This document shows positions 1 to 64,000 of a stretch of 64,000 nucleotides of DNA, one piece after another (the stretch's first letter is position 1; the number at the start of each line of letters is the position of its first letter). The DNA lies in the IMG/VR virus record IMGVR_UViG_3300031857_000009. One strand, given 5' to 3'. The notes beneath the pieces were generated by a model that saw nothing but the letters and a program-made list of their open reading frames with translations, searched no databases and was not told where the DNA came from. Origin of the DNA: a virus. Taxonomy: Duplodnaviria; Heunggongvirae; Uroviricota; Caudoviricetes. The position numbers were made by a program, and so were the translations under genes.

Positions 1-129
1 GTTCGATACAATCCACGAGTTCAACCCAACTGGTTATTCGATGGTCACATCATGGACAATGATGGAGTACCACAATTGCACACCATCGATTACGGAGTGT
101 ACATCACGACAGGTGAAGGTGAAATTTAG
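1..129 (+). CDS. C-terminal fragment of hypothetical protein (5' end outside window)
   Basis: Frame 1 is open from position 1 and ends ...TTGEGEI*. The stop TAG at 127-129 lies inside an ATTTAGTTTGGC box. Confidence 0.4.
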   Translation, partial: VRYNPRVQPNWLFDGHIMDNDGVPQLHTIDYGVYITTGEGEI

Positions 130-150
130 TTTGGCCTAAAATAAAACAAC

Positions 151-627
151 ATGGACTTAATTAAAGCACAACGGTTAGCAGAGAAGTTAATTCACAAACA
201 CAAGTTAGATGTTAAGGGGTGGACATTTGCGTATGACAATGCAAAAAGTAGGTTTGGGTGTTGTAAATACAGACCTAAACAAATTACACTATCCAAAGTA
301 TTGACATTACTTAATGATGAAAGTCATGTAAAGAATACTATTCTACATGAGATTGCACACGCACTTTGTCCTGGTCAAAAACATAACCATGTATGGAGGT
401 CGAAAGCGATTGAAATAGGTTGTGATGGACATCGTTGTTATAGTAGTAAAGTAGTTGAAACACCCGAAGCAAAATATATTGCAACATGTGTTGGTTGTGG
501 TAAGGTATCCAAAGCCCATCGTTTAAGAAGTAGGTCTTATTCATGTAGCAATTGTTCGGGTGGTAGTTACAACCCAAAGTACAAATTGGAGTTCAGACCA
601 AACCCCATATTCACAGGGGGGATTTAG
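151..627 (+). CDS. SprT-like zinc metalloprotease with C-terminal Cys-rich zinc ribbon
   Basis: HEIAH (HExxH) followed by GQKHNHVW, then CxxC...CxxC. The stop TAG sits within the ATTTAGTTTGGC box. Confidence 0.55.
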   Translation: MDLIKAQRLAEKLIHKHKLDVKGWTFAYDNAKSRFGCCKYRPKQITLSKVLTLLNDESHVKNTILHEIAHALCPGQKHNHVWRSKAIEIGCDGHRCYSSKVVETPEAKYIATCVGCGKVSKAHRLRSRSYSCSNCSGGSYNPKYKLEFRPNPIFTGGI

Positions 628-690
628 TTTGGCGACAAAGTTGAAAAAAAATTTGGTATAAAAGAAAAATTGTTATATCTTTGTAATACA
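622..690 (+). promoter_or_regulatory. Repeated promoter cassette copy 1 (ATTTAGTTTGGC box + TTTG-N20-TATCTTTG)
   Basis: Box at 622-633, -33 TTTG at 652-655, -7 TATCTTTG at 676-683, ATG at 707. Matches the Bacteroidota sigmaA consensus TTTG-N19-21-TAnnTTTG. Confidence 0.6.
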
Positions 691-706
691 ATTAAATTAA
701 AAAAGT

Positions 707-1297
707 ATGGGATACACAACCGATTTCGAAGGTGGATTTGAATTCAGTCGTCCACTTACTAGTGATGAAAAGAATTACATCACCAAGTTCAACAACACTC
801 GTAGAATGAAACGAAATGTTGAGAAACTCTATGAGTTATTTAAGGGTGAACACGGAAACCCTTTTCTACCAAAAGAAGAAACCTACGGAAACGATGGTGA
901 ATACTTTGTTGGTGGTAATGGGTTCGCAGGTCAAGACAAGGATGATAGTATTGTCGATTACAATACACCTCCAGGTCAACTAGATTTTCTAACAACTAAC
1001 TACAACGAAAGGTGGACACAAAATGATTTGAGAACACGAGAGGGTAAATGTCAACCTGGTTTATGGTGTCAGTGGACTACGGATGAAAATGGAACTCATC
1101 TAATATGGGATGGTGGTGAGAAGTTTTACAACTACGTTGAGTGGTTGAAATATATCATCAATCATTTCTTTGAGAAGTGGGGTGTGAAATTAAATGGTGA
1201 GGTTTATTGGAAAGGCGAGGATGGTGAGGACATGGGTAAGATTGTTGTAAAGGACAACTGGGTCACAGTAAAATACGCGAGGATTACTTATGATTGA
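707..1297 (+). CDS. hypothetical protein
   Basis: 196 aa ORF directly downstream of promoter cassette 1, followed by a hairpin-T terminator. Confidence 0.5.
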   Translation: MGYTTDFEGGFEFSRPLTSDEKNYITKFNNTRRMKRNVEKLYELFKGEHGNPFLPKEETYGNDGEYFVGGNGFAGQDKDDSIVDYNTPPGQLDFLTTNYNERWTQNDLRTREGKCQPGLWCQWTTDENGTHLIWDGGEKFYNYVEWLKYIINHFFEKWGVKLNGEVYWKGEDGEDMGKIVVKDNWVTVKYARITYD

Positions 1298-1314
1298 TTG
1301 GTTTAAGGAGAGAA

Positions 1315-1338
1315 CCCCACAGAAATGTGGGGTTTTTT
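1315..1338 (+). terminator. rho-independent terminator
   Basis: CCCCACAGAAATGTGGGG hairpin followed by TTTTTTAT. Confidence 0.6.
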
Positions 1339-1378
1339 ATTAAAAACCTCGTACACATATATTATGGGATGGACATTG

Positions 1379-1445
1379 ATTTAGGTTGGCAACAAAGTTG
1401 AAAATAAATTTGGTATAAAAGAAAAATTGTTATATCTTTGTATTA
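1379..1445 (+). promoter_or_regulatory. Repeated promoter cassette copy 2
   Basis: ATTTAGGTTGGC at 1379-1390, TTTG at 1409-1412, TATCTTTG at 1433-1440, ATG at 1461. Near-identical to copies 1 and 3. Confidence 0.6.
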
Positions 1446-1460
1446 CTAAAACATTTTATT

Positions 1461-1772
1461 ATGTACAAGAAAAAAATTCAAGACCTACAAGAGGAAATAA
1501 TCAAAAAAATTAAAAACAAATGTTCGACCATTATTGGTGAGAACCAACAAATCACATTTAGAAATGTGTTTGGAGTTTGGGTTACCGAAGGTATGTACGA
1601 AGATGATGGTAGAGTTCAATACGCGGCGTATGGAATATTACCTGATGGTACTGTGATGTCGGAAAGTTTTGGTGATAGTATAGAACTCTCGTTAGTTGAA
1701 TTGGACATATATGAACTCGCACACATCATAGACATCCTTGAGTCGGATGACTTTACCGTCGAGGACATTTAG
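1461..1772 (+). CDS. hypothetical protein
   Basis: 103 aa ORF. It ends ...EDI* with the TAG inside the box of cassette 3. Confidence 0.5.
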   Translation: MYKKKIQDLQEEIIKKIKNKCSTIIGENQQITFRNVFGVWVTEGMYEDDGRVQYAAYGILPDGTVMSESFGDSIELSLVELDIYELAHIIDILESDDFTVEDI

Positions 1773-1830
1773 TTTGGCAACAAAGTTGAAAATAAATTTG
1801 GTATAAAAGAAAAATTGTTATATCTTTGTA
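1767..1830 (+). promoter_or_regulatory. Repeated promoter cassette copy 3
   Basis: ATTTAGTTTGGC at 1767-1778, TTTG at 1797-1800, TATCTTTG at 1821-1828, ATG at 1833. Confidence 0.6.
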
Positions 1831-1832
1831 TT

Positions 1833-2135
1833 ATGAAAAAAGAAAAAGTAATCCACTCGGTATCATCTCACTTGAGAGATAAGTCATATGAGATGAGAAT
1901 TATTCAAAATGAGAATAATGTCAAATTGAAAATGACCTACGAAGCGTACAACGCACAAGAAAGGTTTACAGGTGAACAATTCATCAATGGTAAATGGGAA
2001 CACACATTTGGAATGTTGGATTTGGGTGTTCTACCTGATAAGTCAATCTACGTGTGTAGTGAAGGAAAAAGAGAAGATAAGGCCGAAAAGTTATTTGGTC
2101 TTGGTACAAAATTGTTTAACATCTTAAATCAATAA
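1833..2135 (+). CDS. hypothetical protein
   Basis: The track ORF begins at a TTG at 1815 that lies inside the -7 box. The first ATG is at 1833 (MKKEKVIHS...), which gives a short leader typical of Bacteroidota. Confidence 0.5.
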   Translation: MKKEKVIHSVSSHLRDKSYEMRIIQNENNVKLKMTYEAYNAQERFTGEQFINGKWEHTFGMLDLGVLPDKSIYVCSEGKREDKAEKLFGLGTKLFNILNQ

Positions 2136-2139
2136 TACA

Positions 2140-2685
2140 ATGGGATTAGACATGTATCTCAAGAAGAAAACCTATGTGAAAAATTGGTCACATATGGAAC
2201 CCGAACAACTTCACAAGGTGACAGTTAAGAAGGGTGGGAAAGTAGTTAAGGAAATTCAACCCGACAGAATTTCATCCATCGAGGAACAGGTGGCGTATTG
2301 GAGAAAGGACAACCACATCCACGCATGGTTTGTAAACAATGTACAGGACGGTGAGGACGATTGTGGTGAGTATTATGTAGACCGCGAAAAACTCAAAGAG
2401 TTGGTGGATACCTGTGGGAAAGTTAGAGCAACCCTGAAAAATTCTCCGACGAAGAAGGTTCAGGTGAAAGTTGGTTGGCAAGGTGGTAAGGAATTGTATG
2501 AGGACATCGATGTCTACACCGACACCGAACTTGCGGAAGAACTACTACCAACCCAAGCAGGTTTCTTTTTCGGGGGAACTGAATATGATGAGTGGTATCT
2601 AAAAGGTTTAGAAGATACCATCAAACAAATCACTCCCTTATTAGAGGAAAAGGAAGGAGATTTCTACTACCAATCATCCTGGTAA
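2140..2685 (+). CDS. hypothetical protein
   Basis: 181 aa ORF, tightly packed after the previous gene. Confidence 0.5.
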   Translation: MGLDMYLKKKTYVKNWSHMEPEQLHKVTVKKGGKVVKEIQPDRISSIEEQVAYWRKDNHIHAWFVNNVQDGEDDCGEYYVDREKLKELVDTCGKVRATLKNSPTKKVQVKVGWQGGKELYEDIDVYTDTELAEELLPTQAGFFFGGTEYDEWYLKGLEDTIKQITPLLEEKEGDFYYQSSW

Positions 2686-2768
2686 AAAAATAAAAAGAGG
2701 ATATCGTTTGGTAAAATGGTATCCTCTTTATACCTTTGTATTAATGAACAGCTTAAAATAGATAGATT

Positions 2769-3383
2769 ATGCCGAACTGGTGTCAAAACTCAATAACAAT
2801 AACAGGTACTGAAGAGCAGATTGGTTTGCTCACTCGTATCCTTAATGATGTTCCAAAGTCCGAACCTGAAAAGTGTATCGTGTTTGAGTCCTTAATCGGT
2901 CGTGAACCTGAAATTAGTAAAGAAGAATACGAACAAGGTGGATGGTATAATGCAAACACCAGTTGGTATGGTACCAAATGGGATGTGTCATACGCCGACT
3001 GCAACTTCACTTTTGAGAAGGATGTTATCTATATGTCACCTGATACGGCGTGGTCACCACCAATAAACTTTGGTGTTGTATTACACAAGATGTATGGTGT
3101 GGATGTGGAGTTGTTCTACTCGGAGGGTGGAAGTGATTTCTGTGGCAAAACAACCATTAATCAAAACGGAGTGGTTGAGGATGATTATGGTTATCTCGAA
3201 GGTAACTATCGTTTTGACGAAGAATACTTTTGGGAATCCCTTTTCCAAAATGAGATGGAATATGCAATCGATAACGAAACTAGTGTTGATGACTTCGTTG
3301 CACAATTCCCTTATGTGGATACGGAAGACGCAAAAGAAATCCGTAGAATATACGAAGAAGAACTAAAGGAAAAAGTAAAATAA
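2769..3383 (+). CDS. hypothetical protein (MPNWC N-terminus)
   Basis: 204 aa ORF. The shadow ORFs on both strands here are shorter. Confidence 0.5.
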   Translation: MPNWCQNSITITGTEEQIGLLTRILNDVPKSEPEKCIVFESLIGREPEISKEEYEQGGWYNANTSWYGTKWDVSYADCNFTFEKDVIYMSPDTAWSPPINFGVVLHKMYGVDVELFYSEGGSDFCGKTTINQNGVVEDDYGYLEGNYRFDEEYFWESLFQNEMEYAIDNETSVDDFVAQFPYVDTEDAKEIRRIYEEELKEKVK

Positions 3384-3389
3384 ATTCAT

Positions 3390-3650
3390 ATGGAAGATTT
3401 GAAAATATTATCGACAGCAGAACCTCAAGAAGAATTAACCTACCAAGAATGGGTAGACGCATTGAGAACTCAAGAGAATGTCATTGTTTCATCCAAATAC
3501 CACGCAAGAACCATCGAGCAACGGATTAAAGTTGATGAAGCAATTCAAATGAAAAGAGAAATGGAAAACTCTGAAGTAAAATTTTCCGACGGGACAGCCG
3601 AACCCCGAATTTTGTTTGGCATGTTAAAATCTGTATTAAACTTCTTTTAA
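3390..3650 (+). CDS. hypothetical protein
   Basis: 86 aa ORF. A box variant ATTTTGTTTGGC lies near its 3' end. Confidence 0.4.
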   Translation: MEDLKILSTAEPQEELTYQEWVDALRTQENVIVSSKYHARTIEQRIKVDEAIQMKREMENSEVKFSDGTAEPRILFGMLKSVLNFF

Positions 3651-3655
3651 AGATT

Positions 3656-4135
3656 ATGGGACGAGTAAATAAAACAATCGAGGGTGTCTTCATTGACATC
3701 GTAGGGTCAAAGAGTGAACTGAGTTCATATGACCAATTCATCAACCACGGTGATGGTAAGAAATATTCTAAGGAGCTTAAAGAGCTCACTGGTTTATATA
3801 AGAACTTAATCACTGAGAGTAAATTAACATTCGAAAAACTAGCATCACTCGAGGAGATTATAATCCAAATGAGAATTCGTGAGGACCTCAGTGATATCAA
3901 GTTGACTCAAGTTCGTGAGTACATCTACGCAAGGACTCCTTTCTACCGTAAGGATAAGAAGTCAAAAGATGTCCGTGTTATTGTCGACAAGATTGAGTTT
4001 CACCCTGAGGAGGATTTGGAGATTTTGTCTGGCGACAAGGAGTTCATGACCAAAGCCAAGATGAAGTTAGCTCAGGCTATGGACCTCGAGATTGAGGAAA
4101 ACATCCGAGTATTCAAATCAACATTTAAAAAGTAG
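3656..4135 (+). CDS. hypothetical protein
   Basis: 159 aa ORF. Confidence 0.45.
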   Translation: MGRVNKTIEGVFIDIVGSKSELSSYDQFINHGDGKKYSKELKELTGLYKNLITESKLTFEKLASLEEIIIQMRIREDLSDIKLTQVREYIYARTPFYRKDKKSKDVRVIVDKIEFHPEEDLEILSGDKEFMTKAKMKLAQAMDLEIEENIRVFKSTFKK

Positions 4136-4139
4136 AGGT

Positions 4140-4439
4140 ATGAAAACAGAAACAATTTCAACAGGTATTGGACTCTCAATTTACAAAGGTGATTGGGATG
4201 GAGCACAGTGGACACTTACTGGTTTCCCTAAAAAAGAAGCAATTGGTCACGACTACGACTCTGCCTATGACTTCGAGGACTGTGTCAAGAGAAACATCAA
4301 TTGTAGTGGAATCGATTTTGACAGTGAGTATTGTCAGTTCTACGCATACGCAAAGACCAAAGCTCGTTTGGTGAGTTTTGCAAACCAAATCAAGAAACAC
4401 TTTGAGAAAGCAAAGCAACTGAAGGAGGAGATGTACTGA
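4140..4439 (+). CDS. hypothetical protein
   Basis: The first ATG after the upstream stop is at 4140 (MKTETIST...). The track extends to 4092 by overlapping the previous gene. Confidence 0.45.
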   Translation: MKTETISTGIGLSIYKGDWDGAQWTLTGFPKKEAIGHDYDSAYDFEDCVKRNINCSGIDFDSEYCQFYAYAKTKARLVSFANQIKKHFEKAKQLKEEMY

Positions 4440-4530
4440 ATTTAGATTGGCAAAAATATTCTAGAAAAATTTGGAATATTCTAGTAAATGTATTAATTTT
4501 GAATATAGAACATTAAAAATCAATAGGTGT

Positions 4531-5133
4531 ATGACAAACAAAATCAAATTAGGAACTGAGGTCGTAGTATCCGACCCTTGTTACACAATCCCAACCTGGT
4601 GTCAGGGAATTGTTAGTGGTGTTAAACCCGGTATGTATGACACCTATGTTAAGCGTCACGACTGTGGTGATTGGGGTATCCGAAGTTCAATGATACTTGT
4701 CATACACGAGGACCATAAAGACGACAAACTGGTTTGGAAAGATTATCCTGCAACCATCGGTGTCGACTCAGGTCAGTGTGGAATCTTCTCCAAAGAATCT
4801 TACCGTGACGACTCTATTACAGAACGAATCGGTTTGGGAGATGGTGACATTTCATTCTTTGGTGTAACACCTTGGAAAGAAATGACCGAGGCCCGTGAGG
4901 AAGAACAAGGTGAAAAATGGTACATCAGTATGTGTTCTCGTACCTTGGGTGATAGTCGATACGGTGTGTATGACGAGGGAGTAGTTTCTTCATCTGGTTT
5001 TGGTGATGGTTCTTACACATTATATGTTGCAAAGAAAAGAGGAAAGATTATTGCAATGTGTGTTGACTTCGCGGTGGAGGAAGACGAAGTAATTGATTTT
5101 GAATTTTTTCGTGATATCCATATTGAGAAGTAA
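4531..5133 (+). CDS. hypothetical protein
   Basis: Probable start is the ATG at 4531 (MTNKIKLG...). It is preceded by TTTG-N20-TAATTTTG at about 4471-4501. The track starts further upstream. Confidence 0.5.
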   Translation: MTNKIKLGTEVVVSDPCYTIPTWCQGIVSGVKPGMYDTYVKRHDCGDWGIRSSMILVIHEDHKDDKLVWKDYPATIGVDSGQCGIFSKESYRDDSITERIGLGDGDISFFGVTPWKEMTEAREEEQGEKWYISMCSRTLGDSRYGVYDEGVVSSSGFGDGSYTLYVAKKRGKIIAMCVDFAVEEDEVIDFEFFRDIHIEK

Positions 5134-5157
5134 TAAATTTTATTTAGATTTGGAGTT

Positions 5158-5448
5158 ATGAAAAAAATATTATTTATATCAGCACTTGGATTAGTTGGTT
5201 GTGGAACCAATCGAACATATATCCAACACGGGGACAAGGCATTAGTAAGTGGACACAAAGTTTACTTTATCGATTGCAACATAACCCGAGAAGTAATTAA
5301 ACCCCAATGGGATAAAGGTTCATATGGTGATACCATGAAGGTATACTTAGTGGATACACTGACATTTATGAATATGTGTAGAAAAGCATCACCATGTGGA
5401 TGTTCACCAGCAGGAACAACCGCAAATAAAACTGTAACAAAAACTTAG
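5158..5448 (+). CDS. putative lipoprotein
   Basis: N-terminal MKKILFISALGLVGCG lipobox signal peptide. Confidence 0.55.
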   Translation: MKKILFISALGLVGCGTNRTYIQHGDKALVSGHKVYFIDCNITREVIKPQWDKGSYGDTMKVYLVDTLTFMNMCRKASPCGCSPAGTTANKTVTKT

Positions 5449-5452
5449 TATT

Positions 5453-5914
5453 ATGTTCAATACACAGAAACCTCAAGAACCGATTCACATATTCACCCCA
5501 TCTCAGTGGTTGAATATTGGTTGGCTGGCCATGGTACCAGCAACTTACTTCGTACACCCATATGCATGTGCATTGGCGGTAGTCATCTATATCTACAAAT
5601 ATTTCGAAGTAGATTGTTGGAGGTATGAATTCTATGATGACTGTGTAATTGAACGAAAAGGGGTCTTCAGTGTGACTCGAGAATCTGTGAACTATTTCAG
5701 GATTAAATCTGTAATGGTCGACGAACCATTTTGGATGAGATTACTTGGACTGTCTGTTGTTCGAGTTATTACTTCAGAGCAATTTAAACAGCAACTAATA
5801 TTTCAAGCCGTACCACACGGTGAAGGTATTCAAGCGTTTTTACAGCACAACGCAAGAGTGGAGAGACAAAATATGGGAATTAGGGATTTTGATGTATTCA
5901 ATACTCACCTGTAG
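5453..5914 (+). CDS. membrane protein with bacterial PH-like (bPH_2/YdbT-like) domain
   Basis: Two N-terminal hydrophobic helices followed by a YFRIK...VVRV segment resembling bPH_2. Confidence 0.45.
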   Translation: MFNTQKPQEPIHIFTPSQWLNIGWLAMVPATYFVHPYACALAVVIYIYKYFEVDCWRYEFYDDCVIERKGVFSVTRESVNYFRIKSVMVDEPFWMRLLGLSVVRVITSEQFKQQLIFQAVPHGEGIQAFLQHNARVERQNMGIRDFDVFNTHL

Positions 5915-6083
5915 CAATATTTAAAGTCATGATAGTAGTAGAACCACGGATTCAGGAACAGTTCATGAGGATAGCAATGGCTAGACTTAATAAGAAATAT
6001 TGTTTTAAACCTCAAAGGTTAGCAATGGCGGCCAAGATGTTTTCACAATATTTGCAACGTTTGGAAGAAAGGGGGAAGAGTAA

Positions 6084-6404
6084 ATGAAACTCTTCATCAG
6101 GGACAAGGTATACTTCACGGACCCTACCACAGGTGAAATAATAGAAGACACCATTACCGACGTTAATGACAACGTAGTGATGGGAAAGAAATTCAACTTG
6201 ACTGATTTATATTGGAAGGGTGAGTTAAACGTATATAGGTTAGAGTGTCACATATGTGGATTCAGTATACCAGCACCTCTATCGCAATTTCAGGTAGATG
6301 GAATAAAAGGTAAGCAGCAATTATTACCATCCACATGTGGTGTATGTTTAGAAGAGTCACGGTACCCTGATAACCCTGAGGAGGGAATCATACTGTGGAT
6401 TTAG
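6084..6404 (+). CDS. hypothetical protein
   Basis: 106 aa ORF. It ends LWI* with the TAG in the ATTTAGTTTGGC box at 6399-6410. Confidence 0.45.
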   Translation: MKLFIRDKVYFTDPTTGEIIEDTITDVNDNVVMGKKFNLTDLYWKGELNVYRLECHICGFSIPAPLSQFQVDGIKGKQQLLPSTCGVCLEESRYPDNPEEGIILWI

Positions 6405-6493
6405 TTTGGCATTAGTTCTTTGAAAGATTTTTTTATAGGATTTGGTTTTTAGGATTTTCTTGTGTATATTTTATATATCAAAATCAATATATT

Positions 6494-6763
6494 ATGGCAA
6501 CAAAGAAGTCCACAACTAAAAAACCCGCCAGCAAACCAGCGGCGAAACCAGCTCCAGCCCCCAAAAAGGGTGGGAAGAAAGCAGTAGCAGCTCCGGCTAT
6601 GAAAACAACCGTAAGTACTTACGTACCTGTTTCACACCACATCTACTATGATGGTTTCTCTTACCGTGTACGTGCTAGCGTTAACGGAACCCGTTACTCT
6701 CAGAACTTCTCCTCCAAGAAGAAAGCTTTCGAGTTCCGTAAGAGTATCTTGAGTAATATGTAA
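6494..6763 (+). CDS. lysine/alanine/proline-rich DNA-binding protein (histone H1-like tail + AP2-like fold)
   Basis: N-terminus is KKPASKPAAKPAPAPKKGGKK. C-terminus YRVRASVNGTRYSQNFSSKKKAFEF resembles AP2/integrase-type DNA-binding modules. Followed by a strong terminator. Confidence 0.5.
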   Translation: MATKKSTTKKPASKPAAKPAPAPKKGGKKAVAAPAMKTTVSTYVPVSHHIYYDGFSYRVRASVNGTRYSQNFSSKKKAFEFRKSILSNM

Positions 6764-6780
6764 TAGACGACTCAAGTCTC

Positions 6781-6811
6781 TTAACCAAATCCTGTGATTA
6801 ACGTCACGGGA
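6781..6811 (+). terminator. rho-independent terminator
   Basis: CCTGTGATTAACGTCACGGG hairpin followed by ATTTTTTTTTT. Confidence 0.6.
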
Positions 6812-6839
6812 TTTTTTTTTTAATGAGAATCCTGACGAC

Positions 6840-7030
6840 GGGACCTGAGATGGTCAATTTAGTTTGGCGGAAAGGTTGTTTAGACAATTGATGTTGTAAC
6901 AATAAATCCACCGATTTAGTTTGGCGGAATCAGAATCCTCAGAATCGTCCGACGGTACCGATTTTGTTTGGCACAAACTAACTAACACTTGTTAGTTCAG
7001 GGACCTGAGGAGGTCGATTTAGTTTGGCGG
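6840..7030 (+). repeat. Intergenic array of four ATTTAGTTTGGC-type boxes flanked by a ~30 bp direct repeat
   Basis: Boxes at 6857-6868, 6914-6925, 6961-6972 (variant) and 7017-7028. GGGACCTGAGATGGTCAATTTAGTTTGGCGG at 6840-6870 matches GGGACCTGAGGAGGTCGATTTAGTTTGGCGG at 7000-7030. Confidence 0.55.
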
Positions 7031-7034
7031 GGGA

Positions 7035-7853
7035 ATGGTATTTATATGTAAAGTAAATGAGATGATTAAACTAACAGAAACTTTAGAAGGTGATGATGTC
7101 CAAAAGTTTCACGACGCTTTACCACAAATAGGTGACTCACTTAAAGGACTGACCGATGGGACCATTACAATAAAATATGTTGTAGCTGAAGACCCAACCC
7201 AAGGAACAATAGATGGTGTCCCTTTTATAAGTGAATGTCTATTGAAACTATTTGTTGATGTTAACAGGGTTTATCCTGAGATGATTAATGACATCTACAT
7301 TTTGGTTGGCAGAAAAATTCAAGAGATTGGGTTCGGTGAATTTCCGTTCAAGTTAAGTATAAGGTCACTTCACCTTATTAACGGACCTTTAATTATTGAT
7401 TTATTAGAAGAATCGTTTGACAGAAATTATACCAATCACCTCAGGTATGATAATCCAACAATACAGTACATTTTGTCTGGCCAATATTCCCTTGTATTAC
7501 CTCAAGATGTATTACCTAAGTTTTTTGACCAAATGGATGAGTGGATAAAAATTTTAATAAAGAGAGCGACGGTGTATTACACCGTATATAAAAAAGGAAA
7601 GATAGATGACCATGAGTATGAACTCGTAGACAACCCAGTTATTAGAGTTGTGGTACGCGGGAAAAAAGATATAAAAAATGAAAAAGATTTAATTCCGTTC
7701 ATTGATTCAAAATTTAAAACCATAGATGGTATCGAAAAAGGTAGTCCCGATTTCCCCTATAACTTACAAGATAATATTATTGATAAGTTAGAAAAAAAGT
7801 TCAGGGAGAAACACAACGTAAGAATTTTTATTGACGACACGAGACGTGTATGA
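7035..7853 (+). CDS. hypothetical protein
   Basis: 272 aa ORF. An alternative start ATG at 7062 is possible. Confidence 0.45.
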   Translation: MVFICKVNEMIKLTETLEGDDVQKFHDALPQIGDSLKGLTDGTITIKYVVAEDPTQGTIDGVPFISECLLKLFVDVNRVYPEMINDIYILVGRKIQEIGFGEFPFKLSIRSLHLINGPLIIDLLEESFDRNYTNHLRYDNPTIQYILSGQYSLVLPQDVLPKFFDQMDEWIKILIKRATVYYTVYKKGKIDDHEYELVDNPVIRVVVRGKKDIKNEKDLIPFIDSKFKTIDGIEKGSPDFPYNLQDNIIDKLEKKFREKHNVRIFIDDTRRV

Positions 7854-7875
7854 CATATATACGTATATACATTAA

Positions 7876-7904
7876 CCCCCTTGTATGACACTTGGGGGTT
7901 TTTT
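7876..7904 (+). terminator. rho-independent terminator ending the plus-strand early block
   Basis: CCCCCTTGTATGACACTTGGGGG followed by TTTTTTAT. Confidence 0.6.
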
Positions 7905-8436
7905 ATTTACATCTGTTTTTCTGAAAATATAAAAATATAACTCTTATTTCGAACAAGGGTCAATCCCCTACTATGTCCCACAATTTCCCACTTTAATCCA
8001 CTTTTATGGATTGTAATACGACCAGCGGGATTTCTTGTCATACATTCGTATATATCTGAGAAAAATTCCTTACGACAAAAAATGTCTGGATTACAGGGTT
8101 AAAATCAAGGGTTTTTTAACTCTTTCTGTATTACATTAGGGGTATCGTGGGTCAAAATCCTATCACTACTGTACATCCAAACAGAGGGTAAACCACTATA
8201 ATGACATACCTGTTTTTCTCTCTCTTCAACCAGTTTCTTCTTAACCGATTCGTCAAAATAAACCCCATCAGATTCCATATCCGAGAGTGGTCTGTACAGT
8301 ATAAATTTTTTCATATAGATGTAACAACTATGGTTTCAAATTGTTTAAACCGATGTGGGTCTACCGCAGTAAACCATACTTTCTACCTTCTGTTTTTTTA
8401 ACCACCAAAGGTGGTTCATTAACTTTTTAATATACT

Positions 8437-8688
8437 TCATTTGTTATCCCTTATTATTCTTGTGATGATGTTTATGAAACCATTTAGGTTAGACATATTA
8501 TTAATAACCAAATCCAATTCCCATACATGAACATTCCAGTGTTCATCTTTAACCATGTCACTATCATCTGAAGTTAGATTAACATTATCTATATCCAAAT
8601 TATAATAGTACCATGGTTCTGTTTGTCCTTCAAGATTCCCTTCAACCTTTTCAAAACCCAAATCAATTAAATTCTGTTCTGTAATCAT
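8437..8688 (-). CDS. hypothetical protein
   Basis: 83 aa ORF, the first gene of the minus block. Confidence 0.4.
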   Translation of the reverse strand: MITEQNLIDLGFEKVEGNLEGQTEPWYYYNLDIDNVNLTSDDSDMVKDEHWNVHVWELDLVINNMSNLNGFINIITRIIRDNK

Positions 8689-9053
8689 AACGTAATATGT
8701 TTTTTTATTATATCCATTATTTCTCTTGTGAGACTACCAGCGGTTTTTGTTCCATCAATATTCCAACGAATAATCAATTCTTCTATAGAACCATATAGAA
8801 TGTTCTCTGTGTTCTTAATCCTCGCGTGTGGAACATCTTCCCCGTTTACACATTCTTCACCTTCCTTTTCCACAAATACAGGAATGATATCAAAATCAAC
8901 CATAGTATATTCCTTTAGTATATGACCATGATTCTTTACATCACCAGGGTGTAATGGGATTATTCCAATTTGGGTTGAATCGGTGGATGAGTTTATTTCA
9001 TCATACCATCTTACCATCCAATTATTATTTTCTTTATACAGTATTCCTTTCAT
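8685..9053 (-). CDS. hypothetical protein
   Basis: 122 aa ORF with a 4-nt overlap with its neighbour. Confidence 0.45.
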   Translation of the reverse strand: MKGILYKENNNWMVRWYDEINSSTDSTQIGIIPLHPGDVKNHGHILKEYTMVDFDIIPVFVEKEGEECVNGEDVPHARIKNTENILYGSIEELIIRWNIDGTKTAGSLTREIMDIIKKHITL

Positions 9054-9304
9054 TTCTTTACATGTATATCTTTAAATGAATCTATACTAACAAATTCTTC
9101 ATTAAGGTAATTTATTACATCCCTCATTGTTTGTGCTTCATTTTCTGAACCTCTTATACTTAGAGATAGTGCTCCTGATAGTATACTGGTAATTTGATTT
9201 AAAGTTATTTGAGGTTGGTCTGTAGGAGTTGAGAGATTATATATACATCTTCCATCTTTTATGGTTGTATCTATTATTACTCTATATGTAATTTCGTTAT
9301 TCAT
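9050..9304 (-). CDS. hypothetical protein
   Basis: 84 aa ORF with a 4-nt overlap with its neighbour. Confidence 0.4.
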   Translation of the reverse strand: MNNEITYRVIIDTTIKDGRCIYNLSTPTDQPQITLNQITSILSGALSLSIRGSENEAQTMRDVINYLNEEFVSIDSFKDIHVKK

Positions 9305-9334
9305 ATTATTAGTTGGAACCCCAGTTATTGTTTT

Positions 9335-9688
9335 TTAGTTATTTTCATTAATTTCCCCCAGCGATTCGTTAATCACTAAAAGTGTACCCAAAAACAAACG
9401 AATATAATCGTACATGTTTTCTATGTTACCTTCCACGTATTCATATGTATCCAATATCCTTTTAGCAAAATTAACATAGTCTTCCCTGTTTCCGTTTCTT
9501 TTAAAAGTCTCACCTTCCTCAATTACACGGGTTCCGTTATTATGACATATTTCCACGTGGGTATCAAATCGAAAATCAGGGGACTCTTCAAAGAATCTTA
9601 ATATAATAGTCATATCACCACGGCGAAGAATTTCACGGTGATTTTTATAGGTTATTCCCCTTAACAATGTAAAGTTAATTGTATCCAT
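9335..9688 (-). CDS. hypothetical protein
   Basis: 117 aa ORF. Confidence 0.45.
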   Translation of the reverse strand: MDTINFTLLRGITYKNHREILRRGDMTIILRFFEESPDFRFDTHVEICHNNGTRVIEEGETFKRNGNREDYVNFAKRILDTYEYVEGNIENMYDYIRLFLGTLLVINESLGEINENN

Positions 9689-10170
9689 TAATGATGATGC
9701 AATAATTCTTGGTAAACCTTTCCGTTTAATATATCTTTCTTCAACGCTTTATTCTCAGAATCACATATGATGAATCCCATATCCGTTCTGAATATTCTTA
9801 AGTACTTTAGATACCAACCATCGCGATAGGTTTCCAATGAGAAATACCTCCATTCACCCTCACCACCAGATTCTTCGTAGTATCTTTCCAGTAATGTGGT
9901 TAGTTCATCCTTGGTCCAAAAGAAATGTGGGTATTTGTTTATGGTAGAAATATCAGGATGTCCTTCATCATTCCAATGATATCCCACATGGAAATCCCTT
10001 GTATCCACATTAAACTTATTGTTCTTTGGACAATCCCAATCAATGTCTTTGAAGAATACCCATTTATCTTGTGGTTCCATATTATTTATTTTTTCCATTA
10101 AAATGAACCTCGGGCACCGGAACCGGGAATTTTTTCCACTATAACGACGTTTTTTGAAAATATTTTCCAC
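9688..10170 (-). CDS. hypothetical protein
   Basis: 160 aa ORF with a 1-nt overlap with its neighbours. Confidence 0.45.
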   Translation of the reverse strand: MENIFKKRRYSGKNSRFRCPRFILMEKINNMEPQDKWVFFKDIDWDCPKNNKFNVDTRDFHVGYHWNDEGHPDISTINKYPHFFWTKDELTTLLERYYEESGGEGEWRYFSLETYRDGWYLKYLRIFRTDMGFIICDSENKALKKDILNGKVYQELLHHH

Positions 10171-10361
10171 TATCGGTGGTCTTCTATTTGTTTGATGATT
10201 GAAAAGTTTATGGGGAAATAGTTCTCATCACCATCCTCGGTCTGTAAAAAATAATGGTTTCTACCTACCTCGAATTTAACCACATCGTATATTGTGTACT
10301 CAGCCCAATACTGTGTGGTTGCCGATTGTAATAAAACTTTTATGTTATAGTGTTTAAGCAT
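10170..10361 (-). CDS. hypothetical protein
   Basis: 63 aa ORF. Confidence 0.35.
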   Translation of the reverse strand: MLKHYNIKVLLQSATTQYWAEYTIYDVVKFEVGRNHYFLQTEDGDENYFPINFSIIKQIEDHR

Positions 10362-10362
10362 A

Positions 10363-10578
10363 TTATGATTCGTTTGTATTTTTTTCCCTTACTTCTATGT
10401 ACCTGTGTAAAATGATAAGACCGAGTAAACTGATAACGAAAGAAATGGTTGGAATATTTGAAATGATAAGTAAACCAAGACATATCCCATAAAGAAAATC
10501 ATTCCATCTTCTACGCAATAGGGATACTAAGATATAGAATCCGTACATTATTGATATTAAGATGGTGATGATAGCCAT
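10363..10578 (-). CDS. small membrane protein (two predicted TM helices)
   Basis: 71 aa with two hydrophobic segments and a charged C-terminus. It is holin-like in shape but not adjacent to a lysin. Confidence 0.4.
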   Translation of the reverse strand: MAIITILISIMYGFYILVSLLRRRWNDFLYGICLGLLIISNIPTISFVISLLGLIILHRYIEVREKNTNES

Positions 10579-10779
10579 GTCCTTTTGTTTTTAACAAAAA
10601 TAACCAATTAATTTGAATATTCCAAAAAATCTTAATTATTTTCTCGTAAGGTATTGTTTAATTGTTCTAAAGAGTTGTTCAATTGAATCAAACTGTAATT
10701 GTAATTCTCCATGACTCTGGCTAAACTTTCTATGGTCATTCTTAAACTTACCAACGGGTCGGCATATCCCCTTAATAAT

Positions 10780-11001
10780 TTAAAATCCTCCATCTTCGTT
10801 CTCCATATGTTTGAGATAGTCCTCGATAAAATTATCTACAATTCCCGACGACCTTTTGGTTTCAGGTACTGGTTGGTTGTTCAATCTTGATTCGTAGTAA
10901 CGAATGATTTCTGATACACTTACACCAGACCTTACACAACCATCCAACAGATTTGTGAATCGGTTTTTGGTGTCATTTAATGCTTGTTCTTTTTGTGTCA
11001 T
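10780..11001 (-). CDS. hypothetical protein
   Basis: 73 aa ORF. Confidence 0.35.
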   Translation of the reverse strand: MTQKEQALNDTKNRFTNLLDGCVRSGVSVSEIIRYYESRLNNQPVPETKRSSGIVDNFIEDYLKHMENEDGGF

Positions 11002-11191
11002 GTTCTATTACTTTTGGTTCCTGTATTCCTTTTTCTTTTAAATGTTGGATTGCCATTTCCACCGTTTCGTGTTTTCTGTAAGGAGGATTTGGTAATAACC
11101 CACAACCTTCCTTATATACAAAAACATTTTTCTGACAACCGAATGTAATAATCTTTTCCATATTGATTTTTATCCATTGGTTACACCACAC
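10973..11191 (-). CDS. hypothetical protein
   Basis: 72 aa ORF. Confidence 0.35.
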   Translation of the reverse strand: MWCNQWIKINMEKIITFGCQKNVFVYKEGCGLLPNPPYRKHETVEMAIQHLKEKGIQEPKVIEHDTKRTSIK

Positions 11192-11391
11192 TTGTGTTTG
11201 TGTTCAACATACCACATTATTCTAAAAGTACCCAAAACAAAAAAGTATGTATCAAATTCATTTATCTCATCGGTTGATTTACAAATCCCCGTGTGATATG
11301 CCGGTATTTTGGTCTCGATACTTTTAGCCGACTTAGGAAAAGTATTAAACGCAATACTATATCTCTTTGTTAGTTTGAATGATTTATACAT
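11170..11391 (-). CDS. hypothetical protein
   Basis: 73 aa ORF. Confidence 0.35.
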   Translation of the reverse strand: MYKSFKLTKRYSIAFNTFPKSAKSIETKIPAYHTGICKSTDEINEFDTYFFVLGTFRIMWYVEHKHKCGVTNG

Positions 11392-11573
11392 ATTATTCTA
11401 ATTTACTGTTAAACAATTCTATGGCCTTCTCTTTATCTTTTTCTTGAAAGATGTTATCAATAATAAACTTGGCTTCTTCCATTGTGCACTTATCTTCAAT
11501 GACATCAATGTATGTTTCTACATCAACACCCAATTCCCCCGCCATAAGTTCATCCATCAAATCATGAAACATA

Positions 11574-11762
11574 TTACTCTGATTTAGTTTCTATACCGTT
11601 TTTCCAATCTTTCCAATTATCAAAATCTTTCAGTTTTTCATAATGGTCATCTTCCATTTTTCTTGCTTCGTTTAGTATATCGTCATAAATTCCACTATAC
11701 CTCGTATCCAATTGAAGTTTGGTGATTAACCAATTTACCGGTGTTAGTTTTTCGTTACTCAT
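11574..11762 (-). CDS. hypothetical protein
   Basis: 62 aa ORF. Confidence 0.35.
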   Translation of the reverse strand: MSNEKLTPVNWLITKLQLDTRYSGIYDDILNEARKMEDDHYEKLKDFDNWKDWKNGIETKSE

Positions 11763-12597
11763 TTGTATTTTTTAATCTTTTTATTATATCGGTCATTCTT
11801 GTAAACATTTCCATACCCACAGGGATGGATAAGAGGGAAACCAAAAATTGATTTATATAAGAATACATTGCAATGGCTTCACCTTGTGTTAGTTTCACAT
11901 TTTCGTGAGTGAAAATGATTAATGATAAAACCAAGAAGATGGTCTTTACCATATTGAGTGAAGTCCAATTCTTTCCTTGTAGGGTGGATGCTGAAATCCA
12001 AATCCTTCTTCTCCTTTTAAAGAATGAATCAATCAAACCTCTATCGTTTGTGTTGAGCACATCCATTTTCTTTTCGTGTTGGTTGTGACTAATTTTTGTG
12101 GACTGAGCAATCTTACCGTAGAACTTCCATACAATAAAACAAATGAACGGAGCACATAACAATACAATAAAACCAGTAACCACGTGGGACATGAATATAA
12201 AAAACAATGTTCCAATTATGGAAAGTATTGACATTATATAATAGTGTATGTGGTGTTCCAAGAAATCCACAATACTATGTGCTAAATCCGTTCTACCCAA
12301 CCTCGTTGAGACATCCGAATCCTCTGAACTATCCAAATAGTTAAACACAATATCATTGTAGATAGATGTGTAAATCTTGGTGTCAAATACCATACGTTTA
12401 TAAATGAAAAAATTGGAGAGAGATTCTATTAAAAGAAAAACCCCAATCCAATAATACTCCTTATTCAATAAACCATCTATTGATTTACCCAACACATAGG
12501 GTTCAACCAAGAAAATGATTTGTGCAATAAAGATGTAGAAGTATATTAATAATAATGACCTCTTATATTTTTCAATAATTTTATAAACGTACCGCAA
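11755..12597 (+). CDS. ABC-exporter-like transmembrane domain protein (no ATPase domain)
   Basis: 280 aa with about six hydrophobic helices, organised like a type I ABC exporter TMD. No Walker A/B motifs. It is a plus-strand gene inside the minus block, and no competing minus ORF covers the region. Confidence 0.4.
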
Positions 12598-12727
12598 AGT
12601 GAAATGAGATTTATTTTATTCTTTATCAAAATAAGTTGTGAATAGTGATAACAACGCAATACAAACGCATAAACCGATTACGATTATTCCAACTACTTGT
12701 GCTACTGGATGTAAATTTTCCATAATA

Positions 12728-13423
12728 TTAACAATTAACTCTTACTTTGTAGGTTTTTTCGACATCGTTAGTCATATTACCCATAATCAAAATATACATT
12801 TTTTCATTTGGAATACCAAATAACGATTTAATATCACTATCGGTTGGATAAACTTCCAATTCATCCACACCAATAAACTTGACATTATCGATGAGTTCTC
12901 TCATCTCATATAATGACAAATGAACACCGTGAACAACAATGAAGTGTTTATTGGGATAAGTGTACTCACCATTTTCTTCTTCACCACATTCTACCTTACC
13001 TTCCCCATCACAGTCATCACATTCGGTTTCGTGTCCACAACAATTACACTCAACAGTCCCGTGTCCATCACATTGATAACATTCCTTATATTTTTTGTCA
13101 AACTCAGGAATCATCTTGATGTCTTCATAAACTTTTTCAAGGTCAGATACTTTAATTCTCCCGAATGGTTTTGAATCACCTTCATAAAATTTACGAAACT
13201 CAAACATGACAGGTTGGGCGTTGACACCATTACCTTTGCTGTGGTCATGTATGTTTTCATTATTAATGTAGTCGACATCATGAAACCACAACGCTTTGTA
13301 TGAGTTGGTTGAAACTACCCACCCATTTTCATAACAAACAGGTTTCATGATTGGGTCTCTCCAATCATCTTTTGACGACCAAGATTCTACGAACCTTACG
13401 TAATTTGGATTTTCTTTTATCAT
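12728..13423 (-). CDS. hypothetical protein with DnaJ-type CxxCxGxG zinc-finger repeats
   Basis: CYQCDGHG...CNCCGHE...CDDCDGEG...C motif cluster. Confidence 0.5.
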   Translation of the reverse strand: MIKENPNYVRFVESWSSKDDWRDPIMKPVCYENGWVVSTNSYKALWFHDVDYINNENIHDHSKGNGVNAQPVMFEFRKFYEGDSKPFGRIKVSDLEKVYEDIKMIPEFDKKYKECYQCDGHGTVECNCCGHETECDDCDGEGKVECGEEENGEYTYPNKHFIVVHGVHLSLYEMRELIDNVKFIGVDELEVYPTDSDIKSLFGIPNEKMYILIMGNMTNDVEKTYKVRVNC

Positions 13424-13424
13424 A

Positions 13425-14072
13425 TTAATCTAATGAATTTGGTAAATAAAGTAGTGTGGGGTTTTTCTTTTGAATATCTAATTCAGGGTATCTCTCCTTA
13501 AACTTCATCACATCAAATTTTTTGGTAATTAAGTGGTGTCCGTTCTTTGTTGGGATTACAGCCTCAACCTTTGGTCCCACCTTGTAACCAATTGGAACAC
13601 CGGCTTCATCAAATTCAACTTCAGTAAATGGTTTACATTCATATTCAATAAATGCAACCATCATTGGACTCATCTCTTTTACATCATCAACATCCACTAT
13701 CCAACGTTTCTCCTGTGTCTTTAACTGACCAACAACGCTATCAAATAATCCTTTCTGATTATGTTGTCCATTCTGAATACGTTGAGCGAGGTCAACCATC
13801 ATATTCAATGAAACATCAAAGTGATTTTGTTTTTGAACGTGGATGTATGCCCTCGCCTTAAACATCTCACACAGTTGTTTAATCTCATCGTACCTACGTT
13901 CAAGATGTTCGATACTTTCAATACAGTAAGTCTTAATTGTTCTCACCGATTGGTGATTATCTCTCTCCCCTTCGGGTTGGTCTTTCTTTCGTTTGAAAAT
14001 GTAGAGCATATAGAAGTCACCCTCGTTTTCGAAGTTGAGTAATGACTTAACTAATTCTATATTATCTATCAT
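13425..14072 (-). CDS. hypothetical protein
   Basis: 215 aa ORF. Confidence 0.5.
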   Translation of the reverse strand: MIDNIELVKSLLNFENEGDFYMLYIFKRKKDQPEGERDNHQSVRTIKTYCIESIEHLERRYDEIKQLCEMFKARAYIHVQKQNHFDVSLNMMVDLAQRIQNGQHNQKGLFDSVVGQLKTQEKRWIVDVDDVKEMSPMMVAFIEYECKPFTEVEFDEAGVPIGYKVGPKVEAVIPTKNGHHLITKKFDVMKFKERYPELDIQKKNPTLLYLPNSLD

Positions 14073-14341
14073 TACAGAGACTGTACTTTTTTCATAATCT
14101 CTGTAACTTGTTCAGGTTCTAAATAACCAAGGACATCGCTGGTTATTGGTGTTTCGTAGGTGAGGTCACCATTTTTATCTAAGACCGCAAGTTCATACAA
14201 ACCATCCTTACCACCGTAGGAGTATGTGTGAGAAACGACAGATACCCCGTATCCATTATCAAATTGTGTACGTACCTTTTTACCAACCATAAATGGGGAT
14301 TCATCGATTTGTTCGAATTCTAAATCGTTAAATGTTTTCAT
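14072..14341 (-). CDS. hypothetical protein
   Basis: 89 aa ORF. Confidence 0.45.
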   Translation of the reverse strand: MKTFNDLEFEQIDESPFMVGKKVRTQFDNGYGVSVVSHTYSYGGKDGLYELAVLDKNGDLTYETPITSDVLGYLEPEQVTEIMKKVQSL

Positions 14342-14356
14342 ATAATTAAATTAGTT

Positions 14357-14635
14357 TTATTCTGCAAGAATTGCTTCGTCAAACATACTACCATCCTCTC
14401 TTTGTTTTGTAACAATTTGAGCGTTTACTCTTACACCTGAAGAGTAAAATTCCGACATCCATTTAGATTTTGGAATTGATTCCTCATTAACAGGTATTTC
14501 TGTATATTCATCGTCGAACATTAAGATGTATCTAAAGAACCATCGGTCTTTAAATTTGTAAATTGTACCAGTGCACATAGTTTCTTTCTCTAAGTTGTTT
14601 GATTTGTATATTCTCATAGTTTGGTTTTCCTTCAC
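14357..14635 (-). CDS. hypothetical protein
   Basis: 92 aa ORF. Confidence 0.45.
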   Translation of the reverse strand: MKENQTMRIYKSNNLEKETMCTGTIYKFKDRWFFRYILMFDDEYTEIPVNEESIPKSKWMSEFYSSGVRVNAQIVTKQREDGSMFDEAILAE

Positions 14636-15059
14636 CTATTAAGTATTATCAAAGTCACAATAATTACGATAATACCAATTAATGACCAAAAAGCCATTTT
14701 TTCACTAAATTCAATTTGTTCCTTCCTCTTTCCTTGGTTGTCCATTGTATGTAGTTTTAGGTGTTTCAATCTCCCAATACCCCACGATGAAGTATTGATT
14801 ACGACCAACAGGAGAAACTTCATACTTTTTTCCACGAGCAATGGATGCATTAGTCACAACACAGTCCATTTGTTTGTATAAAACCCGTTGACCTATATAA
14901 AATGTGTTCATAGATACATAAAGATTAAAAATCCAAATCCTATACCTGCTAAGAAGTACACCAAGTTGTTCAACCAAAAGGGATATCTTTCCATAATCAC
15001 ATTTTTCTTCAAATATAAAAATTTTTTTGTGAAATCCAAAAAAATCACAAAAAAAAACA

Positions 15060-15250
15060 CCCTAATTTATCCAACTTTCAGGTGTTATGGTTGTCCCCGT
15101 TGCCGGGTTAGGAATAGACTTACAGGGGCACGTTGTTCTTTATCACCCTTTTGGTATTCCCCGCGGATAGTCAGTCCGAATAAGACGTTGTCTTATTATC
15201 AGTCCTCTACGGTTATCACACCGTTTCTCATCATGTGAGGCACACTATCC
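15060..15250. ncRNA. GC-rich structured non-coding island (candidate small RNA or 3' structure; identity unknown)
   Basis: About 190 bp of locally high GC in a ~30% GC genome, with no credible ORF. It contains the AATAAGAC-GTT-GTCTTATT hairpin, CCCC...GGGG pairings and AGTCAGTCC/ATCAGTCCTC repeats. I could not fold it as a tRNA. Confidence 0.25.
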
Positions 15251-15414
15251 GATGATTAATCGGAACGTTTCTTTAGATATTCTTTTCTTGTTCTATATTC
15301 CCCTACTTTGTAACCAGCGAGAAACCAAAGAGAGAATCCTATGTATACTAAAATAACTGTCATAATTAATTTTGATACAAATATAATGTATATTTTTTAA
15401 TATGCAAAAATATT

Positions 15415-15603
15415 TTAATTTTTTTTGAAGTGTCTTTTACTACCTTCACAAATATTGTCTTTGGAAACGTCCCATATGTTTTTTTGAACCATATGACAAG
15501 CGTGTGATTTACCCATTCGTTTAGAAAAATGGATGATGGTGTCATTATTATTATTTCTGACAACCCATGGACATTCCTTACAAGGTGAACTAGTTTTCTT
15601 CAA
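15415..15603 (-). CDS. small Cys/His-rich protein (possible zinc-binding)
   Basis: 62 aa with CKECPW...HACH...C. It competes with an overlapping 65 aa ORF that looks less protein-like. Confidence 0.3.
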   Translation of the reverse strand: MKKTSSPCKECPWVVRNNNNDTIIHFSKRMGKSHACHMVQKNIWDVSKDNICEGSKRHFKKN

Positions 15604-16174
15604 ATTTAAAAATGTCTACCTGAGAGGATTTACCCCAGTTGTCCAAAAAATCAGAGGGTTCCATGGATTCACCCTTAAAAAATATTCTATCGATGTAATC
15701 CCAGTCCCCATCAGGAAAGTCGACAGAACCGTGACAGTAGGTAAAATCTTCAATGGTTGGAACCGTTTCAGATTCAATTTCATATTCCCAAATACCACCT
15801 TTGTTTTCGTCAACACTCACATAGATATTTTCACCCTTTTCCATTGGGAATGCTCGGTGTGAAATATAATCATCCCAATCCTCATTCACTGAAGAGATTG
15901 TTTGAATATCTTCAATACCAAAAGATAGTACGTTGTTACCATTTTCATCTTCAAGTTCAAAGGTCATTGTTTGGTTATCCAATGCTTTGTTTACGTGAAA
16001 GATGTCACCATCGTAAATGTCAATATCTAAACTTTCCAAGTCAAATCTAGTTTCCCAAAGTTCATCGTACTCTTTTTCTTCTTTTAAGAGTTCAATTTGT
16101 TCAACCTGTTCGTCAGTGAGTTTTTTACCGATAAACTCGGCGCTCCATCCATAAGTTTTTAGCGTATACTTCAT
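15590..16174 (-). CDS. hypothetical acidic protein
   Basis: 194 aa ORF rich in Asp/Glu. Confidence 0.5.
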   Translation of the reverse strand: MKYTLKTYGWSAEFIGKKLTDEQVEQIELLKEEKEYDELWETRFDLESLDIDIYDGDIFHVNKALDNQTMTFELEDENGNNVLSFGIEDIQTISSVNEDWDDYISHRAFPMEKGENIYVSVDENKGGIWEYEIESETVPTIEDFTYCHGSVDFPDGDWDYIDRIFFKGESMEPSDFLDNWGKSSQVDIFKFEEN

Positions 16175-16176
16175 GT

Positions 16177-16473
16177 TTATCTTATTAATTTTACTGTTGG
16201 TATTAAAAAATCATCATAATGTTTATGAGATAAAATATCCCATGAACTTGGATGTCTTTCCTTGAATATTTCTTGTCTTTCCAAAAGTGACAGTGGTAAG
16301 GTACAATCCTCACCGAACATATACCAAAGTTCATAATCATTGATTATCCTTTGTGCAAATTCAGTAAGACTCTTGATTTTTACTTCTCTCAGGTATTCCC
16401 TATTTATACCTAAGTTATCATACCACTTGATATATTCTTGGTATGCTTCTTTGACTTTTTTGTGTACCACCAT
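16177..16473 (-). CDS. hypothetical protein
   Basis: 98 aa ORF. Confidence 0.4.
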   Translation of the reverse strand: MVVHKKVKEAYQEYIKWYDNLGINREYLREVKIKSLTEFAQRIINDYELWYMFGEDCTLPLSLLERQEIFKERHPSSWDILSHKHYDDFLIPTVKLIR

Positions 16474-16485
16474 ACAAAGATAATA

Positions 16486-16794
16486 TTAAAATTGTTGTGT
16501 TCTACCGATAAATCTTTTCGCCATCTCAACCCTAACTTCACCATTCTCCCTGTCAAATATTGGAGGTTCTACAAATTCACCCGACCTACTTTTTAAACGG
16601 TAGTATAGATTAGTTTCTTCATATTCATAGAACTGATTTTTGTTTAGGTATTTTTTTAAATCTAATATCTCCTTATCACTACAACCTTTTGAAATCAACA
16701 CCATCAACATTCTATCACAGAATGCAATAGATACTAAATTCCACTTGTAGTGTGGTTGTAAATACTCGTATACCTCAATGTTGGTGTGAAGCAT
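16486..16794 (-). CDS. hypothetical protein
   Basis: 102 aa ORF. Confidence 0.4.
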   Translation of the reverse strand: MLHTNIEVYEYLQPHYKWNLVSIAFCDRMLMVLISKGCSDKEILDLKKYLNKNQFYEYEETNLYYRLKSRSGEFVEPPIFDRENGEVRVEMAKRFIGRTQQF

Positions 16795-16920
16795 AGTGAT
16801 TTATTTTTTTCGGATGTTTTCATTGATTGCATACAAAAGTATGCAAATGATAAATAATAAAAGTACAATCATGAGTCAATATTAAGAAGAATATTTTAAA
16901 TTTCAAAATTTTTTTTGAAA

Positions 16921-17658
16921 TCACCAATAACCAATATCTTTTTTGAAATATTCTTCGTTTTCCCTATTCAAAAAGGACTTAATGATTAGTTTAATCATTC
17001 CCAAATACCCCATTTTCTTGAATCTACGGTCATCTTGACCAACGTAATGTTCGGATATTTTAAACTTTTTTGAATTGTATTTCCTACTTAAACCATAGTC
17101 TTCACTGTGTTGGTATTCCTCATTAAATTTACCTAATTCTCTAAATTTATCAGTTTTTGTCAAGAAAAAGGTACCAACAGCGAATGGACTGAATTTACTA
17201 ATAATATTATTAACGGAATTAAAACAAACGAATACCAATTTGGACTTCCAATTTTTAGATGTTGATTTTATTTTACATGTCATCAAATCCAAATCTTCCA
17301 AAATCATTTCCTCAATACAGTCGTGAATTGTAATTGAATTGAAGAATTGGATGTCAGCATCCACAAATAAAACATATTCAGTATTAACCAAATCACTCCC
17401 TAAATTTCTTGCTTCACCAACTTTACCACCGTCAATCATTTCTATCTTAAGTCTATCAGAGTACATCATAGACATATTATTGATAATCGCCCTTGTTCGG
17501 TCTGTTGAATGGTTATCAGCAATGATTACTCTTGTACCATCAATTAAAACTTGTTTGTGTATTGAGTCGAGAGTCTTCTTAATATACTTGTCTTCATTGT
17601 AACATGGAATTACAATGGTTAGTTTGTTTTTTATTTTTGTTGGTTTATAAAGTGGCAT
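16921..17658 (-). CDS. family 2 glycosyltransferase (GT-A fold)
   Basis: LTIVIPCYNEDKYIKKTLDSI N-terminus and an FVDAD DxD motif. Confidence 0.6.
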   Translation of the reverse strand: MPLYKPTKIKNKLTIVIPCYNEDKYIKKTLDSIHKQVLIDGTRVIIADNHSTDRTRAIINNMSMMYSDRLKIEMIDGGKVGEARNLGSDLVNTEYVLFVDADIQFFNSITIHDCIEEMILEDLDLMTCKIKSTSKNWKSKLVFVCFNSVNNIISKFSPFAVGTFFLTKTDKFRELGKFNEEYQHSEDYGLSRKYNSKKFKISEHYVGQDDRRFKKMGYLGMIKLIIKSFLNRENEEYFKKDIGYW

Positions 17659-18340
17659 ATCTCTGAAGTTTAAAATCCCCGTTATGATGTATTATGTAAG
17701 TATTGTTTTCTATCCAATCCCCACAATTTAAATACCTCACACCCTCAATAATTTTATCTTCAGGATTGTGTATGTGACCACATATCACAGTGTCACACTC
17801 TCTTTTTTTTGCCTGTCTAACCAGTTCTACCTCAAAACTCGTAATAAATTTAACAGCCTCTTTAACACTGTCCTTTAAAAATTTAGAAAGGGACCTCTTA
17901 TGTCCAAATTTTTTTAGAGTCCTATCTATAGAAATCGCAATATCGTAACCAATGGAACCTAAAATACCTAACCATTTTAACTTAACCACACCATCATAAA
18001 GGTCTCCATGGGTAATAAATACATTACCATATTTGTATTCATTACAAATTTCAATGTTACCAAAAGATAAGTCCGTATATTGTCTTAAAAATTCATCATG
18101 ATTACCAGTAACATAAATTACTTGAGTACCTCTTTTGGAATGTGATAATATTTTTCTTATCACATTGGTGTCGTTTTGTTTCCATCTGAACTTCCTCTGT
18201 AACATCCAACCATCTATGATATCACCAACTAAAAACAAATAAGTTGGTTCATATTTTTTTAGGACTTCAAGCACCATTTCAGAATTACTACCCTTAGTAC
18301 CAAGGTGAACATCTGAAATAAAAAGTGCATCTATTTTCAT
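17645..18340 (-). CDS. calcineurin-like metallophosphoesterase (LpxH/UDP-2,3-diacylglucosamine hydrolase-like)
   Basis: N-terminal MKIDALFISDVHLG, GDIIDGW and GNHDEF motifs. Confidence 0.55.
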   Translation of the reverse strand: MKIDALFISDVHLGTKGSNSEMVLEVLKKYEPTYLFLVGDIIDGWMLQRKFRWKQNDTNVIRKILSHSKRGTQVIYVTGNHDEFLRQYTDLSFGNIEICNEYKYGNVFITHGDLYDGVVKLKWLGILGSIGYDIAISIDRTLKKFGHKRSLSKFLKDSVKEAVKFITSFEVELVRQAKKRECDTVICGHIHNPEDKIIEGVRYLNCGDWIENNTYIIHHNGDFKLQRYATL

Positions 18341-18365
18341 ATCTATAATTATCTCAATTAAATGA

Positions 18366-18830
18366 TTACAAATTTATTTCTATGATTTGTCCTTTATCTC
18401 TTTTAAACAAAAATCTATAAATTTTTACAAACAAATGTATAATAGACATTTTAAATGCATATGTGAATCCGCTACTGACATTTGTCAACCTATAAACGGT
18501 AATTAATAGTGAATCGTCAAAATGTCTTTTTAAAATAAAGTACCTATGATAACCATCAAAAATATAATTTTTGTTTGTTAGATAGATGTGACCCTTATTA
18601 TAATCAAACCCTCTTTCTATTATATCTAATTCAATTTGTTTATGTATTGGTTTTAAATGAATTGATTTTACTCTTGTTTTAATTTCGGACATTGGTATTG
18701 TCTCTACTTTGACTTTAAAGCACCACCATTTATTACAAAAGAAATCACCGTCGTGCCTTTTTAACAATTCGGAATTATATCTTCTATCAACAACTACTTT
18801 TATTTTTTCTAAAAAAGTCATATCCACCAT
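18366..18830 (-). CDS. ParB/Srx-like nuclease domain protein
   Basis: IFDGYHRYFILKR resembles the ParB N-terminal DGxHR motif. Confidence 0.4.
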   Translation of the reverse strand: MVDMTFLEKIKVVVDRRYNSELLKRHDGDFFCNKWWCFKVKVETIPMSEIKTRVKSIHLKPIHKQIELDIIERGFDYNKGHIYLTNKNYIFDGYHRYFILKRHFDDSLLITVYRLTNVSSGFTYAFKMSIIHLFVKIYRFLFKRDKGQIIEINL

Positions 18831-19034
18831 TTATTCCCCTAACTCAAGATTATTTTTGCGTTTAGTCATTTCGTTAAAAACCTCAATTGACAAATTCGCC
18901 CTAAAATCATCTCTAGCACACTCATGGGGACTTAATTTTAAAAGTCTGTTCGCAACCTCATCTCTCCACTCGTGAAAGAATCCTTCATTAAAAGCCATCC
19001 ATCCATAAAATTCGTGAGTTTCTGCGTTGTTCAT
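18831..19034 (-). CDS. hypothetical protein
   Basis: 67 aa ORF. Confidence 0.35.
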   Translation of the reverse strand: MNNAETHEFYGWMAFNEGFFHEWRDEVANRLLKLSPHECARDDFRANLSIEVFNEMTKRKNNLELGE

Positions 19035-19045
19035 TTATTGTCGAT

Positions 19046-19225
19046 TTAAAATTTTGAGGCAATCATATACCCCAAACAAAATGATGAGGTCACAGCAACC
19101 CAATAAAATAATGATTTAATTTTAAATGCTGTTCGATTGTGCTCTCCGTTTATGGTTGTTGCAGTTGCAAACAACCAGGTTACAATTAGAAACAATATAC
19201 CAAATGTTAATAAAACTATTTTCAT
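19046..19225 (-). CDS. small membrane protein (59 aa, below ORF-track cutoff)
   Basis: Manual translation of the minus strand gives MKIVLLTFGILFLIVTWLFATATTINGEHNRTAFKIKSLFYWVAVTSSFCLGYMIASKF*, with two hydrophobic helices. Confidence 0.35.
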   Translation of the reverse strand: MKIVLLTFGILFLIVTWLFATATTINGEHNRTAFKIKSLFYWVAVTSSFCLGYMIASKF

Positions 19226-19263
19226 ACGTAAAGTATAAATATTTATCTTTATAAATCAAAATT

Positions 19264-19680
19264 ATGATACAAATATCTCAAATCATTCTTCAAAACCCTG
19301 AAGGTAAATACTTGGTGTATTTAAGAGACAACAACCCAGATATCCCCTTTCCAAATCATTGGGACCTTATAGGTGGTCACGTTGAAAAAAGAGAAACACC
19401 ATTAGAAGCGTTGAAAAGAGAAATGATAGAAGAAATTGAAACTGACTCGAGCAGTTTAGTTAGATTTTCTTTTTGGAAGAAGTATGTCTGTATTGAGGGT
19501 GATGTGTCCCCAAATATTAAATATATATTTCACGGTGTGATTGACAAACCTATTGAAGAAATTCCACTAAATGAGGGTCAGTATCTTAGATTTGTAACTC
19601 AAAGTGAGTTATCTGAATTAAATTTTGCAAACATTATGGGTAAGATAATGCAAGATTTCGTGAGAGAAAGATTTGGTTAG
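19264..19680 (+). CDS. NUDIX hydrolase
   Basis: Nudix box GGHVEKRETPLEALKREMIEEIE (GX5EX7REUXEEXGU). Confidence 0.7.
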   Translation: MIQISQIILQNPEGKYLVYLRDNNPDIPFPNHWDLIGGHVEKRETPLEALKREMIEEIETDSSSLVRFSFWKKYVCIEGDVSPNIKYIFHGVIDKPIEEIPLNEGQYLRFVTQSELSELNFANIMGKIMQDFVRERFG

Positions 19681-20216
19681 TATTTTAAAACTGTAAAATG
19701 AGACTCAAAGTTTTTTCTTGGAATCAAATACATATGTGACCTTTTCTCTTCAGGAATCAATACGTTAGTTCCAGCATAAACCTCGTCACCACCTATCTTT
19801 ACTTTGAAATTATTTTCTGAAATTAATTTTCTTAATTTATTAGTTTTAATCACCCAAATCTCTTTGATGTTCATAAAAACTATTACCCACAAATCTGATT
19901 TGGTTACCATTATTCCACTGTCCTTACCGTGCATCCTAAATTCAATACATAGGTTACCAGTATCTATACCGGGAAAATAGGCACCGTTTGGTAATGTTCT
20001 ACCGGGTTGTACCCATTTGTCTTCTGTCTTGACTTCTGCAACCACATGGGTTTTAGTTGGGAAATTGAATATTAAATCGAACTCTTTTAAATTACCATTT
20101 TCTTTTTCACTCTTCCCAACACAAATAGCATTGTATTCTCTTTCAAATACATCAATGACTACTTGTTCATTAGTTTGACCGATTTTTATATCTTCATGAA
20201 AATTCAGATTCCCCAT
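19677..20216 (-). CDS. putative PD-(D/E)XK-family nuclease
   Basis: FDLIF ... VAEVKT fits a D...E-x-K arrangement. The call is weak. Confidence 0.3.
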   Translation of the reverse strand: MGNLNFHEDIKIGQTNEQVVIDVFEREYNAICVGKSEKENGNLKEFDLIFNFPTKTHVVAEVKTEDKWVQPGRTLPNGAYFPGIDTGNLCIEFRMHGKDSGIMVTKSDLWVIVFMNIKEIWVIKTNKLRKLISENNFKVKIGGDEVYAGTNVLIPEEKRSHMYLIPRKNFESHFTVLKY

Positions 20217-20284
20217 CTTCGCTGGTTAAATACATTTTCTCATAGTGTTCCCACCATAAAATCTCTTCTTGTTCAGAAGTAAGT

Positions 20285-20512
20285 TTATTTTCCACAGGGA
20301 CAATGTCCTGCGTGTGTGATTCCTGAACCATGACTTCTATCGATTATGAGATAAGTATGTCCCTTATGTTCCCATTCAAAAACTCTGTATTCGGATTGAT
20401 TACTAAGTTTAATAGTTTGGGGGTTATTCCTATCGTTTACAACTTGTTTTGTGTTTGGTTCAGAACATGATGTGACGAGTAAAACAAATAAAATAATACT
20501 ACTTAATCTCAT
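20285..20512 (-). CDS. putative lipoprotein
   Basis: MRLSSIILFVLLVTSC lipobox. Confidence 0.45.
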   Translation of the reverse strand: MRLSSIILFVLLVTSCSEPNTKQVVNDRNNPQTIKLSNQSEYRVFEWEHKGHTYLIIDRSHGSGITHAGHCPCGK

Positions 20513-21371
20513 CTAATTGAATTTCAATTTCTTGTTGTCCTTCTTTTACAACTTGACTACCGTCAGCCATTCTATAATACTTAAACAAAACGTATTTATC
20601 GCCTTCGGTTGTTTTAAAATGTGTATGTTTGGTGTAAGGGTTTAGTTGAAAATCATGGTATAAATTTTTCCAAATTACTCCATCTCCTTTTACAGGTTTT
20701 ACACTTCTTTCAATTGAATTAAAAGTTAGATGTCCACCCTCAGTAATGTTATTCAATGATATTTGGACACTCCACAATCTATTACCCATGTTTGTAAACA
20801 ATTTGTCCTCCGATATTTGATTAGGTAGTAGAAAATCGTATTTTTCCTCATAATTGAATTCGGGTGTTATTTTTTGAATAAAAACATCTTCACCAAATGA
20901 ATCTCGAATACCAATAACAGAATTGATTCTCTCATTTACTGTTTTATAAATCTCAGACTTTTTATCTAACTTATGAATCATGGGTGATTGCAAGTCCTTA
21001 GATTTTTTCTGTGAGTTTAATTTTTTGTCTGTAATCGATATCAAATCATCACATTCAATTAATGTTAATAATTCAGGGTAATGATAAATTTCAACTAAAT
21101 TATTTTCAACTCTATAAGCTCTTGGGTTATCACATAGAGATTTATTGAACGGATAAAGTTCAACTTCGTAAGGTTGATTAAGGTTTTCCTGTGAATATTG
21201 TCTTTGCCAAATTAACGCGTTAGTTGGTTCAATTTCAAGTTCTCTTTTAATTAAATTGTAATCAAATCCATTATTAAGTAAAACATTAAAAATGGACTCT
21301 CTATCATATCCATTCACAATATTAGACCAAATCCATAGTTTCCATTCAGGAGTAAAAATTCTATTAATCAT
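20499..21371 (-). CDS. hypothetical protein (possible 2OG-Fe(II) oxygenase-like C-terminal region)
   Basis: 290 aa. The C-terminal GGHLTF...KHTHF...YYR pattern is loosely reminiscent of P4H-type oxygenases, but no clean HxD motif is present. Confidence 0.35.
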   Translation of the reverse strand: MINRIFTPEWKLWIWSNIVNGYDRESIFNVLLNNGFDYNLIKRELEIEPTNALIWQRQYSQENLNQPYEVELYPFNKSLCDNPRAYRVENNLVEIYHYPELLTLIECDDLISITDKKLNSQKKSKDLQSPMIHKLDKKSEIYKTVNERINSVIGIRDSFGEDVFIQKITPEFNYEEKYDFLLPNQISEDKLFTNMGNRLWSVQISLNNITEGGHLTFNSIERSVKPVKGDGVIWKNLYHDFQLNPYTKHTHFKTTEGDKYVLFKYYRMADGSQVVKEGQQEIEIQLDEIK

Positions 21372-21374
21372 ATT

Positions 21375-21629
21375 TTATTTTTTTATTTTTCTTTCGATTA
21401 CATACACAGTATCACCTTTTTCATATGACCTGTACGATGTTATTTTCATTTCGGGGTTTTTTAGATACAATTTCCAATATGGAGTTGTTTGTAAAGTATT
21501 GTCACAACCAATTCCATGATATTCAACAGAATCAACAATACATGGGATTTTAGTGTCAGTATATTGTGTCTTGTACTTGCAAGACATTAATATTAGACCC
21601 AAAAAAATTACAAATGTTAGATTTTTCAT
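21375..21629 (-). CDS. putative lipoprotein
   Basis: MKNLTFVIFLGLILMSC lipobox. Confidence 0.45.
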   Translation of the reverse strand: MKNLTFVIFLGLILMSCKYKTQYTDTKIPCIVDSVEYHGIGCDNTLQTTPYWKLYLKNPEMKITSYRSYEKGDTVYVIERKIKK

Positions 21630-21665
21630 ATTCTAAATATAAATGATTTTTTTGATAAAACAAAA

Positions 21666-21920
21666 TTAATCTTCACAGAAACAATTGTTTCTTGAAAGAG
21701 CGATTAACTTGATGTGTTTTAAACATTCATTGTCGGCCCTAACTACCGCACCACACAAATCGTTATTCACAACAGATTGAACGAAACTACCCCCAATGGG
21801 TCCAACCCCATCTCTTGTTCTCATTACCGATACAATGATGTTGATGATGTGTTCACTAACATCATCTTGTCCATACCTCTTTACGAAGTCTTTTGCTGCA
21901 CTATATAATTTTTCTTCCAT
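21666..21920 (-). CDS. hypothetical protein
   Basis: 84 aa ORF. Confidence 0.4.
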   Translation of the reverse strand: MEEKLYSAAKDFVKRYGQDDVSEHIINIIVSVMRTRDGVGPIGGSFVQSVVNNDLCGAVVRADNECLKHIKLIALSRNNCFCED

Positions 21921-21923
21921 ATT

Positions 21924-22148
21924 TTAAACATTCCATGATGCCAACATTTGTCCTATATCATCATTCCTGTCCCTACCGTCGGCTTTAAAATTATCATCAT
22001 CCAGTGTAATATTTTTTGTGATTGTAATAATTCCTTTTTTTATCGCATCACATGGTTTTCTGTTACATGGACAAATTCTATATTCGAATGAGGTGTTAAT
22101 ACCACATCTCACACATTCATAATAATCTTTTGTGGTTGTTGTTATCAT
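21924..22148 (-). CDS. small zinc-ribbon protein
   Basis: CVRCG...CPCNRKPC, four Cys arranged as a ribbon. Confidence 0.4.
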   Translation of the reverse strand: MITTTTKDYYECVRCGINTSFEYRICPCNRKPCDAIKKGIITITKNITLDDDNFKADGRDRNDDIGQMLASWNV

Positions 22149-22156
22149 TATTAGAA

Positions 22157-22642
22157 TTAGTTGTCAAACCAAAAGACAACTCTAAAACCATTCTCTTTAA
22201 TCGTATACCTCTTTTGGTCATCATTTGTTATCCAAAATTCTTCTTTAAACCTATTGTCCATAGAGTCAACAAAATATTTTAAGTTCTCAACGATTTCTTC
22301 ATTATCTGAATTATTGTACAGATAATCTTTGAGTTCTTTTAAGGTGTAGTAAGAAGCTGTATGGACCATATCACCTCTTTCATATTCCTTTCTTGTTGTC
22401 TCAGTCACATCCTCAGGTAAACCCCTTGGGTCCGCAATCGGGTCCATTGAACCTCTGACCTCCGCAAGAATTGAGAATAAATCATAATTTCTTCCCCAAT
22501 AAAAAGCAACGTGGTCGTACTCCCTTTCGGAATCGTTCATTCCAAAATGTGGATTTATTTGCCAATGGTCAACATTGACCCATTTATTTTCACCATTTAC
22601 TGAAGTGTATTTTTCCAAATACACATGAATATCACATCCCAT
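22157..22642 (-). CDS. hypothetical protein
   Basis: 161 aa ORF. Confidence 0.45.
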   Translation of the reverse strand: MGCDIHVYLEKYTSVNGENKWVNVDHWQINPHFGMNDSEREYDHVAFYWGRNYDLFSILAEVRGSMDPIADPRGLPEDVTETTRKEYERGDMVHTASYYTLKELKDYLYNNSDNEEIVENLKYFVDSMDNRFKEEFWITNDDQKRYTIKENGFRVVFWFDN

Positions 22643-22678
22643 GATTCAAATATAATTAATAATTTTTAAAATGTCAAT

Positions 22679-24592
22679 TTAGTACTGAGATATCTTACCC
22701 AATTTAGTAACCTTGTTTCCCCTAAATTCTGAGTGTTCCTTTATTATGCCGTAAAAAGACACCTTTGAATTAATTGAAACGCTCTTATGTAAATTAGTTG
22801 TTAGGTATTCAGTATTAATTTCACCAAATTTAGAAAATATGTTACCATTTTTGTCAACCAAATCATAGACAGTTGTTGGCCCATAAAGACCATTCACGGT
22901 TCTAATATCGGTAACAGTTAGTTCAAAATAAATTTTCATACCAGGACTACCGACAAATTTACTCACCTTTAATTTGGATTCGTCAATGTCCCTTGATTTG
23001 TGGTTAACAAATGCATCAAAGTCGGTTACAAATCCTAAAGTGGTTTTGGCTCTTGTGTAAGCAACGTATTCTAAATTTTTTTCTTGTTCAATTTGCCATG
23101 GTAAGGTTGCAAATTTCGATGGAAATAATTCTGGGTGGATAATAAAAACCCTTTCTGATTCAAGACCTTTAGATTTATGTACGTTACTCAAGCATATTCC
23201 ACTTTTTTTATCATCTGAAAAGATATCATCGATTTTCTTTACAACAATTGCGGGGTCATCTATCCCGTGGGATAACGCTTCTATTACTTGTATCTTTTCA
23301 CCAAATAGAATTACTTGGTTATCCTCTAACGCTTCACTTCTTTTCATTGTGTGATTTGTCATTGTTTTTTCAATCAACTTTTCTTTGTCCTTAAGAAGAC
23401 AACATATTACGTTTGTCATGTTATATTCTTCATTCTTCTTGTTGCAAGAAAGTATCATGGTTTTCAAAGACTTACCAATATCAGAACCAATTATATAAGA
23501 TTTTTTACCTTCACTTAATAATTTGATACACAATGAGACAACCGGAAATGTATTTCTACACAAAACCATGTCCCCATCCATAATATCTTTATAGGAGAAG
23601 TTTTCAATTACTCTACCTGACCTATTTTTAGAATGAGCAATGATTGCTGGATTTATGTGTCGAACCAAATTTAAAATCTCAGGCGAGACTCTATATGTAA
23701 AAGACAATGGTAATTCAACCGTGTTTGGTAGTTCTTTCAATTTTTGATATGACTCATGGTCAGCACCTGCAAAACCATATATCGCTTGTTTAGGGTCACC
23801 TACAGCAATGAATCTACCACCATCAGGTTTCATTGCTTTTTGCATCAATAAACGGTGACAAGAATTCAAATCTTGACATTCGTCTATAAAAACAAAATCG
23901 TAATTATCTCCCGAATGGTTCAAAATGATTGGTAAAGAAATCATGTCGGTATAATCGAGAACCTTTAGATAAGACATACCCAATTTAGACAGATACCATG
24001 CGGCAGTGGATTCACCATCTTGATTGTTCACAGAATGAAACTCTGCAATTTTATTTATCTCACCAACACCAATTGGTTTGATATCAAAATTTACTAAATG
24101 TTGTCTCGATAAATTACACAGAGTTACAACATCGGTAACAAATTTATACCTGTCAATATTCTCACCTTGAACAGAATCATGGATGCCTTGAATGTACTTG
24201 TTTTGTTCTTCGTTGAATCCGTATTTGTCTAAACTATCGGGTTTTTCACCACTGTAAAAATTAATGATGTCCCAAAAAAGATTTCGATACTTTAAACTTT
24301 TTTCGTCAACACCACAATCATAGTTATTCCTCATGATTGTGTAACCGAAACCATGGACCGTTTTGACATCAATGTTCTTATTTTCGGGAATCCTTCTTTT
24401 TAATTCATCTCGTATACTAACATTGAATGCCAAAAACAATACTGATTTATCATCAGGTATTAAGTCCAAAGCTTTTAATAGTGTCGTCGTTTTACCACTA
24501 CCAGCAACAGCAGAAACTACTGCGTTTCGAGTATCTTTTAAAATAAAATTGAAAATATCTTTTTGATATTTGCTGGGTGTAAATTTAGACAT
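22679..24592 (-). CDS. UvrD/PcrA/Rep-like superfamily 1 DNA helicase
   Basis: Walker A AVAGSGKTTTLL, a DECQD-like FIDECQDLN motif, and motif III VGDPKQAIYGFAGA. There is a C-terminal extension of about 120 aa. Confidence 0.75.
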   Translation of the reverse strand: MSKFTPSKYQKDIFNFILKDTRNAVVSAVAGSGKTTTLLKALDLIPDDKSVLFLAFNVSIRDELKRRIPENKNIDVKTVHGFGYTIMRNNYDCGVDEKSLKYRNLFWDIINFYSGEKPDSLDKYGFNEEQNKYIQGIHDSVQGENIDRYKFVTDVVTLCNLSRQHLVNFDIKPIGVGEINKIAEFHSVNNQDGESTAAWYLSKLGMSYLKVLDYTDMISLPIILNHSGDNYDFVFIDECQDLNSCHRLLMQKAMKPDGGRFIAVGDPKQAIYGFAGADHESYQKLKELPNTVELPLSFTYRVSPEILNLVRHINPAIIAHSKNRSGRVIENFSYKDIMDGDMVLCRNTFPVVSLCIKLLSEGKKSYIIGSDIGKSLKTMILSCNKKNEEYNMTNVICCLLKDKEKLIEKTMTNHTMKRSEALEDNQVILFGEKIQVIEALSHGIDDPAIVVKKIDDIFSDDKKSGICLSNVHKSKGLESERVFIIHPELFPSKFATLPWQIEQEKNLEYVAYTRAKTTLGFVTDFDAFVNHKSRDIDESKLKVSKFVGSPGMKIYFELTVTDIRTVNGLYGPTTVYDLVDKNGNIFSKFGEINTEYLTTNLHKSVSINSKVSFYGIIKEHSEFRGNKVTKLGKISQY

Positions 24593-24593
24593 A

Positions 24594-24812
24594 TTACTTT
24601 TCGATAAACATGTTTGTATTTGAAATTGGTACTCTTAAAACAGGAATATTTTTTTCATCTCCATCCAATTTCTTCATGACTTCATAGTAACCACTGTCAC
24701 TTATTCTAACAGTTGGTGCATCTGTAATCATTTCTAATAATTTTGAAGATTCTTTTGGACCTTCGTAAAGCTTAACTTCTTTTGTTGTTGTGTTAAAAAT
24801 TAATGTTTGCAT
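24594..24812 (-). CDS. hypothetical protein
   Basis: 72 aa ORF. Confidence 0.4.
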   Translation of the reverse strand: MQTLIFNTTTKEVKLYEGPKESSKLLEMITDAPTVRISDSGYYEVMKKLDGDEKNIPVLRVPISNTNMFIEK

Positions 24813-24818
24813 TTTTAT

Positions 24819-25928
24819 TTATTTTATGTTTAGTAAATATTTTTTAAATAATTCGTGCTCAACTGACACGCAGATTCTAGAATATGATGACCATAAGTCC
24901 TTATCGTGATAAACAAACTTATCAAGACCAACAGCACCGATTCTATGTTGAAATAAGTAATCTTCCGATTTATTTATAACCGCGAAGATACCTAATGGTT
25001 GACCACCTTGGTAAATTTCTTCAACCAGTAGGTTTTTCTCTTTTAGGTAATTTACATTCTTAAAGATATTATTAGTTGTTATATTTTTAAATTGTTCTAA
25101 TGAACTTCTTCCTTCGGGTGTGGTTAAAACTTTCTCAATAATCATTTGAGATGGGGAACATACGGCATTGAATTCATAAAGTAAACGAATGTTTAATTCT
25201 GAATTAAAATCCTTGTCCTTACAAAAAATGAAACCCATTCTTAAACCCGATAAACCTACCCATTTTGAAAAAGATTCGGTGATAATAACATTATCAAGAT
25301 GGGCAACTTTATCAAAGAAATCATCTTCATAAAATAACTTACGGTATGGTGAATCAAATATTATAATCGCACCTGTCATCGATATCTCATAAATCTTTCT
25401 GAAAAGAATGTTGTCATCTATTTTTACACCTGTAGGATTATTTGGGTCACAAATAAAAATACAAGATGATTCACTAAAATTGGATGCTTCTAAAGATTCT
25501 AATGATTCATAAAATGAAAAAGACTTTTGTCTAATTGTTGCCATTTTAGAATAAGAACCCCAATAAAATTTTGGGAAATAAATATTTTCTACATTTAATA
25601 ATTGGATAACCAAATCTAACGCAGGCATACCACCTGGTGTGATTGCAATATTATTGATGAAATTAGGTGAATTTGCAAATGAAGGAAAATATTCTGAAAC
25701 GATAGAATGTCTAAATGTTTCAATACCCAAGTTAGGTGCATATACTTGAAACTCTTTTGAGTTAAAATCAATTTGTTTCATAACTCCCGTCAAATCGATT
25801 TCCGTAACAGCGTTTACACCTCTATTTAATTCGAGATATGAATTACCTGATTCTTTTGCCGCCCTTTTAACTTTCTGACCAATCCCTACTATCGAAGAGA
25901 AGGTTGCATTCGATATATTTACTTTCAT
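24819..25928 (-). CDS. PLP-dependent aminotransferase, class I/II fold
   Basis: CDPNNPTG, DSPY and SFSKWVGLSGLRMGF (PLP-lysine SxSK motif). Confidence 0.65.
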   Translation of the reverse strand: MKVNISNATFSSIVGIGQKVKRAAKESGNSYLELNRGVNAVTEIDLTGVMKQIDFNSKEFQVYAPNLGIETFRHSIVSEYFPSFANSPNFINNIAITPGGMPALDLVIQLLNVENIYFPKFYWGSYSKMATIRQKSFSFYESLESLEASNFSESSCIFICDPNNPTGVKIDDNILFRKIYEISMTGAIIIFDSPYRKLFYEDDFFDKVAHLDNVIITESFSKWVGLSGLRMGFIFCKDKDFNSELNIRLLYEFNAVCSPSQMIIEKVLTTPEGRSSLEQFKNITTNNIFKNVNYLKEKNLLVEEIYQGGQPLGIFAVINKSEDYLFQHRIGAVGLDKFVYHDKDLWSSYSRICVSVEHELFKKYLLNIK

Positions 25929-26000
25929 TATATTCTAAGTTAGTCTGTACTTACCACTAACAAAATATAATAAAAAGAAATCGTATTTCCAAAAATTAAT

Positions 26001-26024
26001 AAAAAAAAATCCCCTTTCGGGGAT
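26001..26024 (-). terminator. rho-independent terminator (minus strand)
   Basis: The plus strand reads AAAAAAAAA then ATCCCCTTTCGGGGAT, so the minus strand has a hairpin followed by a U-run. Confidence 0.6.
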
Positions 26025-26028
26025 TAAA

Positions 26029-26385
26029 TTAATATGGATTTTCAAATGTCAACGAGTCTAAGGACTCATCTATTTTGGAATTATACCACCCATTTATCCA
26101 ACATTTTGTGGTATCACCAATTTTGGCGGGTTTATTGGTTAGTATTGTGACACCATTTTCAAATGTTATATGATATTGATTTTGGAATATTTCTTCACAG
26201 GATACTACCGGTACAGGATACCACTCTTTTTCGCTCCTTGGTATAACTTCCTCACTTATTTCTTCCTCAACTATATTTTCATCTGTAATATAGTTATGTA
26301 TCTTTTCTTTATTAAAATGAAGAATACCAGTGAAAATTATGACCGTTATAAACGCCAAAAGAATCCTGACTTGTTTTATATCCAT
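26029..26385 (-). CDS. membrane-anchored hypothetical protein
   Basis: N-terminal TM segment ILLAFITVIIFTGIL. Confidence 0.45.
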   Translation of the reverse strand: MDIKQVRILLAFITVIIFTGILHFNKEKIHNYITDENIVEEEISEEVIPRSEKEWYPVPVVSCEEIFQNQYHITFENGVTILTNKPAKIGDTTKCWINGWYNSKIDESLDSLTFENPY

Positions 26386-26387
26386 GA

Positions 26388-26954
26388 TTAAAATTTTTCT
26401 TTTAATTTTTCAGTTTGAATTATGTCTTTCAATAATTTAACATACCCTTCACCCGCTTCGGCGTAGGTATTTGATAAATACAAATAGTATTCATTTTCAG
26501 TATTAATCTGACCAAGGTATCGGCATTGGTAAAACGCATAATCATAAACAGATTGGTACCAGTTATCATAAAACGCGTGACCGTTTTGAGTTCCTTTGGC
26601 GGTGTTGATTCTAACTGTCGCCTGTTTCATACCAAACAGATTATTATTTTCCTTGAAAACTTGACTTTTGTAATGTCCCGTCTCAGCAATGGCTTGAGCC
26701 ATAACAATATGTGGAAATTTAACGTTTAATCTTTTTAGTTCTGATACAAACTTATCCTCTGAAAATTTATTTTTTTCTTTTTCTAATGAAATTACGATTA
26801 ATTCTTTTTCGTAACTGTCCAAACTTTTAAACCGTATAAAACGACCTAAAATAAATGAAGAGATTACCAAAACAATTACAACCGACAACGCGATTTTTAC
26901 TTTTTTCCAATCCTTTTTCCAAAGGAGTAGAGAGTTATCATATTTGTAAAACAT
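26388..26954 (-). CDS. peptidoglycan hydrolase, mannosyl-glycoprotein endo-beta-N-acetylglucosaminidase (FlgJ-type) domain
   Basis: N-terminal TM anchor, then MAQAIAETGHYKS...NNLFGMK, which matches the glucosaminidase signature. Confidence 0.65.
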   Translation of the reverse strand: MFYKYDNSLLLWKKDWKKVKIALSVVIVLVISSFILGRFIRFKSLDSYEKELIVISLEKEKNKFSEDKFVSELKRLNVKFPHIVMAQAIAETGHYKSQVFKENNNLFGMKQATVRINTAKGTQNGHAFYDNWYQSVYDYAFYQCRYLGQINTENEYYLYLSNTYAEAGEGYVKLLKDIIQTEKLKEKF

Positions 26955-26995
26955 AATTTTAGTGTTTGAGTGTTAGACAATTATTGTTCCAAAAT

Positions 26996-27370
26996 TTAAC
27001 TTTTCGTAAAATGGTCCACGACCATTCTTGCACTTGAGTAGTTTGTAGCTAATGCCACTTCGTGCACATCACAAACCCTCATTAACATTTGTACATCAGG
27101 TTCGTGCGGGTGTTTATCCAATGGGTCCCTAAAAAATATAACCGCATCGATTTCTTTTCTCGAGACCATTGCAGCAATTTCCGCGTCTCCACCCATTGGT
27201 CCTGAATTGACTTGTTCAACCTTTGTAACACCAGCAAACATTATTCTTTTACCTGTCGTACCCGTTGCAACAATATCAACATCGGTTCGATTAAAAAAAT
27301 CTAATCGTTTCATTACAAAGGCAACCATGTCCGCCTTCTTACCGTCGTGTGCTATGAGTGCTATTTTCAT
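26996..27370 (-). CDS. mgsA: methylglyoxal synthase
   Basis: IALIAHDGKK, VATGTTG, GPMGGDAEIAA, IFFRDPL and CDVHEVALATN match MgsA along its full length. The ATG is at 27370; the track starts 2 codons upstream at a TTG. Confidence 0.8.
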   Translation of the reverse strand: MKIALIAHDGKKADMVAFVMKRLDFFNRTDVDIVATGTTGKRIMFAGVTKVEQVNSGPMGGDAEIAAMVSRKEIDAVIFFRDPLDKHPHEPDVQMLMRVCDVHEVALATNYSSARMVVDHFTKS

Positions 27371-27372
27371 AA

Positions 27373-27840
27373 TCAAAAAATAAACAACCTACCCCCAATC
27401 ATAAACTGAGGTTTATCGGTTTGATAAAAACTTAAAGTTAAGTACAAGGGATATGATAATTTCAAATTTGCAGCGGTCTTCAATATAATTTGATTACCAC
27501 CATCAACAGATAAACCCGCCCCACCTGTTAAAATTAACCATTTATAATCTTTATTTGTGTAAACGTAATTTAAAACAACATAAATTTCTTCAGGTCTACC
27601 ATTGATTGTTAAAGTATTGGGGTTAAATAAATTTAATTCGGCCATCAATTTACCATAACCAATTCCAATAAAGGCATTTGTTTTTTCTTTGGAGAATTCG
27701 TAACCCGCGGAATAATATGATGAATTACCTCTAGGACCATAAGATAATCCATAATTGAATATTCTTTGGGGTACTCTTAACCCTTGTGCCCATGTGTTGT
27801 TCATCAACAGCATACAAAATATCATTAAGAATTTTTTCAT
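27373..27840 (-). CDS. small outer-membrane beta-barrel protein (OmpX/OmpW-like)
   Basis: Signal peptide MKKFLMIFCMLLMNNTWAQ, alternating amphipathic strands and a C-terminal Phe. The stop is 2 nt from the mgsA start. Confidence 0.5.
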   Translation of the reverse strand: MKKFLMIFCMLLMNNTWAQGLRVPQRIFNYGLSYGPRGNSSYYSAGYEFSKEKTNAFIGIGYGKLMAELNLFNPNTLTINGRPEEIYVVLNYVYTNKDYKWLILTGGAGLSVDGGNQIILKTAANLKLSYPLYLTLSFYQTDKPQFMIGGRLFIF

Positions 27841-27898
27841 TTTTTATGATTTACATACAAATATATTACTAGTATTTGAGATATCCAAATTTTTTTTC

Positions 27899-27924
27899 AA
27901 AAAAAAGAGGGACCGAAATCCCTC
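27899..27924 (-). terminator. rho-independent terminator (minus strand)
   Basis: A-run then GAGGGACCGAAATCCCTC on the plus strand. Confidence 0.55.
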
Positions 27925-27949
27925 CTTACAAATTTAGATTTGATTGTAA

Positions 27950-28990
27950 TTAAATTCTCCTCAAGGTGGCATTTTCATTGTCATAGGTTCCTCGTAAGAT
28001 TTCTCTCGGTCCTTCCGACATCATTCCACTTGTCTCGTACGCCCTTTCTTCCACAACCGCTTCAACATCACGTTCAACTACCCATTCTCTCTCTTCTCTT
28101 ATATCCACATTTCTCATATCCATATCAGCTTCACCCATTGGGGATTCCATATCCGTTGGTTCTGGTAGTACCTCCATTTTGGTAAACTCTTTCAGTAACA
28201 CATCCTCTTTGATTCTATCTTCTTCAGTCAACAAAGAGTTGTTGGTTACTGGGTTTTCACTAACTTCATTTTTAATGACACCCAATATAAAATCAGGTAA
28301 ACCACTTTCTAATGAATCGATACGAGAATCAATTTGATTCCAAAAAGAAAATTCAGGGTCTGAGTCGAGTGATTTAAAGCAACCAACTTTTAATCCTGTT
28401 AATTTATTAATCACATAAATAAGGATACCTCTTTTGGAGTATCTTAGGAAATAATCCGGGTTATTCTCAGACGACGTACACCATTTTGTTGATGACCCAT
28501 ATTTCTTTGAGGCGTAAAACGTTAAAGGTCTTAAAACAATCCACTCATCTGAAGTGAACAATGTGTGAATTTGTTTTTCCAAATCTTTCTCGAAAGCTTT
28601 AATCTCAGCGAGACTAGTCGCCGTCATTACATCGTCAAAAGATTTAAATTTAGATAAGTCATTATCTTGAATCAATCCTCTTTCATTGTAATCACAAAAT
28701 TTTTGGAATGTTTTTAAATCTGAAAAATTAAAACTCTGTTCCAAAAATCTGTAAGAGCTAAAAATTTGAAATGGGGTCATTCCTTTAAAGTGGTCATCTG
28801 TAATTCCAAATTCTCTTTTTAGATTCTCACGAACTTCATTGACGTACATGTCTAAATGTTTCGTGTTTTTTGAAAGTCGAATTAAAAATTCGATGTACTT
28901 AGATTTACCCTCAGGGCAAAAGATTTGAAAGACATCAACCATATTTATGTTGTTGTCAGGATTTTGTTTTAGTTCTTTGATTCGTGACAT
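27950..28990 (-). CDS. hypothetical protein with acidic, GC-richer C-terminal tail
   Basis: 346 aa ORF. The last ~90 aa are rich in Glu/Asp/Met and are encoded by a locally GC-richer stretch at 27950-28230. Confidence 0.5.
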   Translation of the reverse strand: MSRIKELKQNPDNNINMVDVFQIFCPEGKSKYIEFLIRLSKNTKHLDMYVNEVRENLKREFGITDDHFKGMTPFQIFSSYRFLEQSFNFSDLKTFQKFCDYNERGLIQDNDLSKFKSFDDVMTATSLAEIKAFEKDLEKQIHTLFTSDEWIVLRPLTFYASKKYGSSTKWCTSSENNPDYFLRYSKRGILIYVINKLTGLKVGCFKSLDSDPEFSFWNQIDSRIDSLESGLPDFILGVIKNEVSENPVTNNSLLTEEDRIKEDVLLKEFTKMEVLPEPTDMESPMGEADMDMRNVDIREEREWVVERDVEAVVEERAYETSGMMSEGPREILRGTYDNENATLRRI

Positions 28991-29009
28991 ATTGTTTTAA
29001 TTTAGTTTA

Positions 29010-29678
29010 TTAATAAAATTTACGTAACATTTGAACCACGTCCCAAGCGTCCTCAAGAGCGGTGTGAGCGACTTCTCCGTCAATTCCAGCACGTTCTTTA
29101 CATTTTTTAAGACTTGGAATTGCGTTATCCTCATCCCATATACAATACAAAACGGAAGGGTCAATAATTCTTTGTCTGATTTTTATGAGTTTTTTCCACC
29201 ACGGTAATTCTTCCAAGAACAATTTATCAAAGGTTCCAAAATTTTTACCGGCAACATTAATTGTAAGTGATGGTGTGTGATTGTTAAAAGCCGGTATCAT
29301 TGTTCCATTGACATTTCTAACATGATTATTTAGAAATGATGAATTTGGGTAGATACCATTTAAGAATAAAAAGTCATAGAATTTTTGTGCCAGTTCATTT
29401 TCTTCCAAAAATACATAATCACTATGATGTTCCAAGTTTGCCCTATCCTCTTCGTTACCTTCTTTATATTCACCAATTAATGATATGATTTCTTTGTTCA
29501 TGGAAATCGCTCTCGGTGAACCGGTAATTTGGTTTTGAAGTACGATGGCGTTAAACTTTGGTAATTTCTCGTATGGTAATTTATTAGTGGTGTCTTCTAT
29601 GATAGCACCAAAAGACAACACACTATTGTTTAACGGTTCGAGACCTGAAGTCTCAATGTCTATTGATACATATATCAT
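29010..29678 (-). CDS. DEDDh 3'-5' exonuclease (DnaQ/oligoribonuclease-like)
   Basis: Exo I VSIDIETSG and C-terminal HTALEDAWD (H-x4-D). Confidence 0.65.
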   Translation of the reverse strand: MIYVSIDIETSGLEPLNNSVLSFGAIIEDTTNKLPYEKLPKFNAIVLQNQITGSPRAISMNKEIISLIGEYKEGNEEDRANLEHHSDYVFLEENELAQKFYDFLFLNGIYPNSSFLNNHVRNVNGTMIPAFNNHTPSLTINVAGKNFGTFDKLFLEELPWWKKLIKIRQRIIDPSVLYCIWDEDNAIPSLKKCKERAGIDGEVAHTALEDAWDVVQMLRKFY

Positions 29679-29866
29679 CGGTCAAGTGCTTTTACAACTA
29701 CAACAATCATGATGACAATAAAGATGAGGGCAAACCCACCCCATAGTGGTGCGGTCACCCACCACCACGACCAATCAATAACACCAGTAAGTTTAAGTGT
29801 CATAAAAATTAAAAACATCAGACCGAAGAATCCCACTCCTCCTGATGACGAACTATTTTCTGCCAT
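29675..29866 (-). CDS. small membrane protein
   Basis: 63 aa with two hydrophobic helices and Trp-rich. Confidence 0.4.
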   Translation of the reverse strand: MAENSSSSGGVGFFGLMFLIFMTLKLTGVIDWSWWWVTAPLWGGFALIFIVIMIVVVVKALDR

Positions 29867-30345
29867 TAGTGTAAATTATATTTTTCTTTTAATATTTTGA
29901 TTGTTTCTTCCGCGGAAGTATGAAGAATACCTTCACCACCGTTTTCATTCCAACCGTCTATAGTATCTTTCCTATCGTCGATTAATATTGTGTATGGAGC
30001 CGCGAAATCTTTTTTATGTTTAGCACTTCTTAATATTAAAGCAACACCGGGTAACTCCCTGTTTACCCATTCCATTTTCCCAATACGGGATTCAACTTGT
30101 CTTGATGGTGCAGATAAAAGGGTTGGATTATACTTGGAAATGTGTTCCCACAAAATGTGACCGTCAGGTTCAATCCATTTCAAATTGACCCAAAAATCAT
30201 ATCCCGCCTTTTCTATTGGTGCCCAAAATTGTGAGTCGTTACGATGTTCGTCTTTGTTCAAATCAATACCAGTAAGGTCTTTATAACCTTGGTTGAAATC
30301 TATTAAGACCCCATCTAAATCACAAAAAATAGTATACTTTGTCAT
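29866..30345 (-). CDS. HAD-family 5'(3')-deoxyribonucleotidase-like phosphatase
   Basis: FCDLDGVL motif I, IDDR motif. Confidence 0.55.
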   Translation of the reverse strand: MTKYTIFCDLDGVLIDFNQGYKDLTGIDLNKDEHRNDSQFWAPIEKAGYDFWVNLKWIEPDGHILWEHISKYNPTLLSAPSRQVESRIGKMEWVNRELPGVALILRSAKHKKDFAAPYTILIDDRKDTIDGWNENGGEGILHTSAEETIKILKEKYNLH

Positions 30346-30409
30346 TTGAAATACTTCTATGACAAGTATAAGAATAAATTTTTAAAATAAAAAATTTTAA
30401 AGAGTAATT

Positions 30410-30748
30410 TTAATAATCATCATTGTCAGAATCCTCAACAAAATCATTGTAGTAGGTGTCTTCCTCTTCTTCTGTGAGTTCTTCCCCCTCGAATTCATCT
30501 ATCTCCAATTCAGCGTACAAGGCCTCGTAGACCATATCTTCTGTTAACCAAGTTGGTAATTCATCAACTTCGTTGTTTGGTTCATATGATTTAATATCAA
30601 CCTCATTGTTATCCATAAATAAATTATCATCTTCATCTGAATCATCTTTATTTATGTATTCATAGGTTACGAATAATTCAAATTCCTCGTCAGTGTCTGG
30701 ATGAAAAACAGTAATTACTCGAGTATTTAATCCTTTTTTGTTTGCCAT
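30410..30748 (-). CDS. highly acidic protein (candidate DNA mimic)
   Basis: 112 aa and roughly 35% Asp+Glu, e.g. DDSDEDDNLFMDNNEVD...EEEEDTYYNDFVEDSDNDDY. Confidence 0.5.
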   Translation of the reverse strand: MANKKGLNTRVITVFHPDTDEEFELFVTYEYINKDDSDEDDNLFMDNNEVDIKSYEPNNEVDELPTWLTEDMVYEALYAELEIDEFEGEELTEEEEDTYYNDFVEDSDNDDY

Positions 30749-30774
30749 TTTAATTATGAAATATTTATTATTAT

Positions 30775-31275
30775 ATGTTTAAGTATATATCTGAAATATT
30801 ATCAAAATTCACACAGAGACAAAGAATTGTTGCTCTGTCAATTTTGTTATTTTCAATTATAATTATCTCGGTTGGACCCAAAATCACTGAGTCTTTAACA
30901 TATAATGACGAAGAACTGAAATTAAGGATAGAATCCCAAAACAATCAGATTGTACAACTAAACAATAGAATTGATGAGTTAAACAACCAAGTAATAGAAA
31001 ATCAAAGAGAGTGTACCAATGAAATGGTTAAAAGGGAAAATGAGATATTAACTATTATAAGTGATATTGAAAACTATACCAATAAAATGAAAAACGAGAC
31101 AAGAGTAGTAAACTCAATGTCTCGTAAAACCTATAATATTAATGATGATAGTTCCGTAAGAGTGATGGCGATGCTTCCTGAATCATCTAACACCACCACT
31201 ATTATTAATAATAAAAGGGATGAGAAATTAATTGGGATGATAAGGAACTTGAAGAAAAAAGTTAAGGACCAATAA
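30775..31275 (+). CDS. membrane-anchored coiled-coil protein
   Basis: N-terminal TM segment then heptad-like NNRIDELNNQVIEN repeats. It is a plus-strand gene inside the minus block with no competing minus ORF. Confidence 0.45.
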   Translation: MFKYISEILSKFTQRQRIVALSILLFSIIIISVGPKITESLTYNDEELKLRIESQNNQIVQLNNRIDELNNQVIENQRECTNEMVKRENEILTIISDIENYTNKMKNETRVVNSMSRKTYNINDDSSVRVMAMLPESSNTTTIINNKRDEKLIGMIRNLKKKVKDQ

Positions 31276-31276
31276 T

Positions 31277-31510
31277 TTACTTGGTTGCAATTATTTCACC
31301 GGTTTCAACATCAGTTACGTATATTTTTCCATCGTCACCTTTACCAATAGCCACAGTTCTTTTTAATTCTTGTTCATCTTCGTACTCCTGAGCACCTGGT
31401 AATTCCTCGGGCTGTGCTTGAGTATCGAAATCATCAAACTCAGCTTCGTTGATTGTTCTTTTTACAATATTTTCTAAATCTTTGATTGATAATTTAACTA
31501 CTTTTTTCAT
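31277..31510 (-). CDS. hypothetical protein
   Basis: 77 aa ORF. Confidence 0.4.
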   Translation of the reverse strand: MKKVVKLSIKDLENIVKRTINEAEFDDFDTQAQPEELPGAQEYEDEQELKRTVAIGKGDDGKIYVTDVETGEIIATK

Positions 31511-31543
31511 TTTTTCTTTTATCTATAAATATCGTATGTAAAC

Positions 31544-31577
31544 AAAAAACCCCTCTTTCGAGGGGTTCTTTTTATTT
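31544..31577 (-). terminator. bidirectional-looking rho-independent terminator
   Basis: AAAAAA, then CCCCTCTTTCGAGGGG, then TTCTTTTTATTT. Confidence 0.6.
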
Positions 31578-32423
31578 AATACCTATCATCGTATTATTTT
31601 TGTCACCTAACATGGTTTCGGGTAACTTCCCATTCCATTTATTAATCCATTCAAGTTGTAGGAGTAAAGGTGTAATTGTTTGTTGTTTCATCCGATTGGC
31701 TTCGGATTCCGCTTTAGCCGCGGTCAACATTGCTTGAGCATTACCATTGGCGGTTGCAATTTTAATCTTGGCTTGAGCTTCCGCAGTTTTTACCTCATTT
31801 TCCGCCCTTAACGCTGCTTGGACCGCATTGTTCTTGGCTTCAATGGACTTCTTAAATGTCTCAGGGTAAATCAAATTTGAGGTGAATTGGTTTATCACAA
31901 ACCCTTCTTTTAAAAGTTGACTTTCCAATAGTTTACGAACCTCAACTTCAAACACCGCCCTATTCGAGATTAGTTCATCAGCAGTGTACTTATTTGTTGC
32001 TAAACGAAACGCGTCATATACTGCGGTCTTTAAAAATCCCTCCTCAATTTCAGGTAATGACCTACGATACTTTGAAAATATTGTGGGTACTTTTTCTCTT
32101 TGAACCGAATAGTTCATAATTGGGGATACTTGAAACTCAGAACCGTCTTTTGAGTTTACAACAAATGAATTATCAGATTCCTCAGTTTTCTTATACTCTT
32201 TGTGTTGAATATAGGTTGGGAATTCATAAATCTTTGTTGTGAAGGGGTTGTAGAATACCATACCTGTACATTCGGTGACATCATCAACACCCTTTCCATC
32301 ACCATATAGATTTACTTTTACACCGACGTGACCGGCGTCAATTCTCTCACAAGAGAAAAACAATAAGGTTAGGATAATGAATCCTAAAATTCCGAAAATT
32401 AATCGTTTCAAAAATGGTTCCAT
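31572..32423 (-). CDS. SPFH/band-7 (stomatin/prohibitin-like) domain protein
   Basis: N-terminal TM segment, IDAGHVGVKV, and an alanine-rich coiled-coil region (AEAQAKIKIATANGNAQAM). Confidence 0.65.
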   Translation of the reverse strand: MEPFLKRLIFGILGFIILTLLFFSCERIDAGHVGVKVNLYGDGKGVDDVTECTGMVFYNPFTTKIYEFPTYIQHKEYKKTEESDNSFVVNSKDGSEFQVSPIMNYSVQREKVPTIFSKYRRSLPEIEEGFLKTAVYDAFRLATNKYTADELISNRAVFEVEVRKLLESQLLKEGFVINQFTSNLIYPETFKKSIEAKNNAVQAALRAENEVKTAEAQAKIKIATANGNAQAMLTAAKAESEANRMKQQTITPLLLQLEWINKWNGKLPETMLGDKNNTMIGIK

Positions 32424-32426
32424 AAT

Positions 32427-32771
32427 TTATTTAGTTTGTTTTTTAATTTTAATTGTTGTTTTAGATTTTCTTTCTTTTTTGGTAACTTTCTTTGGATTAT
32501 AATCCAATTCCGTCTCAGGTGTTTTATTTGGGTCCGGTGTGAAGAGTTCAAAAGGTTCATCATTAAAGTACATAAACCTAATATAAAAAACCGCAAACAT
32601 TGCCGTACCCACCGAAAAAATCGCTGAGATTATGTTGATTATCGTATTTGCAACGGTTAATCCAGGAAAGATTAAAAATTGATAAGAAATTCCAATGAAG
32701 AAAAATACCAAAAAGGTAATCGTTGTTTTGGATTTTATAATATTGGTGAAGATTTTGTTTAACATGTTCAT
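32427..32771 (-). CDS. membrane protein, probable SPFH partner (NfeD-like role)
   Basis: Two TM helices and a basic C-terminus. The stop is 4 nt from the SPFH gene start. Confidence 0.4.
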   Translation of the reverse strand: MNMLNKIFTNIIKSKTTITFLVFFFIGISYQFLIFPGLTVANTIINIISAIFSVGTAMFAVFYIRFMYFNDEPFELFTPDPNKTPETELDYNPKKVTKKERKSKTTIKIKKQTK

Positions 32772-32809
32772 TAATTAAATTATATGAAATATTTTTTAAA
32801 GTAAAAAAT

Positions 32810-33481
32810 TTAACCTACAACATTTTTCATGTCGTCATTGTGATGGTCTATATCCCCCAATTCAGAACCAATCGGAACCTTCAACATTGGATTTAAAACC
32901 TCATGTACAAAGTCATATGGTCTGAACTCAGGGTGTCCATCCATACCAACATCCATTCTTCTCCCACCACTAACTTTTAAGTGGTTAGGTAAATGACAGT
33001 GTCCGTGTAAATGGATTCTACCCTTTCTCAGATTGTTCCACGAACTGATAGGATAATGTAACATCTCGAATGAATGCCCTTGGTATTCAAGTCTATTGTA
33101 ATGACTTACACTGGTAAATAAACTCTGACAATTCTCACGGTTTCTTTCAATGTGATGGTCATGGTTACCCAATAGGATGTGAATCTCTTGACAAACGATT
33201 CTATGTCTGAATTCCGCTATATTATCAAACCCACCGAATGACCAATCACCCAAGTGAATCAAAACATCATCCTGTCCAACAACCTCATTGATGTTGTTTA
33301 CAATCGCGGCGTTCATCTTATCAAGAGTTGCGAAGTCTCTCGTTTGATTAACGGGAATACTACCGTCAGGCATTCTCCAATTAGTAATTCCTCTACATAT
33401 ATTAGTATGTGAGTAATGCGTGTCAGACGTTATCCAAACTTTTCTATTGTTATCTATTCTTAACATATTAACTAAAATCAA
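32810..33481 (-). CDS. calcineurin-like metallophosphoesterase
   Basis: WITSDTHYSH, HLGDWSFGG, GNHDHH and HGHCH motifs. Confidence 0.6.
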   Translation of the reverse strand: MILVNMLRIDNNRKVWITSDTHYSHTNICRGITNWRMPDGSIPVNQTRDFATLDKMNAAIVNNINEVVGQDDVLIHLGDWSFGGFDNIAEFRHRIVCQEIHILLGNHDHHIERNRENCQSLFTSVSHYNRLEYQGHSFEMLHYPISSWNNLRKGRIHLHGHCHLPNHLKVSGGRRMDVGMDGHPEFRPYDFVHEVLNPMLKVPIGSELGDIDHHNDDMKNVVG

Positions 33482-33974
33482 CTGATGTACTCACACGAAG
33501 TCCATCGATTATTAAATCATCATATTTTTCGTTGTCCATCCAAAACATTCCGTGGCCTTTCGACCTTTGGTCTCTCCTGTATTCTTCATTTACAACCCAA
33601 CCATCTGGTTGACCCCACTCAAGAGCCATGGTGATAAACTCTTCAACATTCCATTCTTCACCATATTCATCCACAATTCTTCCTGAACGAATAAATGAAA
33701 GTAGTTCTTCTTTATTTGAATAATGTTTATTATTATGAAAATTCCAACAAAACTTCCACCCACCACTTCTTTTACCTAAATGAATTGATGTACCATCTCT
33801 GAATATGTCCCAAGGGCTAACTATCTCCCAAGATTCTTTAAATGGGTCAATAAAGGGAAATCCACGTTCAATATCACTAGGTGACATTGTCATCTTTTCT
33901 ATATCTCTTTGGAGACGTGATTTACGTGACTCCATTTCCTCTGCGGTCGGTATACGATAATAATTTGTACCCAT
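33468..33974 (-). CDS. hypothetical protein
   Basis: The track starts at a TTG at 33995. The first ATG (MGTNYYRIP) is at 33974, about 20 nt downstream of a perfect minus-strand promoter. Confidence 0.45.
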   Translation of the reverse strand: MGTNYYRIPTAEEMESRKSRLQRDIEKMTMSPSDIERGFPFIDPFKESWEIVSPWDIFRDGTSIHLGKRSGGWKFCWNFHNNKHYSNKEELLSFIRSGRIVDEYGEEWNVEEFITMALEWGQPDGWVVNEEYRRDQRSKGHGMFWMDNEKYDDLIIDGLRVSTSVDFS

Positions 33975-33992
33975 TTTAAAATTAATATGGGC

Positions 33993-34024
33993 CAAATATA
34001 TGAAATAATTTTGGATATACCAAA
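33993..34024 (-). promoter_or_regulatory. Bacteroidota-type promoter (minus strand)
   Basis: The reverse complement reads TTTG-gtatatccaaaattatttca-TATATTTG, an exact TTTG-N20-TAnnTTTG. Confidence 0.55.
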
Positions 34025-34032
34025 ATATTGCA

Positions 34033-34058
34033 AAAAAAAATCCCGATTTCTCGGGATT
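34033..34058 (-). terminator. rho-independent terminator (minus strand)
   Basis: AAAAAAAAA then ATCCCGATTTCTCGGGAT on the plus strand. Confidence 0.6.
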
Positions 34059-34073
34059 TAATTTGGTTTTAAT

Positions 34074-35267
34074 TTATTTGACCACTTTTTGAACTATTCG
34101 ACTCACCAATTTATTTTTTATTGATTCGTTAAGTTCATTTTGGTTTGGACCCCCAACTTGGTATCTTTTTACTGTTGCGCTTTTAAGATTGTCTTTTGGA
34201 TTTAATGATAAAATCTGTGTTTTTAAATCATTAATAACTTCCATTAACGCATCCACAACTTGTTTATCGTTCATTACCGTATAATTATCATTGAATGTTG
34301 TTCCAGGTCTAAGTTGTGCGGTTGCAGATGATTGAATTAATTTATCATCGAGAAACCCACCTTTTAATCCACTTTCGCTTTCAAGTTTTTTACCTAACTT
34401 GGTTTGAGCTCTAGCGGTCCACGCAAAACTATTTTCACCAATTAATTCTCCTTTAAGTTCAAAATCCATTCTAACTGTAACGTCTATGTTTTTTTCCTCA
34501 AGACCATATGCGTCTAACATATATTTTGGTGTTTTACCAGCATATTGTTTCAACATTTTTTTGTCTGCTCTCCAGTTATTGTAATTTTTATTGTACTGAC
34601 GAGCCATATAAAATGTTTTCATTTCATCAGTATCTTTACCCTGAACTCGAGCCACTGCCGATAATAAAAAATCCCTTACTGTTGGGTAAGCATTATAGTT
34701 ATGTGTTGAGTATTCAATTAATTGATTTGTAAATTTACCATATTGGTCGACATTCTTTCTATCTCTAGCAACCACAGCAGGAATACTTCTTTTGTTAAGT
34801 TCTTGAACAAACGATTCGTCTTCAAAAGTATTTGCAATGATTGTGAATAGTCTTCTCTTAATTGTTTCTTGTTCTTTATATGTGTCACCTGTGGGTTTAT
34901 ATCCACCCTCAACATATTTTTCAATAGGTCTATGGTACTTTCCTCTCTTACAAGCGGCTAATTGTGGTTCTAAATTGTGGAGTTCTTTGATTTTTTCTAA
35001 GAATTCTTTGTTTGCATTTTTAAACGCTTCAAGTTCCTGACAATCTAATGGTACCACTAATATCTCACCACCCTCTTGTAAGGTGGGGTTTGCAATCCAA
35101 TAATCAGGGATATCTGTGTCATTATCTTCTTTGAAGAAAGGTTTATATTTTACTAGTTTACCTTTGTCATCCCTGACACCCTTTTGTTTGTATGCCATTT
35201 CCTCCACATCAGAGATATAAGATTCAGAAATGATACGTCTTAAATATTTTTCGGTTAATTTATCCAT
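34074..35267 (-). CDS. hypothetical protein
   Basis: 397 aa ORF with its own terminator. No motif recognised. Confidence 0.5.
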   Translation of the reverse strand: MDKLTEKYLRRIISESYISDVEEMAYKQKGVRDDKGKLVKYKPFFKEDNDTDIPDYWIANPTLQEGGEILVVPLDCQELEAFKNANKEFLEKIKELHNLEPQLAACKRGKYHRPIEKYVEGGYKPTGDTYKEQETIKRRLFTIIANTFEDESFVQELNKRSIPAVVARDRKNVDQYGKFTNQLIEYSTHNYNAYPTVRDFLLSAVARVQGKDTDEMKTFYMARQYNKNYNNWRADKKMLKQYAGKTPKYMLDAYGLEEKNIDVTVRMDFELKGELIGENSFAWTARAQTKLGKKLESESGLKGGFLDDKLIQSSATAQLRPGTTFNDNYTVMNDKQVVDALMEVINDLKTQILSLNPKDNLKSATVKRYQVGGPNQNELNESIKNKLVSRIVQKVVK

Positions 35268-35310
35268 AGAAATAATTCTTTACATATAAATACAACCAAA
35301 AACAGAATTG

Positions 35311-35535
35311 TTAATACTTATCGGACAATCTTCTGACTTTTTCACCCAATTCCATATCGTTTGGTGTATCCCTAATTAAATCAATTGGAACACATAAGTT
35401 TTTAGTCTCATCGGAACGATTACATTTCTCACACAATTGACCTAATCCCTCAACGTAACCGTATCTCAAATCAATATGAGTTTCAAATTCATATGGTGTC
35501 TCAACACCACAAATTACACAGGTATCTTTTGCCAT
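35311..35535 (-). CDS. small zinc-ribbon protein
   Basis: CVICG...CEKCNRSD. Confidence 0.4.
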   Translation of the reverse strand: MAKDTCVICGVETPYEFETHIDLRYGYVEGLGQLCEKCNRSDETKNLCVPIDLIRDTPNDMELGEKVRRLSDKY

Positions 35536-35590
35536 AACTTTTTGTTTTATGAAAAGATATGAAAGAAAAAGAAAAAGTAAAATTAATTTT

Positions 35591-36919
35591 TTACGCTAAA
35601 GATTTGATTTTTGGACTGGCACCTCTTTCGTAACCATCTACAACTTTGGCAACCAAAGTACCAGTACCCCAAGTCTTAAGTGATTCACACTTAGCAATTT
35701 CCGCAGCACCAATATCATTTACCAAACCATCAACAATACAAGTATAAAGACCATTTCTCAATGTTTTGATGGTTGCTTTCATACCGTCTTCTAAAGATTT
35801 GTAATTTTTAACACCAACACTATTTGCGTTAGTGGAACCCGGTAAATCCCATGTGGTATTAAATGGATTATATTTTCCACCCGAACCTTCTGACTGTCTC
35901 CAAGCGTATAAGAATTTTAAGTTTTCCTCACTTTCGGGTGCACCTAAATTTTCAAGTAGTTTTTTATAAAAATTGATGTCCGTTAAACCGTCAACATTGA
36001 TTTGTGAATTTTTAGCCGCTTGGTCAAGGTATTGTTTTAACTCTTCGGATTTAACACCTTTAGCTTTTAATAATTCCAATAACTTATTTAACATTTCAGG
36101 TGTGGCATTTTCAGAAGTACCACTACTAGAAGATGATTTACCACCATATTGTAAATGAAAATGACCACCAGTTGCGGCTTTGGTTGGATTGGTGTATTCA
36201 TCTATGTATGAAAAATTACCATCACTACTTTTTGTTGAGTTGAGTAATTTTATAAAATCGGAAGCGTTTTTTGAATTATATGGATTTAAAACCAAATCAA
36301 TTGCATTTCCTTTGGTGTGTTGACTTACGTAATTTAAATTATGGTGGAATTTATCGTTACCTGCGGTTATGGTAACCTCAACATCAGGATTACTTTGACT
36401 GTACTTGTCAAGAATTTGACTAACAATATCTGTGAGTTTGTCATTAATAGAACCACCACTGGTTAACTCATTACCTTTTTCGGTGTAACCTAAATCATCT
36501 AATTTATCTCTTAATGAATCGGCACTTTCTTTGATTACAGAATTATCTGATTTGAATTTTCTAACAGCACTTGCGGTTTCAGGACCAAATAAACCATCAA
36601 CACCAAATTTAGGTAACTCATAACCCAAGAGTATTAAACCAATTTGCATAGTTTCGACACCTTTTTGATATTCCATAGAACCTCTTGGTTGTTCTGATAA
36701 CCCACCCTGAGCTGCGGTATCTTCTAATGTCTTATAAAATTCTGCAACGTCAGGTGAAACTAAGTCCGCCTTTTTGGGGTCGTCTATTTTTTTTTCGTCT
36801 TTTTTACCTAACCCAATTTTACCCAATAAATCATCGATAAAATTTTCATTTACCATTGATTTACCGTAGGTAATTTCATGGATTCGTTGTAATTCTTCTT
36901 GTAGTGTGGGTTTTTTCAT
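35591..36919 (-). CDS. peptidoglycan-binding domain + peptidase M15 (VanY/L-Ala-D-Glu peptidase-like) cell-wall hydrolase (endolysin candidate)
   Basis: PG_binding_1-like GLFGPETASAVRKFK in the N-terminal third. SQHTKGNAIDLV (SxHxxGxAxD) and GGHFHLQ (HxH) are zinc-ligand motifs of the M15 family. Confidence 0.6.
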   Translation of the reverse strand: MKKPTLQEELQRIHEITYGKSMVNENFIDDLLGKIGLGKKDEKKIDDPKKADLVSPDVAEFYKTLEDTAAQGGLSEQPRGSMEYQKGVETMQIGLILLGYELPKFGVDGLFGPETASAVRKFKSDNSVIKESADSLRDKLDDLGYTEKGNELTSGGSINDKLTDIVSQILDKYSQSNPDVEVTITAGNDKFHHNLNYVSQHTKGNAIDLVLNPYNSKNASDFIKLLNSTKSSDGNFSYIDEYTNPTKAATGGHFHLQYGGKSSSSSGTSENATPEMLNKLLELLKAKGVKSEELKQYLDQAAKNSQINVDGLTDINFYKKLLENLGAPESEENLKFLYAWRQSEGSGGKYNPFNTTWDLPGSTNANSVGVKNYKSLEDGMKATIKTLRNGLYTCIVDGLVNDIGAAEIAKCESLKTWGTGTLVAKVVDGYERGASPKIKSLA

Positions 36920-36970
36920 TAAAACAATTCTATACTTAAATAAATATCCCTACGTTTAGAAACGGTGTAA

Positions 36971-37543
36971 TTAAGTAAGGTAATCGATAATCTTTTGTTT
37001 TATACCAGATTGTTTGATACCTAAAGTAGATGATGGAGTTAATACAAAATTATCTAAACCCCAATCTTTCCAGTCCTCTCCATTTTTACCCATATCCAAA
37101 TCATCAACAGAAACCCAATGAGTAACTTCAGGGTGGTCGTGTAAAAATTGTTTAATCTCGATAACGCGAGTCATCTCCAAATCCCATCTCGGTGACCAAA
37201 CCCATACTTTATCATTATACCAATTACACTGACCTAAATTAGGTGTGAGAGCGATTGGTTTTTTAGAGATACCTTTTGATTCGTAGTATTCACCCATTTC
37301 TTCGAGATTTGCCCACCTCTTCCAATCAGATGACGTTACAATTTCCGCACCTGTTTTTTCGATGATTTGGTTTAATACCTTAACCGCTTTTTGATTGAAA
37401 TTATCAAATCGGTATTCTAGTGGCATTTCTGATGTTGTCATAGATAATTTACGACCACCCCATTTTTCTTGTTTCTTGAATCGACCACCCCATTCTGACG
37501 ACAAACAAATTACACCGTCGTGGTCTAAAAATATAACTTTCAT
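36971..37543 (-). CDS. HAD-like hydrolase
   Basis: IFLDHDGVI motif I and TSSDW motif II. Confidence 0.5.
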   Translation of the reverse strand: MKVIFLDHDGVICLSSEWGGRFKKQEKWGGRKLSMTTSEMPLEYRFDNFNQKAVKVLNQIIEKTGAEIVTSSDWKRWANLEEMGEYYESKGISKKPIALTPNLGQCNWYNDKVWVWSPRWDLEMTRVIEIKQFLHDHPEVTHWVSVDDLDMGKNGEDWKDWGLDNFVLTPSSTLGIKQSGIKQKIIDYLT

Positions 37544-38226
37544 TTATTGAATCTTTTAAATATTTTAATAAAGTCTGACGAATATTTTTCATAGACAGAA
37601 TCTTTCCATTCATGATGTTTACCTGTTGACATGTATGCTTGAATCTCGTCATCAATAATCGTTTTGTCGTCAGAATATCCACCTTTAATTAAAACTTTTT
37701 TCAAATGTTCATAATCTCTATGATTAATATCTCCAATTAAATAATCGACCTCAACTTTGTATTGTGGGTTTGTATAATAAAATCCGTGAGCTATTTCATG
37801 ATTCATTACACCACTTTTTACTTTATCAGCGCCGATAAGATACCAAGAATGTTGTTCACCACGATTCTTTATTCTACACTCTCTTTCACAGTATTCAATA
37901 ATTTCATACATAGTATAATCATATTGGGTTCGAGGTAAACCAAACGTATTTTTTGCCTCTAAAAGAACTTTCGAGGGTATATTATAACCAGTCCAATCGC
38001 TTGGATACGTAAAATGAGGTTTTTTATTTGTATCAATGTACAACTTCATGTATTGTTCTAAAGTGAAAAACTTACCTCTAATCTGTGGGTATGGAGATTC
38101 GTAAAATTCTTGGTATCTACAAAACAAGCTAGACCTATCATATTGGTTTTTAACGATAACAGCAAATATGAAAGGTTTTATTTCTCTCACTTCACCTTCA
38201 ATTAATGAATTTGAAATACGCATCAT
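37540..38226 (-). CDS. putative HExxH zinc metallopeptidase-like protein
   Basis: SGVMNHEIAHGFYY. Confidence 0.4.
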   Translation of the reverse strand: MMRISNSLIEGEVREIKPFIFAVIVKNQYDRSSLFCRYQEFYESPYPQIRGKFFTLEQYMKLYIDTNKKPHFTYPSDWTGYNIPSKVLLEAKNTFGLPRTQYDYTMYEIIEYCERECRIKNRGEQHSWYLIGADKVKSGVMNHEIAHGFYYTNPQYKVEVDYLIGDINHRDYEHLKKVLIKGGYSDDKTIIDDEIQAYMSTGKHHEWKDSVYEKYSSDFIKIFKRFNK

Positions 38227-38284
38227 TTTAAGATTTTTTAGTAAATATAACTATTTTTTTTCAAATTATCACTATATTTGACTT

Positions 38285-38752
38285 GTGAATATATTCTTTC
38301 TTGATAAAGATGTAAAAAAATGTGCCGAATATCATTGCGACAAACACGTTGTGAAAATGATATTGGAAACTGCACAACTTTTGTGTGGGGCTCATCACAT
38401 GACCGAACAAGTAACCGGTCAAGTACCGTACAAGTTGTCACATAAAAATCACCCGTGTTCAATATGGGTAAGAGAATCCTTGACAAACTATCTAATACTC
38501 TGTGAATTGGGTTTAGAACTTTGTAAAGAGTACACTTACCGTTATGGTAAACGTCATAAATCTCAAGAAGTTATTGAGTGGTGTGTCACAAATAAATTAA
38601 AAATTTGTGACAAAGGTTTGACTACACCACCAAAAGCAATGCCAATAGAGTATAAAACAGATTGTGTGATTGAATCTTACAGAAACTACTACAGGGGTGC
38701 AAAATCAAAATTCACAACATGGAAAAATAGAGATGTACCTCCTTGGTTTTAG
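38285..38752 (+). CDS. Cys/His-rich hypothetical protein
   Basis: 155 aa plus-strand ORF with CAEYHCDKH...CGAHH...HKNHPCSIW...CELGLELC. It is preferred over the overlapping 82 aa minus ORF, which has a poor protein-like sequence. Confidence 0.4.
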   Translation: MNIFFLDKDVKKCAEYHCDKHVVKMILETAQLLCGAHHMTEQVTGQVPYKLSHKNHPCSIWVRESLTNYLILCELGLELCKEYTYRYGKRHKSQEVIEWCVTNKLKICDKGLTTPPKAMPIEYKTDCVIESYRNYYRGAKSKFTTWKNRDVPPWF

Positions 38753-38906
38753 TAGAAATTTTGTTCGGTATGTTGTTTATTATCGTCCCAAGTATAATCA
38801 TTATCTGATTCATAATTCTCCTGAATTATTTCATCATTTACAATTGGGTTATCTTCTTTAATGACCTGATTATTAATTTCTTTTGGACTTTTCATGAAAA
38901 TAAATA

Positions 38907-39374
38907 TTAAGGTCCGACAAAATATTTTGACCTCCAAAATTGATACCATTTTCTCTTTTGGATTGGTTTACATTTTGAGAACGGATTGTCCCCAAAATTT
39001 ACTCTTCCTTGATATCTTGAAGATAAAACATTTAAAAATATTTCATGGTATTCAGGTGGTATAGTATTAAAGTCTGCCTTTATTTCAACTCGTAAAGAAA
39101 CTGGTCCCTCATCGTGTTGAACTACCAAATAATCATTTAGGGTGATTATTGTTGATTTTCTAATATTAATCCATTCACCACTAATACCAATATCCTGATT
39201 GTTTTCATTTGATGGGTCAACAACTATCATCTCTTCTTCTTTTTGTGGTTCGACTTTTTGTTTTGTCTTATTCTGTCTCATTTGATAATATGTGGTCAAA
39301 TTCTTCGGCAGCTTTTGGGTTTCTTTCATAGAACATATCATACGCCATCGCGAACCTATTATATTCAGTTTCAA
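38907..39374 (-). CDS. hypothetical protein
   Basis: 155 aa ORF. Confidence 0.4.
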   Translation of the reverse strand: MKLNIIGSRWRMICSMKETQKLPKNLTTYYQMRQNKTKQKVEPQKEEEMIVVDPSNENNQDIGISGEWINIRKSTIITLNDYLVVQHDEGPVSLRVEIKADFNTIPPEYHEIFLNVLSSRYQGRVNFGDNPFSKCKPIQKRKWYQFWRSKYFVGP

Positions 39375-39781
39375 ATAAAAATAGATAGGTTTGTAAACTA
39401 TCCATTTCCTGTTTGGTTCTTGATAGTTCCGTTTTTAATTTATTTTCTCTATGTATGGATTTTTGGAGAAGAATACCCATAGAGATGGCAAACAACATGG
39501 TGAGTACCAAATAAAATTTGATATCTTGAATGAATTTCATGGTTAATACAATTTAAAAGATTTCTTCCGCGATACCGAGTATCTCCGCCACAAAAAATAA
39601 AATTGCCGCAGTTTCTAAATTGGTAAAAAATAAGAAATAACAAGCCACGATTCTCAAACCTGACTTGGCCAAACTTATATTGAAGTGAGAATTAGATTTT
39701 GATTCTTTTGGTTCCATGATTAAGGGGTTTTACCAACCAAATATAGAAAAGAAAAATTTGATTTCCAAAAAAATCCTAAAA

Positions 39782-41185
39782 TTATTTTGAAATATATTCA
39801 TATTTTTCTTTAGTCCATGTCATATTGGAATATTTCATCATTTTTTTTGATATTTCATTTATTGCGGGATTGAAATAAGACTCAACAGGACTATTGGCCT
39901 TACCAAAAGACATTATCAAACTACCTTTTTTATATTCTAAATTAATCTTTGTTCGATTACATTTCATGGAAAGATAGATATAGACCACACCTTTGCTGAA
40001 TTGTTTAGACATACAATTTTTCATCATAAATCCTTCAGTGAAAAAATCCTCTTCGGTTTTGAGTATTTTGGTTTGAAAAACTTTATTGTCAATTATAATG
40101 TCAGATTCTATTTCATTTATGAACTCCTCATTAAATGAATATCTTGTTTTGTAACCCCTTTTAAAATGATTTTTTATGTTTTCAAATTTATTTAAAAGTA
40201 ATTCTACAGAGTCGGAATCGCTCGCATTAAATTTACAGGGGATATTTTTGGATTCTATGAATTCTCGAAGATTCATTAATTTGTTCACCAACTCAACAAA
40301 ATTATCTTTATATAGGTTTGTGGTTTCCCAATCATTAATAACCTTGACCATCATGGATTTTTCTTTATCATTTTTCAAAGTGTGGAATTTTCTGAAATTA
40401 GAATTACGTTTTACAATGTCGTGCCACTTAGTTTGTCTTAAATAATCAACGTAACCATCACCAAAAAGTTTACATAGAAAGCTTAGACTTTTAATATTCA
40501 CATCAAAGTTTTGTGGTTTATTTAATTCAGCAATCAAGTACTTTGATTTAATTCCATACGAATCTAAAATAGAAGGTAAAAATTTATTATCATTTAATTT
40601 TAACCATTTTTTCTGTGGATACTCTTGTTGAATTGTGGTGTAAACAGTATCATGGTATTTTATATTTTTCTTTGATAAATGAAAATCAACTAACAAATCA
40701 TATAGTGGATTAATATAGCATTTCTCTTGATAATTCTTTTCAATATTAAAATTTGACTCAGATTGTATTTTGGATATTAAAATATTAATAATGTCCTGAA
40801 TTGATTTATTATACCTTTTACCCCAATAATCTTTTCTCTTTTCACCCTTGTACATGCCGTTTTCTATTAGTGCAAGTATTGAATCAAAATTATTCTTCTT
40901 TCTATTATTTTTACTTCTACCTTTATCACCTTCACTCACTGAATAGTTTGATAATTGGTAGTAAGTATTTATGTCCCCGTTTTTTAAATTAACCGTGAAC
41001 CCGTGATGGATGGTAAGGATGTTTTTTATTCCGTATCGTAAATAATCGAAAGAAAAATCCGCGATATAGTGTATCAAACTATCATATTGATACAACTGTA
41101 ATTCACAAATCGAAACCGAATTGTTCGTTTTGGATTTTTTGTTTTGATAATGTCTAAGTAACAAATCCATGTATAAAATATACAT
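39782..41185 (-). CDS. PcfJ-like domain protein (paralogue A)
   Basis: C-terminal TEGFMMKNCMSKQFSKGVVYIY aligns with the EGTFMHHCVASYANKE of the neighbouring gene. A shared central block is SILDSYGIKSKY. Confidence 0.4.
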   Translation of the reverse strand: MYILYMDLLLRHYQNKKSKTNNSVSICELQLYQYDSLIHYIADFSFDYLRYGIKNILTIHHGFTVNLKNGDINTYYQLSNYSVSEGDKGRSKNNRKKNNFDSILALIENGMYKGEKRKDYWGKRYNKSIQDIINILISKIQSESNFNIEKNYQEKCYINPLYDLLVDFHLSKKNIKYHDTVYTTIQQEYPQKKWLKLNDNKFLPSILDSYGIKSKYLIAELNKPQNFDVNIKSLSFLCKLFGDGYVDYLRQTKWHDIVKRNSNFRKFHTLKNDKEKSMMVKVINDWETTNLYKDNFVELVNKLMNLREFIESKNIPCKFNASDSDSVELLLNKFENIKNHFKRGYKTRYSFNEEFINEIESDIIIDNKVFQTKILKTEEDFFTEGFMMKNCMSKQFSKGVVYIYLSMKCNRTKINLEYKKGSLIMSFGKANSPVESYFNPAINEISKKMMKYSNMTWTKEKYEYISK

Positions 41186-41208
41186 GGACTAAATTTAATT
41201 ATGTAGTA

Positions 41209-43044
41209 TTAAAACTCTATGTCACCATTCATCAGTTGTTCAAATAAATCAGGTTCTCTTTGGTTGACTTCCTTCCCATTTATTTTAACTTTCACCTTTT
41301 TAATATCAATGTGGTTCAATAATCTTTGTGACGCAAATTTTCTAACTCTTTGTTTTAATATTTCTAATGATTCACCAAAATACTCAGGTGGTAACTTATT
41401 ACAAAAATGTCTCTCCTGAATACAGTCACCTGTTTTTTTGTTAAACTCACATGTTACTCTATCTGAACCACCGTTGGTCCTCAATGAAATTATCATTGAT
41501 GATTCTTTGTTTGCGTAACTGGCAACACAGTGGTGCATAAATGTACCCTCTTCCGAATATTCTTCTTCTCTCTTTAATATCACAGGAGAAAAAATATGAT
41601 TGTCGTTCTCAAATCGAGTCTTTATTTGTTCCTCCACTAATCTCACCATTCTGTTGTCATATTGATATTCGATTGACCAACCCTTTTTGATTAATGAACA
41701 TGTCTTGGATAGTTCAATGTGCTCTGTATGAAAGTCCGTGTAATTTGTTGCCCTCATTTTTATGTTAGGGTCAAATTCACGAATCTTTTCAATCATATCG
41801 AAGTGGTCTTTTATCAAAGTGTATATACCTCGAGTAACCGACGATACTGAATGGTCTCCTGCCGGTTTGGGAATCAGGGAATTTAAAATTTTAATGATAT
41901 TTTCCCTATCAACATTATCAATAAACAGGTGTCGGTGGTGATTTTTAGCACCTCTCAATTCAAGCGGTACCATAGAATGTGCATTACCATTATCTACCAT
42001 AAAAAGATTAAAACATTCACTTTTCAAAGAACCGAGGTATTTTGGATAATCCTTTCCAAGTAAATCACACATACATGAAAACTCTTGTAAATTTAATTTT
42101 GGATTTTCATGGAAAAGTTTCAAGGTAAATTTTGAATTTATTCCGTAACTATCCAAAATAGATTGCATTAATTTTCTCTGATTCTTTTTAAGGTATTTTT
42201 CAGTTGGGTAATGTATTTTAATAAGTGGTACAAAGTCGTTTGGTGTTTTTATTTTTTTCTTTTCCGCAAAGAATTCAATAAAACTAGTTATAAAAAAATG
42301 TTTATCAAATAAGTTTCCAACGTTAGTAGGTAAGTTTGGAATGTGATTTTTAATAACATTTACAAATTCGTGTTCATTAAATGTGTCATCAAATTCCTTA
42401 GCGATTTTAAGATTGTTACTAAACTCTTTTTTTAAATTGAAAAGACTGTTTGAACCCAACAAGATTTCTAACGTAGTAAATGAATTTTTTCTAAATCTTT
42501 TGGATTTTATCTTTCCAAAATTCATATCCCCAATCGTAAAATCTCCCTTCTGTAAATCAATTGTTAACGTCATTACCTTGGAAGATTTACGGAAATATTT
42601 CCAATTAAAATCACGATATCTGGTATTCTTGTAACACCTTATGTAAAGTTTACCTTCTCTAAGTTCTATTGTTCTTTCAAATGTTACAATTTGTATTGAT
42701 GAGAAAGGATTCCCATAATGTCTTTTTAAATGTTTTTCACTTGTTGTGTAACAAGGTTCTTTTGTCAATTTTATGAAAGAAACGTATTCTTTTTCTTTTT
42801 CACCATAAAAATATTTTGTCCTCGCACCCTTTGATGGTCTTGGTTCCAATTTTATGGTTTCAAATTTGGTATCCCTATTTACAACGGGCTCAAGTGTCTT
42901 AACCTGTTCAGTAAATAAAAAATCATCATCCAGTTCTTTACCATCAGATACAACAATTGGTATTGGTCTATCTTCAGACAACATACAATTATCCCTAACT
43001 AAATCTATTCTGAAATAAGAAAATCTTTGTTTGATGAGTTGCAT
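41209..43044 (-). CDS. PcfJ-like domain protein (paralogue B, conserved HCV motif)
   Basis: C-terminal EEGTFMHHCVASY plus the central block SILDSYGINSKF. Pfam PcfJ-like is characterised by an HCV motif (recalled, not searched). Confidence 0.45.
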   Translation of the reverse strand: MQLIKQRFSYFRIDLVRDNCMLSEDRPIPIVVSDGKELDDDFLFTEQVKTLEPVVNRDTKFETIKLEPRPSKGARTKYFYGEKEKEYVSFIKLTKEPCYTTSEKHLKRHYGNPFSSIQIVTFERTIELREGKLYIRCYKNTRYRDFNWKYFRKSSKVMTLTIDLQKGDFTIGDMNFGKIKSKRFRKNSFTTLEILLGSNSLFNLKKEFSNNLKIAKEFDDTFNEHEFVNVIKNHIPNLPTNVGNLFDKHFFITSFIEFFAEKKKIKTPNDFVPLIKIHYPTEKYLKKNQRKLMQSILDSYGINSKFTLKLFHENPKLNLQEFSCMCDLLGKDYPKYLGSLKSECFNLFMVDNGNAHSMVPLELRGAKNHHRHLFIDNVDRENIIKILNSLIPKPAGDHSVSSVTRGIYTLIKDHFDMIEKIREFDPNIKMRATNYTDFHTEHIELSKTCSLIKKGWSIEYQYDNRMVRLVEEQIKTRFENDNHIFSPVILKREEEYSEEGTFMHHCVASYANKESSMIISLRTNGGSDRVTCEFNKKTGDCIQERHFCNKLPPEYFGESLEILKQRVRKFASQRLLNHIDIKKVKVKINGKEVNQREPDLFEQLMNGDIEF

Positions 43045-43113
43045 TTTTGATATTTTTTACAAATATACCACTTTTTTAATGATATCCATATTTATTTTTA
43101 TAAAATTATTAAC

Positions 43114-43266
43114 ATGGCAGCAGGAAAAAGTTCAAAAGGTAAATCATCAAACGCATCTATAAAGGTGAATTTTGGTAAAAGAAGATTAGGTAAAGCTAAA
43201 AAATCTTTTAATAAACACGATAAAAGTGAGAAAAACTACCGTGGACAGGGTAGGAGAACTAATTAA
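43114..43266 (+). CDS. small basic protein (50 aa, below ORF-track cutoff)
   Basis: Manual translation gives MAAGKSSKGKSSNASIKVNFGKRRLGKAKKSFNKHDKSEKNYRGQGRRTN*, which is very Lys/Arg-rich. Confidence 0.35.
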   Translation: MAAGKSSKGKSSNASIKVNFGKRRLGKAKKSFNKHDKSEKNYRGQGRRTN

Positions 43267-43574
43267 AAAATACTCCCCAATAACCCAATTAAAGTATAAG
43301 ATAACTTATACCCTGTGAACGCACCCAATGCCGAAGGGATTGGGAAAACTATCAACTTACCTAAATCTGTAACGTACTTTGGTCGATTAACTATCCGACC
43401 CATGTAATAATAGTAGACAATATAACCGATAAGAACAGCAAAGTCGGTTCTTGTTGCAATAAAAACAACAAGTGTCGCTCCGATGAAACCGAAAGTAAAA
43501 TTGTCTCTAATTCCTTCCCATATCTCATAAGTTGTAGCATTTTTATATTCTTTTACGATTTTACGGAGCTTCAC
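43263..43574 (-). CDS. membrane protein
   Basis: 103 aa with three hydrophobic helices. Confidence 0.4.
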   Translation of the reverse strand: MKLRKIVKEYKNATTYEIWEGIRDNFTFGFIGATLVVFIATRTDFAVLIGYIVYYYYMGRIVNRPKYVTDLGKLIVFPIPSALGAFTGYKLSYTLIGLLGSIF

Positions 43575-43593
43575 TTGTTGTTATTTTATGTTA

Positions 43594-44970
43594 TTACTTA
43601 TCAGAATTCAAGTTACCTTGAATTGACCATGTGAAATCTAATTTAACATCATTCTTAAATAACGATGTGTCCATCATATCAATGTATTGATTTGTGGTGT
43701 ATCCATTCTTACCCGTCATAGTCGACAATGCGTGACATGACATACAGTTTGTTTGCATTCCATACACAAAATCAGGTCTGAATTTGTTTTGTAAACTGAA
43801 AACTTTTGGACCAAATCCACCCTCTAAATAAGGATTGAAAGCAAGTATCGGTCTAGCGTTGTTGTCAGAACCGCCACTCACAGGTTGATTCGGCCAAACC
43901 ATTGCGTATGCTGTACTAACTGCGTAGTGTGAAGCGGCGCCTTTAAGTTCTTTAGGTCTAAGACCTGCTTCAAATTTAGAACTTGGTGAAGGAGGGTTAG
44001 ACGGGTCAGGGCACCAAAAATAAGTTTGCCATGTCCAATTTTTAAATTCTTTTGTTGTTACGTGCATGGCTACCAACAACACATAGTCACCTTCGATAAA
44101 TTGTCTACTTGGTGTAGTTCCAACGTCTTGGTGACTATTGAGATAGTCCGCACCTACTCTATCAATTTTATAATTAATAAAATCATTTACGTTACAGGTC
44201 GCATCTTTAATTTGTTCCTCTGTGGGATTTGATGTTGTTACAGGTACTAACTTTTTATTCGGTTCCTGTTTATTATTAACATCGGCGTAAACCCATTGTT
44301 GCCATTCATTATATCTATACGCTTTGGCCGGATTTGGTGATACCCAAACAGGTACTCTAATCAAACCGTTTTTACTTGGTACACCAGCATAATATGTTGG
44401 TTTGGTGGTGATTGAAGTATTAGGAAATTCAGGTACCGCACCAATTCCATCTTTTACCAAATATTTGTTCAATGACGATTGATTAAATAATTTGTTTGAT
44501 GTTGCAAAATGTGCCGCAGATGGGTCATAAGAAACTGTTTCCAACACAGTGAAGTTTGTGTCAATCTTTTGTCCCGCGAAAAGTTTACCATGTACAAATT
44601 GTTTCGGGATGTTAAGTTCAGTTCTGTTTGATTTTTCCATTGAACTTGAAACTTGACCCTGTGCAGACATTGCAGATAGTTCTTGAACACCCATCCAAGT
44701 TTCAAAAACCAACAATGTTTGACCATTGTATTTTTGTTTTGTTGGTTGAGTAAGTCCAGCCCAAATACCCCACGCGTGATTTACAATACTGGTTGTATCT
44801 TGATTCTCTAACCATCCGTAAATTTTCGTAGAGTCTTCAGGAAAATTGAATCCCGAAATACCTAAGTCCGTTGGGAACTCTTGTGGTTTAATTGTTTTAC
44901 TCGTGTCAGAACATGAGTATACGATTGTAAACAATCCTAAAATTAATAATAGTGTTTTTGTAATTTTCAT
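43594..44970 (-). CDS. secreted lipoprotein with single CxxCH motif
   Basis: Lipobox LLILGLFTIVYSC, and CMSCH near the C-terminus. Confidence 0.5.
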   Translation of the reverse strand: MKITKTLLLILGLFTIVYSCSDTSKTIKPQEFPTDLGISGFNFPEDSTKIYGWLENQDTTSIVNHAWGIWAGLTQPTKQKYNGQTLLVFETWMGVQELSAMSAQGQVSSSMEKSNRTELNIPKQFVHGKLFAGQKIDTNFTVLETVSYDPSAAHFATSNKLFNQSSLNKYLVKDGIGAVPEFPNTSITTKPTYYAGVPSKNGLIRVPVWVSPNPAKAYRYNEWQQWVYADVNNKQEPNKKLVPVTTSNPTEEQIKDATCNVNDFINYKIDRVGADYLNSHQDVGTTPSRQFIEGDYVLLVAMHVTTKEFKNWTWQTYFWCPDPSNPPSPSSKFEAGLRPKELKGAASHYAVSTAYAMVWPNQPVSGGSDNNARPILAFNPYLEGGFGPKVFSLQNKFRPDFVYGMQTNCMSCHALSTMTGKNGYTTNQYIDMMDTSLFKNDVKLDFTWSIQGNLNSDK

Positions 44971-44974
44971 TTTT

Positions 44975-45223
44975 TTATTTGTTTTTATTTTTATTTTCTA
45001 TAACTATGAACTTATTTATTTCGTGAAGAACTTCGGCAGTATCATATCTTACACTATAAACCACGTCCCATATTGTTCTATCATTATAAGAAGGGTGTAA
45101 TCTTGATTGGGCCCATTTTTTGGCTTTATTAAAATCCTCTACTGACCATTTTACTGGTTCAACTATTGTTGGGGAATTTAAACGCCTAAGTTTCATCAAT
45201 AGCAGTTTTAAAAATTTAATCAT
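44975..45223 (-). CDS. hypothetical protein
   Basis: 82 aa ORF. Confidence 0.35.
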   Translation of the reverse strand: MIKFLKLLLMKLRRLNSPTIVEPVKWSVEDFNKAKKWAQSRLHPSYNDRTIWDVVYSVRYDTAEVLHEINKFIVIENKNKNK

Positions 45224-45395
45224 CTATATTTTTCAATTATCTGTTATGTTTTGGTGTATAACCAATAACCAATTGATAACTAAACCAACCAATTATTAAT
45301 TCATAATCACCATTTAACCAACTGTTATATGTTATTTTAACATATGGTAAAATATAAGATTGATATACAACTTTGTCAATACTTATTTTCATAGT

Positions 45396-46721
45396 TTAAT
45401 TACTTAAGGGTGCTTTAATCGATGGGTGTGATTGATAATTTTCGATTTGAAAATCCTTATTTTCCAAATGAGTTATTAAAGATGAGTCTTCAGATAATGA
45501 TTTATAAAATTCATCGGTCTTCATATGTTTTAGTTTGGGTAATTTATAAGGTTCTCTTGTGTATCGTGGTATTTTATATATCTCATAATATTCAGACATA
45601 CCTCCACCAAATGGTGCTAAGTCTTTCAACGCACTTTTATAACCATTAGGACCCATCGCCTCTTTTAACATACCTTCTCTCTCTTCATGTGTATACTTTC
45701 TACCGATTTGTTCTCTTGCTTGTTCAACATGGTTACTATACAAATGAGTATCACCTAAATTACCAATCAACTCATCAGGTACCATATTTACTTCTTTAGC
45801 AATAATCTCAAGTAACAAACCGTAAGAAGCAATATTGAATGGTAGACCTAAGAATGTGTCTACTGAGCGTTGATTCCACATTAAAGAGATTGCTCGTTTA
45901 GGAACTCTTAAACTATCCATGTGAACATCGTGATAATCACTACTTTGATTTAAAGGGTCTTTTGTTGAGTTATAATAATTAATCCTTTCATCTAAACTCA
46001 ACTCTCTCGTATAAACTTGAAATCCATAATGACAAGGTGGAAGAACCATTTGGTCCAGCTCTCCAACATTCCAAGCATTGACCATTAATCGTCTTGAGTC
46101 TGGATTTGTTTTAAGGTCGTTGATTAGGTTTGTGATTTGGTCTATTGAATTGTTTTGGTATTCTATTTTGACACCATACTTGGTAACATCTTCACCGATT
46201 TCAATTGCTTTTAGTACTCTGTGTTGGTCAGAACCTTTTACATCCTTTAAGTCGTAATTAGTCACATTCTTTCTACCCCATCTTCTCCATTGCTTACCAT
46301 ACACAGGTCCGAGGTCACCCCACTTCTTAGCAAACTCATCATCGGTTTTTATTTTGTTGATGAATTCTTCTTTTGTTAATCGAAATCCTAACTCTAACAT
46401 TTTTTCTTTTGACATATTAGGTAAGATTTTGGCATCTTCAATTAGATAGTTCTTATACGCATCACCATCCCAAATATGACAATTGTTATCAACAAGGAAC
46501 TTGATGTTTGTATCACCACGAAGGAACCATAACAATTCGGTTACCATCGTCTTCCACGCCATTTTCTTGGTTGTAAGTAATGGAAACCCATCGGACATTT
46601 TATGACGGATTGTATAACCAAAAATAGATTTGGTTCCTGTACCTGTACGGTCTTTCTTTTCTACCCCATAATCTATAATAGTTTGGAGTAAGTCTGTGTA
46701 TTGTTTATCTAATTTGTTCAT
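45396..46721 (-). CDS. thyA: thymidylate synthase (ThyA) homologue with large insertions
   Basis: RTGTGTKSIFG, LLWFLRGDTN, DLGPVYGKQWR, MVLPPCH (catalytic Cys), LGLPFNIASYGLL and GDTHLYSNH match ThyA. At 441 aa it is about 150 aa longer than canonical ThyA. Confidence 0.8.
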   Translation of the reverse strand: MNKLDKQYTDLLQTIIDYGVEKKDRTGTGTKSIFGYTIRHKMSDGFPLLTTKKMAWKTMVTELLWFLRGDTNIKFLVDNNCHIWDGDAYKNYLIEDAKILPNMSKEKMLELGFRLTKEEFINKIKTDDEFAKKWGDLGPVYGKQWRRWGRKNVTNYDLKDVKGSDQHRVLKAIEIGEDVTKYGVKIEYQNNSIDQITNLINDLKTNPDSRRLMVNAWNVGELDQMVLPPCHYGFQVYTRELSLDERINYYNSTKDPLNQSSDYHDVHMDSLRVPKRAISLMWNQRSVDTFLGLPFNIASYGLLLEIIAKEVNMVPDELIGNLGDTHLYSNHVEQAREQIGRKYTHEEREGMLKEAMGPNGYKSALKDLAPFGGGMSEYYEIYKIPRYTREPYKLPKLKHMKTDEFYKSLSEDSSLITHLENKDFQIENYQSHPSIKAPLSN

Positions 46722-47335
46722 TACTCAAATGTTTGAATTTTTGCGTCTACTTCTTTTAATTCAGACCACGTTCCAAGATACGTAATCGCTCTGACTTTTC
46801 TATTATCAATCCACACATATTCTTGGTCATCTTTGATTCTTGGTTTGTCCATAACCAATCCGTGATATTTAAAACCTTTTTCTTTTAACCATGTTTCGGT
46901 TACTTCACGGTCTTTACTTTCACGAGCGGTAAAAAATGTAATTACATTTCCCTCATCGTACCATTTGTTGATGATACCCAACGCGTTTGGGTAATGGTTA
47001 GCTGTCGGATAAAGATGTGAATCTTCATTTTTAATGTCGTCACAAATTGTCCCATCAATATCAATCAGAAAAACCCGACTAACCATTTTTTGCGTTATTA
47101 TGATGTCAGCAATTGTACTATGAAAAATATCATCGTACATTACTTGACAATTTGTTTTTAAAACATACTCGACTTCATCACCGTCTTTTACATCATATTT
47201 TCCGCTTTTTATTTTTTCTAAAGTTTCTTTTGATGCTTCAAAATTCTTTGATGAATCTTCAGAAACAATAAACCATCCTTCGACACTGTTAATAAGTTCG
47301 TCAGATTTTTTTTGATATATTAATTTACCTTTCAT
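46721..47335 (-). CDS. HAD-family phosphatase with N-terminal extra domain
   Basis: FLIDIDGTI motif I, TFFTAR motif II and WIDNR motif IV. There is a 1-nt overlap with thyA. Confidence 0.5.
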   Translation of the reverse strand: MKGKLIYQKKSDELINSVEGWFIVSEDSSKNFEASKETLEKIKSGKYDVKDGDEVEYVLKTNCQVMYDDIFHSTIADIIITQKMVSRVFLIDIDGTICDDIKNEDSHLYPTANHYPNALGIINKWYDEGNVITFFTARESKDREVTETWLKEKGFKYHGLVMDKPRIKDDQEYVWIDNRKVRAITYLGTWSELKEVDAKIQTFE

Positions 47336-47729
47336 TTCTAACCCATTTTCTATCTGAATTTAATGTAAAAGCACCAATAAAATCGTCACCCCGATTCCAA
47401 TCTTTTGGTGATAATAATGATAATGTATTTACACCATTAAAATTATATAAGTAATATGTTTCACCAACAATTGGGTCAAAAGAAATTTTTGATTCCCAAA
47501 CCATTATTGAATCCACATACTCTCTTTGAAGTTTTTCTATTGATTGAATGATTTCTTCTCTTTGACGATTAAAGACATCAATCATTTTTTTTGAGGACTC
47601 TTTTTTTACGAGACCCACATTAGGTAATTCAAATTTTGGCGAACCGATACTGGTAGGATAATGCTTTCTATTAGCGTCGTACCCATTTGTTTCATCCCAA
47701 ACAACAATATCAGGTTTCTTTTTATTCAT
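47325..47729 (-). CDS. hypothetical protein
   Basis: 134 aa ORF. Confidence 0.4.
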   Translation of the reverse strand: MNKKKPDIVVWDETNGYDANRKHYPTSIGSPKFELPNVGLVKKESSKKMIDVFNRQREEIIQSIEKLQREYVDSIMVWESKISFDPIVGETYYLYNFNGVNTLSLLSPKDWNRGDDFIGAFTLNSDRKWVRNER

Positions 47730-47881
47730 CCTCCAAACCGTCCATTAAAGTTACGTCCCAATCTGAAAAATCGTCACCTAATTCCATACCCAATTTCAAA
47801 TTTTCCAAAAAATTTTTTTCCCATTCCTCATAAGAAAGATTTGAGTTGGGATTTTGTTTAATGTAAATTTTATATTGTCTT

Positions 47882-48310
47882 TTAAGGGTTGACATCGTTT
47901 TGTTCAGAATCTCTTATGTCAATTAATTTTTGAATTCTACTCCTACCTTTTTCACCAATTGGTACCGGATTACCTTCTTCATCAATCCTAACAAACCTTA
48001 TGTTTGTTTTCAAGATGACAATTTGGTTACCTGTGTAAACATTATGTGCTCTTGCTTCCATATACAAGGTAACTGAAGTATTCCCTAATTTACTTGGTGA
48101 CCCGTAAATTTTAATCAACTGACCCTCTTTGGCTGGTTTTTCAAAAAAACATTTATCAATTGATACGGTAACTAATCTTGGTGAATCACACAATTGCATG
48201 GAGTATCCCGCAGCCGCCGCGTCAATCCACGCTAAAAGTTTTCCACCGAATAAATTTCCGTGGAATCCTAAATCCGACTTTTTTATGGGGTGTGAATTCA
48301 AAAATTCCAT
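47882..48310 (-). CDS. hotdog-fold acyl-CoA thioesterase (YciA/4HBT-like)
   Basis: GNLFGGKLLAWIDAAAA signature. Confidence 0.55.
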   Translation of the reverse strand: MEFLNSHPIKKSDLGFHGNLFGGKLLAWIDAAAAGYSMQLCDSPRLVTVSIDKCFFEKPAKEGQLIKIYGSPSKLGNTSVTLYMEARAHNVYTGNQIVILKTNIRFVRIDEEGNPVPIGEKGRSRIQKLIDIRDSEQNDVNP

Positions 48311-48658
48311 TACTCAAAAGTTATTTGTTCTCTAATAATGTATTCTTTTAATGCGTTTTCCGCTTCTATTTTAGTTGCAAAAACCCCAATAGTTTGGTCA
48401 AATTCTGTTGGGTCGGACACACCAAATTGTCCGTTTAATGTTTCATAAATGAACGTATCTAAAATTTGTTGACTTACCATAATTAATTTATATTTCTTGA
48501 TTTTTATTTGATTCCGATTCTTGATTTATTGATTCAGAATTTTTAGTCTCTTGCATTTTCTTAAATAAATTCATCAATGTGGACTCTTCTCTCTTTAATC
48601 TTTGATTACGAGCTTGAACTTTTTTTCTATGTTCTTTGTCTTTTTTTCCCATGGTATT

Positions 48659-49783
48659 TTATTCTTCTTCATCTTTTCGATAACTTTCCAAGAGTTCCTC
48701 CCCTGAAAGTGTACCGTATTTATTTACAATTTTTTCGGTGTCTATTTCAACATTCATCATGTGATGAACATTATTTAATTCTTCGGCTAATGATAAACTA
48801 TCACTAATCACTTTAACGATTTTATATGGGTCCGCGTGTGATGCTGGTCTCCTGTCTTCAAGATAACCCTTCCATGTCTCACCAACGGATTTTGGTACAC
48901 GGATAGATGCACCTCTGTCTGAGACACCCCAACTAAATTTATCAATAGATTGTGTCTCAAAATGACCTGTTAATCTCAAATGGTTATCAGAACCATAAGA
49001 GTCAATATGTTCTTGTGTTCTTGATTCAAAAGACCTAAAAATTGCATTGAAGTATTGTTCACCACCCTCTTCTCTCATTTTTTGATTTGAGAAATTTGTA
49101 TGTAAACCTGAACCGTTCCATTCTCCGTGGGTCATCGGTTTGGGATGTAACTCAATAGAACGACCATATTTCTCAGCAATTTTATGTAAAAAATATCTAC
49201 TCATCCATAAATCATCAGAAGCGGCAATTTTACCTGTTGCAAAAATTTGGTATTCCCATTGACCTAATGCAACCTCTGAATTGGTTCCCTCCACATTGAT
49301 GTCATATTTTAAACACATGTTCAAATGTTCATCAGAAATATTTCGACCAACAATATGTCCACCTACACCACAATAATAAATTCCTTGACCGTCAATGATA
49401 CCATTTCTTTCAAATCCAAGAATTGGATTATTATGTGAAGAACGAATAAAATATTCCTGTTCAAATCCAACCCAAAAATTTACATCTTCCTCACCTACTT
49501 TTGCTCTATGATTTGATGGATGAATTTCATTATTACCATCTAAAACCTCACATAATACATATACTGTATCAAGTGAACTATTTGTATGATATAATTTTAC
49601 TGGCTTAAGATAACAATCTGAAAAGTTACCTTCCGCTTGTTTAGTTGAGCTTCCGTCAAACCCCCAATTGGGGATGTGTTTCAATTCAAATGGTGCCGGT
49701 AGGTCCACAATTTTTATTTTACTTCTGAGATTTGGCTCAGGGGAATACCCATCAAGCCATACGTATTCTACTTTTGTTTTCAT
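48659..49783 (-). CDS. glnII: glutamine synthetase, type II (eukaryote-like GSII)
   Basis: VEYVWLDG beta-grasp start, NWGFDGSST, GFEQEYF, GIYYCGVG, NGSGLHTNFS, RLTGHFETQSI, SIRVP and LEDRRPAS are collinear with GSII over about 370 aa. Confidence 0.8.
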   Translation of the reverse strand: MKTKVEYVWLDGYSPEPNLRSKIKIVDLPAPFELKHIPNWGFDGSSTKQAEGNFSDCYLKPVKLYHTNSSLDTVYVLCEVLDGNNEIHPSNHRAKVGEEDVNFWVGFEQEYFIRSSHNNPILGFERNGIIDGQGIYYCGVGGHIVGRNISDEHLNMCLKYDINVEGTNSEVALGQWEYQIFATGKIAASDDLWMSRYFLHKIAEKYGRSIELHPKPMTHGEWNGSGLHTNFSNQKMREEGGEQYFNAIFRSFESRTQEHIDSYGSDNHLRLTGHFETQSIDKFSWGVSDRGASIRVPKSVGETWKGYLEDRRPASHADPYKIVKVISDSLSLAEELNNVHHMMNVEIDTEKIVNKYGTLSGEELLESYRKDEEE

Positions 49784-50099
49784 TTTTTATAATATATGTT
49801 TTTCTGTATCTGAATACCGACCATAAAAATTAAGAATCTCAAAGCCAAACCCCAGCTTGGTGAGGTTGCACCGGTTTCAAAAAACGTGTCTTTACGGTAG
49901 TAAAATATGGGAGTTGGTAAAAGAAACCAATGGTATTTCTTTCTTATTACAAAAAAATCCGTGATGTATTTCTTTTCTTTATTTGACATTTTTTTTCTTT
50001 TTTAAATAATCTAAAACTATATTGAATGAACCAAGAGAAATTATACCAAATCCAAAATATTTTTCAATCTCGGGATTACTGGTGTTCATTCCGTATTTT

Positions 50100-50345
50100 T
50101 CAATTATGATTCCCGTCAGAATCATCAGTACGTAAATTATTGTCCTTATATTCATATGTTTTTAAGTATTGAATTGTTTTATATAACGTGTGTGTTTCCC
50201 TCATGTTAAAAACACCGGAATAATGACCATGTTGTAAACCCATTTCAATAATTTGAATTGCCATCTGTGGGTTTAAATTATCTAAAACCATTTCCAATTC
50301 ATCATTATTGTCAAAATTTAATTGGTCGTTGAATAGTCCTTTCAT
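50100..50345 (-). CDS. hypothetical protein
   Basis: 81 aa ORF. Confidence 0.4.
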   Translation of the reverse strand: MKGLFNDQLNFDNNDELEMVLDNLNPQMAIQIIEMGLQHGHYSGVFNMRETHTLYKTIQYLKTYEYKDNNLRTDDSDGNHN

Positions 50346-50369
50346 GATATTAAAATATAGTAAACAAAT

Positions 50370-50765
50370 ATGATAAAGTCAAATATTTATAAAAATATGT
50401 CAGTGATTATTAATAATACAAAGTTCCCTGCGGAATACCTATCCGAACCTGAAGAAATTAGTCAAGGTATGATGGGTAGAGATAATTTAAATGGTTGTAT
50501 GGTTTTTAATATGGGTGGTGTTGGTCACCATTCTTTTTGGATGAAAAACTGTTTAATACCTTTGGATATTGTTTTTGTATTGAAAAATAGAATCAGTAAA
50601 ATACATAGAAATTGTGAACCCGCTGGTCAAAATGAATTGAACCCAAAAAGATACACCGGCATAGGTGACCATGTTATTGAGTTTCCCGCCGGTGTTACTG
50701 ATAAATTTAAAGAAGGTGACCGAGTTAATATGTATTTGGGAACACCTATGAATCCTGTCCGTTAA
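50370..50765 (+). CDS. DUF192-family protein
   Basis: QGMMGR...GCMVFNMG...HSFWMKNCLIPLDIVFV matches the DUF192 (COG1430) signature. Confidence 0.5.
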   Translation: MIKSNIYKNMSVIINNTKFPAEYLSEPEEISQGMMGRDNLNGCMVFNMGGVGHHSFWMKNCLIPLDIVFVLKNRISKIHRNCEPAGQNELNPKRYTGIGDHVIEFPAGVTDKFKEGDRVNMYLGTPMNPVR

Positions 50766-50767
50766 TT

Positions 50768-51615
50768 TTATTCTTCAAACATTACCAGTTGTTTCTTTTG
50801 GTTATCATAATCAATCAATCTCTGTTGAGATATCTTTGTGTAAGATTCTGATAACTCAAAACCAATATAATTTCTATTCAGCTTCTTAGCTGACAAAGCG
50901 GTGGTTCCACTTCCTGAAAAACAATCAACAATCAGGTCATTTTGATAGGAAAGTATTTTTATTGCTTTCATTGGGATGTCCATGGAGAATGTGGCTTTAG
51001 TTAAAGATTTTGTGTCGTTGAAGTATTTCCATTGACCAAAGACTAATTCCATGAATTCGTTTTTGTCTTTATCTGAATAAACCCTTTTGTTTTTAAAATT
51101 ACCTTCCTCGTTTTCGACCTCAATCTGATTATAAGACCATTGAGATATACCTTTTTCTTTCTTTTTGTAATCTTTCTTATATGCAAGAATTACACATTCT
51201 TTTGGATTGTATATGTATGGTGATGATGGTGACATCCAAGAACCCCAAGCGGTTGTTTTAGAACGGTGTGGAGAATCCTCCTCTAAGTCCACAACACCAA
51301 AGAATCCAAAACCAATCTCTTTCATCATCTGCCAATATTCAGATACTAAGAAAATTCTCCCACCTCTTTCTCTAACGTTTATTTCATATGGTATATTCAA
51401 GGCAATTCTACCATCATCTTTTAATGTACGGTAAACTTCGGATAACCATTTCTTACACCACTCAAAATACTCATCCATCGGAGCATCGTCTTTGTGCACA
51501 TCATAACTAATACCGACATTGTACGGTGGACTCGTAACAAAGAGGTCTACAGTACCGTCATTTAACTCCTTAAACAGTTCTAAGCAGTCACCCTGATAAA
51601 TTTTATTCATTTCCA
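50768..51615 (-). CDS. beta-class DNA methyltransferase (N4-cytosine or N6-adenine), SPPY motif
   Basis: Motif IV DLFVTSPPYN is N-terminal and motif I DCFSGSGTT is C-terminal. The track start is a TTG; the first ATG is at about 51615. Confidence 0.7.
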
Positions 51616-51703
51616 TTGACAAATTGTTTTCTATTTATTATTATTACAAAAGATAACGAATAAAAAACAATAAACCAAAATATTTATAAAAAAACTTAAA
51701 ATC

Positions 51704-51889
51704 ATGGGATGCGGATGTAAAAAAAGAAACCAACCTGTTAGTAATCAAACGGTAAACATTCAACTAACCGAAGGTGGTTCAACACCTCCACAGGAGATTA
51801 CAATTATGGAACAACAACTTGACCAAATCATAAAAAAGGTTGAGGAGATTAACAATCAAACTAACGAAGAAAACACAGAAGGACAATAA
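51704..51889 (+). CDS. small hypothetical protein
   Basis: 61 aa, the first gene of the plus block. Confidence 0.3.
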   Translation: MGCGCKKRNQPVSNQTVNIQLTEGGSTPPQEITIMEQQLDQIIKKVEEINNQTNEENTEGQ

Positions 51890-51896
51890 ATTGTAT

Positions 51897-51935
51897 CGGA
51901 CAGTCTAATAAATTGTCCGATATTTTTTGTCTTTT
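51897..51935 (+). terminator. rho-independent terminator
   Basis: TCGGACAGTCTAATAAATTGTCCGA followed by TATTTTTTGTCTTTT. Confidence 0.6.
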
Positions 51936-52166
51936 ATAATATATATAAATTTATATACTTATATTATGCCTAAACAACAAACAAAACTAACCAGCGTTAA
52001 CATCATAGATGATGTTTATAAAAGATTTAAGATAAAAAGTGTAGATGGTTCAATCAATCTACAAAAATTAGTAAACCGAGCTCTTGACCTATATAACACT
52101 AGAGAAGATTTTAGAAAACAAATTGATAATCACAACGGTCTTGCACCAAACGGTTCCAAATTTTAA
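51927..52166 (+). CDS. hypothetical protein
   Basis: 79 aa ORF. Confidence 0.4.
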   Translation: MSFIIYINLYTYIMPKQQTKLTSVNIIDDVYKRFKIKSVDGSINLQKLVNRALDLYNTREDFRKQIDNHNGLAPNGSKF

Positions 52167-52215
52167 GTTGTGAATTTTATTTCTTATATTATCATCAATA
52201 TTTTAAAACAAAAAA

Positions 52216-53673
52216 ATGATTACAATAGGTTACAGTACAAGAGAGTCCAACCCAAAATTTCAAGAATATTTAAAAAAAACTTGTGGACACCCCAAAGTTC
52301 AAGTTATTGAAAAAGTAAACAATGGTGAAAAAAGTCTTTCACAAACTTACAATGAAATTATTCAAGAGTCGATTCATGATATTGTCGTACTTTGTCATGA
52401 TGACATTTACTTTAATACGACTTCGTGGGGTAGAAAATTAGTCAAACATTTTGAAGAATCTGACTACGGGATTCTCGGTGTTGCCGGTACAACCAATATT
52501 CATGAGAGTGGTAGGTGGTGGACAGATAATACCAAAATGGTTGGTATTGTTAATCATGAAAATGAGGGTAAAAAATGGGAATCGAGATATGCAAATGGAA
52601 TCCCAAATTCAATTCACGAAGTTTGTTTAGTGGATGGTTTATTCATTGGAATCCACAAAAACAGAATAAAACACACTTTTGATGAGTCAGTACCGGGTTT
52701 TCATTTTTATGATATGGTATTCTGTACTAGCAATCACTTAAGTGAGGTAAACATCGGTGTTATATACAACATAAGAATCACTCACAAATCAATCGGAATG
52801 ACCAATGATTCTTGGGAAAAGAATAGGGAATTTTACATTGAAAAATTTAAAGAGAACCTACCAATTAATATAACACCAAAAATTGATTATGACATAACCA
52901 AACCAAAACAGTTTAAAGATAAATTTAATTTAATAGTTCAAACATCAAACGATAATGAAAATTTAATTCAGTTTTTTGAAAACATAAAAAAATTACCAGT
53001 GTTTGATAGTTTACAGATTTCACTCATCTCGACGGATACCAATATAGACAATATTAGAGAATTTGAATCTGAAAATATTAAAATTTACGAGGGTTTTTTT
53101 GATACATTAAATAAAAACTTATCAGTACTGAAATGGGATGAATCGTTTATGGAATCAAAAACAGATTTGTTATTTTTCAGTAATGATACTGTTACCGTAT
53201 TGAACGACGTTTTCTCAAGTATGTATTCAATATTTAAGAGTGAAAAAAATACTTTTGGGTGCGTCTTTCCTACAGTATTAGAAAACGACCGAACAATTTT
53301 TTCAAATGGATTGGATATAGTTCAAAACAACGAACAGTTCAATTTAATTTTTAAAAACAAATCATCTTTTTTCAATATTTTACACGGACACTTTCCAAAC
53401 AATTTTGGTAGTATTAGTGACTTTTTTGCCACTACATCTACAAATTTAAAAATGATTGATTGGTTTGATATTAATTTAGAAACATCAATTTATAACTTAG
53501 ATTTTGCGTTGAAAACTTTACTTAAAAAACGTAAAACATTCATTGACACAAACAGTGTGGTAATGATTGATATGGCATCAAAATTTGAAAAGGTTGATGT
53601 TGAATTAAAACAAGTCTTAGGTCAGTACATAAACTCACCTGAAATTAGAAAAAATATCAAACAATTAAGATGA
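52216..53673 (+). CDS. glycosyltransferase (GT-A/GT2-like N-terminal domain) with C-terminal extension
   Basis: IGYSTRESN...VVLCHDDIYF resembles the GT2 N-terminus. It is the first gene of an overlapping operon. Confidence 0.45.
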   Translation: MITIGYSTRESNPKFQEYLKKTCGHPKVQVIEKVNNGEKSLSQTYNEIIQESIHDIVVLCHDDIYFNTTSWGRKLVKHFEESDYGILGVAGTTNIHESGRWWTDNTKMVGIVNHENEGKKWESRYANGIPNSIHEVCLVDGLFIGIHKNRIKHTFDESVPGFHFYDMVFCTSNHLSEVNIGVIYNIRITHKSIGMTNDSWEKNREFYIEKFKENLPINITPKIDYDITKPKQFKDKFNLIVQTSNDNENLIQFFENIKKLPVFDSLQISLISTDTNIDNIREFESENIKIYEGFFDTLNKNLSVLKWDESFMESKTDLLFFSNDTVTVLNDVFSSMYSIFKSEKNTFGCVFPTVLENDRTIFSNGLDIVQNNEQFNLIFKNKSSFFNILHGHFPNNFGSISDFFATTSTNLKMIDWFDINLETSIYNLDFALKTLLKKRKTFIDTNSVVMIDMASKFEKVDVELKQVLGQYINSPEIRKNIKQLR

Positions 53674-54449
53674 TAAAAATTGTATCGGGATTTACAGAAA
53701 AAGGTGGTTCTACCACTTTTTTTATAAACTTAACAAATTTCTTAAATGAAAATGGTATTGATTGCACATTTTACGGTAATCAGAATTACCATTTAGACAA
53801 ATGTAAATCAGGGAACATTGAAAAAGATTTAAAGTATGAATCTGATGATATTGTAATTACCCATTTTTTACAACTACAGGAAAGACCACCTGTTAAAAAA
53901 GTTATTTTGTCTTGTCATGAAAAATGGTGGTTCCCTGTTGGTAAAATTAAACAGTATTGGGACCTGTGCGTGTTTTTACATGAAGAGCATCGAAAATATC
54001 ACTCGGATTACAGGGGTGATTATGTAATAATACCAAACATCAAAGAAAATTTAATTATTTCAAATAAAGAGCTGGTAAGAAATATTGCAGGAATTATTGG
54101 TACAATTGAAGACAGAAAACAGACCCATGTGTCAATACAAAGAGCATTAAAAGACAGGTGTGAAAAAATCTATTTGTTCGGTCACATCGGTGACCAAAAC
54201 TATTTTGACAAATTGGTAAAACCTTTAATGAATCCAAGAGTAATTCATTACGGTCACACCACCAATAAACAAGAAATGTACGATATGATTGGTAAGGTAT
54301 ATCACTCATCAAAGGGTGAGGTTGCTTGTTTGGTTAAAGATGAATGTTATTTAACCGGTACAGAGTTTTATGGTAATGAAGAGACTATGAATGAAGTTTC
54401 TAAATTAAGTAACGAAGAGATATTAACACTTTGGAAAAACATATTTTAA
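53670..54449 (+). CDS. putative GT-B glycosyltransferase
   Basis: C-terminal SSKGEVACLVKDECYLTGTE resembles the GT4 E-x7-E region. There is a 4-nt overlap with the upstream gene. Confidence 0.35.
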   Translation: MIKIVSGFTEKGGSTTFFINLTNFLNENGIDCTFYGNQNYHLDKCKSGNIEKDLKYESDDIVITHFLQLQERPPVKKVILSCHEKWWFPVGKIKQYWDLCVFLHEEHRKYHSDYRGDYVIIPNIKENLIISNKELVRNIAGIIGTIEDRKQTHVSIQRALKDRCEKIYLFGHIGDQNYFDKLVKPLMNPRVIHYGHTTNKQEMYDMIGKVYHSSKGEVACLVKDECYLTGTEFYGNEETMNEVSKLSNEEILTLWKNIF

Positions 54450-54450
54450 A

Positions 54451-55173
54451 ATGAAGATACACGCACATATACTGTCATGGAATGAAGAAAAAATATTACC
54501 ATTCACATTGGATTACTATAGTACAATCTGTGAAAAAATATTCATATACGATAATATGTCAACGGACTCCTCTGATGAGATTTATAAGAGGTACCCAAAA
54601 GTTGAGGTTATTAAATGGGATAGTGGTAATGAAATAAATGAAATTAATTACGTAAACATTAAATCCGAAGAGTATAAAAAAAGAAGTAGAGGTCAGGGTG
54701 TTGATTGGGTTATAGTTTGTGACTGTGATGAGTTTATATACCATGAAAATCTTATGGATAAACTTCAAGAGTACAAAGAAATGGGTATAACCGTCCCAAG
54801 AATAGACGGTCACGACATGGTTAGTACTGAATTTCCAATATACGACGGTGAATTCATTACAACAAAAATTAAAACAGGTTCACAAACGTATGAACCAATG
54901 TGTAAAAATATAATTTTTCATCCTGATTTAGATATAAAATACGGCATTGGTGGTCACAGTTTTAATTCTGTTGATGGTAAATTTTCGGATGAGCGGGAAA
55001 TAAAACTTCTTCACTATAAATTCTTGGGTAAAGACTACGTGAAGAACATTTACATTTCAAGAGCAAAGAGATTGTCATCGTTCAATAAACAACATAAATT
55101 CGGTGAACATTATTTTAATTTACCATTCAATTACATGGACAGCATGTTAAAAGAAAATTATCAAGTTATATGA
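54451..55173 (+). CDS. GT-A glycosyltransferase
   Basis: IFIYDNMSTDSSDEI and a CDCDE DxD motif. Confidence 0.5.
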   Translation: MKIHAHILSWNEEKILPFTLDYYSTICEKIFIYDNMSTDSSDEIYKRYPKVEVIKWDSGNEINEINYVNIKSEEYKKRSRGQGVDWVIVCDCDEFIYHENLMDKLQEYKEMGITVPRIDGHDMVSTEFPIYDGEFITTKIKTGSQTYEPMCKNIIFHPDLDIKYGIGGHSFNSVDGKFSDEREIKLLHYKFLGKDYVKNIYISRAKRLSSFNKQHKFGEHYFNLPFNYMDSMLKENYQVI

Positions 55174-55991
55174 GGAAAATACTTATATCGGATTTTACCA
55201 TTAAAGAAGTACCTCACGGTGGTTCTGAATGGGTGAATCAAGTTTTAATTGATAGATTTAATCTTGAGTTTGAATATTCAAACCAAGTCAAGTCATTTGA
55301 TTACAACGCCCTGTATATTATATCAAATATTTCTTTGATGAACCCAAACTTGGTTAATCAAATACAAAATTTGAACTACGTCATTATTGAAAACGATTAT
55401 AAAATATGTGCAAGTAGACACCCATGGAGATATACCGACAACATAATTCCGATTGAGGAAAGAACCAACTATTCTCTTTACCGGAATGCAAAAGCGGTAT
55501 TTGTTCAAACAACCGACCACATGAACGTTTATCTTAAAAACGATGTTGTTGCTAATTTTATAAATCTGAATAGTTCGATATGGTCAAATGAGGACTTAGA
55601 ATTATTGAGGAATTTAAATAAATCCAACAATGTTAAAAACGACAAATATTCTGTTTACTATACAAATAATTGGATAAAGAACACCCAAGGTAGTCTGAAG
55701 TATTGTTCTGAAAATAAATTACCGGTCCATATTCTTAAAGAATCTAAAGACAGAGTTGAATTTTTAAGTAATATGGCCAAATGTAAAGGTATTGTGTTTT
55801 TCCCGATAGCAAGAGAAACTTTTTGTAGACTGGTTGTTGAGGCAAAATGTTTAGGTTTGGAAGTAATAACGACACAAAATTATGGTGCAAGTTTAGAAGA
55901 ATGGTTTAATAGGTTATCAGGTGATGAATTAATTGATTTCTTAGAAACTAACACTTTAAAAAATTTAGAAATCATTTCAACTTATATATGA
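55170..55991 (+). CDS. GT-B glycosyltransferase (GT4-like)
   Basis: FFPIARETFCRLVVEAKCLGLEVITT matches the GT4 C-terminal signature. Confidence 0.5.
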   Translation: MRKILISDFTIKEVPHGGSEWVNQVLIDRFNLEFEYSNQVKSFDYNALYIISNISLMNPNLVNQIQNLNYVIIENDYKICASRHPWRYTDNIIPIEERTNYSLYRNAKAVFVQTTDHMNVYLKNDVVANFINLNSSIWSNEDLELLRNLNKSNNVKNDKYSVYYTNNWIKNTQGSLKYCSENKLPVHILKESKDRVEFLSNMAKCKGIVFFPIARETFCRLVVEAKCLGLEVITTQNYGASLEEWFNRLSGDELIDFLETNTLKNLEIISTYI

Positions 55992-56980
55992 TATTATTTT
56001 GTTACGGCACAAGACCTGAGTATATTAAAATAAAAAAATTAATAGAAATGTGTGGGGAAAGTATTCCCCATAAAATTTTATATGTTACCCAACACAAAGA
56101 TATTGTATTGGGTGATTTTGATTATAAATTATCCATTGATGATACGTGTGAAAATAGATTGGATAGTATTATGTCATCCGTATTTTTAAATTTTAAAAAA
56201 GAATTTTTGGAAGGGGTTACACATATACTTATCCAAGGGGACACCGCAACCGCTCTTTCATTATCCCTAATAGGATTACACCATAAAAAAGAAGTGATTC
56301 ATTTAGAAGCGGGATTACGGACATATGACTACAATCACCCTTACCCCGAAGAAATGTATCGGCAGTTAATTAGTAGAATTTCAAACTATAATCTTTGCCC
56401 AACAGAAAGTAACAAGATGAACTTAGAAAATGAAAAAGTTCAGGGTAAAAATTTTGTAGTTGGCAATACCGTATTAGATAATCTTAATAAAGAAAATATT
56501 ACATACGAAAATAAAGTCTTAATCACTTTACATAGAAGAGAGAATCATGAGATGATGTCGGAGTGGTTTGATGTTATCAATCGATTAGCAAAGAATAATC
56601 CTGAATTAAAATTCATTCTTCCAATACACCCAAACCCAAACGTCATAAAACACAAACATATATTGACACATGTTGATGTTATTGAACCATTAACCCATGA
56701 TAAATTTATTGAGGAATTCAAATCCTGTAAATTACTAATTTCAGATAGTGGGGGTGTTCAAGAAGAGGCGTCGTTCCTAAATAAGAAAGTTATTGTATGT
56801 AGAGAAAAAACTGAGAGACCTGAGTCCTTGGGTAAAACGTCTTTTATATGTAAAAAACCCATTGACTTAGAAGGTATTTTTTACGATATTATTAACGATT
56901 TCCAAACAGAATATGATTGTCCTTTTGGTGATGGTAATTCTTGTGAAAGAATCATTGAAATATTTAGAAAAATTGTATGA
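55988..56980 (+). CDS. wecB: UDP-N-acetylglucosamine 2-epimerase (non-hydrolysing)
   Basis: GTRPEYIKI, HLEAGLRTYD, PYPEEMYRQLISRIS, GNTVLD, LITLHRREN and DSGGVQEEA are collinear with WecB/MnaA. Confidence 0.8.
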   Translation: MILFCYGTRPEYIKIKKLIEMCGESIPHKILYVTQHKDIVLGDFDYKLSIDDTCENRLDSIMSSVFLNFKKEFLEGVTHILIQGDTATALSLSLIGLHHKKEVIHLEAGLRTYDYNHPYPEEMYRQLISRISNYNLCPTESNKMNLENEKVQGKNFVVGNTVLDNLNKENITYENKVLITLHRRENHEMMSEWFDVINRLAKNNPELKFILPIHPNPNVIKHKHILTHVDVIEPLTHDKFIEEFKSCKLLISDSGGVQEEASFLNKKVIVCREKTERPESLGKTSFICKKPIDLEGIFYDIINDFQTEYDCPFGDGNSCERIIEIFRKIV

Positions 56981-57705
56981 GTATAACGGTAATATTAAAT
57001 GGGTATAAAAGACCACATGTTCTCCAAAAACAATTGGAATCAATTAGAAATCAAAGTGTCCAACCCGAATCAATTTTATTTTGGCAAAATTCTGGTTCTC
57101 AATTTGATGAGGGACTAACCAAAGATTTAATTCACGCATCTTGTAATAGTAATTTAGGTGTGTGGGCAAGATTTGCATTTGCTTTAAATGCCAACACAGA
57201 ATATATTTGTGTTTTTGATGATGACACAATACCGGGTAAACTATGGTTAGAAAACTGTCTAAACACCATGAAAATTCAAGAAGGTTTATTAGGAACTATC
57301 GGTGTAAAATTTCACACAAAAAACTCTTATTGGCCAGCAACAAGAGTCGGTTGGGACCAACCTAACGAAGAAATTGAAAAGGTCGACATTGTTGGTCACT
57401 CGTGGTTCTTTAAAAGAGAATGGTTATCGATATTTTGGAGAGAATTACCTGAAATCAATCAGAGTAAATTAGTTGGTGAGGATATGCACTTTTCATATAC
57501 ATTACAGAAATACGCAAATATCGGAACTTACGTTCCTCCCCATCCTAAAGAAAATAGAGAAATGTGGGGTAGTATACCAGAATATGCATGGGAACATGGA
57601 ACTGATTCCAACGCAATTTCCGTAAATCATTCAAATATGAATTTAATGGGTGAAGTTTACCGTGGGTATGTAAATAAAGGATTTAAGACAATATTAAATG
57701 ATTGA
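56977..57705 (+). CDS. putative GT-A glycosyltransferase
   Basis: VILNGYKRPHVL...ICVFDDDTIP DxD motif. Confidence 0.4.
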   Translation: MSITVILNGYKRPHVLQKQLESIRNQSVQPESILFWQNSGSQFDEGLTKDLIHASCNSNLGVWARFAFALNANTEYICVFDDDTIPGKLWLENCLNTMKIQEGLLGTIGVKFHTKNSYWPATRVGWDQPNEEIEKVDIVGHSWFFKREWLSIFWRELPEINQSKLVGEDMHFSYTLQKYANIGTYVPPHPKENREMWGSIPEYAWEHGTDSNAISVNHSNMNLMGEVYRGYVNKGFKTILND

Positions 57706-58417
57706 AAAGTATATTGAAGATTTTAATTCGTTTTGGGAAAAGATAGATAGTCGAACTAACTTTTCTTTTGTTAGATATGCCGATGGTGAAGTGATGTTAA
57801 TGAATAATTCACCGATAGAAAAGAATACACAAGCGTATCAAAACGATAAATGGTTTTCGAGTGGGGGACAAACCAAATTAGGTGTGGATTTAAATGAATG
57901 TATAGGGTTGAACGACCCAAATTTTTATTTTGCAATATCCTCCAAAACTGATAGTATTAGAGACTATAATTTTTTATATGATAGAATACAAAATAAATCA
58001 AACATTACATTTGCTAACCTATGGATTAACGCAAATTACAAAGAAAATATATCAAGAATAAGAAATATAAATCGAGATGTTGTTTTAATTTGTAATGAAA
58101 ATTGTGATTTAAAAAACATACCATTTAGTGTATCAGAATTTGTACCGTTCCCTAATGATTGTGTAAACTATTGGGAAGAACATAGAGATTCGTTTTTAGA
58201 AAAAATATACAATGTTTCTTCAAAATATAAAGATACTTTATTTATCGTATGTTGTGGACCAACATCTGCTGTTATCATAAAACATATGTTTACAAATAAT
58301 AGTAATAACACTTATATTGATTTTGGTTCCGCATTAGATGTATTCATACATAATAAAATAACTAGACCATACATGTATGAAGGGTCACAATATCATAATC
58401 ACATATCAAAATTTTAA
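57698..58417 (+). CDS. hypothetical protein (glycan operon)
   Basis: 239 aa, overlaps its neighbours. Confidence 0.4.
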   Translation: MIEKYIEDFNSFWEKIDSRTNFSFVRYADGEVMLMNNSPIEKNTQAYQNDKWFSSGGQTKLGVDLNECIGLNDPNFYFAISSKTDSIRDYNFLYDRIQNKSNITFANLWINANYKENISRIRNINRDVVLICNENCDLKNIPFSVSEFVPFPNDCVNYWEEHRDSFLEKIYNVSSKYKDTLFIVCCGPTSAVIIKHMFTNNSNNTYIDFGSALDVFIHNKITRPYMYEGSQYHNHISKF

Positions 58418-58423
58418 TTCAGT

Positions 58424-59014
58424 ATGAATAATGATTTTTGTGTCATAGTACAAGGACCTTCAGACTACGTTAAAGAATTAAAAAACGCTTGGACTGGTTA
58501 TGATTTGATTTGGTCAACATGGCAAGGTGAAGAATCAAAATACGATACTAATGATGTTGTCTTATTCAACAGTATTCCACACGATAGGGGTGTACAAAAT
58601 ATAGCACTACAAAAAATATCAACTTTGAATGGAATAATGAAAGCCAAAGAAATAGGTTACAACAGAGTCCTTAAATGGAGAAGTGATTTACTACCATCTA
58701 ATGCAAATAGATTAGTTTCCACATTTAAAAAAGAGTGTGTAAATTTTTTGACTTGGCATAATGAAGGAAAATATTTTGTTGATTATTTTGTGGAGGGTGA
58801 AATAGATACGGTGTTTGATATTTGGAATGTATCTACCATACACGATGAGTATTCGGAAAAAATAATCACGGAAAATATAATATCACTTAACTATAAAAAT
58901 ATAAACTTTATGGGTGGCGAATTAAGTAATGATAATGAAATTTTTTGGTTAAAACGAAATATTAATTTGTCCACATATAAAGACGCACCATGTTATAGTA
59001 TGGTGGTGATTTAA
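58424..59014 (+). CDS. hypothetical protein (glycan operon)
   Basis: 196 aa ORF. Confidence 0.4.
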   Translation: MNNDFCVIVQGPSDYVKELKNAWTGYDLIWSTWQGEESKYDTNDVVLFNSIPHDRGVQNIALQKISTLNGIMKAKEIGYNRVLKWRSDLLPSNANRLVSTFKKECVNFLTWHNEGKYFVDYFVEGEIDTVFDIWNVSTIHDEYSEKIITENIISLNYKNINFMGGELSNDNEIFWLKRNINLSTYKDAPCYSMVVI

Positions 59015-59025
59015 AAATTATAAAA

Positions 59026-59760
59026 ATGATAGATAATTCAAAATTTATTGACGACGCATTTACTCAAGATGAATTAAATAGGGGTGCCTTTACCGATTTG
59101 AATGGTAGATGTCCATTATGGACAACAAAAATGATTAATGTTATAAAAGATAAAATTGACTTTAATGATGTCAACACAATATTAGATATTGGGTCAAGAG
59201 ATGGTTGCCAAAGTTTAGAGTTAAATAGATGGTTTCCACATGCTAAAATATATGCGTTTGAACCAGTAAAAGAAAACTACGAATTTACAGTTAAGAACGT
59301 TGAGAAAATTAATAACATAAAAGTTTACCAATACGCAATAAACAATTACAACGGTAAAACTAAATTTTACGAAGTTTATAATGGAAATGTGGGTGCCAGT
59401 TCTTTATTACAGACAACAAACCACTGGCGTTCATCTCAGTGGGCCCAAAAGGAAACTGAGGTTGACTGTATTGTTCTTAGTGATTGGTTAAAAGAAAATG
59501 ATATTAAAAGTGTTGATTTGATTTGGATGGATGTTCAAGGTGCAGAAAATATCGTATTAGACTCTCTAAAAGAATATTTAAATGATGTAAAAATAATAAC
59601 CACCGAAGTAGGGTTACAGGAATTATATCGTGGTTCTACAAGTAAATCTGAACTAGATGAAAAACTAAATAGGTTTATACCAATAGACGAGTCGCCAGAA
59701 TCTTCAAACACAGAAATGGATGTGGTTTATATCAACAAAAATTTAACACCTTATGGATAA
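59026..59760 (+). CDS. FkbM-family SAM-dependent methyltransferase
   Basis: ILDIGSRDGCQSLE...IYAFEPVKENYEF matches the Methyltransf_21 pattern. Confidence 0.6.
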   Translation: MIDNSKFIDDAFTQDELNRGAFTDLNGRCPLWTTKMINVIKDKIDFNDVNTILDIGSRDGCQSLELNRWFPHAKIYAFEPVKENYEFTVKNVEKINNIKVYQYAINNYNGKTKFYEVYNGNVGASSLLQTTNHWRSSQWAQKETEVDCIVLSDWLKENDIKSVDLIWMDVQGAENIVLDSLKEYLNDVKIITTEVGLQELYRGSTSKSELDEKLNRFIPIDESPESSNTEMDVVYINKNLTPYG

Positions 59761-60454
59761 TAAAATTTGTTACGTTACTTATACAAATTCAAAATGTTCA
59801 GATATTTTGGATATGTTCTTGTTAGAACAAAAAAAGTACACAAACTTACCGATGTATTTTATTACAGATGTAATGATACCCGAGCAAATTTGTTTTTTAT
59901 ATGAAAATCAAGAACCTTATTATGAATCATGGTTAAAGTGTTTATCTTCAATACCATATGACTATTTTATATACTTACAAGAAGACTTTATTCTTTATAA
60001 CAATGTCAGTCATGATAAAATTTTTAATTACCTCGATTTTTTACATGATAACCAAGAATATTCGTTCATTAGATTGTTAAAATCGGGGTCTGTTAAAGAT
60101 AAAAAAATTTATGAGACCTTATATGAAATAGAATCCGACAATAAAGATATATTTTCTATGCAACCAACTATTTGGAAAAAAGATGATTACATTAAAATCA
60201 TGAAAGGTACCAAAAATAATATGTGGTTAGAGAATGAAACATATAGAAATTTTATGATAGAAAACAACATCAAAGGTTTATATCATTACGATGGTGAAAA
60301 CAAAAGGGGGTTGAATCATTTTGATAGTTCTGTTTATCCATATATAGCAACGGCTTTAGTTAGAGGTAAATGGAATTTATCTGAATACCCTAATGAACTC
60401 TCTCCATTAATAAATGAATATGAAATAAACGTAAATGTTCGGGGGATACATTAA
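59753..60454 (+). CDS. hypothetical protein (glycan operon)
   Basis: 233 aa ORF. Confidence 0.4.
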   Translation: MDNKICYVTYTNSKCSDILDMFLLEQKKYTNLPMYFITDVMIPEQICFLYENQEPYYESWLKCLSSIPYDYFIYLQEDFILYNNVSHDKIFNYLDFLHDNQEYSFIRLLKSGSVKDKKIYETLYEIESDNKDIFSMQPTIWKKDDYIKIMKGTKNNMWLENETYRNFMIENNIKGLYHYDGENKRGLNHFDSSVYPYIATALVRGKWNLSEYPNELSPLINEYEINVNVRGIH

Positions 60455-60456
60455 TA

Positions 60457-61131
60457 ATGAAAATTGTTCTATCTTTTTACACCAACAATAAATTTAGTAA
60501 CACCGTTCAAAAATTAATCGGATATTATAATTCACGTGGTTTCAATGATATCCGAGGATTTAAATCTGAAGATGTTAAGAAAGGTATTTTTTATGAAAAC
60601 CATAAAGAAATATTAGATTGTGAAACGGGTGATGGATTTTGGTTGTGGAAACCAAAAATTATTTTAGATATTTTGAATGAATTAGAAGATGGGGATGCAT
60701 TAATTTATACCGATGCCGGTGATTTAGTTGATGTTGATTATAATACGATTGCAAATTATTTGAAAGATAATGATTATTATTTTACAAATTGGAATGGAAA
60801 TCGTTGGCCTCAAAAAATATGTACAAAAAGAGACTGTTTTATCTTGATGGATTGTGATGAAGAAAAGTTTCATGAAACACCACAGATGGAAGCAGGATTT
60901 ATCATCATTAAAAAAACCAAACAAATGATGGAATTTGTTCACGATTATTTTAAGTATTGTAGTATTAAACAGATAGTTGACAATGAACCAAATCAAATTG
61001 GTGAGAATTTTCCAAATTGGCAATTCCATAGAAATGACCAAAGTATATTAACTAACTTGGTTGTGAAACATAATTTAAAATTTGATTATTGTCTCGATTA
61101 TAGAATAAAATACAACGTATATATACCATGA
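60457..61131 (+). CDS. putative nucleotide-diphospho-sugar transferase
   Basis: LWKPKIIL...IYTDAGD, a DxD-like motif. Confidence 0.3.
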   Translation: MKIVLSFYTNNKFSNTVQKLIGYYNSRGFNDIRGFKSEDVKKGIFYENHKEILDCETGDGFWLWKPKIILDILNELEDGDALIYTDAGDLVDVDYNTIANYLKDNDYYFTNWNGNRWPQKICTKRDCFILMDCDEEKFHETPQMEAGFIIIKKTKQMMEFVHDYFKYCSIKQIVDNEPNQIGENFPNWQFHRNDQSILTNLVVKHNLKFDYCLDYRIKYNVYIP

Positions 61132-61889
61132 AATTTATTGCATTAAATTATAATTATGACTTAAATAAAATGTCCCAAATCGGTCGGAAATGGGCGTTTG
61201 ATGTCTACAAAAATAAAGAGTTTATATCTGATTATTCATCAGCATCTTATGCTTCATTTATTGATAAGAATAGAAAAAGTATTTTACATCTTTATACTGA
61301 TGATGTTGAGGGTATGAAAGAAAAAATGAACAAGTATAACATTGACCAAGACAGAATTATTTATATTGATTACACGGAACAACTTACCAAATACAATGAA
61401 AGTCTTAATTATAGTTTTACAGTTTTAAATGATTTTATTAATTATGCAAAATCAGAAACTGAGTACACTGTAAAAATCGATAATGATTTATTTTTTCATT
61501 CGGAATTACCACAAATTGATGATAATTCTATTATGGTTTGGAAGTATGAAAGAATCGTTAGGAATGGTGACCCGAGATGGGGTGAAATAAAAATATGTAA
61601 ACAGGTTACAAATGATTTAGATTTTAAAATTTATAATTTAGGTATTTTTGGGTTGCCCGCGGATTACAATATTCACCAAGCAAAAAAAATTATGGAAGAT
61701 ATGATATCGGTAGACATTTCAGATGTGACTGATACAGACTCGAAGATTTATCATTGTTGTGAGCAAACGGCAAATAATTGGATTTTTCACAAAGAAAATT
61801 ATAACGTGATTGAAACGTATAATTATGTTGACCACCTGTTTGATAGAAAAGGTGATTGTATAGAATTATCAAAATATCTTTTAAAATGA
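61128..61889 (+). CDS. hypothetical protein (glycan operon)
   Basis: 253 aa ORF. Confidence 0.4.
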   Translation: MKFIALNYNYDLNKMSQIGRKWAFDVYKNKEFISDYSSASYASFIDKNRKSILHLYTDDVEGMKEKMNKYNIDQDRIIYIDYTEQLTKYNESLNYSFTVLNDFINYAKSETEYTVKIDNDLFFHSELPQIDDNSIMVWKYERIVRNGDPRWGEIKICKQVTNDLDFKIYNLGIFGLPADYNIHQAKKIMEDMISVDISDVTDTDSKIYHCCEQTANNWIFHKENYNVIETYNYVDHLFDRKGDCIELSKYLLK

Positions 61890-62653
61890 AAACATCAGTA
61901 GTATTGACAATTCACAACAAGGAATTCTTAATGAACCAAGTGGTGAGTAACTTGGTAAATAATTTATCAGAACTGAATGACCAGATTGTAATAGTTTTTG
62001 ATGGTTGTACAGATAATAGTGAAGGTATTGTTCGTGACAATTTAAAGAGAGTTAGTAATAAAAAAATTGATTACCTGTATGCCGACAATGTTTTTGAAAC
62101 CAAAGCAAATAATATTGGTCTAAAGTCTGTTATAAATGATTATGTGGTCTTAATCCAAGATGATATGGTTGTCACAGAAAAAGATTTTGATAAGAGGATG
62201 TTGGAACCGTTCATAAAATATAGTGATGTGTTCGCTGTAACATCTTTTGTTGCTCACAATAACATCTATAATGAACAAACAAAACAAATAAATTACATCG
62301 ATATTGCACATAAAGATAACTCATCAAGAGATATTTTTTATGCTAGAGAATATGGTAACAGAGGTCCACTAATGTACAACTATAATGACGTGGTCAAATT
62401 AAATTTTTTAGACGAATATTTTTCACCCCAAAATTATGATGATATGGATATGTCCATGAGAGCATTCAAAGAACTCGGAAAAGTGTCAGGTTTATATACG
62501 ATAGATTATATTTCCGAACCTGGATGGGGGACCACTAGACAAAAAAATCAATCATTACATAATAATTTAGTTTACGTAAACGCAGCAAAAATACTTGAAA
62601 AACACAGGGATTTATTGTATAATAAAGACAAATATAAAGAGGATAGAGAATGA
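61886..62653 (+). CDS. family 2 glycosyltransferase
   Basis: MKTSVVLTIHNKEF...VIVFDGCTDNS...IQDDMVV. An ATGA overlap at 61886-61889 gives a likelier start than the track's 61856. Confidence 0.55.
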   Translation: MKTSVVLTIHNKEFLMNQVVSNLVNNLSELNDQIVIVFDGCTDNSEGIVRDNLKRVSNKKIDYLYADNVFETKANNIGLKSVINDYVVLIQDDMVVTEKDFDKRMLEPFIKYSDVFAVTSFVAHNNIYNEQTKQINYIDIAHKDNSSRDIFYAREYGNRGPLMYNYNDVVKLNFLDEYFSPQNYDDMDMSMRAFKELGKVSGLYTIDYISEPGWGTTRQKNQSLHNNLVYVNAAKILEKHRDLLYNKDKYKEDRE

Positions 62654-63267
62654 ATAATATAGAGCTAAAGACATTTATGATTAATCATAATGTTAATATC
62701 CATGGTGTGATTCACGTTGGTGCACATTTTGGTCAAGAAGATGAAGTTTATAAGGAATTGGGTATTTCAAACAGAATATACTTTGAACCTCTATCGTCTA
62801 ATTTTGAGACCTTAAAAGAAAAAATAGATGATGACGCAATTTTAGTTAAACTGGCGTTAGGTAATGAAAAGAGAAAAGTTTCTATGTTTGTAGAATCCTT
62901 TAATAAAGGTATGTCATCCTCAATATTAGAACCGAAATTACATTCTGTTCAATTTCCTCATATCGTTTTTGATTCTGTAGAAGAAGTTGAAATGGATAGA
63001 TTGGATGATTTAAATTACGATTTTTCAAAATACAACATGATGAATATCGATGTTCAAGGTTTTGAATTAGAGGTTCTCAAAGGTTCCGTGAATACATTAA
63101 TCAACATTGACTACGTTATTGTAGAAATAAACAGAGCCGAATTATATAAAGGTTGTCCACACTTTGATGAAATAAACAATTGGATGACACATCATGGGTT
63201 TACCTGTGTTGAACAATTTTGGTGGGGTAATAATTTTGGTGAGGGATTTTTTAAAAAAATAAAATGA
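62650..63267 (+). CDS. FkbM-family SAM-dependent methyltransferase (second copy)
   Basis: GVIHVGAHFGQEDEVY...IYFEPLSSNFE. Confidence 0.55.
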   Translation: MNNIELKTFMINHNVNIHGVIHVGAHFGQEDEVYKELGISNRIYFEPLSSNFETLKEKIDDDAILVKLALGNEKRKVSMFVESFNKGMSSSILEPKLHSVQFPHIVFDSVEEVEMDRLDDLNYDFSKYNMMNIDVQGFELEVLKGSVNTLINIDYVIVEINRAELYKGCPHFDEINNWMTHHGFTCVEQFWWGNNFGEGFFKKIK

Positions 63268-64000
63268 AACGAGTATTAGTATTGGGTGGTGGCGGATTTA
63301 TTGGTGGTCACCTAGCAAAAAGATTAAAAAATGAAGGAAACTACGTAAGAGTAGTTGATATAAAAAGACACGAATATTTTGATGAGAAAGACTTTTGTGA
63401 CGAATTCTTAATATATGACCTTACGGACCCAAAAAACGTATCATCAGTAATGAGATTAGAAGAATTAAATGGTACGATATTACCGTTTAATTATTACAAA
63501 CAACCATATTCAACTGAGGTCCCATTTGATGAGGTTTATCAATTAGCTGCCGATATGGGTGGTGCTGGTTACATCTTCACTGGTGAAAATGACGCGAATG
63601 TTATGCACAATTCTGCAATGATAAATTTAAATGTTGTAAATGAATCAGTGAAGACAAAAGTTAAGAAGATTTTTTATTCATCATCGGCATGTATGTATCC
63701 TGAACACAATCAATTAGACCCTAACAACCCAAATTGTGAAGAATCATCAGCATATCCCGCGAATCCTGATTCAGAATATGGTTGGGAAAAACTTTTTTCG
63801 GAAAGGTTGTACTTGGCTTTTCACAGAAATCACGGTTTGGATGTTCGAATTGCTAGATTTCATAACATATTTGGTCCATATGGTACGTGGAAAGGTGGTA
63901 AAGAAAAAGCACCAGCAGCTATGTGTAGAAAAGTTGCCGAAATGTTAGACGGTGGAGAAATTGAAGTTTGGGGTGATGGTCAACAGACTCGTTCATTCTT
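63264..64000 (+). CDS. GDP-mannose 3,5-epimerase-like NAD-dependent epimerase (3' end outside window)
   Basis: Rossmann LVLGGGGFIGGHL. Further downstream, SSACMYPEHNQLDPNNP...YGWEKL...RIARFHNIFGPYGTWKGGKEKAPAAMCRKV is nearly collinear with plant/algal GME. The ATGA overlap is at 63264. Confidence 0.7.
   Translation, partial: MKRVLVLGGGGFIGGHLAKRLKNEGNYVRVVDIKRHEYFDEKDFCDEFLIYDLTDPKNVSSVMRLEELNGTILPFNYYKQPYSTEVPFDEVYQLAADMGGAGYIFTGENDANVMHNSAMINLNVVNESVKTKVKKIFYSSSACMYPEHNQLDPNNPNCEESSAYPANPDSEYGWEKLFSERLYLAFHRNHGLDVRIARFHNIFGPYGTWKGGKEKAPAAMCRKVAEMLDGGEIEVWGDGQQTRSF

Follow-up and report, generated by a model that had tools for sequence, protein, structure and literature searches.

An oriented 12-base box forms the upstream edge of movable promoter cassettes in a large uncultured Bacteroidetes-type phage

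Upstream sites for class I and class II activators are known for CRP at -41.5, -61.5, -71.5 and -82.5, for P2 Ogr near -55 and for phi29 p4, of which Ogr and p4 are phage-encoded. Middle promoters of T4 consist of a MotA box at -30 and a -10 element, and T7-type promoters lie within or at the 3' end of the preceding ORF. T4-type phages carry mobile regulatory cassettes, the promoter-early stem-loops or PeSLs (Arbiol et al. 2010, PMC2839356; Comeau et al. 2014, PMC4122927), and PmSLs are mentioned in the later of these studies (PMC4122927). In the crAss-like Cellulophaga phage phi14:2, promoters of the host polymerase are of the Bacteroidetes type, with an A-rich stretch, TTG, a gap of about 19-20 nt and TAnnTTTGTA; these drive the middle genes, and the early genes are served by a virion polymerase and have no detectable common motif (bioRxiv 10.1101/2020.03.07.982082).

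The 64-kb window, which is the whole stretch of DNA analysed, derives from a large uncultured Bacteroidetes-type phage in which box cassettes precede small early genes. Exact copies of the box ATTTAGTTTGGC were found seven times in the window, at 124, 622, 1767, 6399, 6857, 6914 and 7017, all on the + strand, whereas chance would give 0.01 copies and none of 100 shuffles gave seven. Copies with one mismatch lie at 1379, 3609, 4440 and 6961, and a fifth, at 7299, was recovered with the relaxed pattern ATTT[AT]G[ATG]TTGGC, which brings the total to 12 copies spanning 124-7310, 12 of 12 on the + strand. A sequence-only reading of this DNA had listed at least 11 copies and had placed them at gene 3' ends; both statements held, except that one variant starts at 3609 and not at 3608, and the signal is non-random and strand-specific. 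Two-mismatch boxes at 4022 and 7470 are probably true family members, because they share an upstream arm of the CCTGAGG type and because the site at 4022 also keeps its position in relatives. A search at the two-mismatch level gave 28 matches overall against 9.7 expected, with the surplus within the first 7.5 kb; between 8 and 64 kb such matches occurred on both strands at chance level, and the window scan found no copy there with one mismatch or fewer. Within the window the box is limited to one gene block and has strong strand and position bias, an outcome in favour of the sequence-only reading. Left of the window the family extends for 10 kb or more, with six further copies there, mostly ATTTTGTTTGGC without the TAG. 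Neither multi-copy occurrence of the box nor a prophage copy was found among 185,579 species genomes. The 12-base box is a genuine feature.

Table 1. Boxes, promoters, terminators and genes of the + strand block.
Feature	Position	Strand	Details
Exact box	124-135	+	TAG 127-129 stops upstream ORF; next ATG 15 nt downstream, no host-type promoter between box and ATG (orphan box)
Box and promoter, repeat copy 1 (~70 nt)	622-694	+	Box 622-633, A-rich tract, TTTG 652-655, TATCTTTG 676-683; box TAG stops ORF 151-627
Canonical intrinsic terminator CCCCAC-agaaat-GTGGGG-TTTTTT	1315-1338	+	Sequence read directly; 40 nt upstream of box 1379
Box variant ATTTAGGTTGGC, A-tract and promoter, repeat copy 2	1379-1451	+	TTTG 1409, TATCTTTG 1433-1440; cassette-indel breakpoint compared with relatives
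Box, A-tract and promoter, repeat copy 3	1767-1839	+	TTTG 1797, TATCTTTG 1821-1828; box TAG stops ORF 1461-1772; cassette-indel breakpoint
Orphan box variant ATTTTGTTTGGC	3609-3620	+	Within 3' end of ORF 3390-3650; 35 nt ahead of ATG of gene 3656-4135
Gene conserved in all lineages	3656-4135	+	One box just ahead of it and one within it in every lineage
Box-like ATTTTGTCTGGC	4022-4033	+	Inside gene 3656-4135; preceded by CCTGAGGAGG
Box variant ATTTAGATTGGC, A-rich spacer and promoter	4440-4501	+	TTTG 4470, TAATTTTG 4494-4501; adjoins TGA stop of ORF 4140-4439; flanked on either side by insertions in relatives
Box and promoter of AP2-like gene	6399-6472	+	TTTG 6441, TATATTTT 6465-6472; box to -7 element 54 nt; box TAG stops ORF 6084-6404
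Small basic protein with C-terminal AP2/integrase-arm-like domain	6494-6763	+	Candidate binder of the sequence-only reading
Strong intrinsic terminator after AP2-like gene	6787-6824	+	Terminator scan
Array of four boxes (6857, 6914, 6961, 7017)	6857-7028	+	Spacings 57, 47 and 56 nt
TATTTATATGTAAAG	7039-7053	+	10 nt past last box, 8 nt before ATG 7062
Last gene of + block	7062-7853	+	Start 7062 placed from relatives

A motif logo with flanks, as had been proposed earlier, was generated from 68 non-redundant instances and gave R-ATTTWGTTTGGC-R between about 24 nt of GC-rich sequence upstream and an A-rich stretch downstream, with a purine directly after the box in 54 of the 68 copies. The order of elements is a GC-rich arm or terminator, the box, an A-rich tract, a -33 TTTG and a -7 TAnnTTTG, and the core promoters next to boxes are of the Bacteroidetes type, TTTG-N20-TAnnTTTG. 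The fixed promoter spacing described in the sequence-only reading was upheld: the main class has 18 nt from box to -33 TTTG and 42 nt from box to -7 element; other classes stand one helical turn apart, as at the promoter after box 6399, which lies one turn farther. Among 82 non-redundant pairs from six lineages, box-to-(-7) distances were only 31-36, 41-46, 52-56 and 64 nt, plus a single 67, with none at 25-30, 37-40, 47-51 or 57-63, and were phased on a 10.5-nt period (resultant length R=0.73). Orthologous promoters differ by 9-10 nt in this gap (33 vs 42). With the T of TAnnTTTG placed at -12 (PMC6847099), these classes put the box centres at about -50.5, -60.5, -71.5 and -82.5. The early blocks of lineage A contain 56 strong host-type promoters, of which 40 are preceded by a same-strand box; of the six in the - strand block, none is. 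Arrays of 2-4 boxes are present, as are inverted box pairs with short loops, the partners lying 4-36 nt apart. The quantised spacing could partly mirror whole numbers of phased A-tract units instead of contact between box and polymerase: composite cassettes exist in which the unit of A-tract and promoter is also 42 nt, but a GC arm precedes it in place of the box. For the majority of boxes in lineages B and D, the promoter follows 73-110 nt downstream, and no clear phasing is seen.

Our leading reading, which we hold tentatively, is that the box is an orientation-dependent DNA site read by a putative, probably phage-encoded factor that acts on early promoters of the host RNA polymerase. A regulator binding site fits best among the options offered earlier; nothing supports a homing or a packaging site. 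The anatomy of the cassettes, the distribution and spacing of the box, its lineage-specific versions and the indel breakpoints are observed; protein binding to the box, contact with RNA polymerase and a direction of effect are what we infer. The box forms the upstream edge of an early-promoter cassette whose A-rich tract is UP-like, and host RNA polymerase would transcribe the small-gene block, since its core promoters belong to the Bacteroidetes primary-sigma type. Because the box stands directly upstream of the A-tract at quantised distances, its centre falls near -50, -60, -71 or -82, which is a class-I-type geometry for upstream activators or regulators, and before the last gene it would lie near -28, comparable to a class II site or a T4 Mot box. 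The putative reader may boost, time or shut off early transcription. It is most likely phage-encoded, since each lineage has its own homogeneous box and no such system is found in bacterial genomes. As near-identical repeats, the cassettes would double as recombination substrates, by which gene cassettes are moved, deleted and inserted.

Some observations do not sit easily with a regulator site. The core promoters are near consensus and would not be expected to require an activator; the conserved boxes at 124, 3609 and 4022 and the array at 6857-7028 have no host-type promoter within reach, and the orphan boxes at gene 3656-4135 recur in every lineage. Since some conserved boxes lack a host promoter nearby, the main rival is a self-standing promoter, or its key element, for phage-specified transcription, recognized by a phage-encoded RNA polymerase or by a small gp55-like or Mot-like factor that redirects the host polymerase; most early genes would then have two tandem promoters, this one and the host-type one. 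We regard this as unlikely, yet as a serious contender. It would suit the presence of about one box per gene in the orientation of the genes, the placement of boxes at the upstream ORF's 3' end or within it, which recalls T7-type promoters, the tandem arrays, the purine after the box and the separate box version of each lineage. Conserved orphan boxes stand 13-35 nt ahead of start codons, too tight for a -33/-7 promoter. The box at 3609 is positionally conserved in every lineage examined, each with its local version, and relatives carry their own box inside the homologue of gene 3656-4135, which in lineage D was made by an insertion of 4-5 codons; gain of internal boxes at different sites of the same gene across lineages again suits a promoter. 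Likewise, gene 7062-7853 follows a strong terminator and has only boxes upstream, with no host-type -33/-7 promoter after the array. TATTTATATGTAAAG is possibly a -7-like element, which would place the last box at about -28; this 15-mer recurs at 35278-35292 on the - strand. The gene itself contains box-like sequences at 7299 and 7470, the significance of which is uncertain. An independent promoter, however, would not be expected to keep quantised spacing or to adjoin the A-tract of a host-type promoter, and inverted partners 4-36 nt away would make convergent promoters. No conserved -10-like element was found at a fixed distance 3' of the box in the 68-instance logo. No RNA polymerase or sigma gene was found in the 64-kb window or in most related loci, and of the 194 kb of this phage genome about 84 kb were covered; one relative (L155) has a sigma-70-family gene, for which neither the window nor the other searched loci gave a homolog.

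The GC-rich arm could instead form a hairpin that, with the T-rich box, serves as a weak or backup intrinsic terminator or as an insulator against read-through into the next promoter, to which we give only a slight chance. The 32 nt upstream of the box fold slightly better than shuffles (mean -5.3 vs -4.1 kcal/mol, p=0.0013), but the mean z-score is just -0.59. Hairpins with dG <= -4 end 0-3 nt ahead of the box in 25 of 40 cases, and there are clear examples at L017 6257 and at L001 9487-9530 and 1760-1800. Each box of the array at 6857-7028 has a GC-rich arm upstream, often a short hairpin such as GACCT-gagg-AGGTC, and the terminator scan marks 7002-7015 plus tail. Termination would nevertheless do harm at the conserved intragenic boxes, many boxes lie about 40 nt past a strong canonical terminator, the invariant GGC is left unexplained, and other lineages have boxes, for example ATTATGACCGGC and TGTACTGGAA, that are not U-rich. 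The statement in the sequence-only reading that the box is not a hairpin terminator is sound for most copies, and fails for a minority in which the T-rich half of the box forms the U-tract of a good hairpin.

Related phages hold differing boxes at homologous places, for example ATTTAGTCTGGA, ATTATGACCGGC, ATTTTAATCGGC and TGTACTGGAA. The version is homogeneous within each lineage and differs between lineages, with intermediate forms, a variation that could reflect concerted evolution of repeats and not co-evolution with a reader. Where genes are present or absent between relatives, the breakpoints lie within the repeats of box and promoter; in one relative (L110) a homologous gene is placed behind a different cassette. 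The box is the upstream edge of repeated, movable promoter cassettes. It is conceivable, although improbable, that it has no regulatory reader and is the most conserved part of repeats kept by concerted evolution because cassettes are shuffled through them; the shuffling would proceed by homologous recombination, as has been suggested for PeSLs, or would be site-specific, with imperfect inverted box pairs used in an attC-like way. Breakpoints within repeats, relocated cassettes, homogeneity within genomes and divergence between lineages through intermediate forms would all agree with this, as would the imperfect inverted pairs at cassette borders in all lineages, in which mismatches are conserved and loops vary. 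Yet a stretch of 12 identical bases is short for homologous recombination, the box is invariant between diverging flanks, and breakpoints are not precisely at the box (in L109, a duplicated segment reaches 39 nt upstream of it). Moreover, the majority of boxes are solitary, no integrase or recombinase was seen near the block, and strict orientation and fixed position relative to the promoter suggest a direct function.

The TAG of the box was reported to stop the upstream ORF in at least five cases; this is real in four (124, 622, 1767 and 6399), and box 4440 is abutted by a TGA. In the 10 kb left of the window the TAG-less ATTTTG variant ATTTTGTTTGGC is as frequent as the TAG form, genes of relatives with a TAG-containing box stop 8-13 nt ahead of it, and boxes of other relatives contain no stop codon. 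For these reasons TAG is not essential to the box, and its use as a stop is incidental, a side effect of tight gene packing: upstream ORFs extend to the constrained box, whose TAG ends them in this lineage as a by-product.

At its 5' edge the box reads R-A↓UUU, similar to the RN↓WUU preference of RNase E. The box might act in RNA, as a cleavage site for a host RNase E-like enzyme or a phage endoribonuclease, or as the target of a phage antisense RNA, such that polycistronic early transcripts would be cut or controlled gene by gene. Strand specificity, one box per gene, tolerance of intragenic positions and the anti-box RNA that inverted partners would yield point the same way. We nonetheless consider this highly improbable: many boxes follow a strong terminator and precede the next promoter, a stretch in which RNA would be scant, nothing at the RNA level would account for quantised spacing to DNA promoter elements, the box has no preferred distance to the start codon, and no Rfam match was found.

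Regarding a protein that reads the box as a regulator site, the sequence-only reading had put forward the AP2-like protein, whose gene keeps its position beside box arrays. Its AP2/integrase-arm-like fold was confirmed, but the protein was rejected as the binder, as it fails the co-variation test: near-identical domains occur with quite different boxes, and different domains with the same box. The product of gene 3656-4135, a possible autoregulated reader, gave no informative match to a DNA-binding fold, and no box-reading protein was found between these two candidates.

Compared with phi14:2, the core promoters here match those read directly upstream of g070, g075, g108 and g110, where a box-like element is absent. 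As in T4 middle and T7-type promoters, a short phage-specific motif is co-oriented with the genes, often lies in or at the end of the preceding gene, is sometimes in tandem with host-type early promoters and varies in specificity among related phages. Unlike T4 middle promoters, the box has no -10-like partner at a fixed distance, with TATTTATA ahead of the last gene as a possible exception; a phage polymerase or Mot/Asi-like gene was not found in the approximately 84 of 194 kb covered, and most boxes stand in phase with a complete host-type promoter. Class I and II activator sites share the placement on one helix face in one-turn steps from the core promoter, with some sites close to -30, but here the core promoters are near consensus, the box is asymmetric with a single orientation, and promoterless orphan sites occur. 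The cassettes resemble PeSLs in being short repeated intergenic units that combine a stem-loop terminator with a strong early promoter of the host-sigma type and AT-rich sequence upstream of it, in being concentrated among small genes without assigned function with slight differences between phage groups, and in the indels and gene replacements between relatives that have breakpoints within them. They differ in that the promoters are of the Bacteroidetes -33/-7 type and the phage has no T4-like signs. The 12-mer has no described counterpart in PeSLs (PMC2839356, PMC4122927). It is an additional, strictly conserved and oriented element that has the stem-loop or GC arm on one side and the AT-rich tract on the other, switches as a unit between lineages and is also found singly, in arrays and in inverted pairs.

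Exact copies of the box (ATTTAGTTTGGC) occurred seven times in the window (124, 622, 1767, 6399, 6857, 6914 and 7017), all on the + strand, where 0.01 would be expected by chance. The relaxed pattern ATTT[AT]G[ATG]TTGGC returned 12 copies, again on the + strand only and all within 124-7310, and the other 57 kb of the window contained no copy with one mismatch or fewer. Small + strand genes fill the first 7.9 kb, and - strand genes run from ~8.1 to 51.6 kb. The + block extends leftward into locus L001, which covers the 10 kb left of the window and carries six further intergenic boxes on the + strand. In relatives the block begins at a divergent junction ~6 kb upstream of the DUF932 gene, and the box-bearing block in the lineage of the window is thus roughly 24 kb long. 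The distance from box to ATG fell into no detectable classes, and an Rfam scan of 1-9000 gave no credible family. GANTC, GGWCC and CCTNAGG were modestly enriched around boxes, mostly owing to related array units. A box-like sequence with one additional T, ATTTAGATTTGGA, lies at 5142-5154, 3 nt ahead of the ATG at 5158, and is possibly a decayed copy.

The sequence-only reading had described the TAG of the box as the usual stop codon of the upstream gene. This was the case at 124, 622, 1767 and 6399, but not at 4440, where a TGA stop abuts the box. The box started -5, -5, -5, -5 and +1 nt from the end of the stop codon in the window, and 0 to +18 nt from it in relatives. Because the L001 boxes are mostly ATTTTGTTTGGC, which lacks TAG, the TAG is not part of the signal. 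In the tight junctions the terminator is absent and the upstream ORF extends right to the box; a gene inserted in the related locus L109 again ends on the TAG of a box. For annotation, protein ends of the form '...I*' and the TAG in the box are consequences of packing, and not a signal in themselves.

A logo generated from 68 non-redundant instances read R-ATTTWGTTTGGC-R, with ~24 nt of upstream flank enriched in GC without positional consensus and an A-rich downstream flank. The order in almost all intergenic regions of the block was a terminator (in looser junctions), a GC-rich arm of ~40 nt, the box, an A-rich tract, ATTTGGAWTATA (-33), ~20 nt, TTATATTTGTA (-7) and the ATG. In all of these cassettes an A-rich tract separated the box from the -33 element, and in some the box was degenerate (e.g. 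TTGTTTGGC and TTGATTGGC). For the primary sigma factor of Bacteroidetes, the -33/-7 consensus is TTTG/TANNTTTG (PMC6847099). TTTG-N19-21-TAnnTTTG recurred ahead of genes in the window, sigma-70-type promoters were not enriched there, and the window promoters match those that host RNA polymerase uses in Cellulophaga phage phi14:2. From this recurrence and the phi14:2 match we infer that the host is a member of the Bacteroidetes. The 'tripartite' promoters of the crAss-like phi14:2 contain no analogue of the box. In lineage-A early blocks (lineages are lettered A-J, with the window in A), 40 of 56 strong host-type promoters had a same-strand box upstream; of the six strong host-type promoters in the - strand block, none had a box or a GC arm.

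Spacing, as bases from the box to the T of TAnnTTTG, was measured in 82 non-redundant box-promoter pairs, drawn from six lineages whose boxes and spacer sequences differ. The values were confined to 31-36, 41-46, 52-56 and 64, plus one pair at 67, and none of the 82 pairs fell at 25-30, 37-40, 47-51 or 57-63. The resultant length at a 10.5-nt period was 0.73, and one orthologous promoter pair had spacings of 33 and 42, a difference of 9-10 nt. In lineages B and D taken alone, the phasing was unconvincing. The spacer consists of A-tracts, so the steps may in part reflect whole numbers of these units, and composite cassettes contained a 42-nt A-tract-plus-promoter unit preceded by a GC arm, with no box there. 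If the -7 element begins at -12, box centres would lie near -50.5, -60.5, -71.5 and -82.5 relative to start sites that were predicted, not mapped. These predicted positions fall on one helical face, as do class I/II activator sites (about -41.5, -61.5, -71.5 and -82.5), and the near-consensus core promoters argue against strict dependence on an activator. Our preferred reading, to which we give slightly less than an even chance, is that the box is a DNA-level upstream element of host-type early promoters. The argument for such an element rests on abutment to the A-tract, quantised spacing, association with one promoter class only, and the inverted pairs and arrays.

Termination was weighed as another function of the box. 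Many boxes have a canonical terminator ~40 nt upstream (at 1315-1338, at 6787-6824 and in most of the intergenic regions of L001), and the tight junctions at 622, 1767, 4440 and 6399 have just weak coding-sequence hairpins. The arm ahead of the box folded slightly better than shuffled sequences (mean z-score -0.59), and in a few copies it formed a good terminator hairpin with the box as its U-tract. The earlier statement that the box is not a hairpin terminator therefore holds as a general property but not for these few copies. Termination explains no more than part of the copies, in other lineages the box is not U-rich, and some conserved copies are intragenic. Readings at the RNA level leave unexplained the boxes in untranscribed spacers and the spacing to DNA elements.

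Several boxes have no host-type promoter in reach and were designated orphan boxes (see the table). Homologs of gene 3656-4135 carry their own lineage's box 13-35 nt upstream in every lineage examined, and a second box within the gene at a variable position; in lineage D this internal box arises from an insertion of 4-5 codons. The conservation of these boxes across lineages indicates that they are not accidental. Arrays of two to four boxes adjoin the gene for the AP2-like protein and the last gene of the + block (7062-7853), and in the related locus L110 the array precedes the host-type promoter of the AP2-like gene. Ahead of the last gene in several relatives, the box is followed after 8-10 nt by TATTTATA, which would place the box near -28. 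In favour of the box being itself an autonomous, phage-specific promoter are the conservation of the orphan boxes, box numbers of one per gene and an array ahead of a gene that lacks a host-type promoter. We hold this reading less likely than that of an upstream element, and as its main rival; the phasing of boxes to host-type promoters and the inverted pairs, which would be convergent, do not fit it. An exact 15-mer, TATTTATATGTAAAG, was found at 7039-7053 (+) and 35278-35292 (-), 8-10 nt ahead of the start codons of genes 7062-7853 and 34074-35267, and may be a second type of promoter or leader. As a general motif, TATTTATWWNTAAAG was rejected, since it showed no enrichment beyond one exact second copy.

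Known promoter elements did not account for the box. A sigma-54 promoter (TGGCAC-N5-TTGC) was rejected after all copies were read: of the -12 element due 7 nt after TGGC, the GC never occurs, and TTGA stands there in the three repeat copies only. As a Bacteroidetes -7 element (TAnnTTTG) the box would read TA-G-TTTG or TTTGTTTG, and the boxes of other lineages have no TTTG. Its spacings and the boxes of other lineages ruled out both of these and a -33 element as well.

Relatives were gathered in three ways, with the box itself, with homologs of the AP2-like protein and with the DUF932 gene, and all that were retrieved share a common synteny. Each has a different, internally homogeneous box, present at 10-30 copies per 15-20 kb and mostly co-oriented with the genes. 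A search for related loci with the 7062-7853 protein returned nothing, and neither megablast of 1-8000 nor tblastn of the 611-aa protein matched the phage reference collection. A box-plus-promoter scan of 185,579 species genomes gave 35 scattered single matches, many in coding DNA or unrelated phyla, and no multi-copy genome or prophage; the element therefore belongs to phages and is not a general host motif. A literature search for the 11-mer returned unrelated primers only, and no description of the box was found in the searchable literature.

Box versions by lineage, and positions of promoters, orphan boxes and associated elements
Feature	Position	Strand	Sequence or remark
Box, lineage A			ATTTWGTTTGGC
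Box, lineages B/F			ATTTWGTCTGGA
Box, lineage C			ATTTTGCTGGGC
Box, lineage D			ATTATGACCGGC; ACT, AAC, AAT variants and ATTTTGACTGGC
Box, lineage E			ATTTTGTGTGGC
Box, lineage G			ATTTTAATCGGCAAA
Box, lineage H			ATTTTTATCCGCAAA
Box, lineage I			TGTACTGGAATT
Box, lineage J			ATTTACTGGGGTA
TTTG-N20-TA(T/A)(C/A/T)TTTG promoters	652-683, 1409-1440, 1797-1828, 4470-4501	+	host primary-sigma consensus
Orphan box	124	+	15 nt before ATG; no -33/-7 promoter in reach
Orphan box	3609	+	35 nt before ATG of gene 3656-4135; no -33/-7 promoter in reach
Orphan box	4022	+	within gene 3656-4135; no -33/-7 promoter in reach
Orphan four-box array	6857-7028	+	behind strong terminator, ahead of gene 7062-7853
GTATGACA / GTATTACA copy	7848-7855	+	
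GTATGACA / GTATTACA copy	7883-7890	+	
GTATGACA / GTATTACA copy	8036-8043	-	
Composite elements, L001	4001-4071, 8668-8739, ~1210-1270		
Composite elements, L085	1459-1520, 6165-6235, 10353-10424		

The sequence-only reading had proposed the AP2-like protein encoded at 6494-6763 as a binder of the box. Its fold, a three-stranded sheet packed on a C-terminal helix, resembles solved AP2/arm-binding domains. Domain and box showed no co-variation: the domains of lineages D, I and J are almost the same although their boxes are quite different, and L155 combines an A-like domain with a B-type box. The only residue-box correlation that could be proposed, 'HH' in beta-1, was refuted by L152, which has HH and a B-type box. 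Given the failed co-variation, the AP2-like protein is probably not the box-specific reader; its target may be a lineage-independent palindrome, or it may bind DNA without sequence preference. The early block of L155 contains a sigma-70-family gene of full length (6475-7368; Pfam regions 1.2 and 2). Its product was rejected as a general reader because a homolog is absent from the window and the other loci searched. The structure model of the universally conserved, box-bracketed protein of gene 3656-4135 gave no informative fold match. No phage RNA polymerase was found among the ORFs of the window (Pfam, PHROGs) or the called genes of related loci, with ~84 of 194 kb covered. The search problem is now defined as one for a phage protein whose DNA-binding surface follows at least ten versions of the box.

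In all lineages an imperfect inverted partner was seen 4-36 nt downstream of a box. The loop of these inverted pairs often contains a GTAT(T/G)ACA palindrome, independent of lineage, or, in the long versions, a core like the IHF consensus. Composite elements of ~60 nt, consisting of a box, ATTCTGTAAAnnnAATAAAATCAAnACTTT (which matches the IHF consensus WATCAANNNNTTR) and a reverse box in which a T/G mismatch is conserved, were found in both orientations and are bordered by GCTGCTGGTTGCGC-like repeats. The sequences GTATGACA / GTATTACA (palindrome TGTAnTACA) cluster in the convergent region between the + and - blocks, and also occur in the loops of many inverted box pairs of all lineages (L001 at 130, L146, L230 and L224). 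They are possibly the operator of a conserved protein, with the AP2-like one as a candidate. Inverted pairs at cassette borders, in which a short loop joins a box to its mismatched reverse copy, could also be structured recombination sites of an integron-like cassette exchange in the early region of a family of large phages, with single boxes as half-sites. If so, phages would have a site-specific means of gathering accessory or anti-defence genes and of rearranging them along with their promoters. We regard this as very improbable. GTTTGGC agrees with the GTTRRRY core of integron attC at six of seven positions; the inverted partner is present at a minority of boxes, the arms come in reverse order and none of the loci showed an integrase. 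A purely recombinational role leaves the fixed position and orientation of the box unexplained.

The window belongs to a metagenomic contig of 194,260 bp, and the same DNA is present on a freshwater contig at JGI; the accessions are ENA ERZ27248034 k141_2322868 and JGI Ga0315907_10000567. Its genes encode a UvrD-like helicase, a thymidylate synthase, a DNA methylase, an endolysin-like protein and many proteins without annotated function, a content that fits a large phage. Relatives in the group lie on contigs of 150-315 kb, the largest being L207 (JACCEA011465770.1, 315,312 bp; proteins P0157 and P0151), so jumbo phages are probably among its members. GATC is absent from the 64-kb window, where a rough base-composition estimate predicts ~200 sites, which suggests strong restriction avoidance. 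Lineage B and D relatives have many GATC sites in the arms adjoining boxes, and L146 has a gene for a D12-class (Dam-like) methyltransferase (15312-16220). In L146, ARAGORN also called two tRNA-like genes whose anticodon has four bases (tcac), both in long intergenic regions (6381-6458 and 9436-9513); no tRNA genes were found in the window. About 13 same-strand genes of 200-480 aa at 52216-63267 (+), including a glycosyltransferase, a UDP-GlcNAc 2-epimerase and an FkbM-type methyltransferase, form a polysaccharide-synthesis-like cluster in the phage genome. The thymidylate synthase ORF (45396-46721, -; 441 aa) matched its Pfam model in two stretches that span residues 6-344, and thus seems to have an insertion and an extension.

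Comparison of close relatives located gene gains and losses at the cassettes. L109 and L076 lack gene 1461-1772, and L110 lacks genes 707-1772, the two genes that the three 70-nt repeats enclose; one hybrid repeat is left in each of these loci. In L110 the homolog of gene 1461-1772 is placed behind the 4440-type cassette, and in L109 an additional small gene is inserted directly before the box of that cassette. The copy number of the arrays also varies among relatives. If the box is a DNA-level upstream element, widespread uncultured phages of freshwater and marine waters would label their early host-type promoters with a private address, one that diversifies fast between lineages and moves with the promoter during gene shuffling. 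The cassettes would offer compact, strong and portable promoter modules for Bacteroidetes genetics.

The same indel and relocation behaviour has been described for the promoter-early stem-loop (PeSL) cassettes of T4-type phages (PMC2839356, PMC4122927). As in the cassettes described here, PeSL repeats contain a strong promoter for the host primary sigma factor and an AT-rich stretch upstream of it, and indels or gene replacements between close relatives have their breakpoints in the cassettes. PeSLs also include a stem-loop able to act as a terminator and form cassette mini-circles; among the box cassettes, many have a canonical terminator nearby, and the tight junctions have weak hairpins. 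No T4 core genes were noticed in the window, and the box cassette is therefore an analogue of PeSL and not a homologue. The PeSL cassette principle and the geometry of upstream activators are already known. What appear to be new are the oriented extra 12-mer, its rapid lineage-specific diversification over a broad group of uncultured large phages, and the Bacteroidetes-type promoter context. If the upstream-element reading holds, the PeSL idea, in which regulatory cassettes drive modular gene exchange, would extend past T4-like phages to another host phylum, with the addition of a specificity element.

Follow-up and report, generated by a model that had tools for sequence, protein, structure and literature searches.

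Near-identical, probable Bacteroidota-type promoter cassettes in an early-like region of a tailed phage, and their probable part in module recombination

Three near-identical direct repeats in the window (the whole 64,000-nt stretch of Caudoviricetes DNA that was analysed) are probably composite early-promoter cassettes that are read by the Bacteroidota primary sigma factor, sigmaA, and that double as portable homology for the recombination of gene modules. On sequence grounds, they are predicted to be strong host-type promoters placed before small early genes. In the proposed mechanism, the host primary RNA polymerase would read each cassette, in which a 12-mer, ATTTAG(T/G)TTGGC, is followed by an 18-nt A-rich linker resembling an UP element, then TTTGG, a 20-nt A/T-rich spacer and TATCTTTG. 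Transcription would begin 5 nt past this last box. The leaders of copies 1 and 2 would then be 16-19 nt long, the mRNA from copy 3 would be leaderless, and the genes so driven would be small ones of unassigned function in a + strand block that resembles a phage early region. Exchange between copies would remove, add, reorder or circularise gene-plus-cassette modules, which may account for differences among related phages. The features of the three-cassette region are as follows.

622-688, + strand: cassette copy 1, with the 12-mer at 622-633, the A-rich linker at 634-651, TTTG at 652-655, a 20-nt spacer and TATCTTTG at 676-683; predicted +1 at 688, 19-nt leader to ORF 707-1297 (g196)
1302-1345, + strand: intrinsic-terminator-like hairpin AGAACCCCACA..TGTGGGGTTTTTT, 3' of g196 and 33 nt ahead of cassette copy 2
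1379-1445, + strand: cassette copy 2, with the 12-mer at 1379-1390 (ATTTAGGTTGGC), the -33 element at 1409-1412 and the -7 box at 1433-1440; predicted +1 at 1445, 16-nt leader to ORF 1461-1772 (g103)
1446-1833, + strand: 388-bp module of g103 and one cassette, missing from relatives that are 95-97% identical on either side of it (alignment)
1767-1833, + strand: cassette copy 3, with the 12-mer at 1767-1778, the -33 element at 1797-1800 and the -7 box at 1821-1828; predicted +1 at 1833, the first base (A) of the g100 start codon (ORF 1833-2135)

The anatomy of the repeat is directly observed. Over 81 nt (622-702, 1379-1459 and 1767-1847, all on the + strand) the copies are 86-89% identical, and a section of about 65-67 nt (622-688, 1379-1445 and 1767-1833) is nearly invariant, including a 32-mer, TTTGGTATAAAAGAAAAATTGTTATATCTTTG, that has the same letters in 3/3 copies (0 expected from shuffles). 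An earlier note on this DNA had recognised three near-identical units and correctly written their consensus as ATTTAG(T/G)TTGGC...; the unit length, which it gave as about 75 bp, is nearer 65-70 nt, and the upstream conservation that it put at about 45 bp is really about 30 nt, consisting of the 12-mer and the A-rich linker of 18 nt. Nor is this upstream block one cassette-specific element; it is modular, and the 12-mer recurs eight more times with 0-1 mismatch between 124 and 7028. A scan for the cassette, which the note had recommended, was run over the 64 kb and placed the 32-nt core at the three copies only, with no further match at up to three mismatches. The three cassettes fold no better as RNA than shuffled sequences (z = -0.9, 0.0 and +0.7), and Rfam gave no match near threshold in window positions 1-9000 or in three related loci. 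The hairpin at 1302-1345 is kept in relatives.

The promoter reading is carried by two boxes and the distance between them. The consensus for Bacteroidota sigmaA comprises a -33 TTTG and a -7 TAnnTTTG, the latter refined to TAHHTTTG (PMC7366714, PMC9723704, PMC6847099), and TATCTTTG at 676-683, 1433-1440 and 1821-1828 fits both forms. TTTG-N20-TATCTTTG is present in 3/3 copies with a spacing of exactly 20 nt in each, just as the earlier note had stated. Across the window, 11 sites read TTTG-N20-TAnnTTTG (1.07 expected), and sigma70-type sites are not enriched (22 vs 26.6 expected). A search with nhmmer over the window and six related loci counted 21 cassette-like copies, all 21 of which read TTTGG-N19-TAnnTTT(G/A/T); the boxes and their spacing are kept while the letters of the spacer vary, and every copy is correctly oriented ahead of a start codon. 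This pattern of conservation is seen directly in the aligned copies, and the proposed sigmaA promoter has agreed with every sequence-level test that was applied to it.

Published start sites lie 4-5 nt past a -7 box that occupies -12..-5 (PMC9723704, PMC6847099). A box at -12..-5 sets the G of TTTG at -33, so that the two boxes span -36..-33 and -12..-5. The box-to-ATG gap is 23 nt at copy 1 (ATG 707) and 20 nt at copy 2 (ATG 1461), in line with the 15-25 nt claimed previously for all three; at copy 3 the claim fails, since only 4 nt separate the last base of the box (1828) from the ATG at 1833. Under the published rule the +1 of copy 3 falls on the ATG, and with so short a gap a leaderless mRNA is predicted. 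Among the 21 copies, the gap is either 4-5 nt (seven copies, before unrelated genes) or 20-26 nt, and the start of the copy-3 gene itself is predicted to have a leader in one relative (L003) and to lack one in another (L015). Leaderless mRNAs are scarce in the host phylum, at 3.7-5.5%. From these features we infer promoter activity and start sites, and likewise the early timing and co-regulation of the genes.

A host in the Bacteroidota, which the earlier note had deduced from the promoters, is backed independently by the gene set. Shine-Dalgarno-like motifs precede 2/84 ORFs (3% at random positions), A is enriched at -3 in the same set of starts, and the cultured phages with the best helicase matches have Bacteroides, Chryseobacterium and Flavobacterium as hosts. 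Comparison with cultured phages revealed no DNA similarity, near or distant, and tblastn with the PcfJ-like protein found no match among them. Paired 12-mers were also sought in bacterial genomes as a pointer to a host or prophage, and the only matches were unrelated tandem repeats in various phyla.

The 12-mer stands out as an element in its own right. With 0-1 mismatch, ATTTAGTTTGGC has 11 occurrences where 0.59 would be expected; all are on the + strand, and all fall between 124 and 7028. When further variants are included, all copies fall in 124-7481 of the 64-kb window. Over four loci, sense and antisense copies number 58:5, with upstream flanks that are GC-rich and downstream flanks that are AT-rich. 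It often provides the TAG stop of the preceding gene, as at 625-627 in copy 1 (the stop of the SprT-like ORF 151-627) and at 1770-1772 in copy 3 (the stop of g103). The following features lie outside the three cassettes.

124-135, + strand: 12-mer ATTTAGTTTGGC, on whose TAG the preceding ORF ends; mosaic joint with L015 and L003
2683-2740, + strand: hairpin AGAGGATA..TATCCTCT, covering the -33 element of a TTTG-N20-TACCTTTG promoter (2707-2738) 5' of ORF 2769-3383
3609-3620, + strand: 12-mer variant ATTTTGTTTGGC, in frame (ATT TTG) in ORF 3390-3650, 10 codons short of its stop
4022-4033, + strand: 12-mer variant ATTTTGTCTGGC, in frame in ORF 3656-4135
4440-4501, + strand: 12-mer ATTTAGATTGGC (4440-4451), 18-nt linker and promoter TTTGGAATATTC..TAATTTTG (4470-4501)
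6399-6472, + strand: 12-mer (6399-6410), 30-nt linker and TTTG-N20-TATATTTT (6441-6472), the predicted promoter of ORF 6494-6763
6494-6763, + strand: 89-aa ORF with a disordered Lys/Pro/Ala tail followed by a four-strand-plus-helix domain (confident model)
6857-7028, + strand: array of four 12-mers (6857, 6914, 6961 and 7017) in a 255-nt promoter-less intergenic region, past a terminator at 6787-6822
7299-7310 and 7470-7481, + strand: two in-frame 12-mer variants inside ORF 7035-7853

Several of these sites bear on gene ends. The 12-mer at 4440 adjoins the TGA of ORF 4140-4439, and the TAG of that at 6399-6410 is the stop of ORF 6084-6404. At the counterpart of 3609-3620, the L015 homolog of ORF 3390-3650 has the TAG form of the 12-mer and ends there. 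Another relative, L018, has an additional 72-aa ORF immediately 5' of the 4440-site 12-mer, and three 12-mers in its counterpart of the 6857-7028 array.

The distance from the 12-mer to the -33 element clusters at 7-8, 17-19, 28-31 and 40 nt. Because the 18-nt spacings are mostly homologous copies of one cassette family, the argument from helical phase has roughly a dozen independent promoter types behind it. Many 12-mers follow a terminator and precede the next promoter, which points to action on DNA rather than on mRNA, and those at 124, at 3609 and in the array have no promoter downstream, so that a pure promoter-element role is insufficient for all copies. Taken together, these sequence features indicate that the 12-mer is most likely a protein-binding element upstream of promoters. 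The suggestion of "an added UP element or operator" in the earlier note thus pointed in the right direction and was incomplete, the upstream block being an A-tract plus an independent, promoter-phased 12-mer. Other roles for the 12-mer were considered and rejected. It does not in general behave as the U-tract of a terminator, as a hairpin directly 5' of it is limited to roughly a fifth of the copies (mean z -0.65); nor does its internal TTTGG serve as a further -33 element, because the nearest TAnnTTTG-like word after it, TAAATTTG (1405 and 1793), is 16 nt off instead of 19-21. Relatives also contain inverted 12-mer pairs. An integron attC-like reading of these pairs was discarded, since GTTGGC misfits GTTRRRY and no integrase was seen. 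A literature search for the 12-mer gave chance primer matches only.

The protein encoded by ORF 6494-6763 may tentatively be put forward as the best candidate for binding the 12-mer. The folds that best match its predicted structure are those of AP2 and integrase arm-type DNA-binding domains; its family comprises at least 120 clusters and has no Pfam model, and in three lineages the ORF has 12-mer clusters on both sides. A ParB-like early protein of relatives (L018, 1685-2437) was considered as an alternative binder, its best match being a sub-threshold one to GmrSD_N. It is conceivable, although we would not count on it, that the 12-mer, in the general form ATTT(A/T)G(T/G)TTGGC, is the operator of an undescribed phage regulon in which the ORF 6494-6763 protein, as an AP2/arm-type monomer bound on one helix face ahead of each early promoter, would switch the whole early block, with the same sequence serving also as stop codon and module boundary.

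A further step would be to regard the whole system as chiefly one of operators, in which a phage repressor bound to the 12-mer blocks elongation at gene ends and so silences the gene block in the manner of stoperators, and the identity of the cassettes reflects constraint on the operator. The 12-mer is asymmetric, multicopy, unidirectional and located at gene ends over stop codons, which are hallmarks of stoperators (PMC9283540); the promoter-less array at 6857-7028 and the encoding of a small protein of DNA-binding-type fold between 12-mer clusters also speak for this reading. Against it, conservation is not limited to the 12-mer, since both promoter boxes and the distance between them are invariant columns in the 21 copies; within the window the 12-mer keeps to the left 7 kb instead of being scattered genome-wide; the phased distances from it to -33 elements are more suggestive of polymerase contact at promoters than of a roadblock; and the ORFs tested yielded neither an integrase nor an immunity repressor. 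As the principal explanation it is judged unlikely, and it is compatible with, rather than exclusive of, promoter cassettes that double as homology.

The second part of the preferred reading, namely that the promoter cassettes are also recombination joints, derives from comparison with relatives. The boundaries of the 388-bp indel fall within the repeat itself; as the module has the repeat at both ends, its limits may equally be set at 1379-1766. Among relatives, the same genes occur in at least seven arrangements (A to G) with every junction at a cassette, and genes beside cassettes are swapped in order or substituted. Breakpoints lie inside the cassette at window positions 675 (L011 and L020) and 1398 (L030), and L015 breaks at the 12-mer at 124, which in both L015 and L003 runs straight into a homolog of cassette copy 3. 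This coincidence of breakpoints and cassettes is observed directly, and polymorphisms within the cassettes are patchworked across copies and genomes. One contig, L026, consists of a 1,142-bp unit (cassette, g196, terminator, cassette, g103) with a start-end overlap of 141 nt, equal to the k of the assembler; such a circular or tandem contig is the product expected from exchange between copies 1 and 3, and a mixed population with both gene orders could also yield the cycle. Because about 65 nt are nearly identical across copies, the cassettes would also serve as portable homology, and homologous exchange or gene conversion is the mechanism that we infer. The earlier interpretation was supported as regards the promoter and the host phylum, erred on the distance to the copy-3 ATG and missed the role as a recombination joint. 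g103 itself had no match in IMG/VR and was found in a large protein collection; the linker pattern, when sought in IMG/VR, matched mostly coding DNA, of an unrelated nuclease gene.

The near-identity of the copies and their spread over no more than 1.2 kb could also reflect recent local duplication or a MITE-like selfish repeat, which would have no regulatory role and only an incidental association with the indel. This is very unlikely, since the cassettes have neither terminal inverted repeats nor target duplications and the limits of the indel lie inside the repeat; moreover, the architecture is kept before many unrelated genes and in diverged relatives, with the boxes selected and the spacer drifting, and all copies are correctly oriented ahead of a start codon. 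Promoters for another form of polymerase, either sigma54 or a phage single-subunit RNA polymerase, are highly improbable too. TTGGCAACAAAGTTGA agrees with TGGCAC-N5-TTGC at 8/10 positions, but the -12 position reads TTGA, TTCA, TTTA or GTAG across copies, and the defining GC dinucleotide is absent and not conserved. The start of the 12-mer is SP6-like (ATTTAGGT...), and the first 8 nt of copy 2 presumably match the SP6 promoter. Conservation in T7-type promoters reaches +1, whereas that of 12-mers outside the cassettes ends after GGC(A/G), and the tested ORFs, a non-exhaustive set, showed no RNA polymerase gene. Both readings were rejected on the varying -12 position and the early end of conservation. 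Finally, although assemblers can be misled by short repeats, an artefactual triple repeat or an artefactual gene between copies 2 and 3 is scarcely credible, as arrangement A (g103 between two cassettes) recurs with its own SNPs in independent assemblies of other samples (L025, of 3,934 nt, and L027) and the k of 141 with which those contigs were assembled exceeds the repeat length of about 65 nt.

Phages of Bacteroidota are plentiful in lakes, oceans and the gut, and to our knowledge their transcription signals are almost uncharacterised. A predicted promoter that is compact and strongly conserved, and that includes a natural leaderless version, may provide a genetic tool for Flavobacteriia or Bacteroidia. 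The use of a promoter cassette as a recombination joint, so far associated with T4-type phages of Proteobacteria, would now extend to another host phylum and another promoter type, with the natural variants among relatives as its documentation. In addition, the 12-mer and its candidate binder offer a testable way into early-gene regulation in Bacteroidota phages; if such a regulon does exist, a single short sequence would link the control of transcription to gene termination and to the recombination of modules.

Among known systems, the closest parallels are the promoter-early stem-loop (PeSL) mobile regulatory cassettes of T4-type phages (Arbiol et al. 2010, PMC2839356; Comeau et al. 2014, PMC4122927). 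Both kinds of cassette are short and composite, start from an upstream stop codon, contain an AT-rich stretch and a consensus promoter for the host primary sigma factor, run up to the start codon of a small, functionally unassigned gene and recur many times across a plastic early region, where they bound indels, replacements and rearrangements between close relatives. Small circular gene-plus-cassette products have been reported for PeSLs, and L026 is the candidate counterpart here. The promoter is of the sigma70 -35/-10 type in PeSLs and of the Bacteroidota -33/-7 type in the present cassettes. The stem-loop of PeSLs has no equivalent within the three cassettes, near which terminators are separate (1302-1345) or lie over another promoter, that at 2683-2740 being the only place where the PeSL-like overlap of terminator and promoter is seen. 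Unlike PeSLs, the cassettes have no Shine-Dalgarno sequence, several are predicted to be leaderless and an extra conserved 12-mer lies upstream. PeSLs belong to T4-type myoviruses, whereas the present lineage is not known as T4-type, and T4-like core genes were not seen among the ORFs tested.

The housekeeping promoters of Bacteroidota sigmaA (sigmaABfr) match the cassettes in both boxes, in box spacing and in A/T-rich surroundings. Unlike those host promoters, the cassettes are phage-borne, near-identical, multicopy and preceded by a phased 12-mer, and their -33 element is extended (TTTGG) and far better conserved than in Flavobacterium johnsoniae host promoters, where it is barely visible (PMC6847099). 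The upstream block recalls class I activator sites and UP elements, in that the A-tract adjoins the -33 element and the 12-mer centres at about -50, -60, -71 and -81, roughly at the helical repeat. We know of no upstream element of this kind described for the Bacteroidota polymerase. The 12-mer, rather than the whole cassette, is also stoperator-like, being asymmetric, 12-13 bp long, multicopy, unidirectional and placed at gene ends over stop codons. The stoperators of Cluster A mycobacteriophages are asymmetric sites that have one orientation relative to transcription, lie at gene ends, overlap stop codons and are recognised by a monomeric protein (PMC9283540). They differ from the 12-mer in host phylum and sequence and are bound by the repressor genome-wide in a temperate phage, whereas the 12-mer is confined to one block of the 64-kb window and is phased with promoters rather than overlapping them.

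A direct repeat of 81 nt occurs in three copies sharing 86-89% identity:

622-702, + strand: direct repeat, copy 1
1379-1459, + strand: direct repeat, copy 2
1767-1847, + strand: direct repeat, copy 3

The near-identical part covers about 65-67 nt when the window copies are compared and forms the cassette (622-688, 1379-1445 and 1767-1833), which consists of a 12-mer, ATTTAG(T/G)TTGGC, an A-rich linker, a -33 TTTG, a 20-nt spacer and a -7 box. Copies 2 and 3 differ only by a G/T change within the 12-mer, and copies 1 and 3 at three positions. A 32-nt core, TTTGGTATAAAAGAAAAATTGTTATATCTTTG, is the same in all three; it has no further match at up to three mismatches across the 64-kb window and never arose in 100 shuffles, which places the repeat far beyond chance.

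The earlier note had read these units as Bacteroidota promoters with an exact 20-nt spacing, and the spacing is borne out: in each cassette copy exactly 20 nt lie between TTTG and TATCTTTG. The published consensus for the Bacteroidota primary sigma factor is -33 TTTG and -7 TAnnTTTG (PMC7366714, PMC2483708); start sites mapped in Flavobacterium place the -7 box at -12 to -5, with transcription beginning 4-5 nt past its G, and refine the box to TAHHTTTG (PMC9723704, PMC6847099). TATCTTTG agrees with this refined form, and when the box lies at -12 to -5 the 20-nt spacing brings the G of TTTG to -33. The window holds 11 matches to TTTG-N20-TAnnTTTG where 1.07 would be expected, most of them in intergenic positions facing a gene, while sigma70-type sites show no enrichment in window 1-8200 (22 against 26.6 expected). 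A profile built from the three window copies retrieved 21 cassette-like sites in the window and six related metagenomic loci, all 21 of which read TTTGG, then 19 bases, then TAnnTTT(G/A/T). The boxes are thus fixed while spacer and linker vary, the conservation pattern expected for a promoter. Both the sequence and the comparisons give good support to reading the cassettes as Bacteroidota-type promoters, with predicted activity and start sites, and we infer that the genes they drive are expressed early.

The proposed distance of 15-25 nt from the box to an ATG holds for copy 1 (23 nt, ATG 707) and copy 2 (20 nt, ATG 1461) but fails for copy 3, where the box ends at 1828 and the ATG lies at 1833, a gap of 4 nt. 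Among cassette copies this distance is either 4-5 nt or 20-26 nt, and the short class comprises seven copies before unrelated genes, always with TTTGTATTATG or a similar sequence. The homolog of g100 (ORF 1833-2135) is leaderless in the related locus L015 and follows a leader of 21 nt in L003, and since its N-terminus is the same in the two loci the ATG at +1 is a genuine start; the mRNA from copy 3 is accordingly predicted to be leaderless. Leaderless transcripts make up only 3.7-5.5% of host mRNAs.

A host in the phylum Bacteroidota, previously deduced from the promoter, is supported independently of it. Shine-Dalgarno-like GGAG or GAGG at -18 to -5 precedes 2 of 84 ORFs, against 3% at random positions, and A is enriched at -3 (57%), matching the Shine-Dalgarno-free, Kozak-like initiation of Bacteroidota (PMC6847099). 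The UvrD-type helicase (22679-24592) has as its best cultured-phage relatives Bacteroides phages (36%), a Chryseobacterium phage (33%) and 29 Flavobacterium phage records. The window has a G+C content of 32.7% and no DNA-level match to cultured phages, and the host is well supported as Bacteroidota, with no finer rank assignable.

Window 16921-64000 carries many auxiliary-metabolism-like genes. They and other genes are:

20499-21371: 2OG-Fe oxygenase
24819-25928: aminotransferase
31572-32423: SPFH protein
45396-46721: thymidylate synthase, 441 aa
48659-49783: glutamine-synthetase-like gene
50768-51622: DNA methylase
52216-63267, + strand: 12-kb run of glycosyltransferase and UDP-GlcNAc 2-epimerase genes

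The thymidylate synthase appears to contain a large insertion, its Pfam match spanning protein residues 6-344 and only 227 profile positions. None of the window ORFs tested was identified as a virion gene, an absence suggesting that the genome greatly exceeds the window in size.

The same genes, including a SprT-like ORF (151-627), g196 (ORF 707-1297) and g103 (ORF 1461-1772), occur in at least seven arrangements among the window and its relatives:

A: SprT-like, cassette, g196, terminator, cassette, g103, cassette, g100; window and independent assemblies L025 and L027, with their own SNPs
B: A minus g103; a 72.9-kb and a 23.5-kb contig
C: g196, terminator, cassette, g103, cassette, g196; L026
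D: unrelated gene and promoter, then g103, cassette, g196, DUF932; L028, L029
E: gene ending at window 124-135, cassette, then directly the g100 homolog, without SprT-like, g196 or g103; L015, L003
F: g196 after a different upstream half-promoter, then cassette and a different leaderless gene; L011, L020
G: g103, cassette, then yet another leaderless gene; L030, L031

Two contigs with flanks 95-97% identical to the window carry only two cassettes. Aligned with them, the window has a clean 388-bp extra segment consisting of g103 and one cassette, and the single cassette that the relatives have at this site combines copy 2's 5' flank with copy 3's 3' flank. Arrangements E, F and G each break within the cassette: F breaks at the -7 box (window 675), G at the -33 region (window 1398) and E at the 12-mer. 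Small polymorphisms (GAC/AAC, GTTG/GTAG/GTTC, spacer TTG/TCA/TCG) are patchworked over copies and genomes, as would be expected from gene conversion, and L030 has a dozen early genes in scrambled order relative to the other relatives. L026 (ENA ERZ27275580, k141_1083742), a 1,283-nt contig from a k=141 assembly, has an exact 141-nt overlap between its two ends, giving a circular or tandem unit of 1,142 bp: cassette, g196, terminator, cassette, g103. Identical contig ends of this length at k=141 usually indicate that the template was circular or repeated in tandem; the overlap may otherwise reflect an assembly-graph cycle from a mixed population of arrangements A and D. Exchange between copies 1 and 3 would yield exactly this unit. 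Taken together, these comparisons point to the cassettes as recombination joints that shuffle early genes, which is the chief addition to the earlier finding.

The 12-mer is also dispersed outside the cassettes. At 0-1 mismatch there are 11 copies, those of the cassettes included, where 0.59 would be expected; every one is on the + strand within 124-7028, and four further copies at two mismatches lie in the same block:

124, 622, 1767, 6399, + strand: four 12-mers whose TAG is the upstream ORF's stop codon
4440, + strand: 12-mer adjoining a TGA stop
3609, 4022, 7299, 7470, + strand: four 12-mers within ORFs, in the same frame each time, always ATT-TTG
6857-7028, + strand: array of four 12-mers in a 255-nt spacer without a promoter

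The L015 homolog of ORF 3390-3650 has the TAG form and stops at the 12-mer, whereas the window's TTG form continues for 10 codons. Counted over the window plus three related loci, the 12-mer is sense in 58 cases and antisense in 5, and mean G+C is 51% in the 30 nt upstream and 29% in the 30 nt downstream. A hairpin lies immediately upstream of only about one-fifth of copies. An intrinsic terminator precedes and a promoter follows many of the copies (window 1379; L018 1491, 3170, 4124 and 4963), which argues that the 12-mer acts on DNA rather than mRNA. The distance to the next -33 TTTG is 7-8 nt (5 cases), 17-19 (18), 28-31 (6) or 40 (1), with one outlier at 21 nt and two further out. Such steps of about 10.7 nt would hold the 12-mer on one helix face, an argument resting on about a dozen independent promoter types since most 18-nt cases are homologous copies. 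An A-tract, AAAA(T/A)AAA, is kept between 12-mer and -33 element in nearly all copies. The suggested upstream "UP element or operator" was a fair first guess that resolves into this A-tract and a separate, phased 12-mer, the latter probably a protein-bound element.

Copy number varies between close relatives at equal sites (window 6399-6410 and L018 11541-11597, one and two; window 6857-7028 and L018 12047-12162, four and three). At the L018 counterpart of window 4439/4440, an extra 72-aa predicted membrane ORF (9359-9577) separates the 12-mer from the stop of the gene before it and ends on the 12-mer TAG. Relatives also carry inverted 12-mer pairs, ATTTTGTTTGGC ... GCCAACCAAAAT, in sequence lying upstream of what the window covers, with arms 4 nt or about 26-40 nt apart:

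L018 3170-3200, 4124-4190: inverted pairs
L033 ~747-797, 5453-5512, 9641-9701, reverse strand: inverted pairs
L017, several sites: inverted pairs
L015 2533-2592: inverted pair

Several spacers share a core, AATAAAATCAA(T/C)ACTTT, in either orientation between arms of unchanged orientation; these pairs could bind a second protein, form a cruciform or make up a small element that is invertible or structured. A GC-rich second word, (C)GACGACAGGT, recurs near 12-mers and promoters in L017, L018 and L033, and the window has only a degenerate form, CCTGACGACGGGACCTGAG, at ~6830.

A candidate 12-mer binder is the 89-aa product of ORF 6494-6763; in three lineages this ORF has 12-mer clusters on both sides:

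Window: one 12-mer before, four after
L018: two before, three after
L021: two before, two after

Its family comprises at least 120 clusters of 60-130 aa, has no Pfam model and combines a Lys/Pro/Ala-rich tail with a conserved Y..Y.DG.SYRVR...G......SKKKA..FR domain, predicted to adopt an AP2 or integrase-arm-like fold. An alternative candidate for a DNA-binding role is a 250-aa early protein (L018 1685-2437) with a DGQHR motif and a sub-threshold match to GmrSD_N (ParB-like nuclease fold). It is conserved wherever this portion of the early block could be retrieved from a relative (L017, L015, L021 and L030); L030 itself has almost no 12-mers. In the diverged relative L021, a TnpB/IS605 OrfB-type gene (1-659; HTH_OrfB_IS605, OrfB_IS605, Cas12f1-like_TNB) lies beside the same early-gene block.

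The probable shuffling of early genes by cassette and the dispersed 12-mer are the points of greater interest, and the composite explanation is considered likely overall. Like mycobacteriophage stoperators (PMC9283540), the 12-mer is an asymmetric site in many copies that points the same way as transcription and overlaps stop codons; however, it is restricted to one window block and phased with promoters, and no repressor for it was identified. Among described systems the nearest is the promoter-early stem-loop (PeSL) of T4-type phages, in which an upstream stop codon is followed by an AT-rich stretch, a consensus host promoter and the next start codon; PeSLs are repeated before unknown genes in plastic regions, mediate indels and replacements between close relatives and yield mini-circles (PMC2839356, PMC4122927). 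Two traits that define PeSLs are missing: the cassettes have no internal stem-loop (fold z-scores -0.9, 0.0 and +0.7), and they have no sigma70-type promoter and are not known to lie in a T4-type phage background. A single hairpin-over-promoter case lies nearby (window 2683-2740), where AGAGGATA/TATCCTCT encloses the -33 of a TTTG-N20-TACCTTTG promoter; terminator and promoter there share one 58-nt stretch. The cassettes match PeSLs in layout, repetition and cassette-bounded indels and replacements, with L026 as a candidate mini-circle counterpart, and by this analogy would represent PeSL-like mobile promoter cassettes built on a Bacteroidota promoter with an added upstream element.

What the first reader, a model, noticed from the sequence alone, without database searches (positions are those of the whole stretch)
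26996..27840. Methylglyoxal synthase translationally coupled to an outer-membrane beta-barrel gene
mgsA is unmistakable and starts 2 nt after the stop of a signal-peptide-bearing OMP-like protein ending in Phe. Phage-encoded MgsA would divert DHAP to toxic methylglyoxal. This could be a host-metabolism throttle or a bacteriostatic takeover device. The OMP could mediate superinfection exclusion.
Basis: partly seen in the sequence, partly recalled or inferred. Interest (0 to 1): 0.6.

Follow-up and report, generated by a model that had tools for sequence, protein, structure and literature searches.

The report
Phage methylglyoxal synthase plus barrel protein
A large uncultured phage of Bacteroidota carries an intact, strongly conserved methylglyoxal synthase gene directly behind a gene for a very small outer-membrane barrel protein; the enzyme is a widespread but unstudied phage metabolic gene, whereas nothing shows that its pairing with the barrel gene in this one lineage is functional.

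Summary
On the minus strand, a 155-aa protein (27840-27373) has a signal peptide, a predicted 8-stranded outer-membrane beta-barrel and a C-terminal Phe. It is followed 2 nt later by a 124-aa methylglyoxal synthase (MgsA, 27370-26996) with every catalytic and phosphate-binding residue intact.

The context looks like a phage, probably over 190 kb, infecting Bacteroidota, although no capsid or terminase gene was seen in the roughly 84 kb read.

Three things change the reading:
- A 2-nt gap is ordinary here: 40 of 101 same-strand gene pairs have gaps of 2 nt or less.
- MgsA relatives occur in at least 157 IMG/VR viral contigs, in many different neighbourhoods including T4-like ones. Only six distinct contigs have the barrel gene upstream.
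- The pair belongs to a terminator-bounded operon with a Bacteroidota-type promoter. The operon also encodes a membrane-anchored glucosaminidase.

MgsA is under very strong purifying selection (dN/dS 0.01-0.12). My best guess is a phosphate-releasing glycolytic bypass gene, with the barrel as an independent envelope gene. A toxin-based takeover is not excluded.

One virome paper already lists phage mgsA. This is a new member of a known kind, of moderate interest.

The parts
27904..27927 (-). Intrinsic-terminator-like hairpin ending the upstream 346-aa gene. It marks the 5' boundary of the operon.
   Evidence: 10-bp stem with 4 GC pairs followed by a T-run; the hairpin is kept in relatives through compensatory changes (GGAGGGATTTCGGTCCCTC / ATGGGGGTAAAACCCCAT / GGGGGTTTTTGACCCCC).
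27858..27889 (-). Bacteroidota-type promoter-like motif TTTG-N20-TAtaTTTG, ending 17 nt upstream of the barrel gene's ATG.
   Evidence: the motif TTTG-N17-21-TAnnTTTG occurs 15 times in the window against 4.8 +/- 2.0 in shuffles (0 of 100 shuffles reach 15), and one copy lies here; the block AAAAAAATTTGGATAT...TATATTTG is conserved in 5 relatives. That this motif is the Bacteroides sigma-A consensus is my own recollection.
27373..27840 (-). Gene for a 155-aa exported protein. Signal peptide aa 1-19 (27840-27784), conserved tail aa 20-40 (27783-27721), predicted 8-stranded outer-membrane beta-barrel aa 41-155 (27720-27376), stop 27375-27373.
   Evidence: No Pfam, NCBIfam or PHROG hit. Only 18 homologues among 5.8 billion proteins, and 8 among 1.84 billion cluster representatives.
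26996..27370 (-). mgsA, methylglyoxal synthase, 124 aa (short form without the E. coli C-terminal Arg150 tail).
26388..26954 (-). 188-aa protein with an N-terminal transmembrane segment (about aa 19-40) and a glucosaminidase domain. It is endolysin-like and is kept downstream of mgsA in all barrel-mgsA relatives.
   Evidence: Pfam PF01832 at 1.2e-13. PHROG endolysin families; same cluster at +1 or +3 from mgsA in 9 loci. The transmembrane segment is read directly from the sequence.
26029..26385 (-). 118-aa protein with an N-terminal transmembrane segment and no known family. It is the last gene of the operon and is present only in the closest relatives.
   Evidence: cluster found in L001 and L082 only.
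26008..26025 (-). Intrinsic-terminator-like hairpin plus T-run. It marks the 3' boundary of the operon.
   Evidence: 7-bp stem with 4 GC pairs, followed by TTTTTTTATT.

Best explanation
What it is (identity confidence about 0.9). The region is a four-gene transcription unit, bounded by terminators and driven by a host-type promoter, in a large uncultured phage of Bacteroidota. Contigs carrying identical proteins reach 157-194 kb and more. The unit encodes four proteins:
1. A minimal 8-stranded outer-membrane beta-barrel, exported by Sec, cut by signal peptidase I before Gln and inserted by BAM through its C-terminal G-x-x-F-x-F signal.
2. A cytoplasmic, catalytically intact methylglyoxal synthase.
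3. A membrane-anchored peptidoglycan glucosaminidase.
4. A small membrane protein.

How it most likely works (inferred). MgsA acts as an auxiliary metabolic gene. During infection it converts dihydroxyacetone phosphate to methylglyoxal plus inorganic phosphate. This opens the classical methylglyoxal bypass of lower glycolysis. The bypass frees phosphate locked in triose and sugar phosphates and relieves sugar-phosphate stress when phosphate is being drained into replication of a very large genome. Host detoxification would carry methylglyoxal on to lactate and pyruvate.

The barrel gene is probably an independent envelope gene. It sits directly upstream and is co-transcribed in this lineage, and it is not shown to be a functional partner of MgsA.
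For: Identity of MgsA:
- Family scores and residues as.
- All 12 active-site and phosphate-site residues are invariant in 57 unique viral-clade sequences.

Selection:
- MgsA is 78-97% identical among six relatives whose synonymous sites are saturated (dS above 1), giving dN/dS 0.01-0.12.
- The barrel gives dN/dS 0.1-0.4.

Independence of the two genes:
- At least 157 IMG/VR contigs, up to 310 kb, encode a relative of this MgsA.
- Their neighbourhoods differ. In one cluster of 19 loci a T4 Gp23 capsid gene lies mostly 4 genes from mgsA. In another cluster of 19 loci a thymidylate synthase gene lies mostly 1-2 genes away.
- Only six distinct contigs have the barrel gene at -1.

Operon structure.

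Bacteroidota host:
- Promoter motif enrichment.
- Gln directly after the signal peptide in all 16 family members, which matches the Bacteroidetes Q-rule (PMC5837995).
- The helicase is closest to Bacteroides, Chryseobacterium and Flavobacterium phages.

Phosphate logic:
- The same window carries several other phosphate-releasing enzymes: three Metallophos, NUDIX, NT5C-like and two HAD phosphatases.
- A freshwater virome paper lists phage mgsA on a 120-kb scaffold that takes up to 8.8% of reads in one sample (PMC8066274).
Against: - No experiment or expression data exist. The phosphate-bypass role rests only on the known biochemistry of cellular MgsA.
- No glyoxalase, DJ-1 or aldo-keto reductase domain was found in the 64-kb window. 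Detoxification would depend on the host, so a toxic outcome is equally possible.
- The phosphate held in triose phosphates is small compared with the demand of a genome over 150 kb. Any benefit would have to come from flux, not from the pool.
- The barrel-mgsA adjacency, with a 1-2 nt gap, survives in L098/L099. There, extra genes have been inserted on both sides and the barrel is only about 33% identical. This hints at some linkage.
- No capsid, portal or terminase gene was seen in the roughly 84 kb examined.
- Sample metadata, including phosphate status, were not available.
Confidence: 0.45

Rival explanations
1. Toxin-based takeover. MgsA is expressed to flood the cell with methylglyoxal. 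This electrophile arrests host growth, replication and translation, so the enzyme is a shut-off device and not a metabolic helper.
For: - Methylglyoxal is a cytotoxic electrophile that reacts with DNA and proteins (review PMC12096831).
- No detoxification gene was found in the window.
- The host-type promoter suggests transcription by unmodified host RNA polymerase, which would mean early expression (inference).
- The short form lacks the C-terminal Arg150 tail, which strengthens cooperative phosphate inhibition in E. coli (PMC4133812).
Against: - Methylglyoxal would damage phage DNA and proteins as well.
- The short form is shared with cellular Bacteroidota MgsA, so it is not a phage-specific deregulation.
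- The protein changes very little across very different phages, so there is no sign of a new specialisation.
- Host shut-off proteins described so far act on host macromolecules directly (own knowledge).
Confidence: 0.2
2. Envelope or lysis module. The barrel, the membrane-tethered glucosaminidase and the small membrane protein form an envelope-spanning or lysis-related set. MgsA is functionally tied to it, for example as a metabolic timer or trigger of envelope failure.
For: - All four genes lie between one promoter and one terminator.
- Barrel, MgsA and glucosaminidase stay together in all six lineages.
- The glucosaminidase hits PHROG endolysin families.
- The most conserved part of the barrel protein is the N-terminal tail, aa 20-40. 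Standard barrel topology places it in the periplasm, where it could contact a partner.
Against: - There is no lipobox Cys, so it is not an o-spanin (sequence).
- The 118-aa membrane protein occurs only in the closest relatives.
- The whole region is syntenic, so co-conservation is expected by descent alone.
- A host-type promoter fits early genes better than late lysis genes (inference).
- Most mgsA-carrying phages have no such neighbours.
- A second peptidoglycan-binding, endolysin-like gene lies at 35591-36919.
Confidence: 0.08
3. The barrel mediates superinfection exclusion or receptor masking, or alters the host surface. It acts independently of MgsA.
For: - Small phage-encoded outer-membrane barrels are common. 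BFVD matches include Tenacibaculum phage Gundel_1, Synechococcus phage S-CBWM1 and Vibrio phage nt-1.
- The barrel evolves faster than its neighbours.
- The window also encodes a 12-gene glycosyltransferase, methyltransferase and epimerase cluster and several lipoproteins, so envelope remodelling is a theme of this phage.
Against: - Predicted outer loops are only 4, 11, 6 and 4 residues long and are the least conserved parts.
- The periplasmic tail is the most conserved part.
- There is little surface available to mask a receptor.
Confidence: 0.15
4. The window is host chromosome or a mis-binned bacterial contig, and mgsA is simply the host's glycolytic gene.
For: - No virion gene was found in the roughly 84 kb inspected.
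- A few genuinely bacterial contigs carry MgsA of the same clade: L003 next to 2-oxoglutarate dehydrogenase genes, and L007 next to a TonB-dependent receptor.
Against: - Relatives with the same gene order are IMG/VR viral contigs of 46-310 kb.
- There are 116 ORFs at 92% coding density, most without any family, and no tRNA, ribosomal or core metabolic genes.
- Phage-family hits include helicase phrog_1967 and, in the flanks, GP88 and Phage_L5_gp82.
- In a cultured Algoriphagus genome, mgsA sits beside phosphofructokinase, a quite different context.
Confidence: 0.03

Closest known systems
Bacterial methylglyoxal synthase MgsA (EC 4.2.3.3), e.g. Thermus 2x8w/1wo8, B. subtilis 6f2c, E. coli 1b93
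   Same: Same fold family and length class as the short Thermus and Bacteroidota enzymes. All catalytic and phosphate-binding residues are identical. It passes the NCBIfam equivalog model NF003559.
   Different: It is encoded by a phage. It belongs to a sequence cluster that is mostly viral and is at most about 71% identical to ordinary Bacteroidota chromosomal MgsA. It lacks the E. coli C-terminal Arg150 allosteric tail, as do its cellular relatives.
Phage mgsA listed as an auxiliary metabolic gene in the Lake Baikal viromes (PMC8066274)
   Same: A methylglyoxal synthase gene on a large (120 kb) freshwater viral scaffold, assigned by automated annotation.
   Different: That paper gives one line and no analysis. 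Its scaffold was typed as similar to Caulobacter phage Cr30 (T4-like). The present lineage has the barrel gene upstream and Bacteroidota signatures. I could not compare the sequences.
Aquatic phage auxiliary metabolic genes that rewire central carbon and phosphate metabolism (cyanophage talC, CP12, pstS, phoH; own knowledge)
   Same: A host-derived metabolic enzyme is kept under purifying selection in many unrelated large aquatic phages.
   Different: The product is a toxic electrophile plus phosphate. No cultured phage in the INPHARED collection carries it; the hits are unannotated fragments and faecal contigs only. No PHROG family exists for it.
Small 8-stranded outer-membrane barrels (OmpA N-domain, NspA, OmpX/Ail, OmpW, PagL) and phage lambda Lom
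   Different: No sequence membership in any Pfam or NCBIfam outer-membrane family. The barrel is minimal, about 115 residues with very short loops, and its top structural match is a designed barrel. It carries a conserved 21-residue N-terminal tail. The family is tiny and found only in metagenomes.
Phage lysis cassettes of Gram-negative hosts (holin, endolysin, spanins; own knowledge)
   Same: A peptidoglycan hydrolase with an N-terminal membrane segment is clustered with other envelope-targeted small proteins.
   Different: The outer-membrane component is a barrel and not a lipoprotein. A cytoplasmic glycolytic enzyme sits inside the cluster. The promoter looks host-type and not late.

Membership tests
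Methylglyoxal synthase (MgsA; NF003559 / TIGR00160 / PF02142) | Whole-protein score above the curated equivalog cutoff | tested here: met
   NF003559 at 154.7 bits against a cutoff of 84, and Pfam MGS at 53 bits against 24.1. TIGR00160 at 144.6 bits falls just below its 146.9 cutoff.
Methylglyoxal synthase (MgsA; NF003559 / TIGR00160 / PF02142) | Catalytic residues Asp71, His98, His19, Asp20, Asp91, Asp101 (E. coli numbering) | tested here: met
   They align to D62, H89, H8, D9, D82 and D92. They are invariant in 57 viral-clade sequences and, with two minor exceptions, in the 77 cellular ones. The residue roles are recalled from the E. coli structure literature.
Methylglyoxal synthase (MgsA; NF003559 / TIGR00160 / PF02142) | Phosphate-binding residues Lys23, Thr45, Thr47, Thr48, Ser65, Gly66 | tested here: met
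   They align to K12, T36, T38, T39, S56 and G57.
Methylglyoxal synthase (MgsA; NF003559 / TIGR00160 / PF02142) | Enzymatic conversion of DHAP to methylglyoxal plus Pi; homohexamer; phosphate inhibition | not testable with these tools
   This needs a recombinant enzyme assay. The C-terminal Arg150 tail that raises phosphate cooperativity in E. coli is absent (PMC4133812). The tail is not a defining feature of the family.
8-stranded outer-membrane beta-barrel proteins (OmpA-N / OmpX / NspA / OmpW class) | Cleavable N-terminal Sec signal peptide | tested here: met
   MKK, then a hydrophobic core, then TWA|Q. AF2 models residues 2-18 as a helix. All 16 family members have Gln straight after the predicted cut, as the Bacteroidetes Q-rule predicts. 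No dedicated signal-peptide predictor was available.
8-stranded outer-membrane beta-barrel proteins (OmpA-N / OmpX / NspA / OmpW class) | Closed antiparallel 8-stranded barrel with lipid-facing alternating hydrophobic residues | tested here: met
8-stranded outer-membrane beta-barrel proteins (OmpA-N / OmpX / NspA / OmpW class) | C-terminal BAM beta-signal ending in an aromatic residue | tested here: met
   ...G-G-R-L-F-I-F has Gly at -6 and Phe at -3 and -1. All 16 members end in F or Y. The consensus itself is recalled from the literature.
8-stranded outer-membrane beta-barrel proteins (OmpA-N / OmpX / NspA / OmpW class) | Sequence membership in a curated outer-membrane protein family (e.g. 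OMP_b-brl, OmpA_membrane, Ail_Lom, OmpW) | tested here: not met
   No Pfam hit at E <= 0.01, no NCBIfam hit at E <= 0.1 and no PHROG hit at E <= 0.01. It shares the fold class but is not a member of a named family.
8-stranded outer-membrane beta-barrel proteins (OmpA-N / OmpX / NspA / OmpW class) | Localisation in the outer membrane | not testable with these tools
   This needs fractionation or heat-modifiability assays in a Bacteroidota host.
Phage auxiliary metabolic gene | A host-type metabolic gene located inside a viral genome and flanked by viral genes | tested here: met
   Syntenic IMG/VR contigs and phage-family neighbours. In another mgsA lineage, a T4 Gp23 capsid gene lies mostly 4 genes away. 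No virion gene was seen on this genome itself within the roughly 84 kb read.
Phage auxiliary metabolic gene | Maintained by selection in phages, not a transient passenger | tested here: met
   dN/dS 0.01-0.12 with saturated synonymous sites. At least 157 viral contigs carry it.
Spanin (o-spanin) / canonical lysis cassette | Outer-membrane component is a lipoprotein with a lipobox Cys | tested here: not met
   The mature protein starts QGLRVPQ... and the only Cys of the protein lies inside the signal peptide.

The most novel reading that the evidence does not exclude
Methylglyoxal is made on purpose as an effector. The co-transcribed set of outer-membrane barrel, MgsA and membrane-tethered glucosaminidase would then be a metabolite-driven takeover or lysis-timing module. 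In it, a burst of an endogenous electrophile arrests the host or destabilises the envelope, while the envelope proteins exploit or channel that state. This would be a phage strategy with no described precedent.
Probability: 0.1. Interest if true: 0.8.

Novelty: new member of a known kind. Interest (0 to 1): 0.4.

Why it matters
Methylglyoxal synthase is an unusual thing for a virus to carry. Its product is toxic, and its other product is free phosphate. Here it turns out to be common in large uncultured aquatic phages, extremely well conserved, and absent from every cultured phage genome searched. It is therefore an unstudied metabolic lever of infection.

If it is a phosphate-sparing bypass, it adds a new route to the known phosphate-scavenging strategies of aquatic phages. 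If it is a toxin generator, it would be a new kind of host shut-off.

The barrel protein adds an orphan, minimal outer-membrane barrel family to the phage envelope-modifying repertoire. The work also shows that the gene pairing that drew attention is probably inherited gene order, with no demonstrated mechanism behind it.

Tried and rejected
- Megablast of 24 kb around the locus against 50,697 phage records gave no match.
- tblastn of the barrel protein against phage records gave no match.
- PHROGs has nothing for MgsA or the barrel.
- An exact 51-mer of the barrel gene is not in IMG/VR. Only relatives are there.
- The afdb50 fold library was unavailable.
- 'Special translational coupling' was rejected because gaps of 2 nt or less are the norm in this window.
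- 'MgsA clade is purely viral' was rejected. Six cellular-labelled loci fall inside the clade, and the two whose neighbours I scanned are really bacterial: L003, on high-GC DNA, lies next to 2-oxoglutarate dehydrogenase genes, and L007, from a Flavobacteriales MAG, lies next to a TonB receptor. The tree is a quick neighbour-joining tree and should not be over-read.
- 'The phage brings its own methylglyoxal detoxification' was rejected. No glyoxalase, DJ-1 or aldo-keto reductase domain appears among ORFs of 70 aa or more in the window.
- 'Universal partner gene of phage mgsA' was rejected. Clustering the neighbours across 86 loci found none.
- Walking 10 kb beyond each end of the window found more phage-like and accessory genes but no capsid or terminase gene.
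- 'MgsA in cultured phages' is not supported. The 22 hits in the phage collection are unannotated fragments labelled Listeria or Enterococcus phage and human faecal 'Bacteriophage sp.' contigs, at 32-48% identity. I could not verify their status.
Full report
**1. The observation**

The interval 26996-27840 holds two minus-strand ORFs.

- The upstream ORF runs from 27840 to 27373 and encodes 155 aa. It starts MKKFLMIFCMLLMNNTWAQG and ends GGRLFIF-stop.
- Two nucleotides after its TGA, an ATG at 27370 opens a 124-aa ORF that ends at 26996.
- The ORF listing also offers a TTG at 27376. That codon is not conserved in relatives, and all relatives begin MKIALIAHDGKK.

The downstream protein is methylglyoxal synthase.

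- It scores 154.7 bits on the NCBIfam equivalog NF003559 (cutoff 84) and 144.6 bits on TIGR00160 (cutoff 146.9, narrowly missed). It hits Pfam MGS.
- It matches solved MgsA structures at E = 5e-33 (Thermus 2x8w).
- It is 39% identical to E. coli MgsA.
- The E. coli active-site and phosphate-site residues H19, D20, K23, T45, T47, T48, S65, G66, D71, D91, H98 and D101 align to H8, D9, K12, T36, T38, T39, S56, G57, D62, D82, H89 and D92.

**2. The upstream protein**

It has no Pfam, NCBIfam or PHROG match. It has only 18 homologues among 5.8 billion proteins and 8 among 1.84 billion cluster representatives, all from metagenomes.

AlphaFold2 on a 14-sequence alignment gives a signal helix (residues 2-18), a low-confidence segment (19-40) and eight strands of 9-13 residues (41-154). 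The best model has pLDDT 73.9, but the other four models are poor at 47-52.

- Foldseek agrees on the fold class.

Sequence features also fit.

- Hydrophobicity alternates from residue to residue, most clearly in strands 2, 3, 6, 7 and 8.
- The C-terminus G-x-x-F-x-F resembles the BAM beta-signal. All 16 family members end in F or Y.
- Every member has Gln immediately after the predicted signal-peptidase site. This is the Bacteroidetes 'Q-rule' (PMC5837995).

Predicted outer loops are only 4, 11, 6 and 4 residues long and are the least conserved parts. The most conserved segments are the N-terminal tail (aa 20-40, R-I-P-Q-R-I-F-N-Y-x-L-S-Y-G-P-R-G-N-S) and strand 1. Standard barrel topology would place that tail in the periplasm.

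BFVD holds many phage-encoded small outer-membrane barrels, so the kind is known even though this family is an orphan.

**3. Phage or host**

The window has 116 ORFs at 92% coding density. It has no tRNA and no housekeeping families.

- Its UvrD-like helicase hits phrog_1967 and is closest to Bacteroides phage DAC (36% identity), Chryseobacterium phage and Flavobacterium phages.
- The identical MgsA and flanking proteins lie on metagenomic contigs of 156,909 and 194,260 bp. In 14 data blocks they lie on contigs of 0.2-1 Mb.
- Ten kb beyond each end of the window there are more small unknown genes. They include phage families GP88 and Phage_L5_gp82, plus glutaredoxin, thioredoxin, Dam methylase and an amidase.
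- Relatives with the same gene order are IMG/VR viral contigs of 46-310 kb.

I did not see a capsid, portal or terminase gene in the roughly 84 kb I could read. 'Phage' is therefore very likely but rests on context.

Bacteroidota host signatures are threefold.

- The Q-rule noted above.
- Low G+C of about 32%.
- Threefold enrichment of the motif TTTG-N17-21-TAnnTTTG: 15 copies against 4.8 +/- 2.0 in shuffles, with 0 of 100 shuffles reaching 15. That this is the Bacteroides sigma-A promoter consensus is from memory.

**4. Anatomy of the locus**

- A terminator-like hairpin (27927-27904) closes the upstream 346-aa gene.
- A copy of the promoter motif (27889-27858) ends 17 nt before the barrel gene's ATG.
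- The next terminator-like hairpin is at 26025-26008.
- Between them lie four genes with gaps of 2, 41 and 2 nt: the barrel gene, mgsA, a 188-aa glucosaminidase and a 118-aa membrane protein.
- The glucosaminidase has a strongly hydrophobic N-terminal membrane segment and matches Pfam PF01832 and PHROG endolysin families.

Across relatives, the hairpin is kept through compensatory changes and the promoter block is conserved.

The 2-nt spacing is not informative. Of 101 same-strand neighbouring pairs in the window, 40 have gaps of 2 nt or less.

**5. Comparative picture**

The barrel-mgsA pair, always 1-2 nt apart, occurs on six distinct contigs: L001 (the window genome), L082, L094/L096, L095/L100, L097 and L098/L099.

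- Barrel identity falls to about 33% across these contigs, while MgsA stays at 78-97%.
- In L098/L099, extra genes are inserted on both sides of the pair, yet the pair stays together.
- The whole region is syntenic in these phages, so inheritance explains most of the co-conservation.

MgsA has a far wider distribution.

- At least 157 IMG/VR contigs encode a relative.
- In the 86 loci analysed, no neighbouring gene family is universal.
- In one cluster of 19 loci, a T4-type Gp23 capsid gene lies mostly four genes from mgsA. In another cluster of 19 loci, a thymidylate synthase gene lies mostly one or two genes away.
- Two other phage-like metagenomic contexts also lack the barrel gene.

A neighbour-joining tree places 57 unique viral or phage-context sequences in one cluster with six cellular-labelled ones.

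- L003, one of a group of three high-GC loci (L002-L004), lies next to 2-oxoglutarate dehydrogenase genes.
- L007, from a Flavobacteriales MAG, lies next to a TonB receptor. These two are truly bacterial.
- Ordinary Bacteroidota chromosomal MgsA is at most about 71% identical. An example is Algoriphagus, where the gene sits beside phosphofructokinase.
- All 120 best metagenomic hits are closest to a member of this cluster: 119 to a viral or phage-context sequence and one to a cellular-labelled locus.

Selection is strong.

- Synonymous sites between the six relatives are saturated.
- MgsA has dN/dS of 0.01-0.12.
- The glucosaminidase has 0.02-0.10.
- The barrel has 0.1-0.4.

All twelve functional residues are invariant in the 57 viral-clade sequences. 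The E. coli C-terminal tail with Arg150 raises cooperativity towards phosphate (PMC4133812). It is absent, but it is equally absent from the cellular relatives.

**6. Mechanism**

Shown:
- An intact MgsA is encoded in a phage-like genome.
- It lies between the same promoter-like motif and terminator-like hairpin as three envelope-directed proteins, so co-transcription is predicted from sequence.
- It is conserved under strong constraint.

Inferred, and my preferred reading (about 0.45): MgsA is an auxiliary metabolic gene that opens the methylglyoxal bypass.

- DHAP is converted to methylglyoxal plus Pi.
- This releases phosphate from the triose-phosphate pool and lets carbon flow past the phosphate-requiring lower glycolysis.
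- The phage meanwhile draws phosphate into a very large genome.
- MGS is strongly phosphate-inhibited in most organisms, and the pathway runs under phosphate limitation (PMC8600716).
- The window also carries many phosphate-releasing enzymes.
- The one literature mention comes from an oligotrophic lake virome (PMC8066274).

The barrel is best seen as an independent envelope gene.

No detoxification gene is present in the window, and methylglyoxal is cytotoxic. However, it would also damage the phage.

A linked envelope or lysis module is possible but weakly supported (about 0.08). A surface-exclusion role for the barrel is not favoured by its tiny loops.

**7. Comparison with what is known, and novelty**

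- The enzyme is a bona fide member of the MgsA family.
- The barrel shares the OmpA-N/NspA/OmpX fold class but belongs to no named family.
- Phage mgsA has been listed once as an auxiliary metabolic gene, without analysis.
- No PHROG exists for it.
- No cultured phage genome in the collection searched carries it.

I file the finding as a new member of a known kind. The added value here is threefold: the gene is widespread and tightly constrained in uncultured large phages, the pairing with the barrel gene is restricted to one lineage, and the locus is a defined operon with Bacteroidota signals. I rate the interest as moderate, at 0.4.

Noticed in passing
window 45396-46721 (-): The thymidylate-synthase homologue is 441 aa, much longer than usual. 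The PHROG and Pfam matches span residues 1-351 against a profile of about 265 positions, so there is an internal insertion plus a C-terminal extension. It could be a dUMP/dCMP hydroxymethylase-type enzyme or carry an inserted element.
   Followed up: no
window 46721-49783 (-): Directly downstream of the ThyA homologue lie a HAD/acid-phosphatase-like protein (46721-47335), DUF2452 (47328-47729), a 4HBT thioesterase (47885-48310) and a glutamine-synthetase-like protein (48659-49783; Gln-synt_N and Gln-synt_C). This might be a nucleotide or DNA-modification cluster, or a second metabolic module. A 4HBT thioesterase also sits next to mgsA in L098/L099.
   Followed up: partly
window 52216-63267 (+), continuing past the window end (L178): A run of a dozen or more overlapping genes for glycosyltransferases (families 2 and GT-D-like), FkbM methyltransferases, a UDP-GlcNAc 2-epimerase and an NAD-dependent epimerase. 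This is a phage-encoded glycan-synthesis cluster, possibly for host surface or virion glycosylation.
   Followed up: partly
window 652-683, 1409-1440, 1797-1828 (+): Three identical 32-nt copies of TTTGGTATAAAAGAAAAATTGTTATATCTTTG. They match the Bacteroidota promoter motif and sit in front of successive small genes. They look like a repeated early-promoter cassette.
   Followed up: no
window 5158-5448 (+), 20285-20512 (-), 21375-21629 (-), 31572-32423 (-), 43594-44970 (-): Five ORFs begin with a lipoprotein-type signal, a hydrophobic stretch ending in Cys. They include a Band_7/SPFH protein and a 458-aa protein of unknown family (phrog_19967). This phage sends many proteins to the host envelope.
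   Followed up: no
window 26996-27370 versus flanks; also L105: mgsA has 41% G+C, against 31-34% in the 3-kb flanks. The same contrast is seen in another phage lineage (L105: 41.5% against 31-33%). It may reflect strong amino-acid constraint or origin from a donor with higher G+C.
   Followed up: partly
L002, L003, L004 (genome contigs): Bacterial MAG contigs with 62-65% G+C carry an MgsA that is 71-72% identical to the phage enzyme and nested in the mostly viral clade. They are labelled proteobacterium, Cognaticolwellia and uncultured bacterium. In L003 the gene lies next to 2-oxoglutarate dehydrogenase genes. The direction of transfer, bacterium to phage or the reverse, is unresolved.
   Followed up: partly
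window 35591-36919 (-): A second cell-wall-directed gene: a 442-aa protein with a PG_binding_1 domain and a weak PHROG endolysin match. The glucosaminidase beside mgsA may therefore not be the main lysis enzyme.
   Followed up: no
window 41209-43044 (-) and 151-627 (+): A PcfJ-like protein (611 aa) and a SprT-like protein. Just outside the window, DUF932 also occurs (L176). These families are frequent on plasmids and conjugative elements as well as phages.
   Followed up: no
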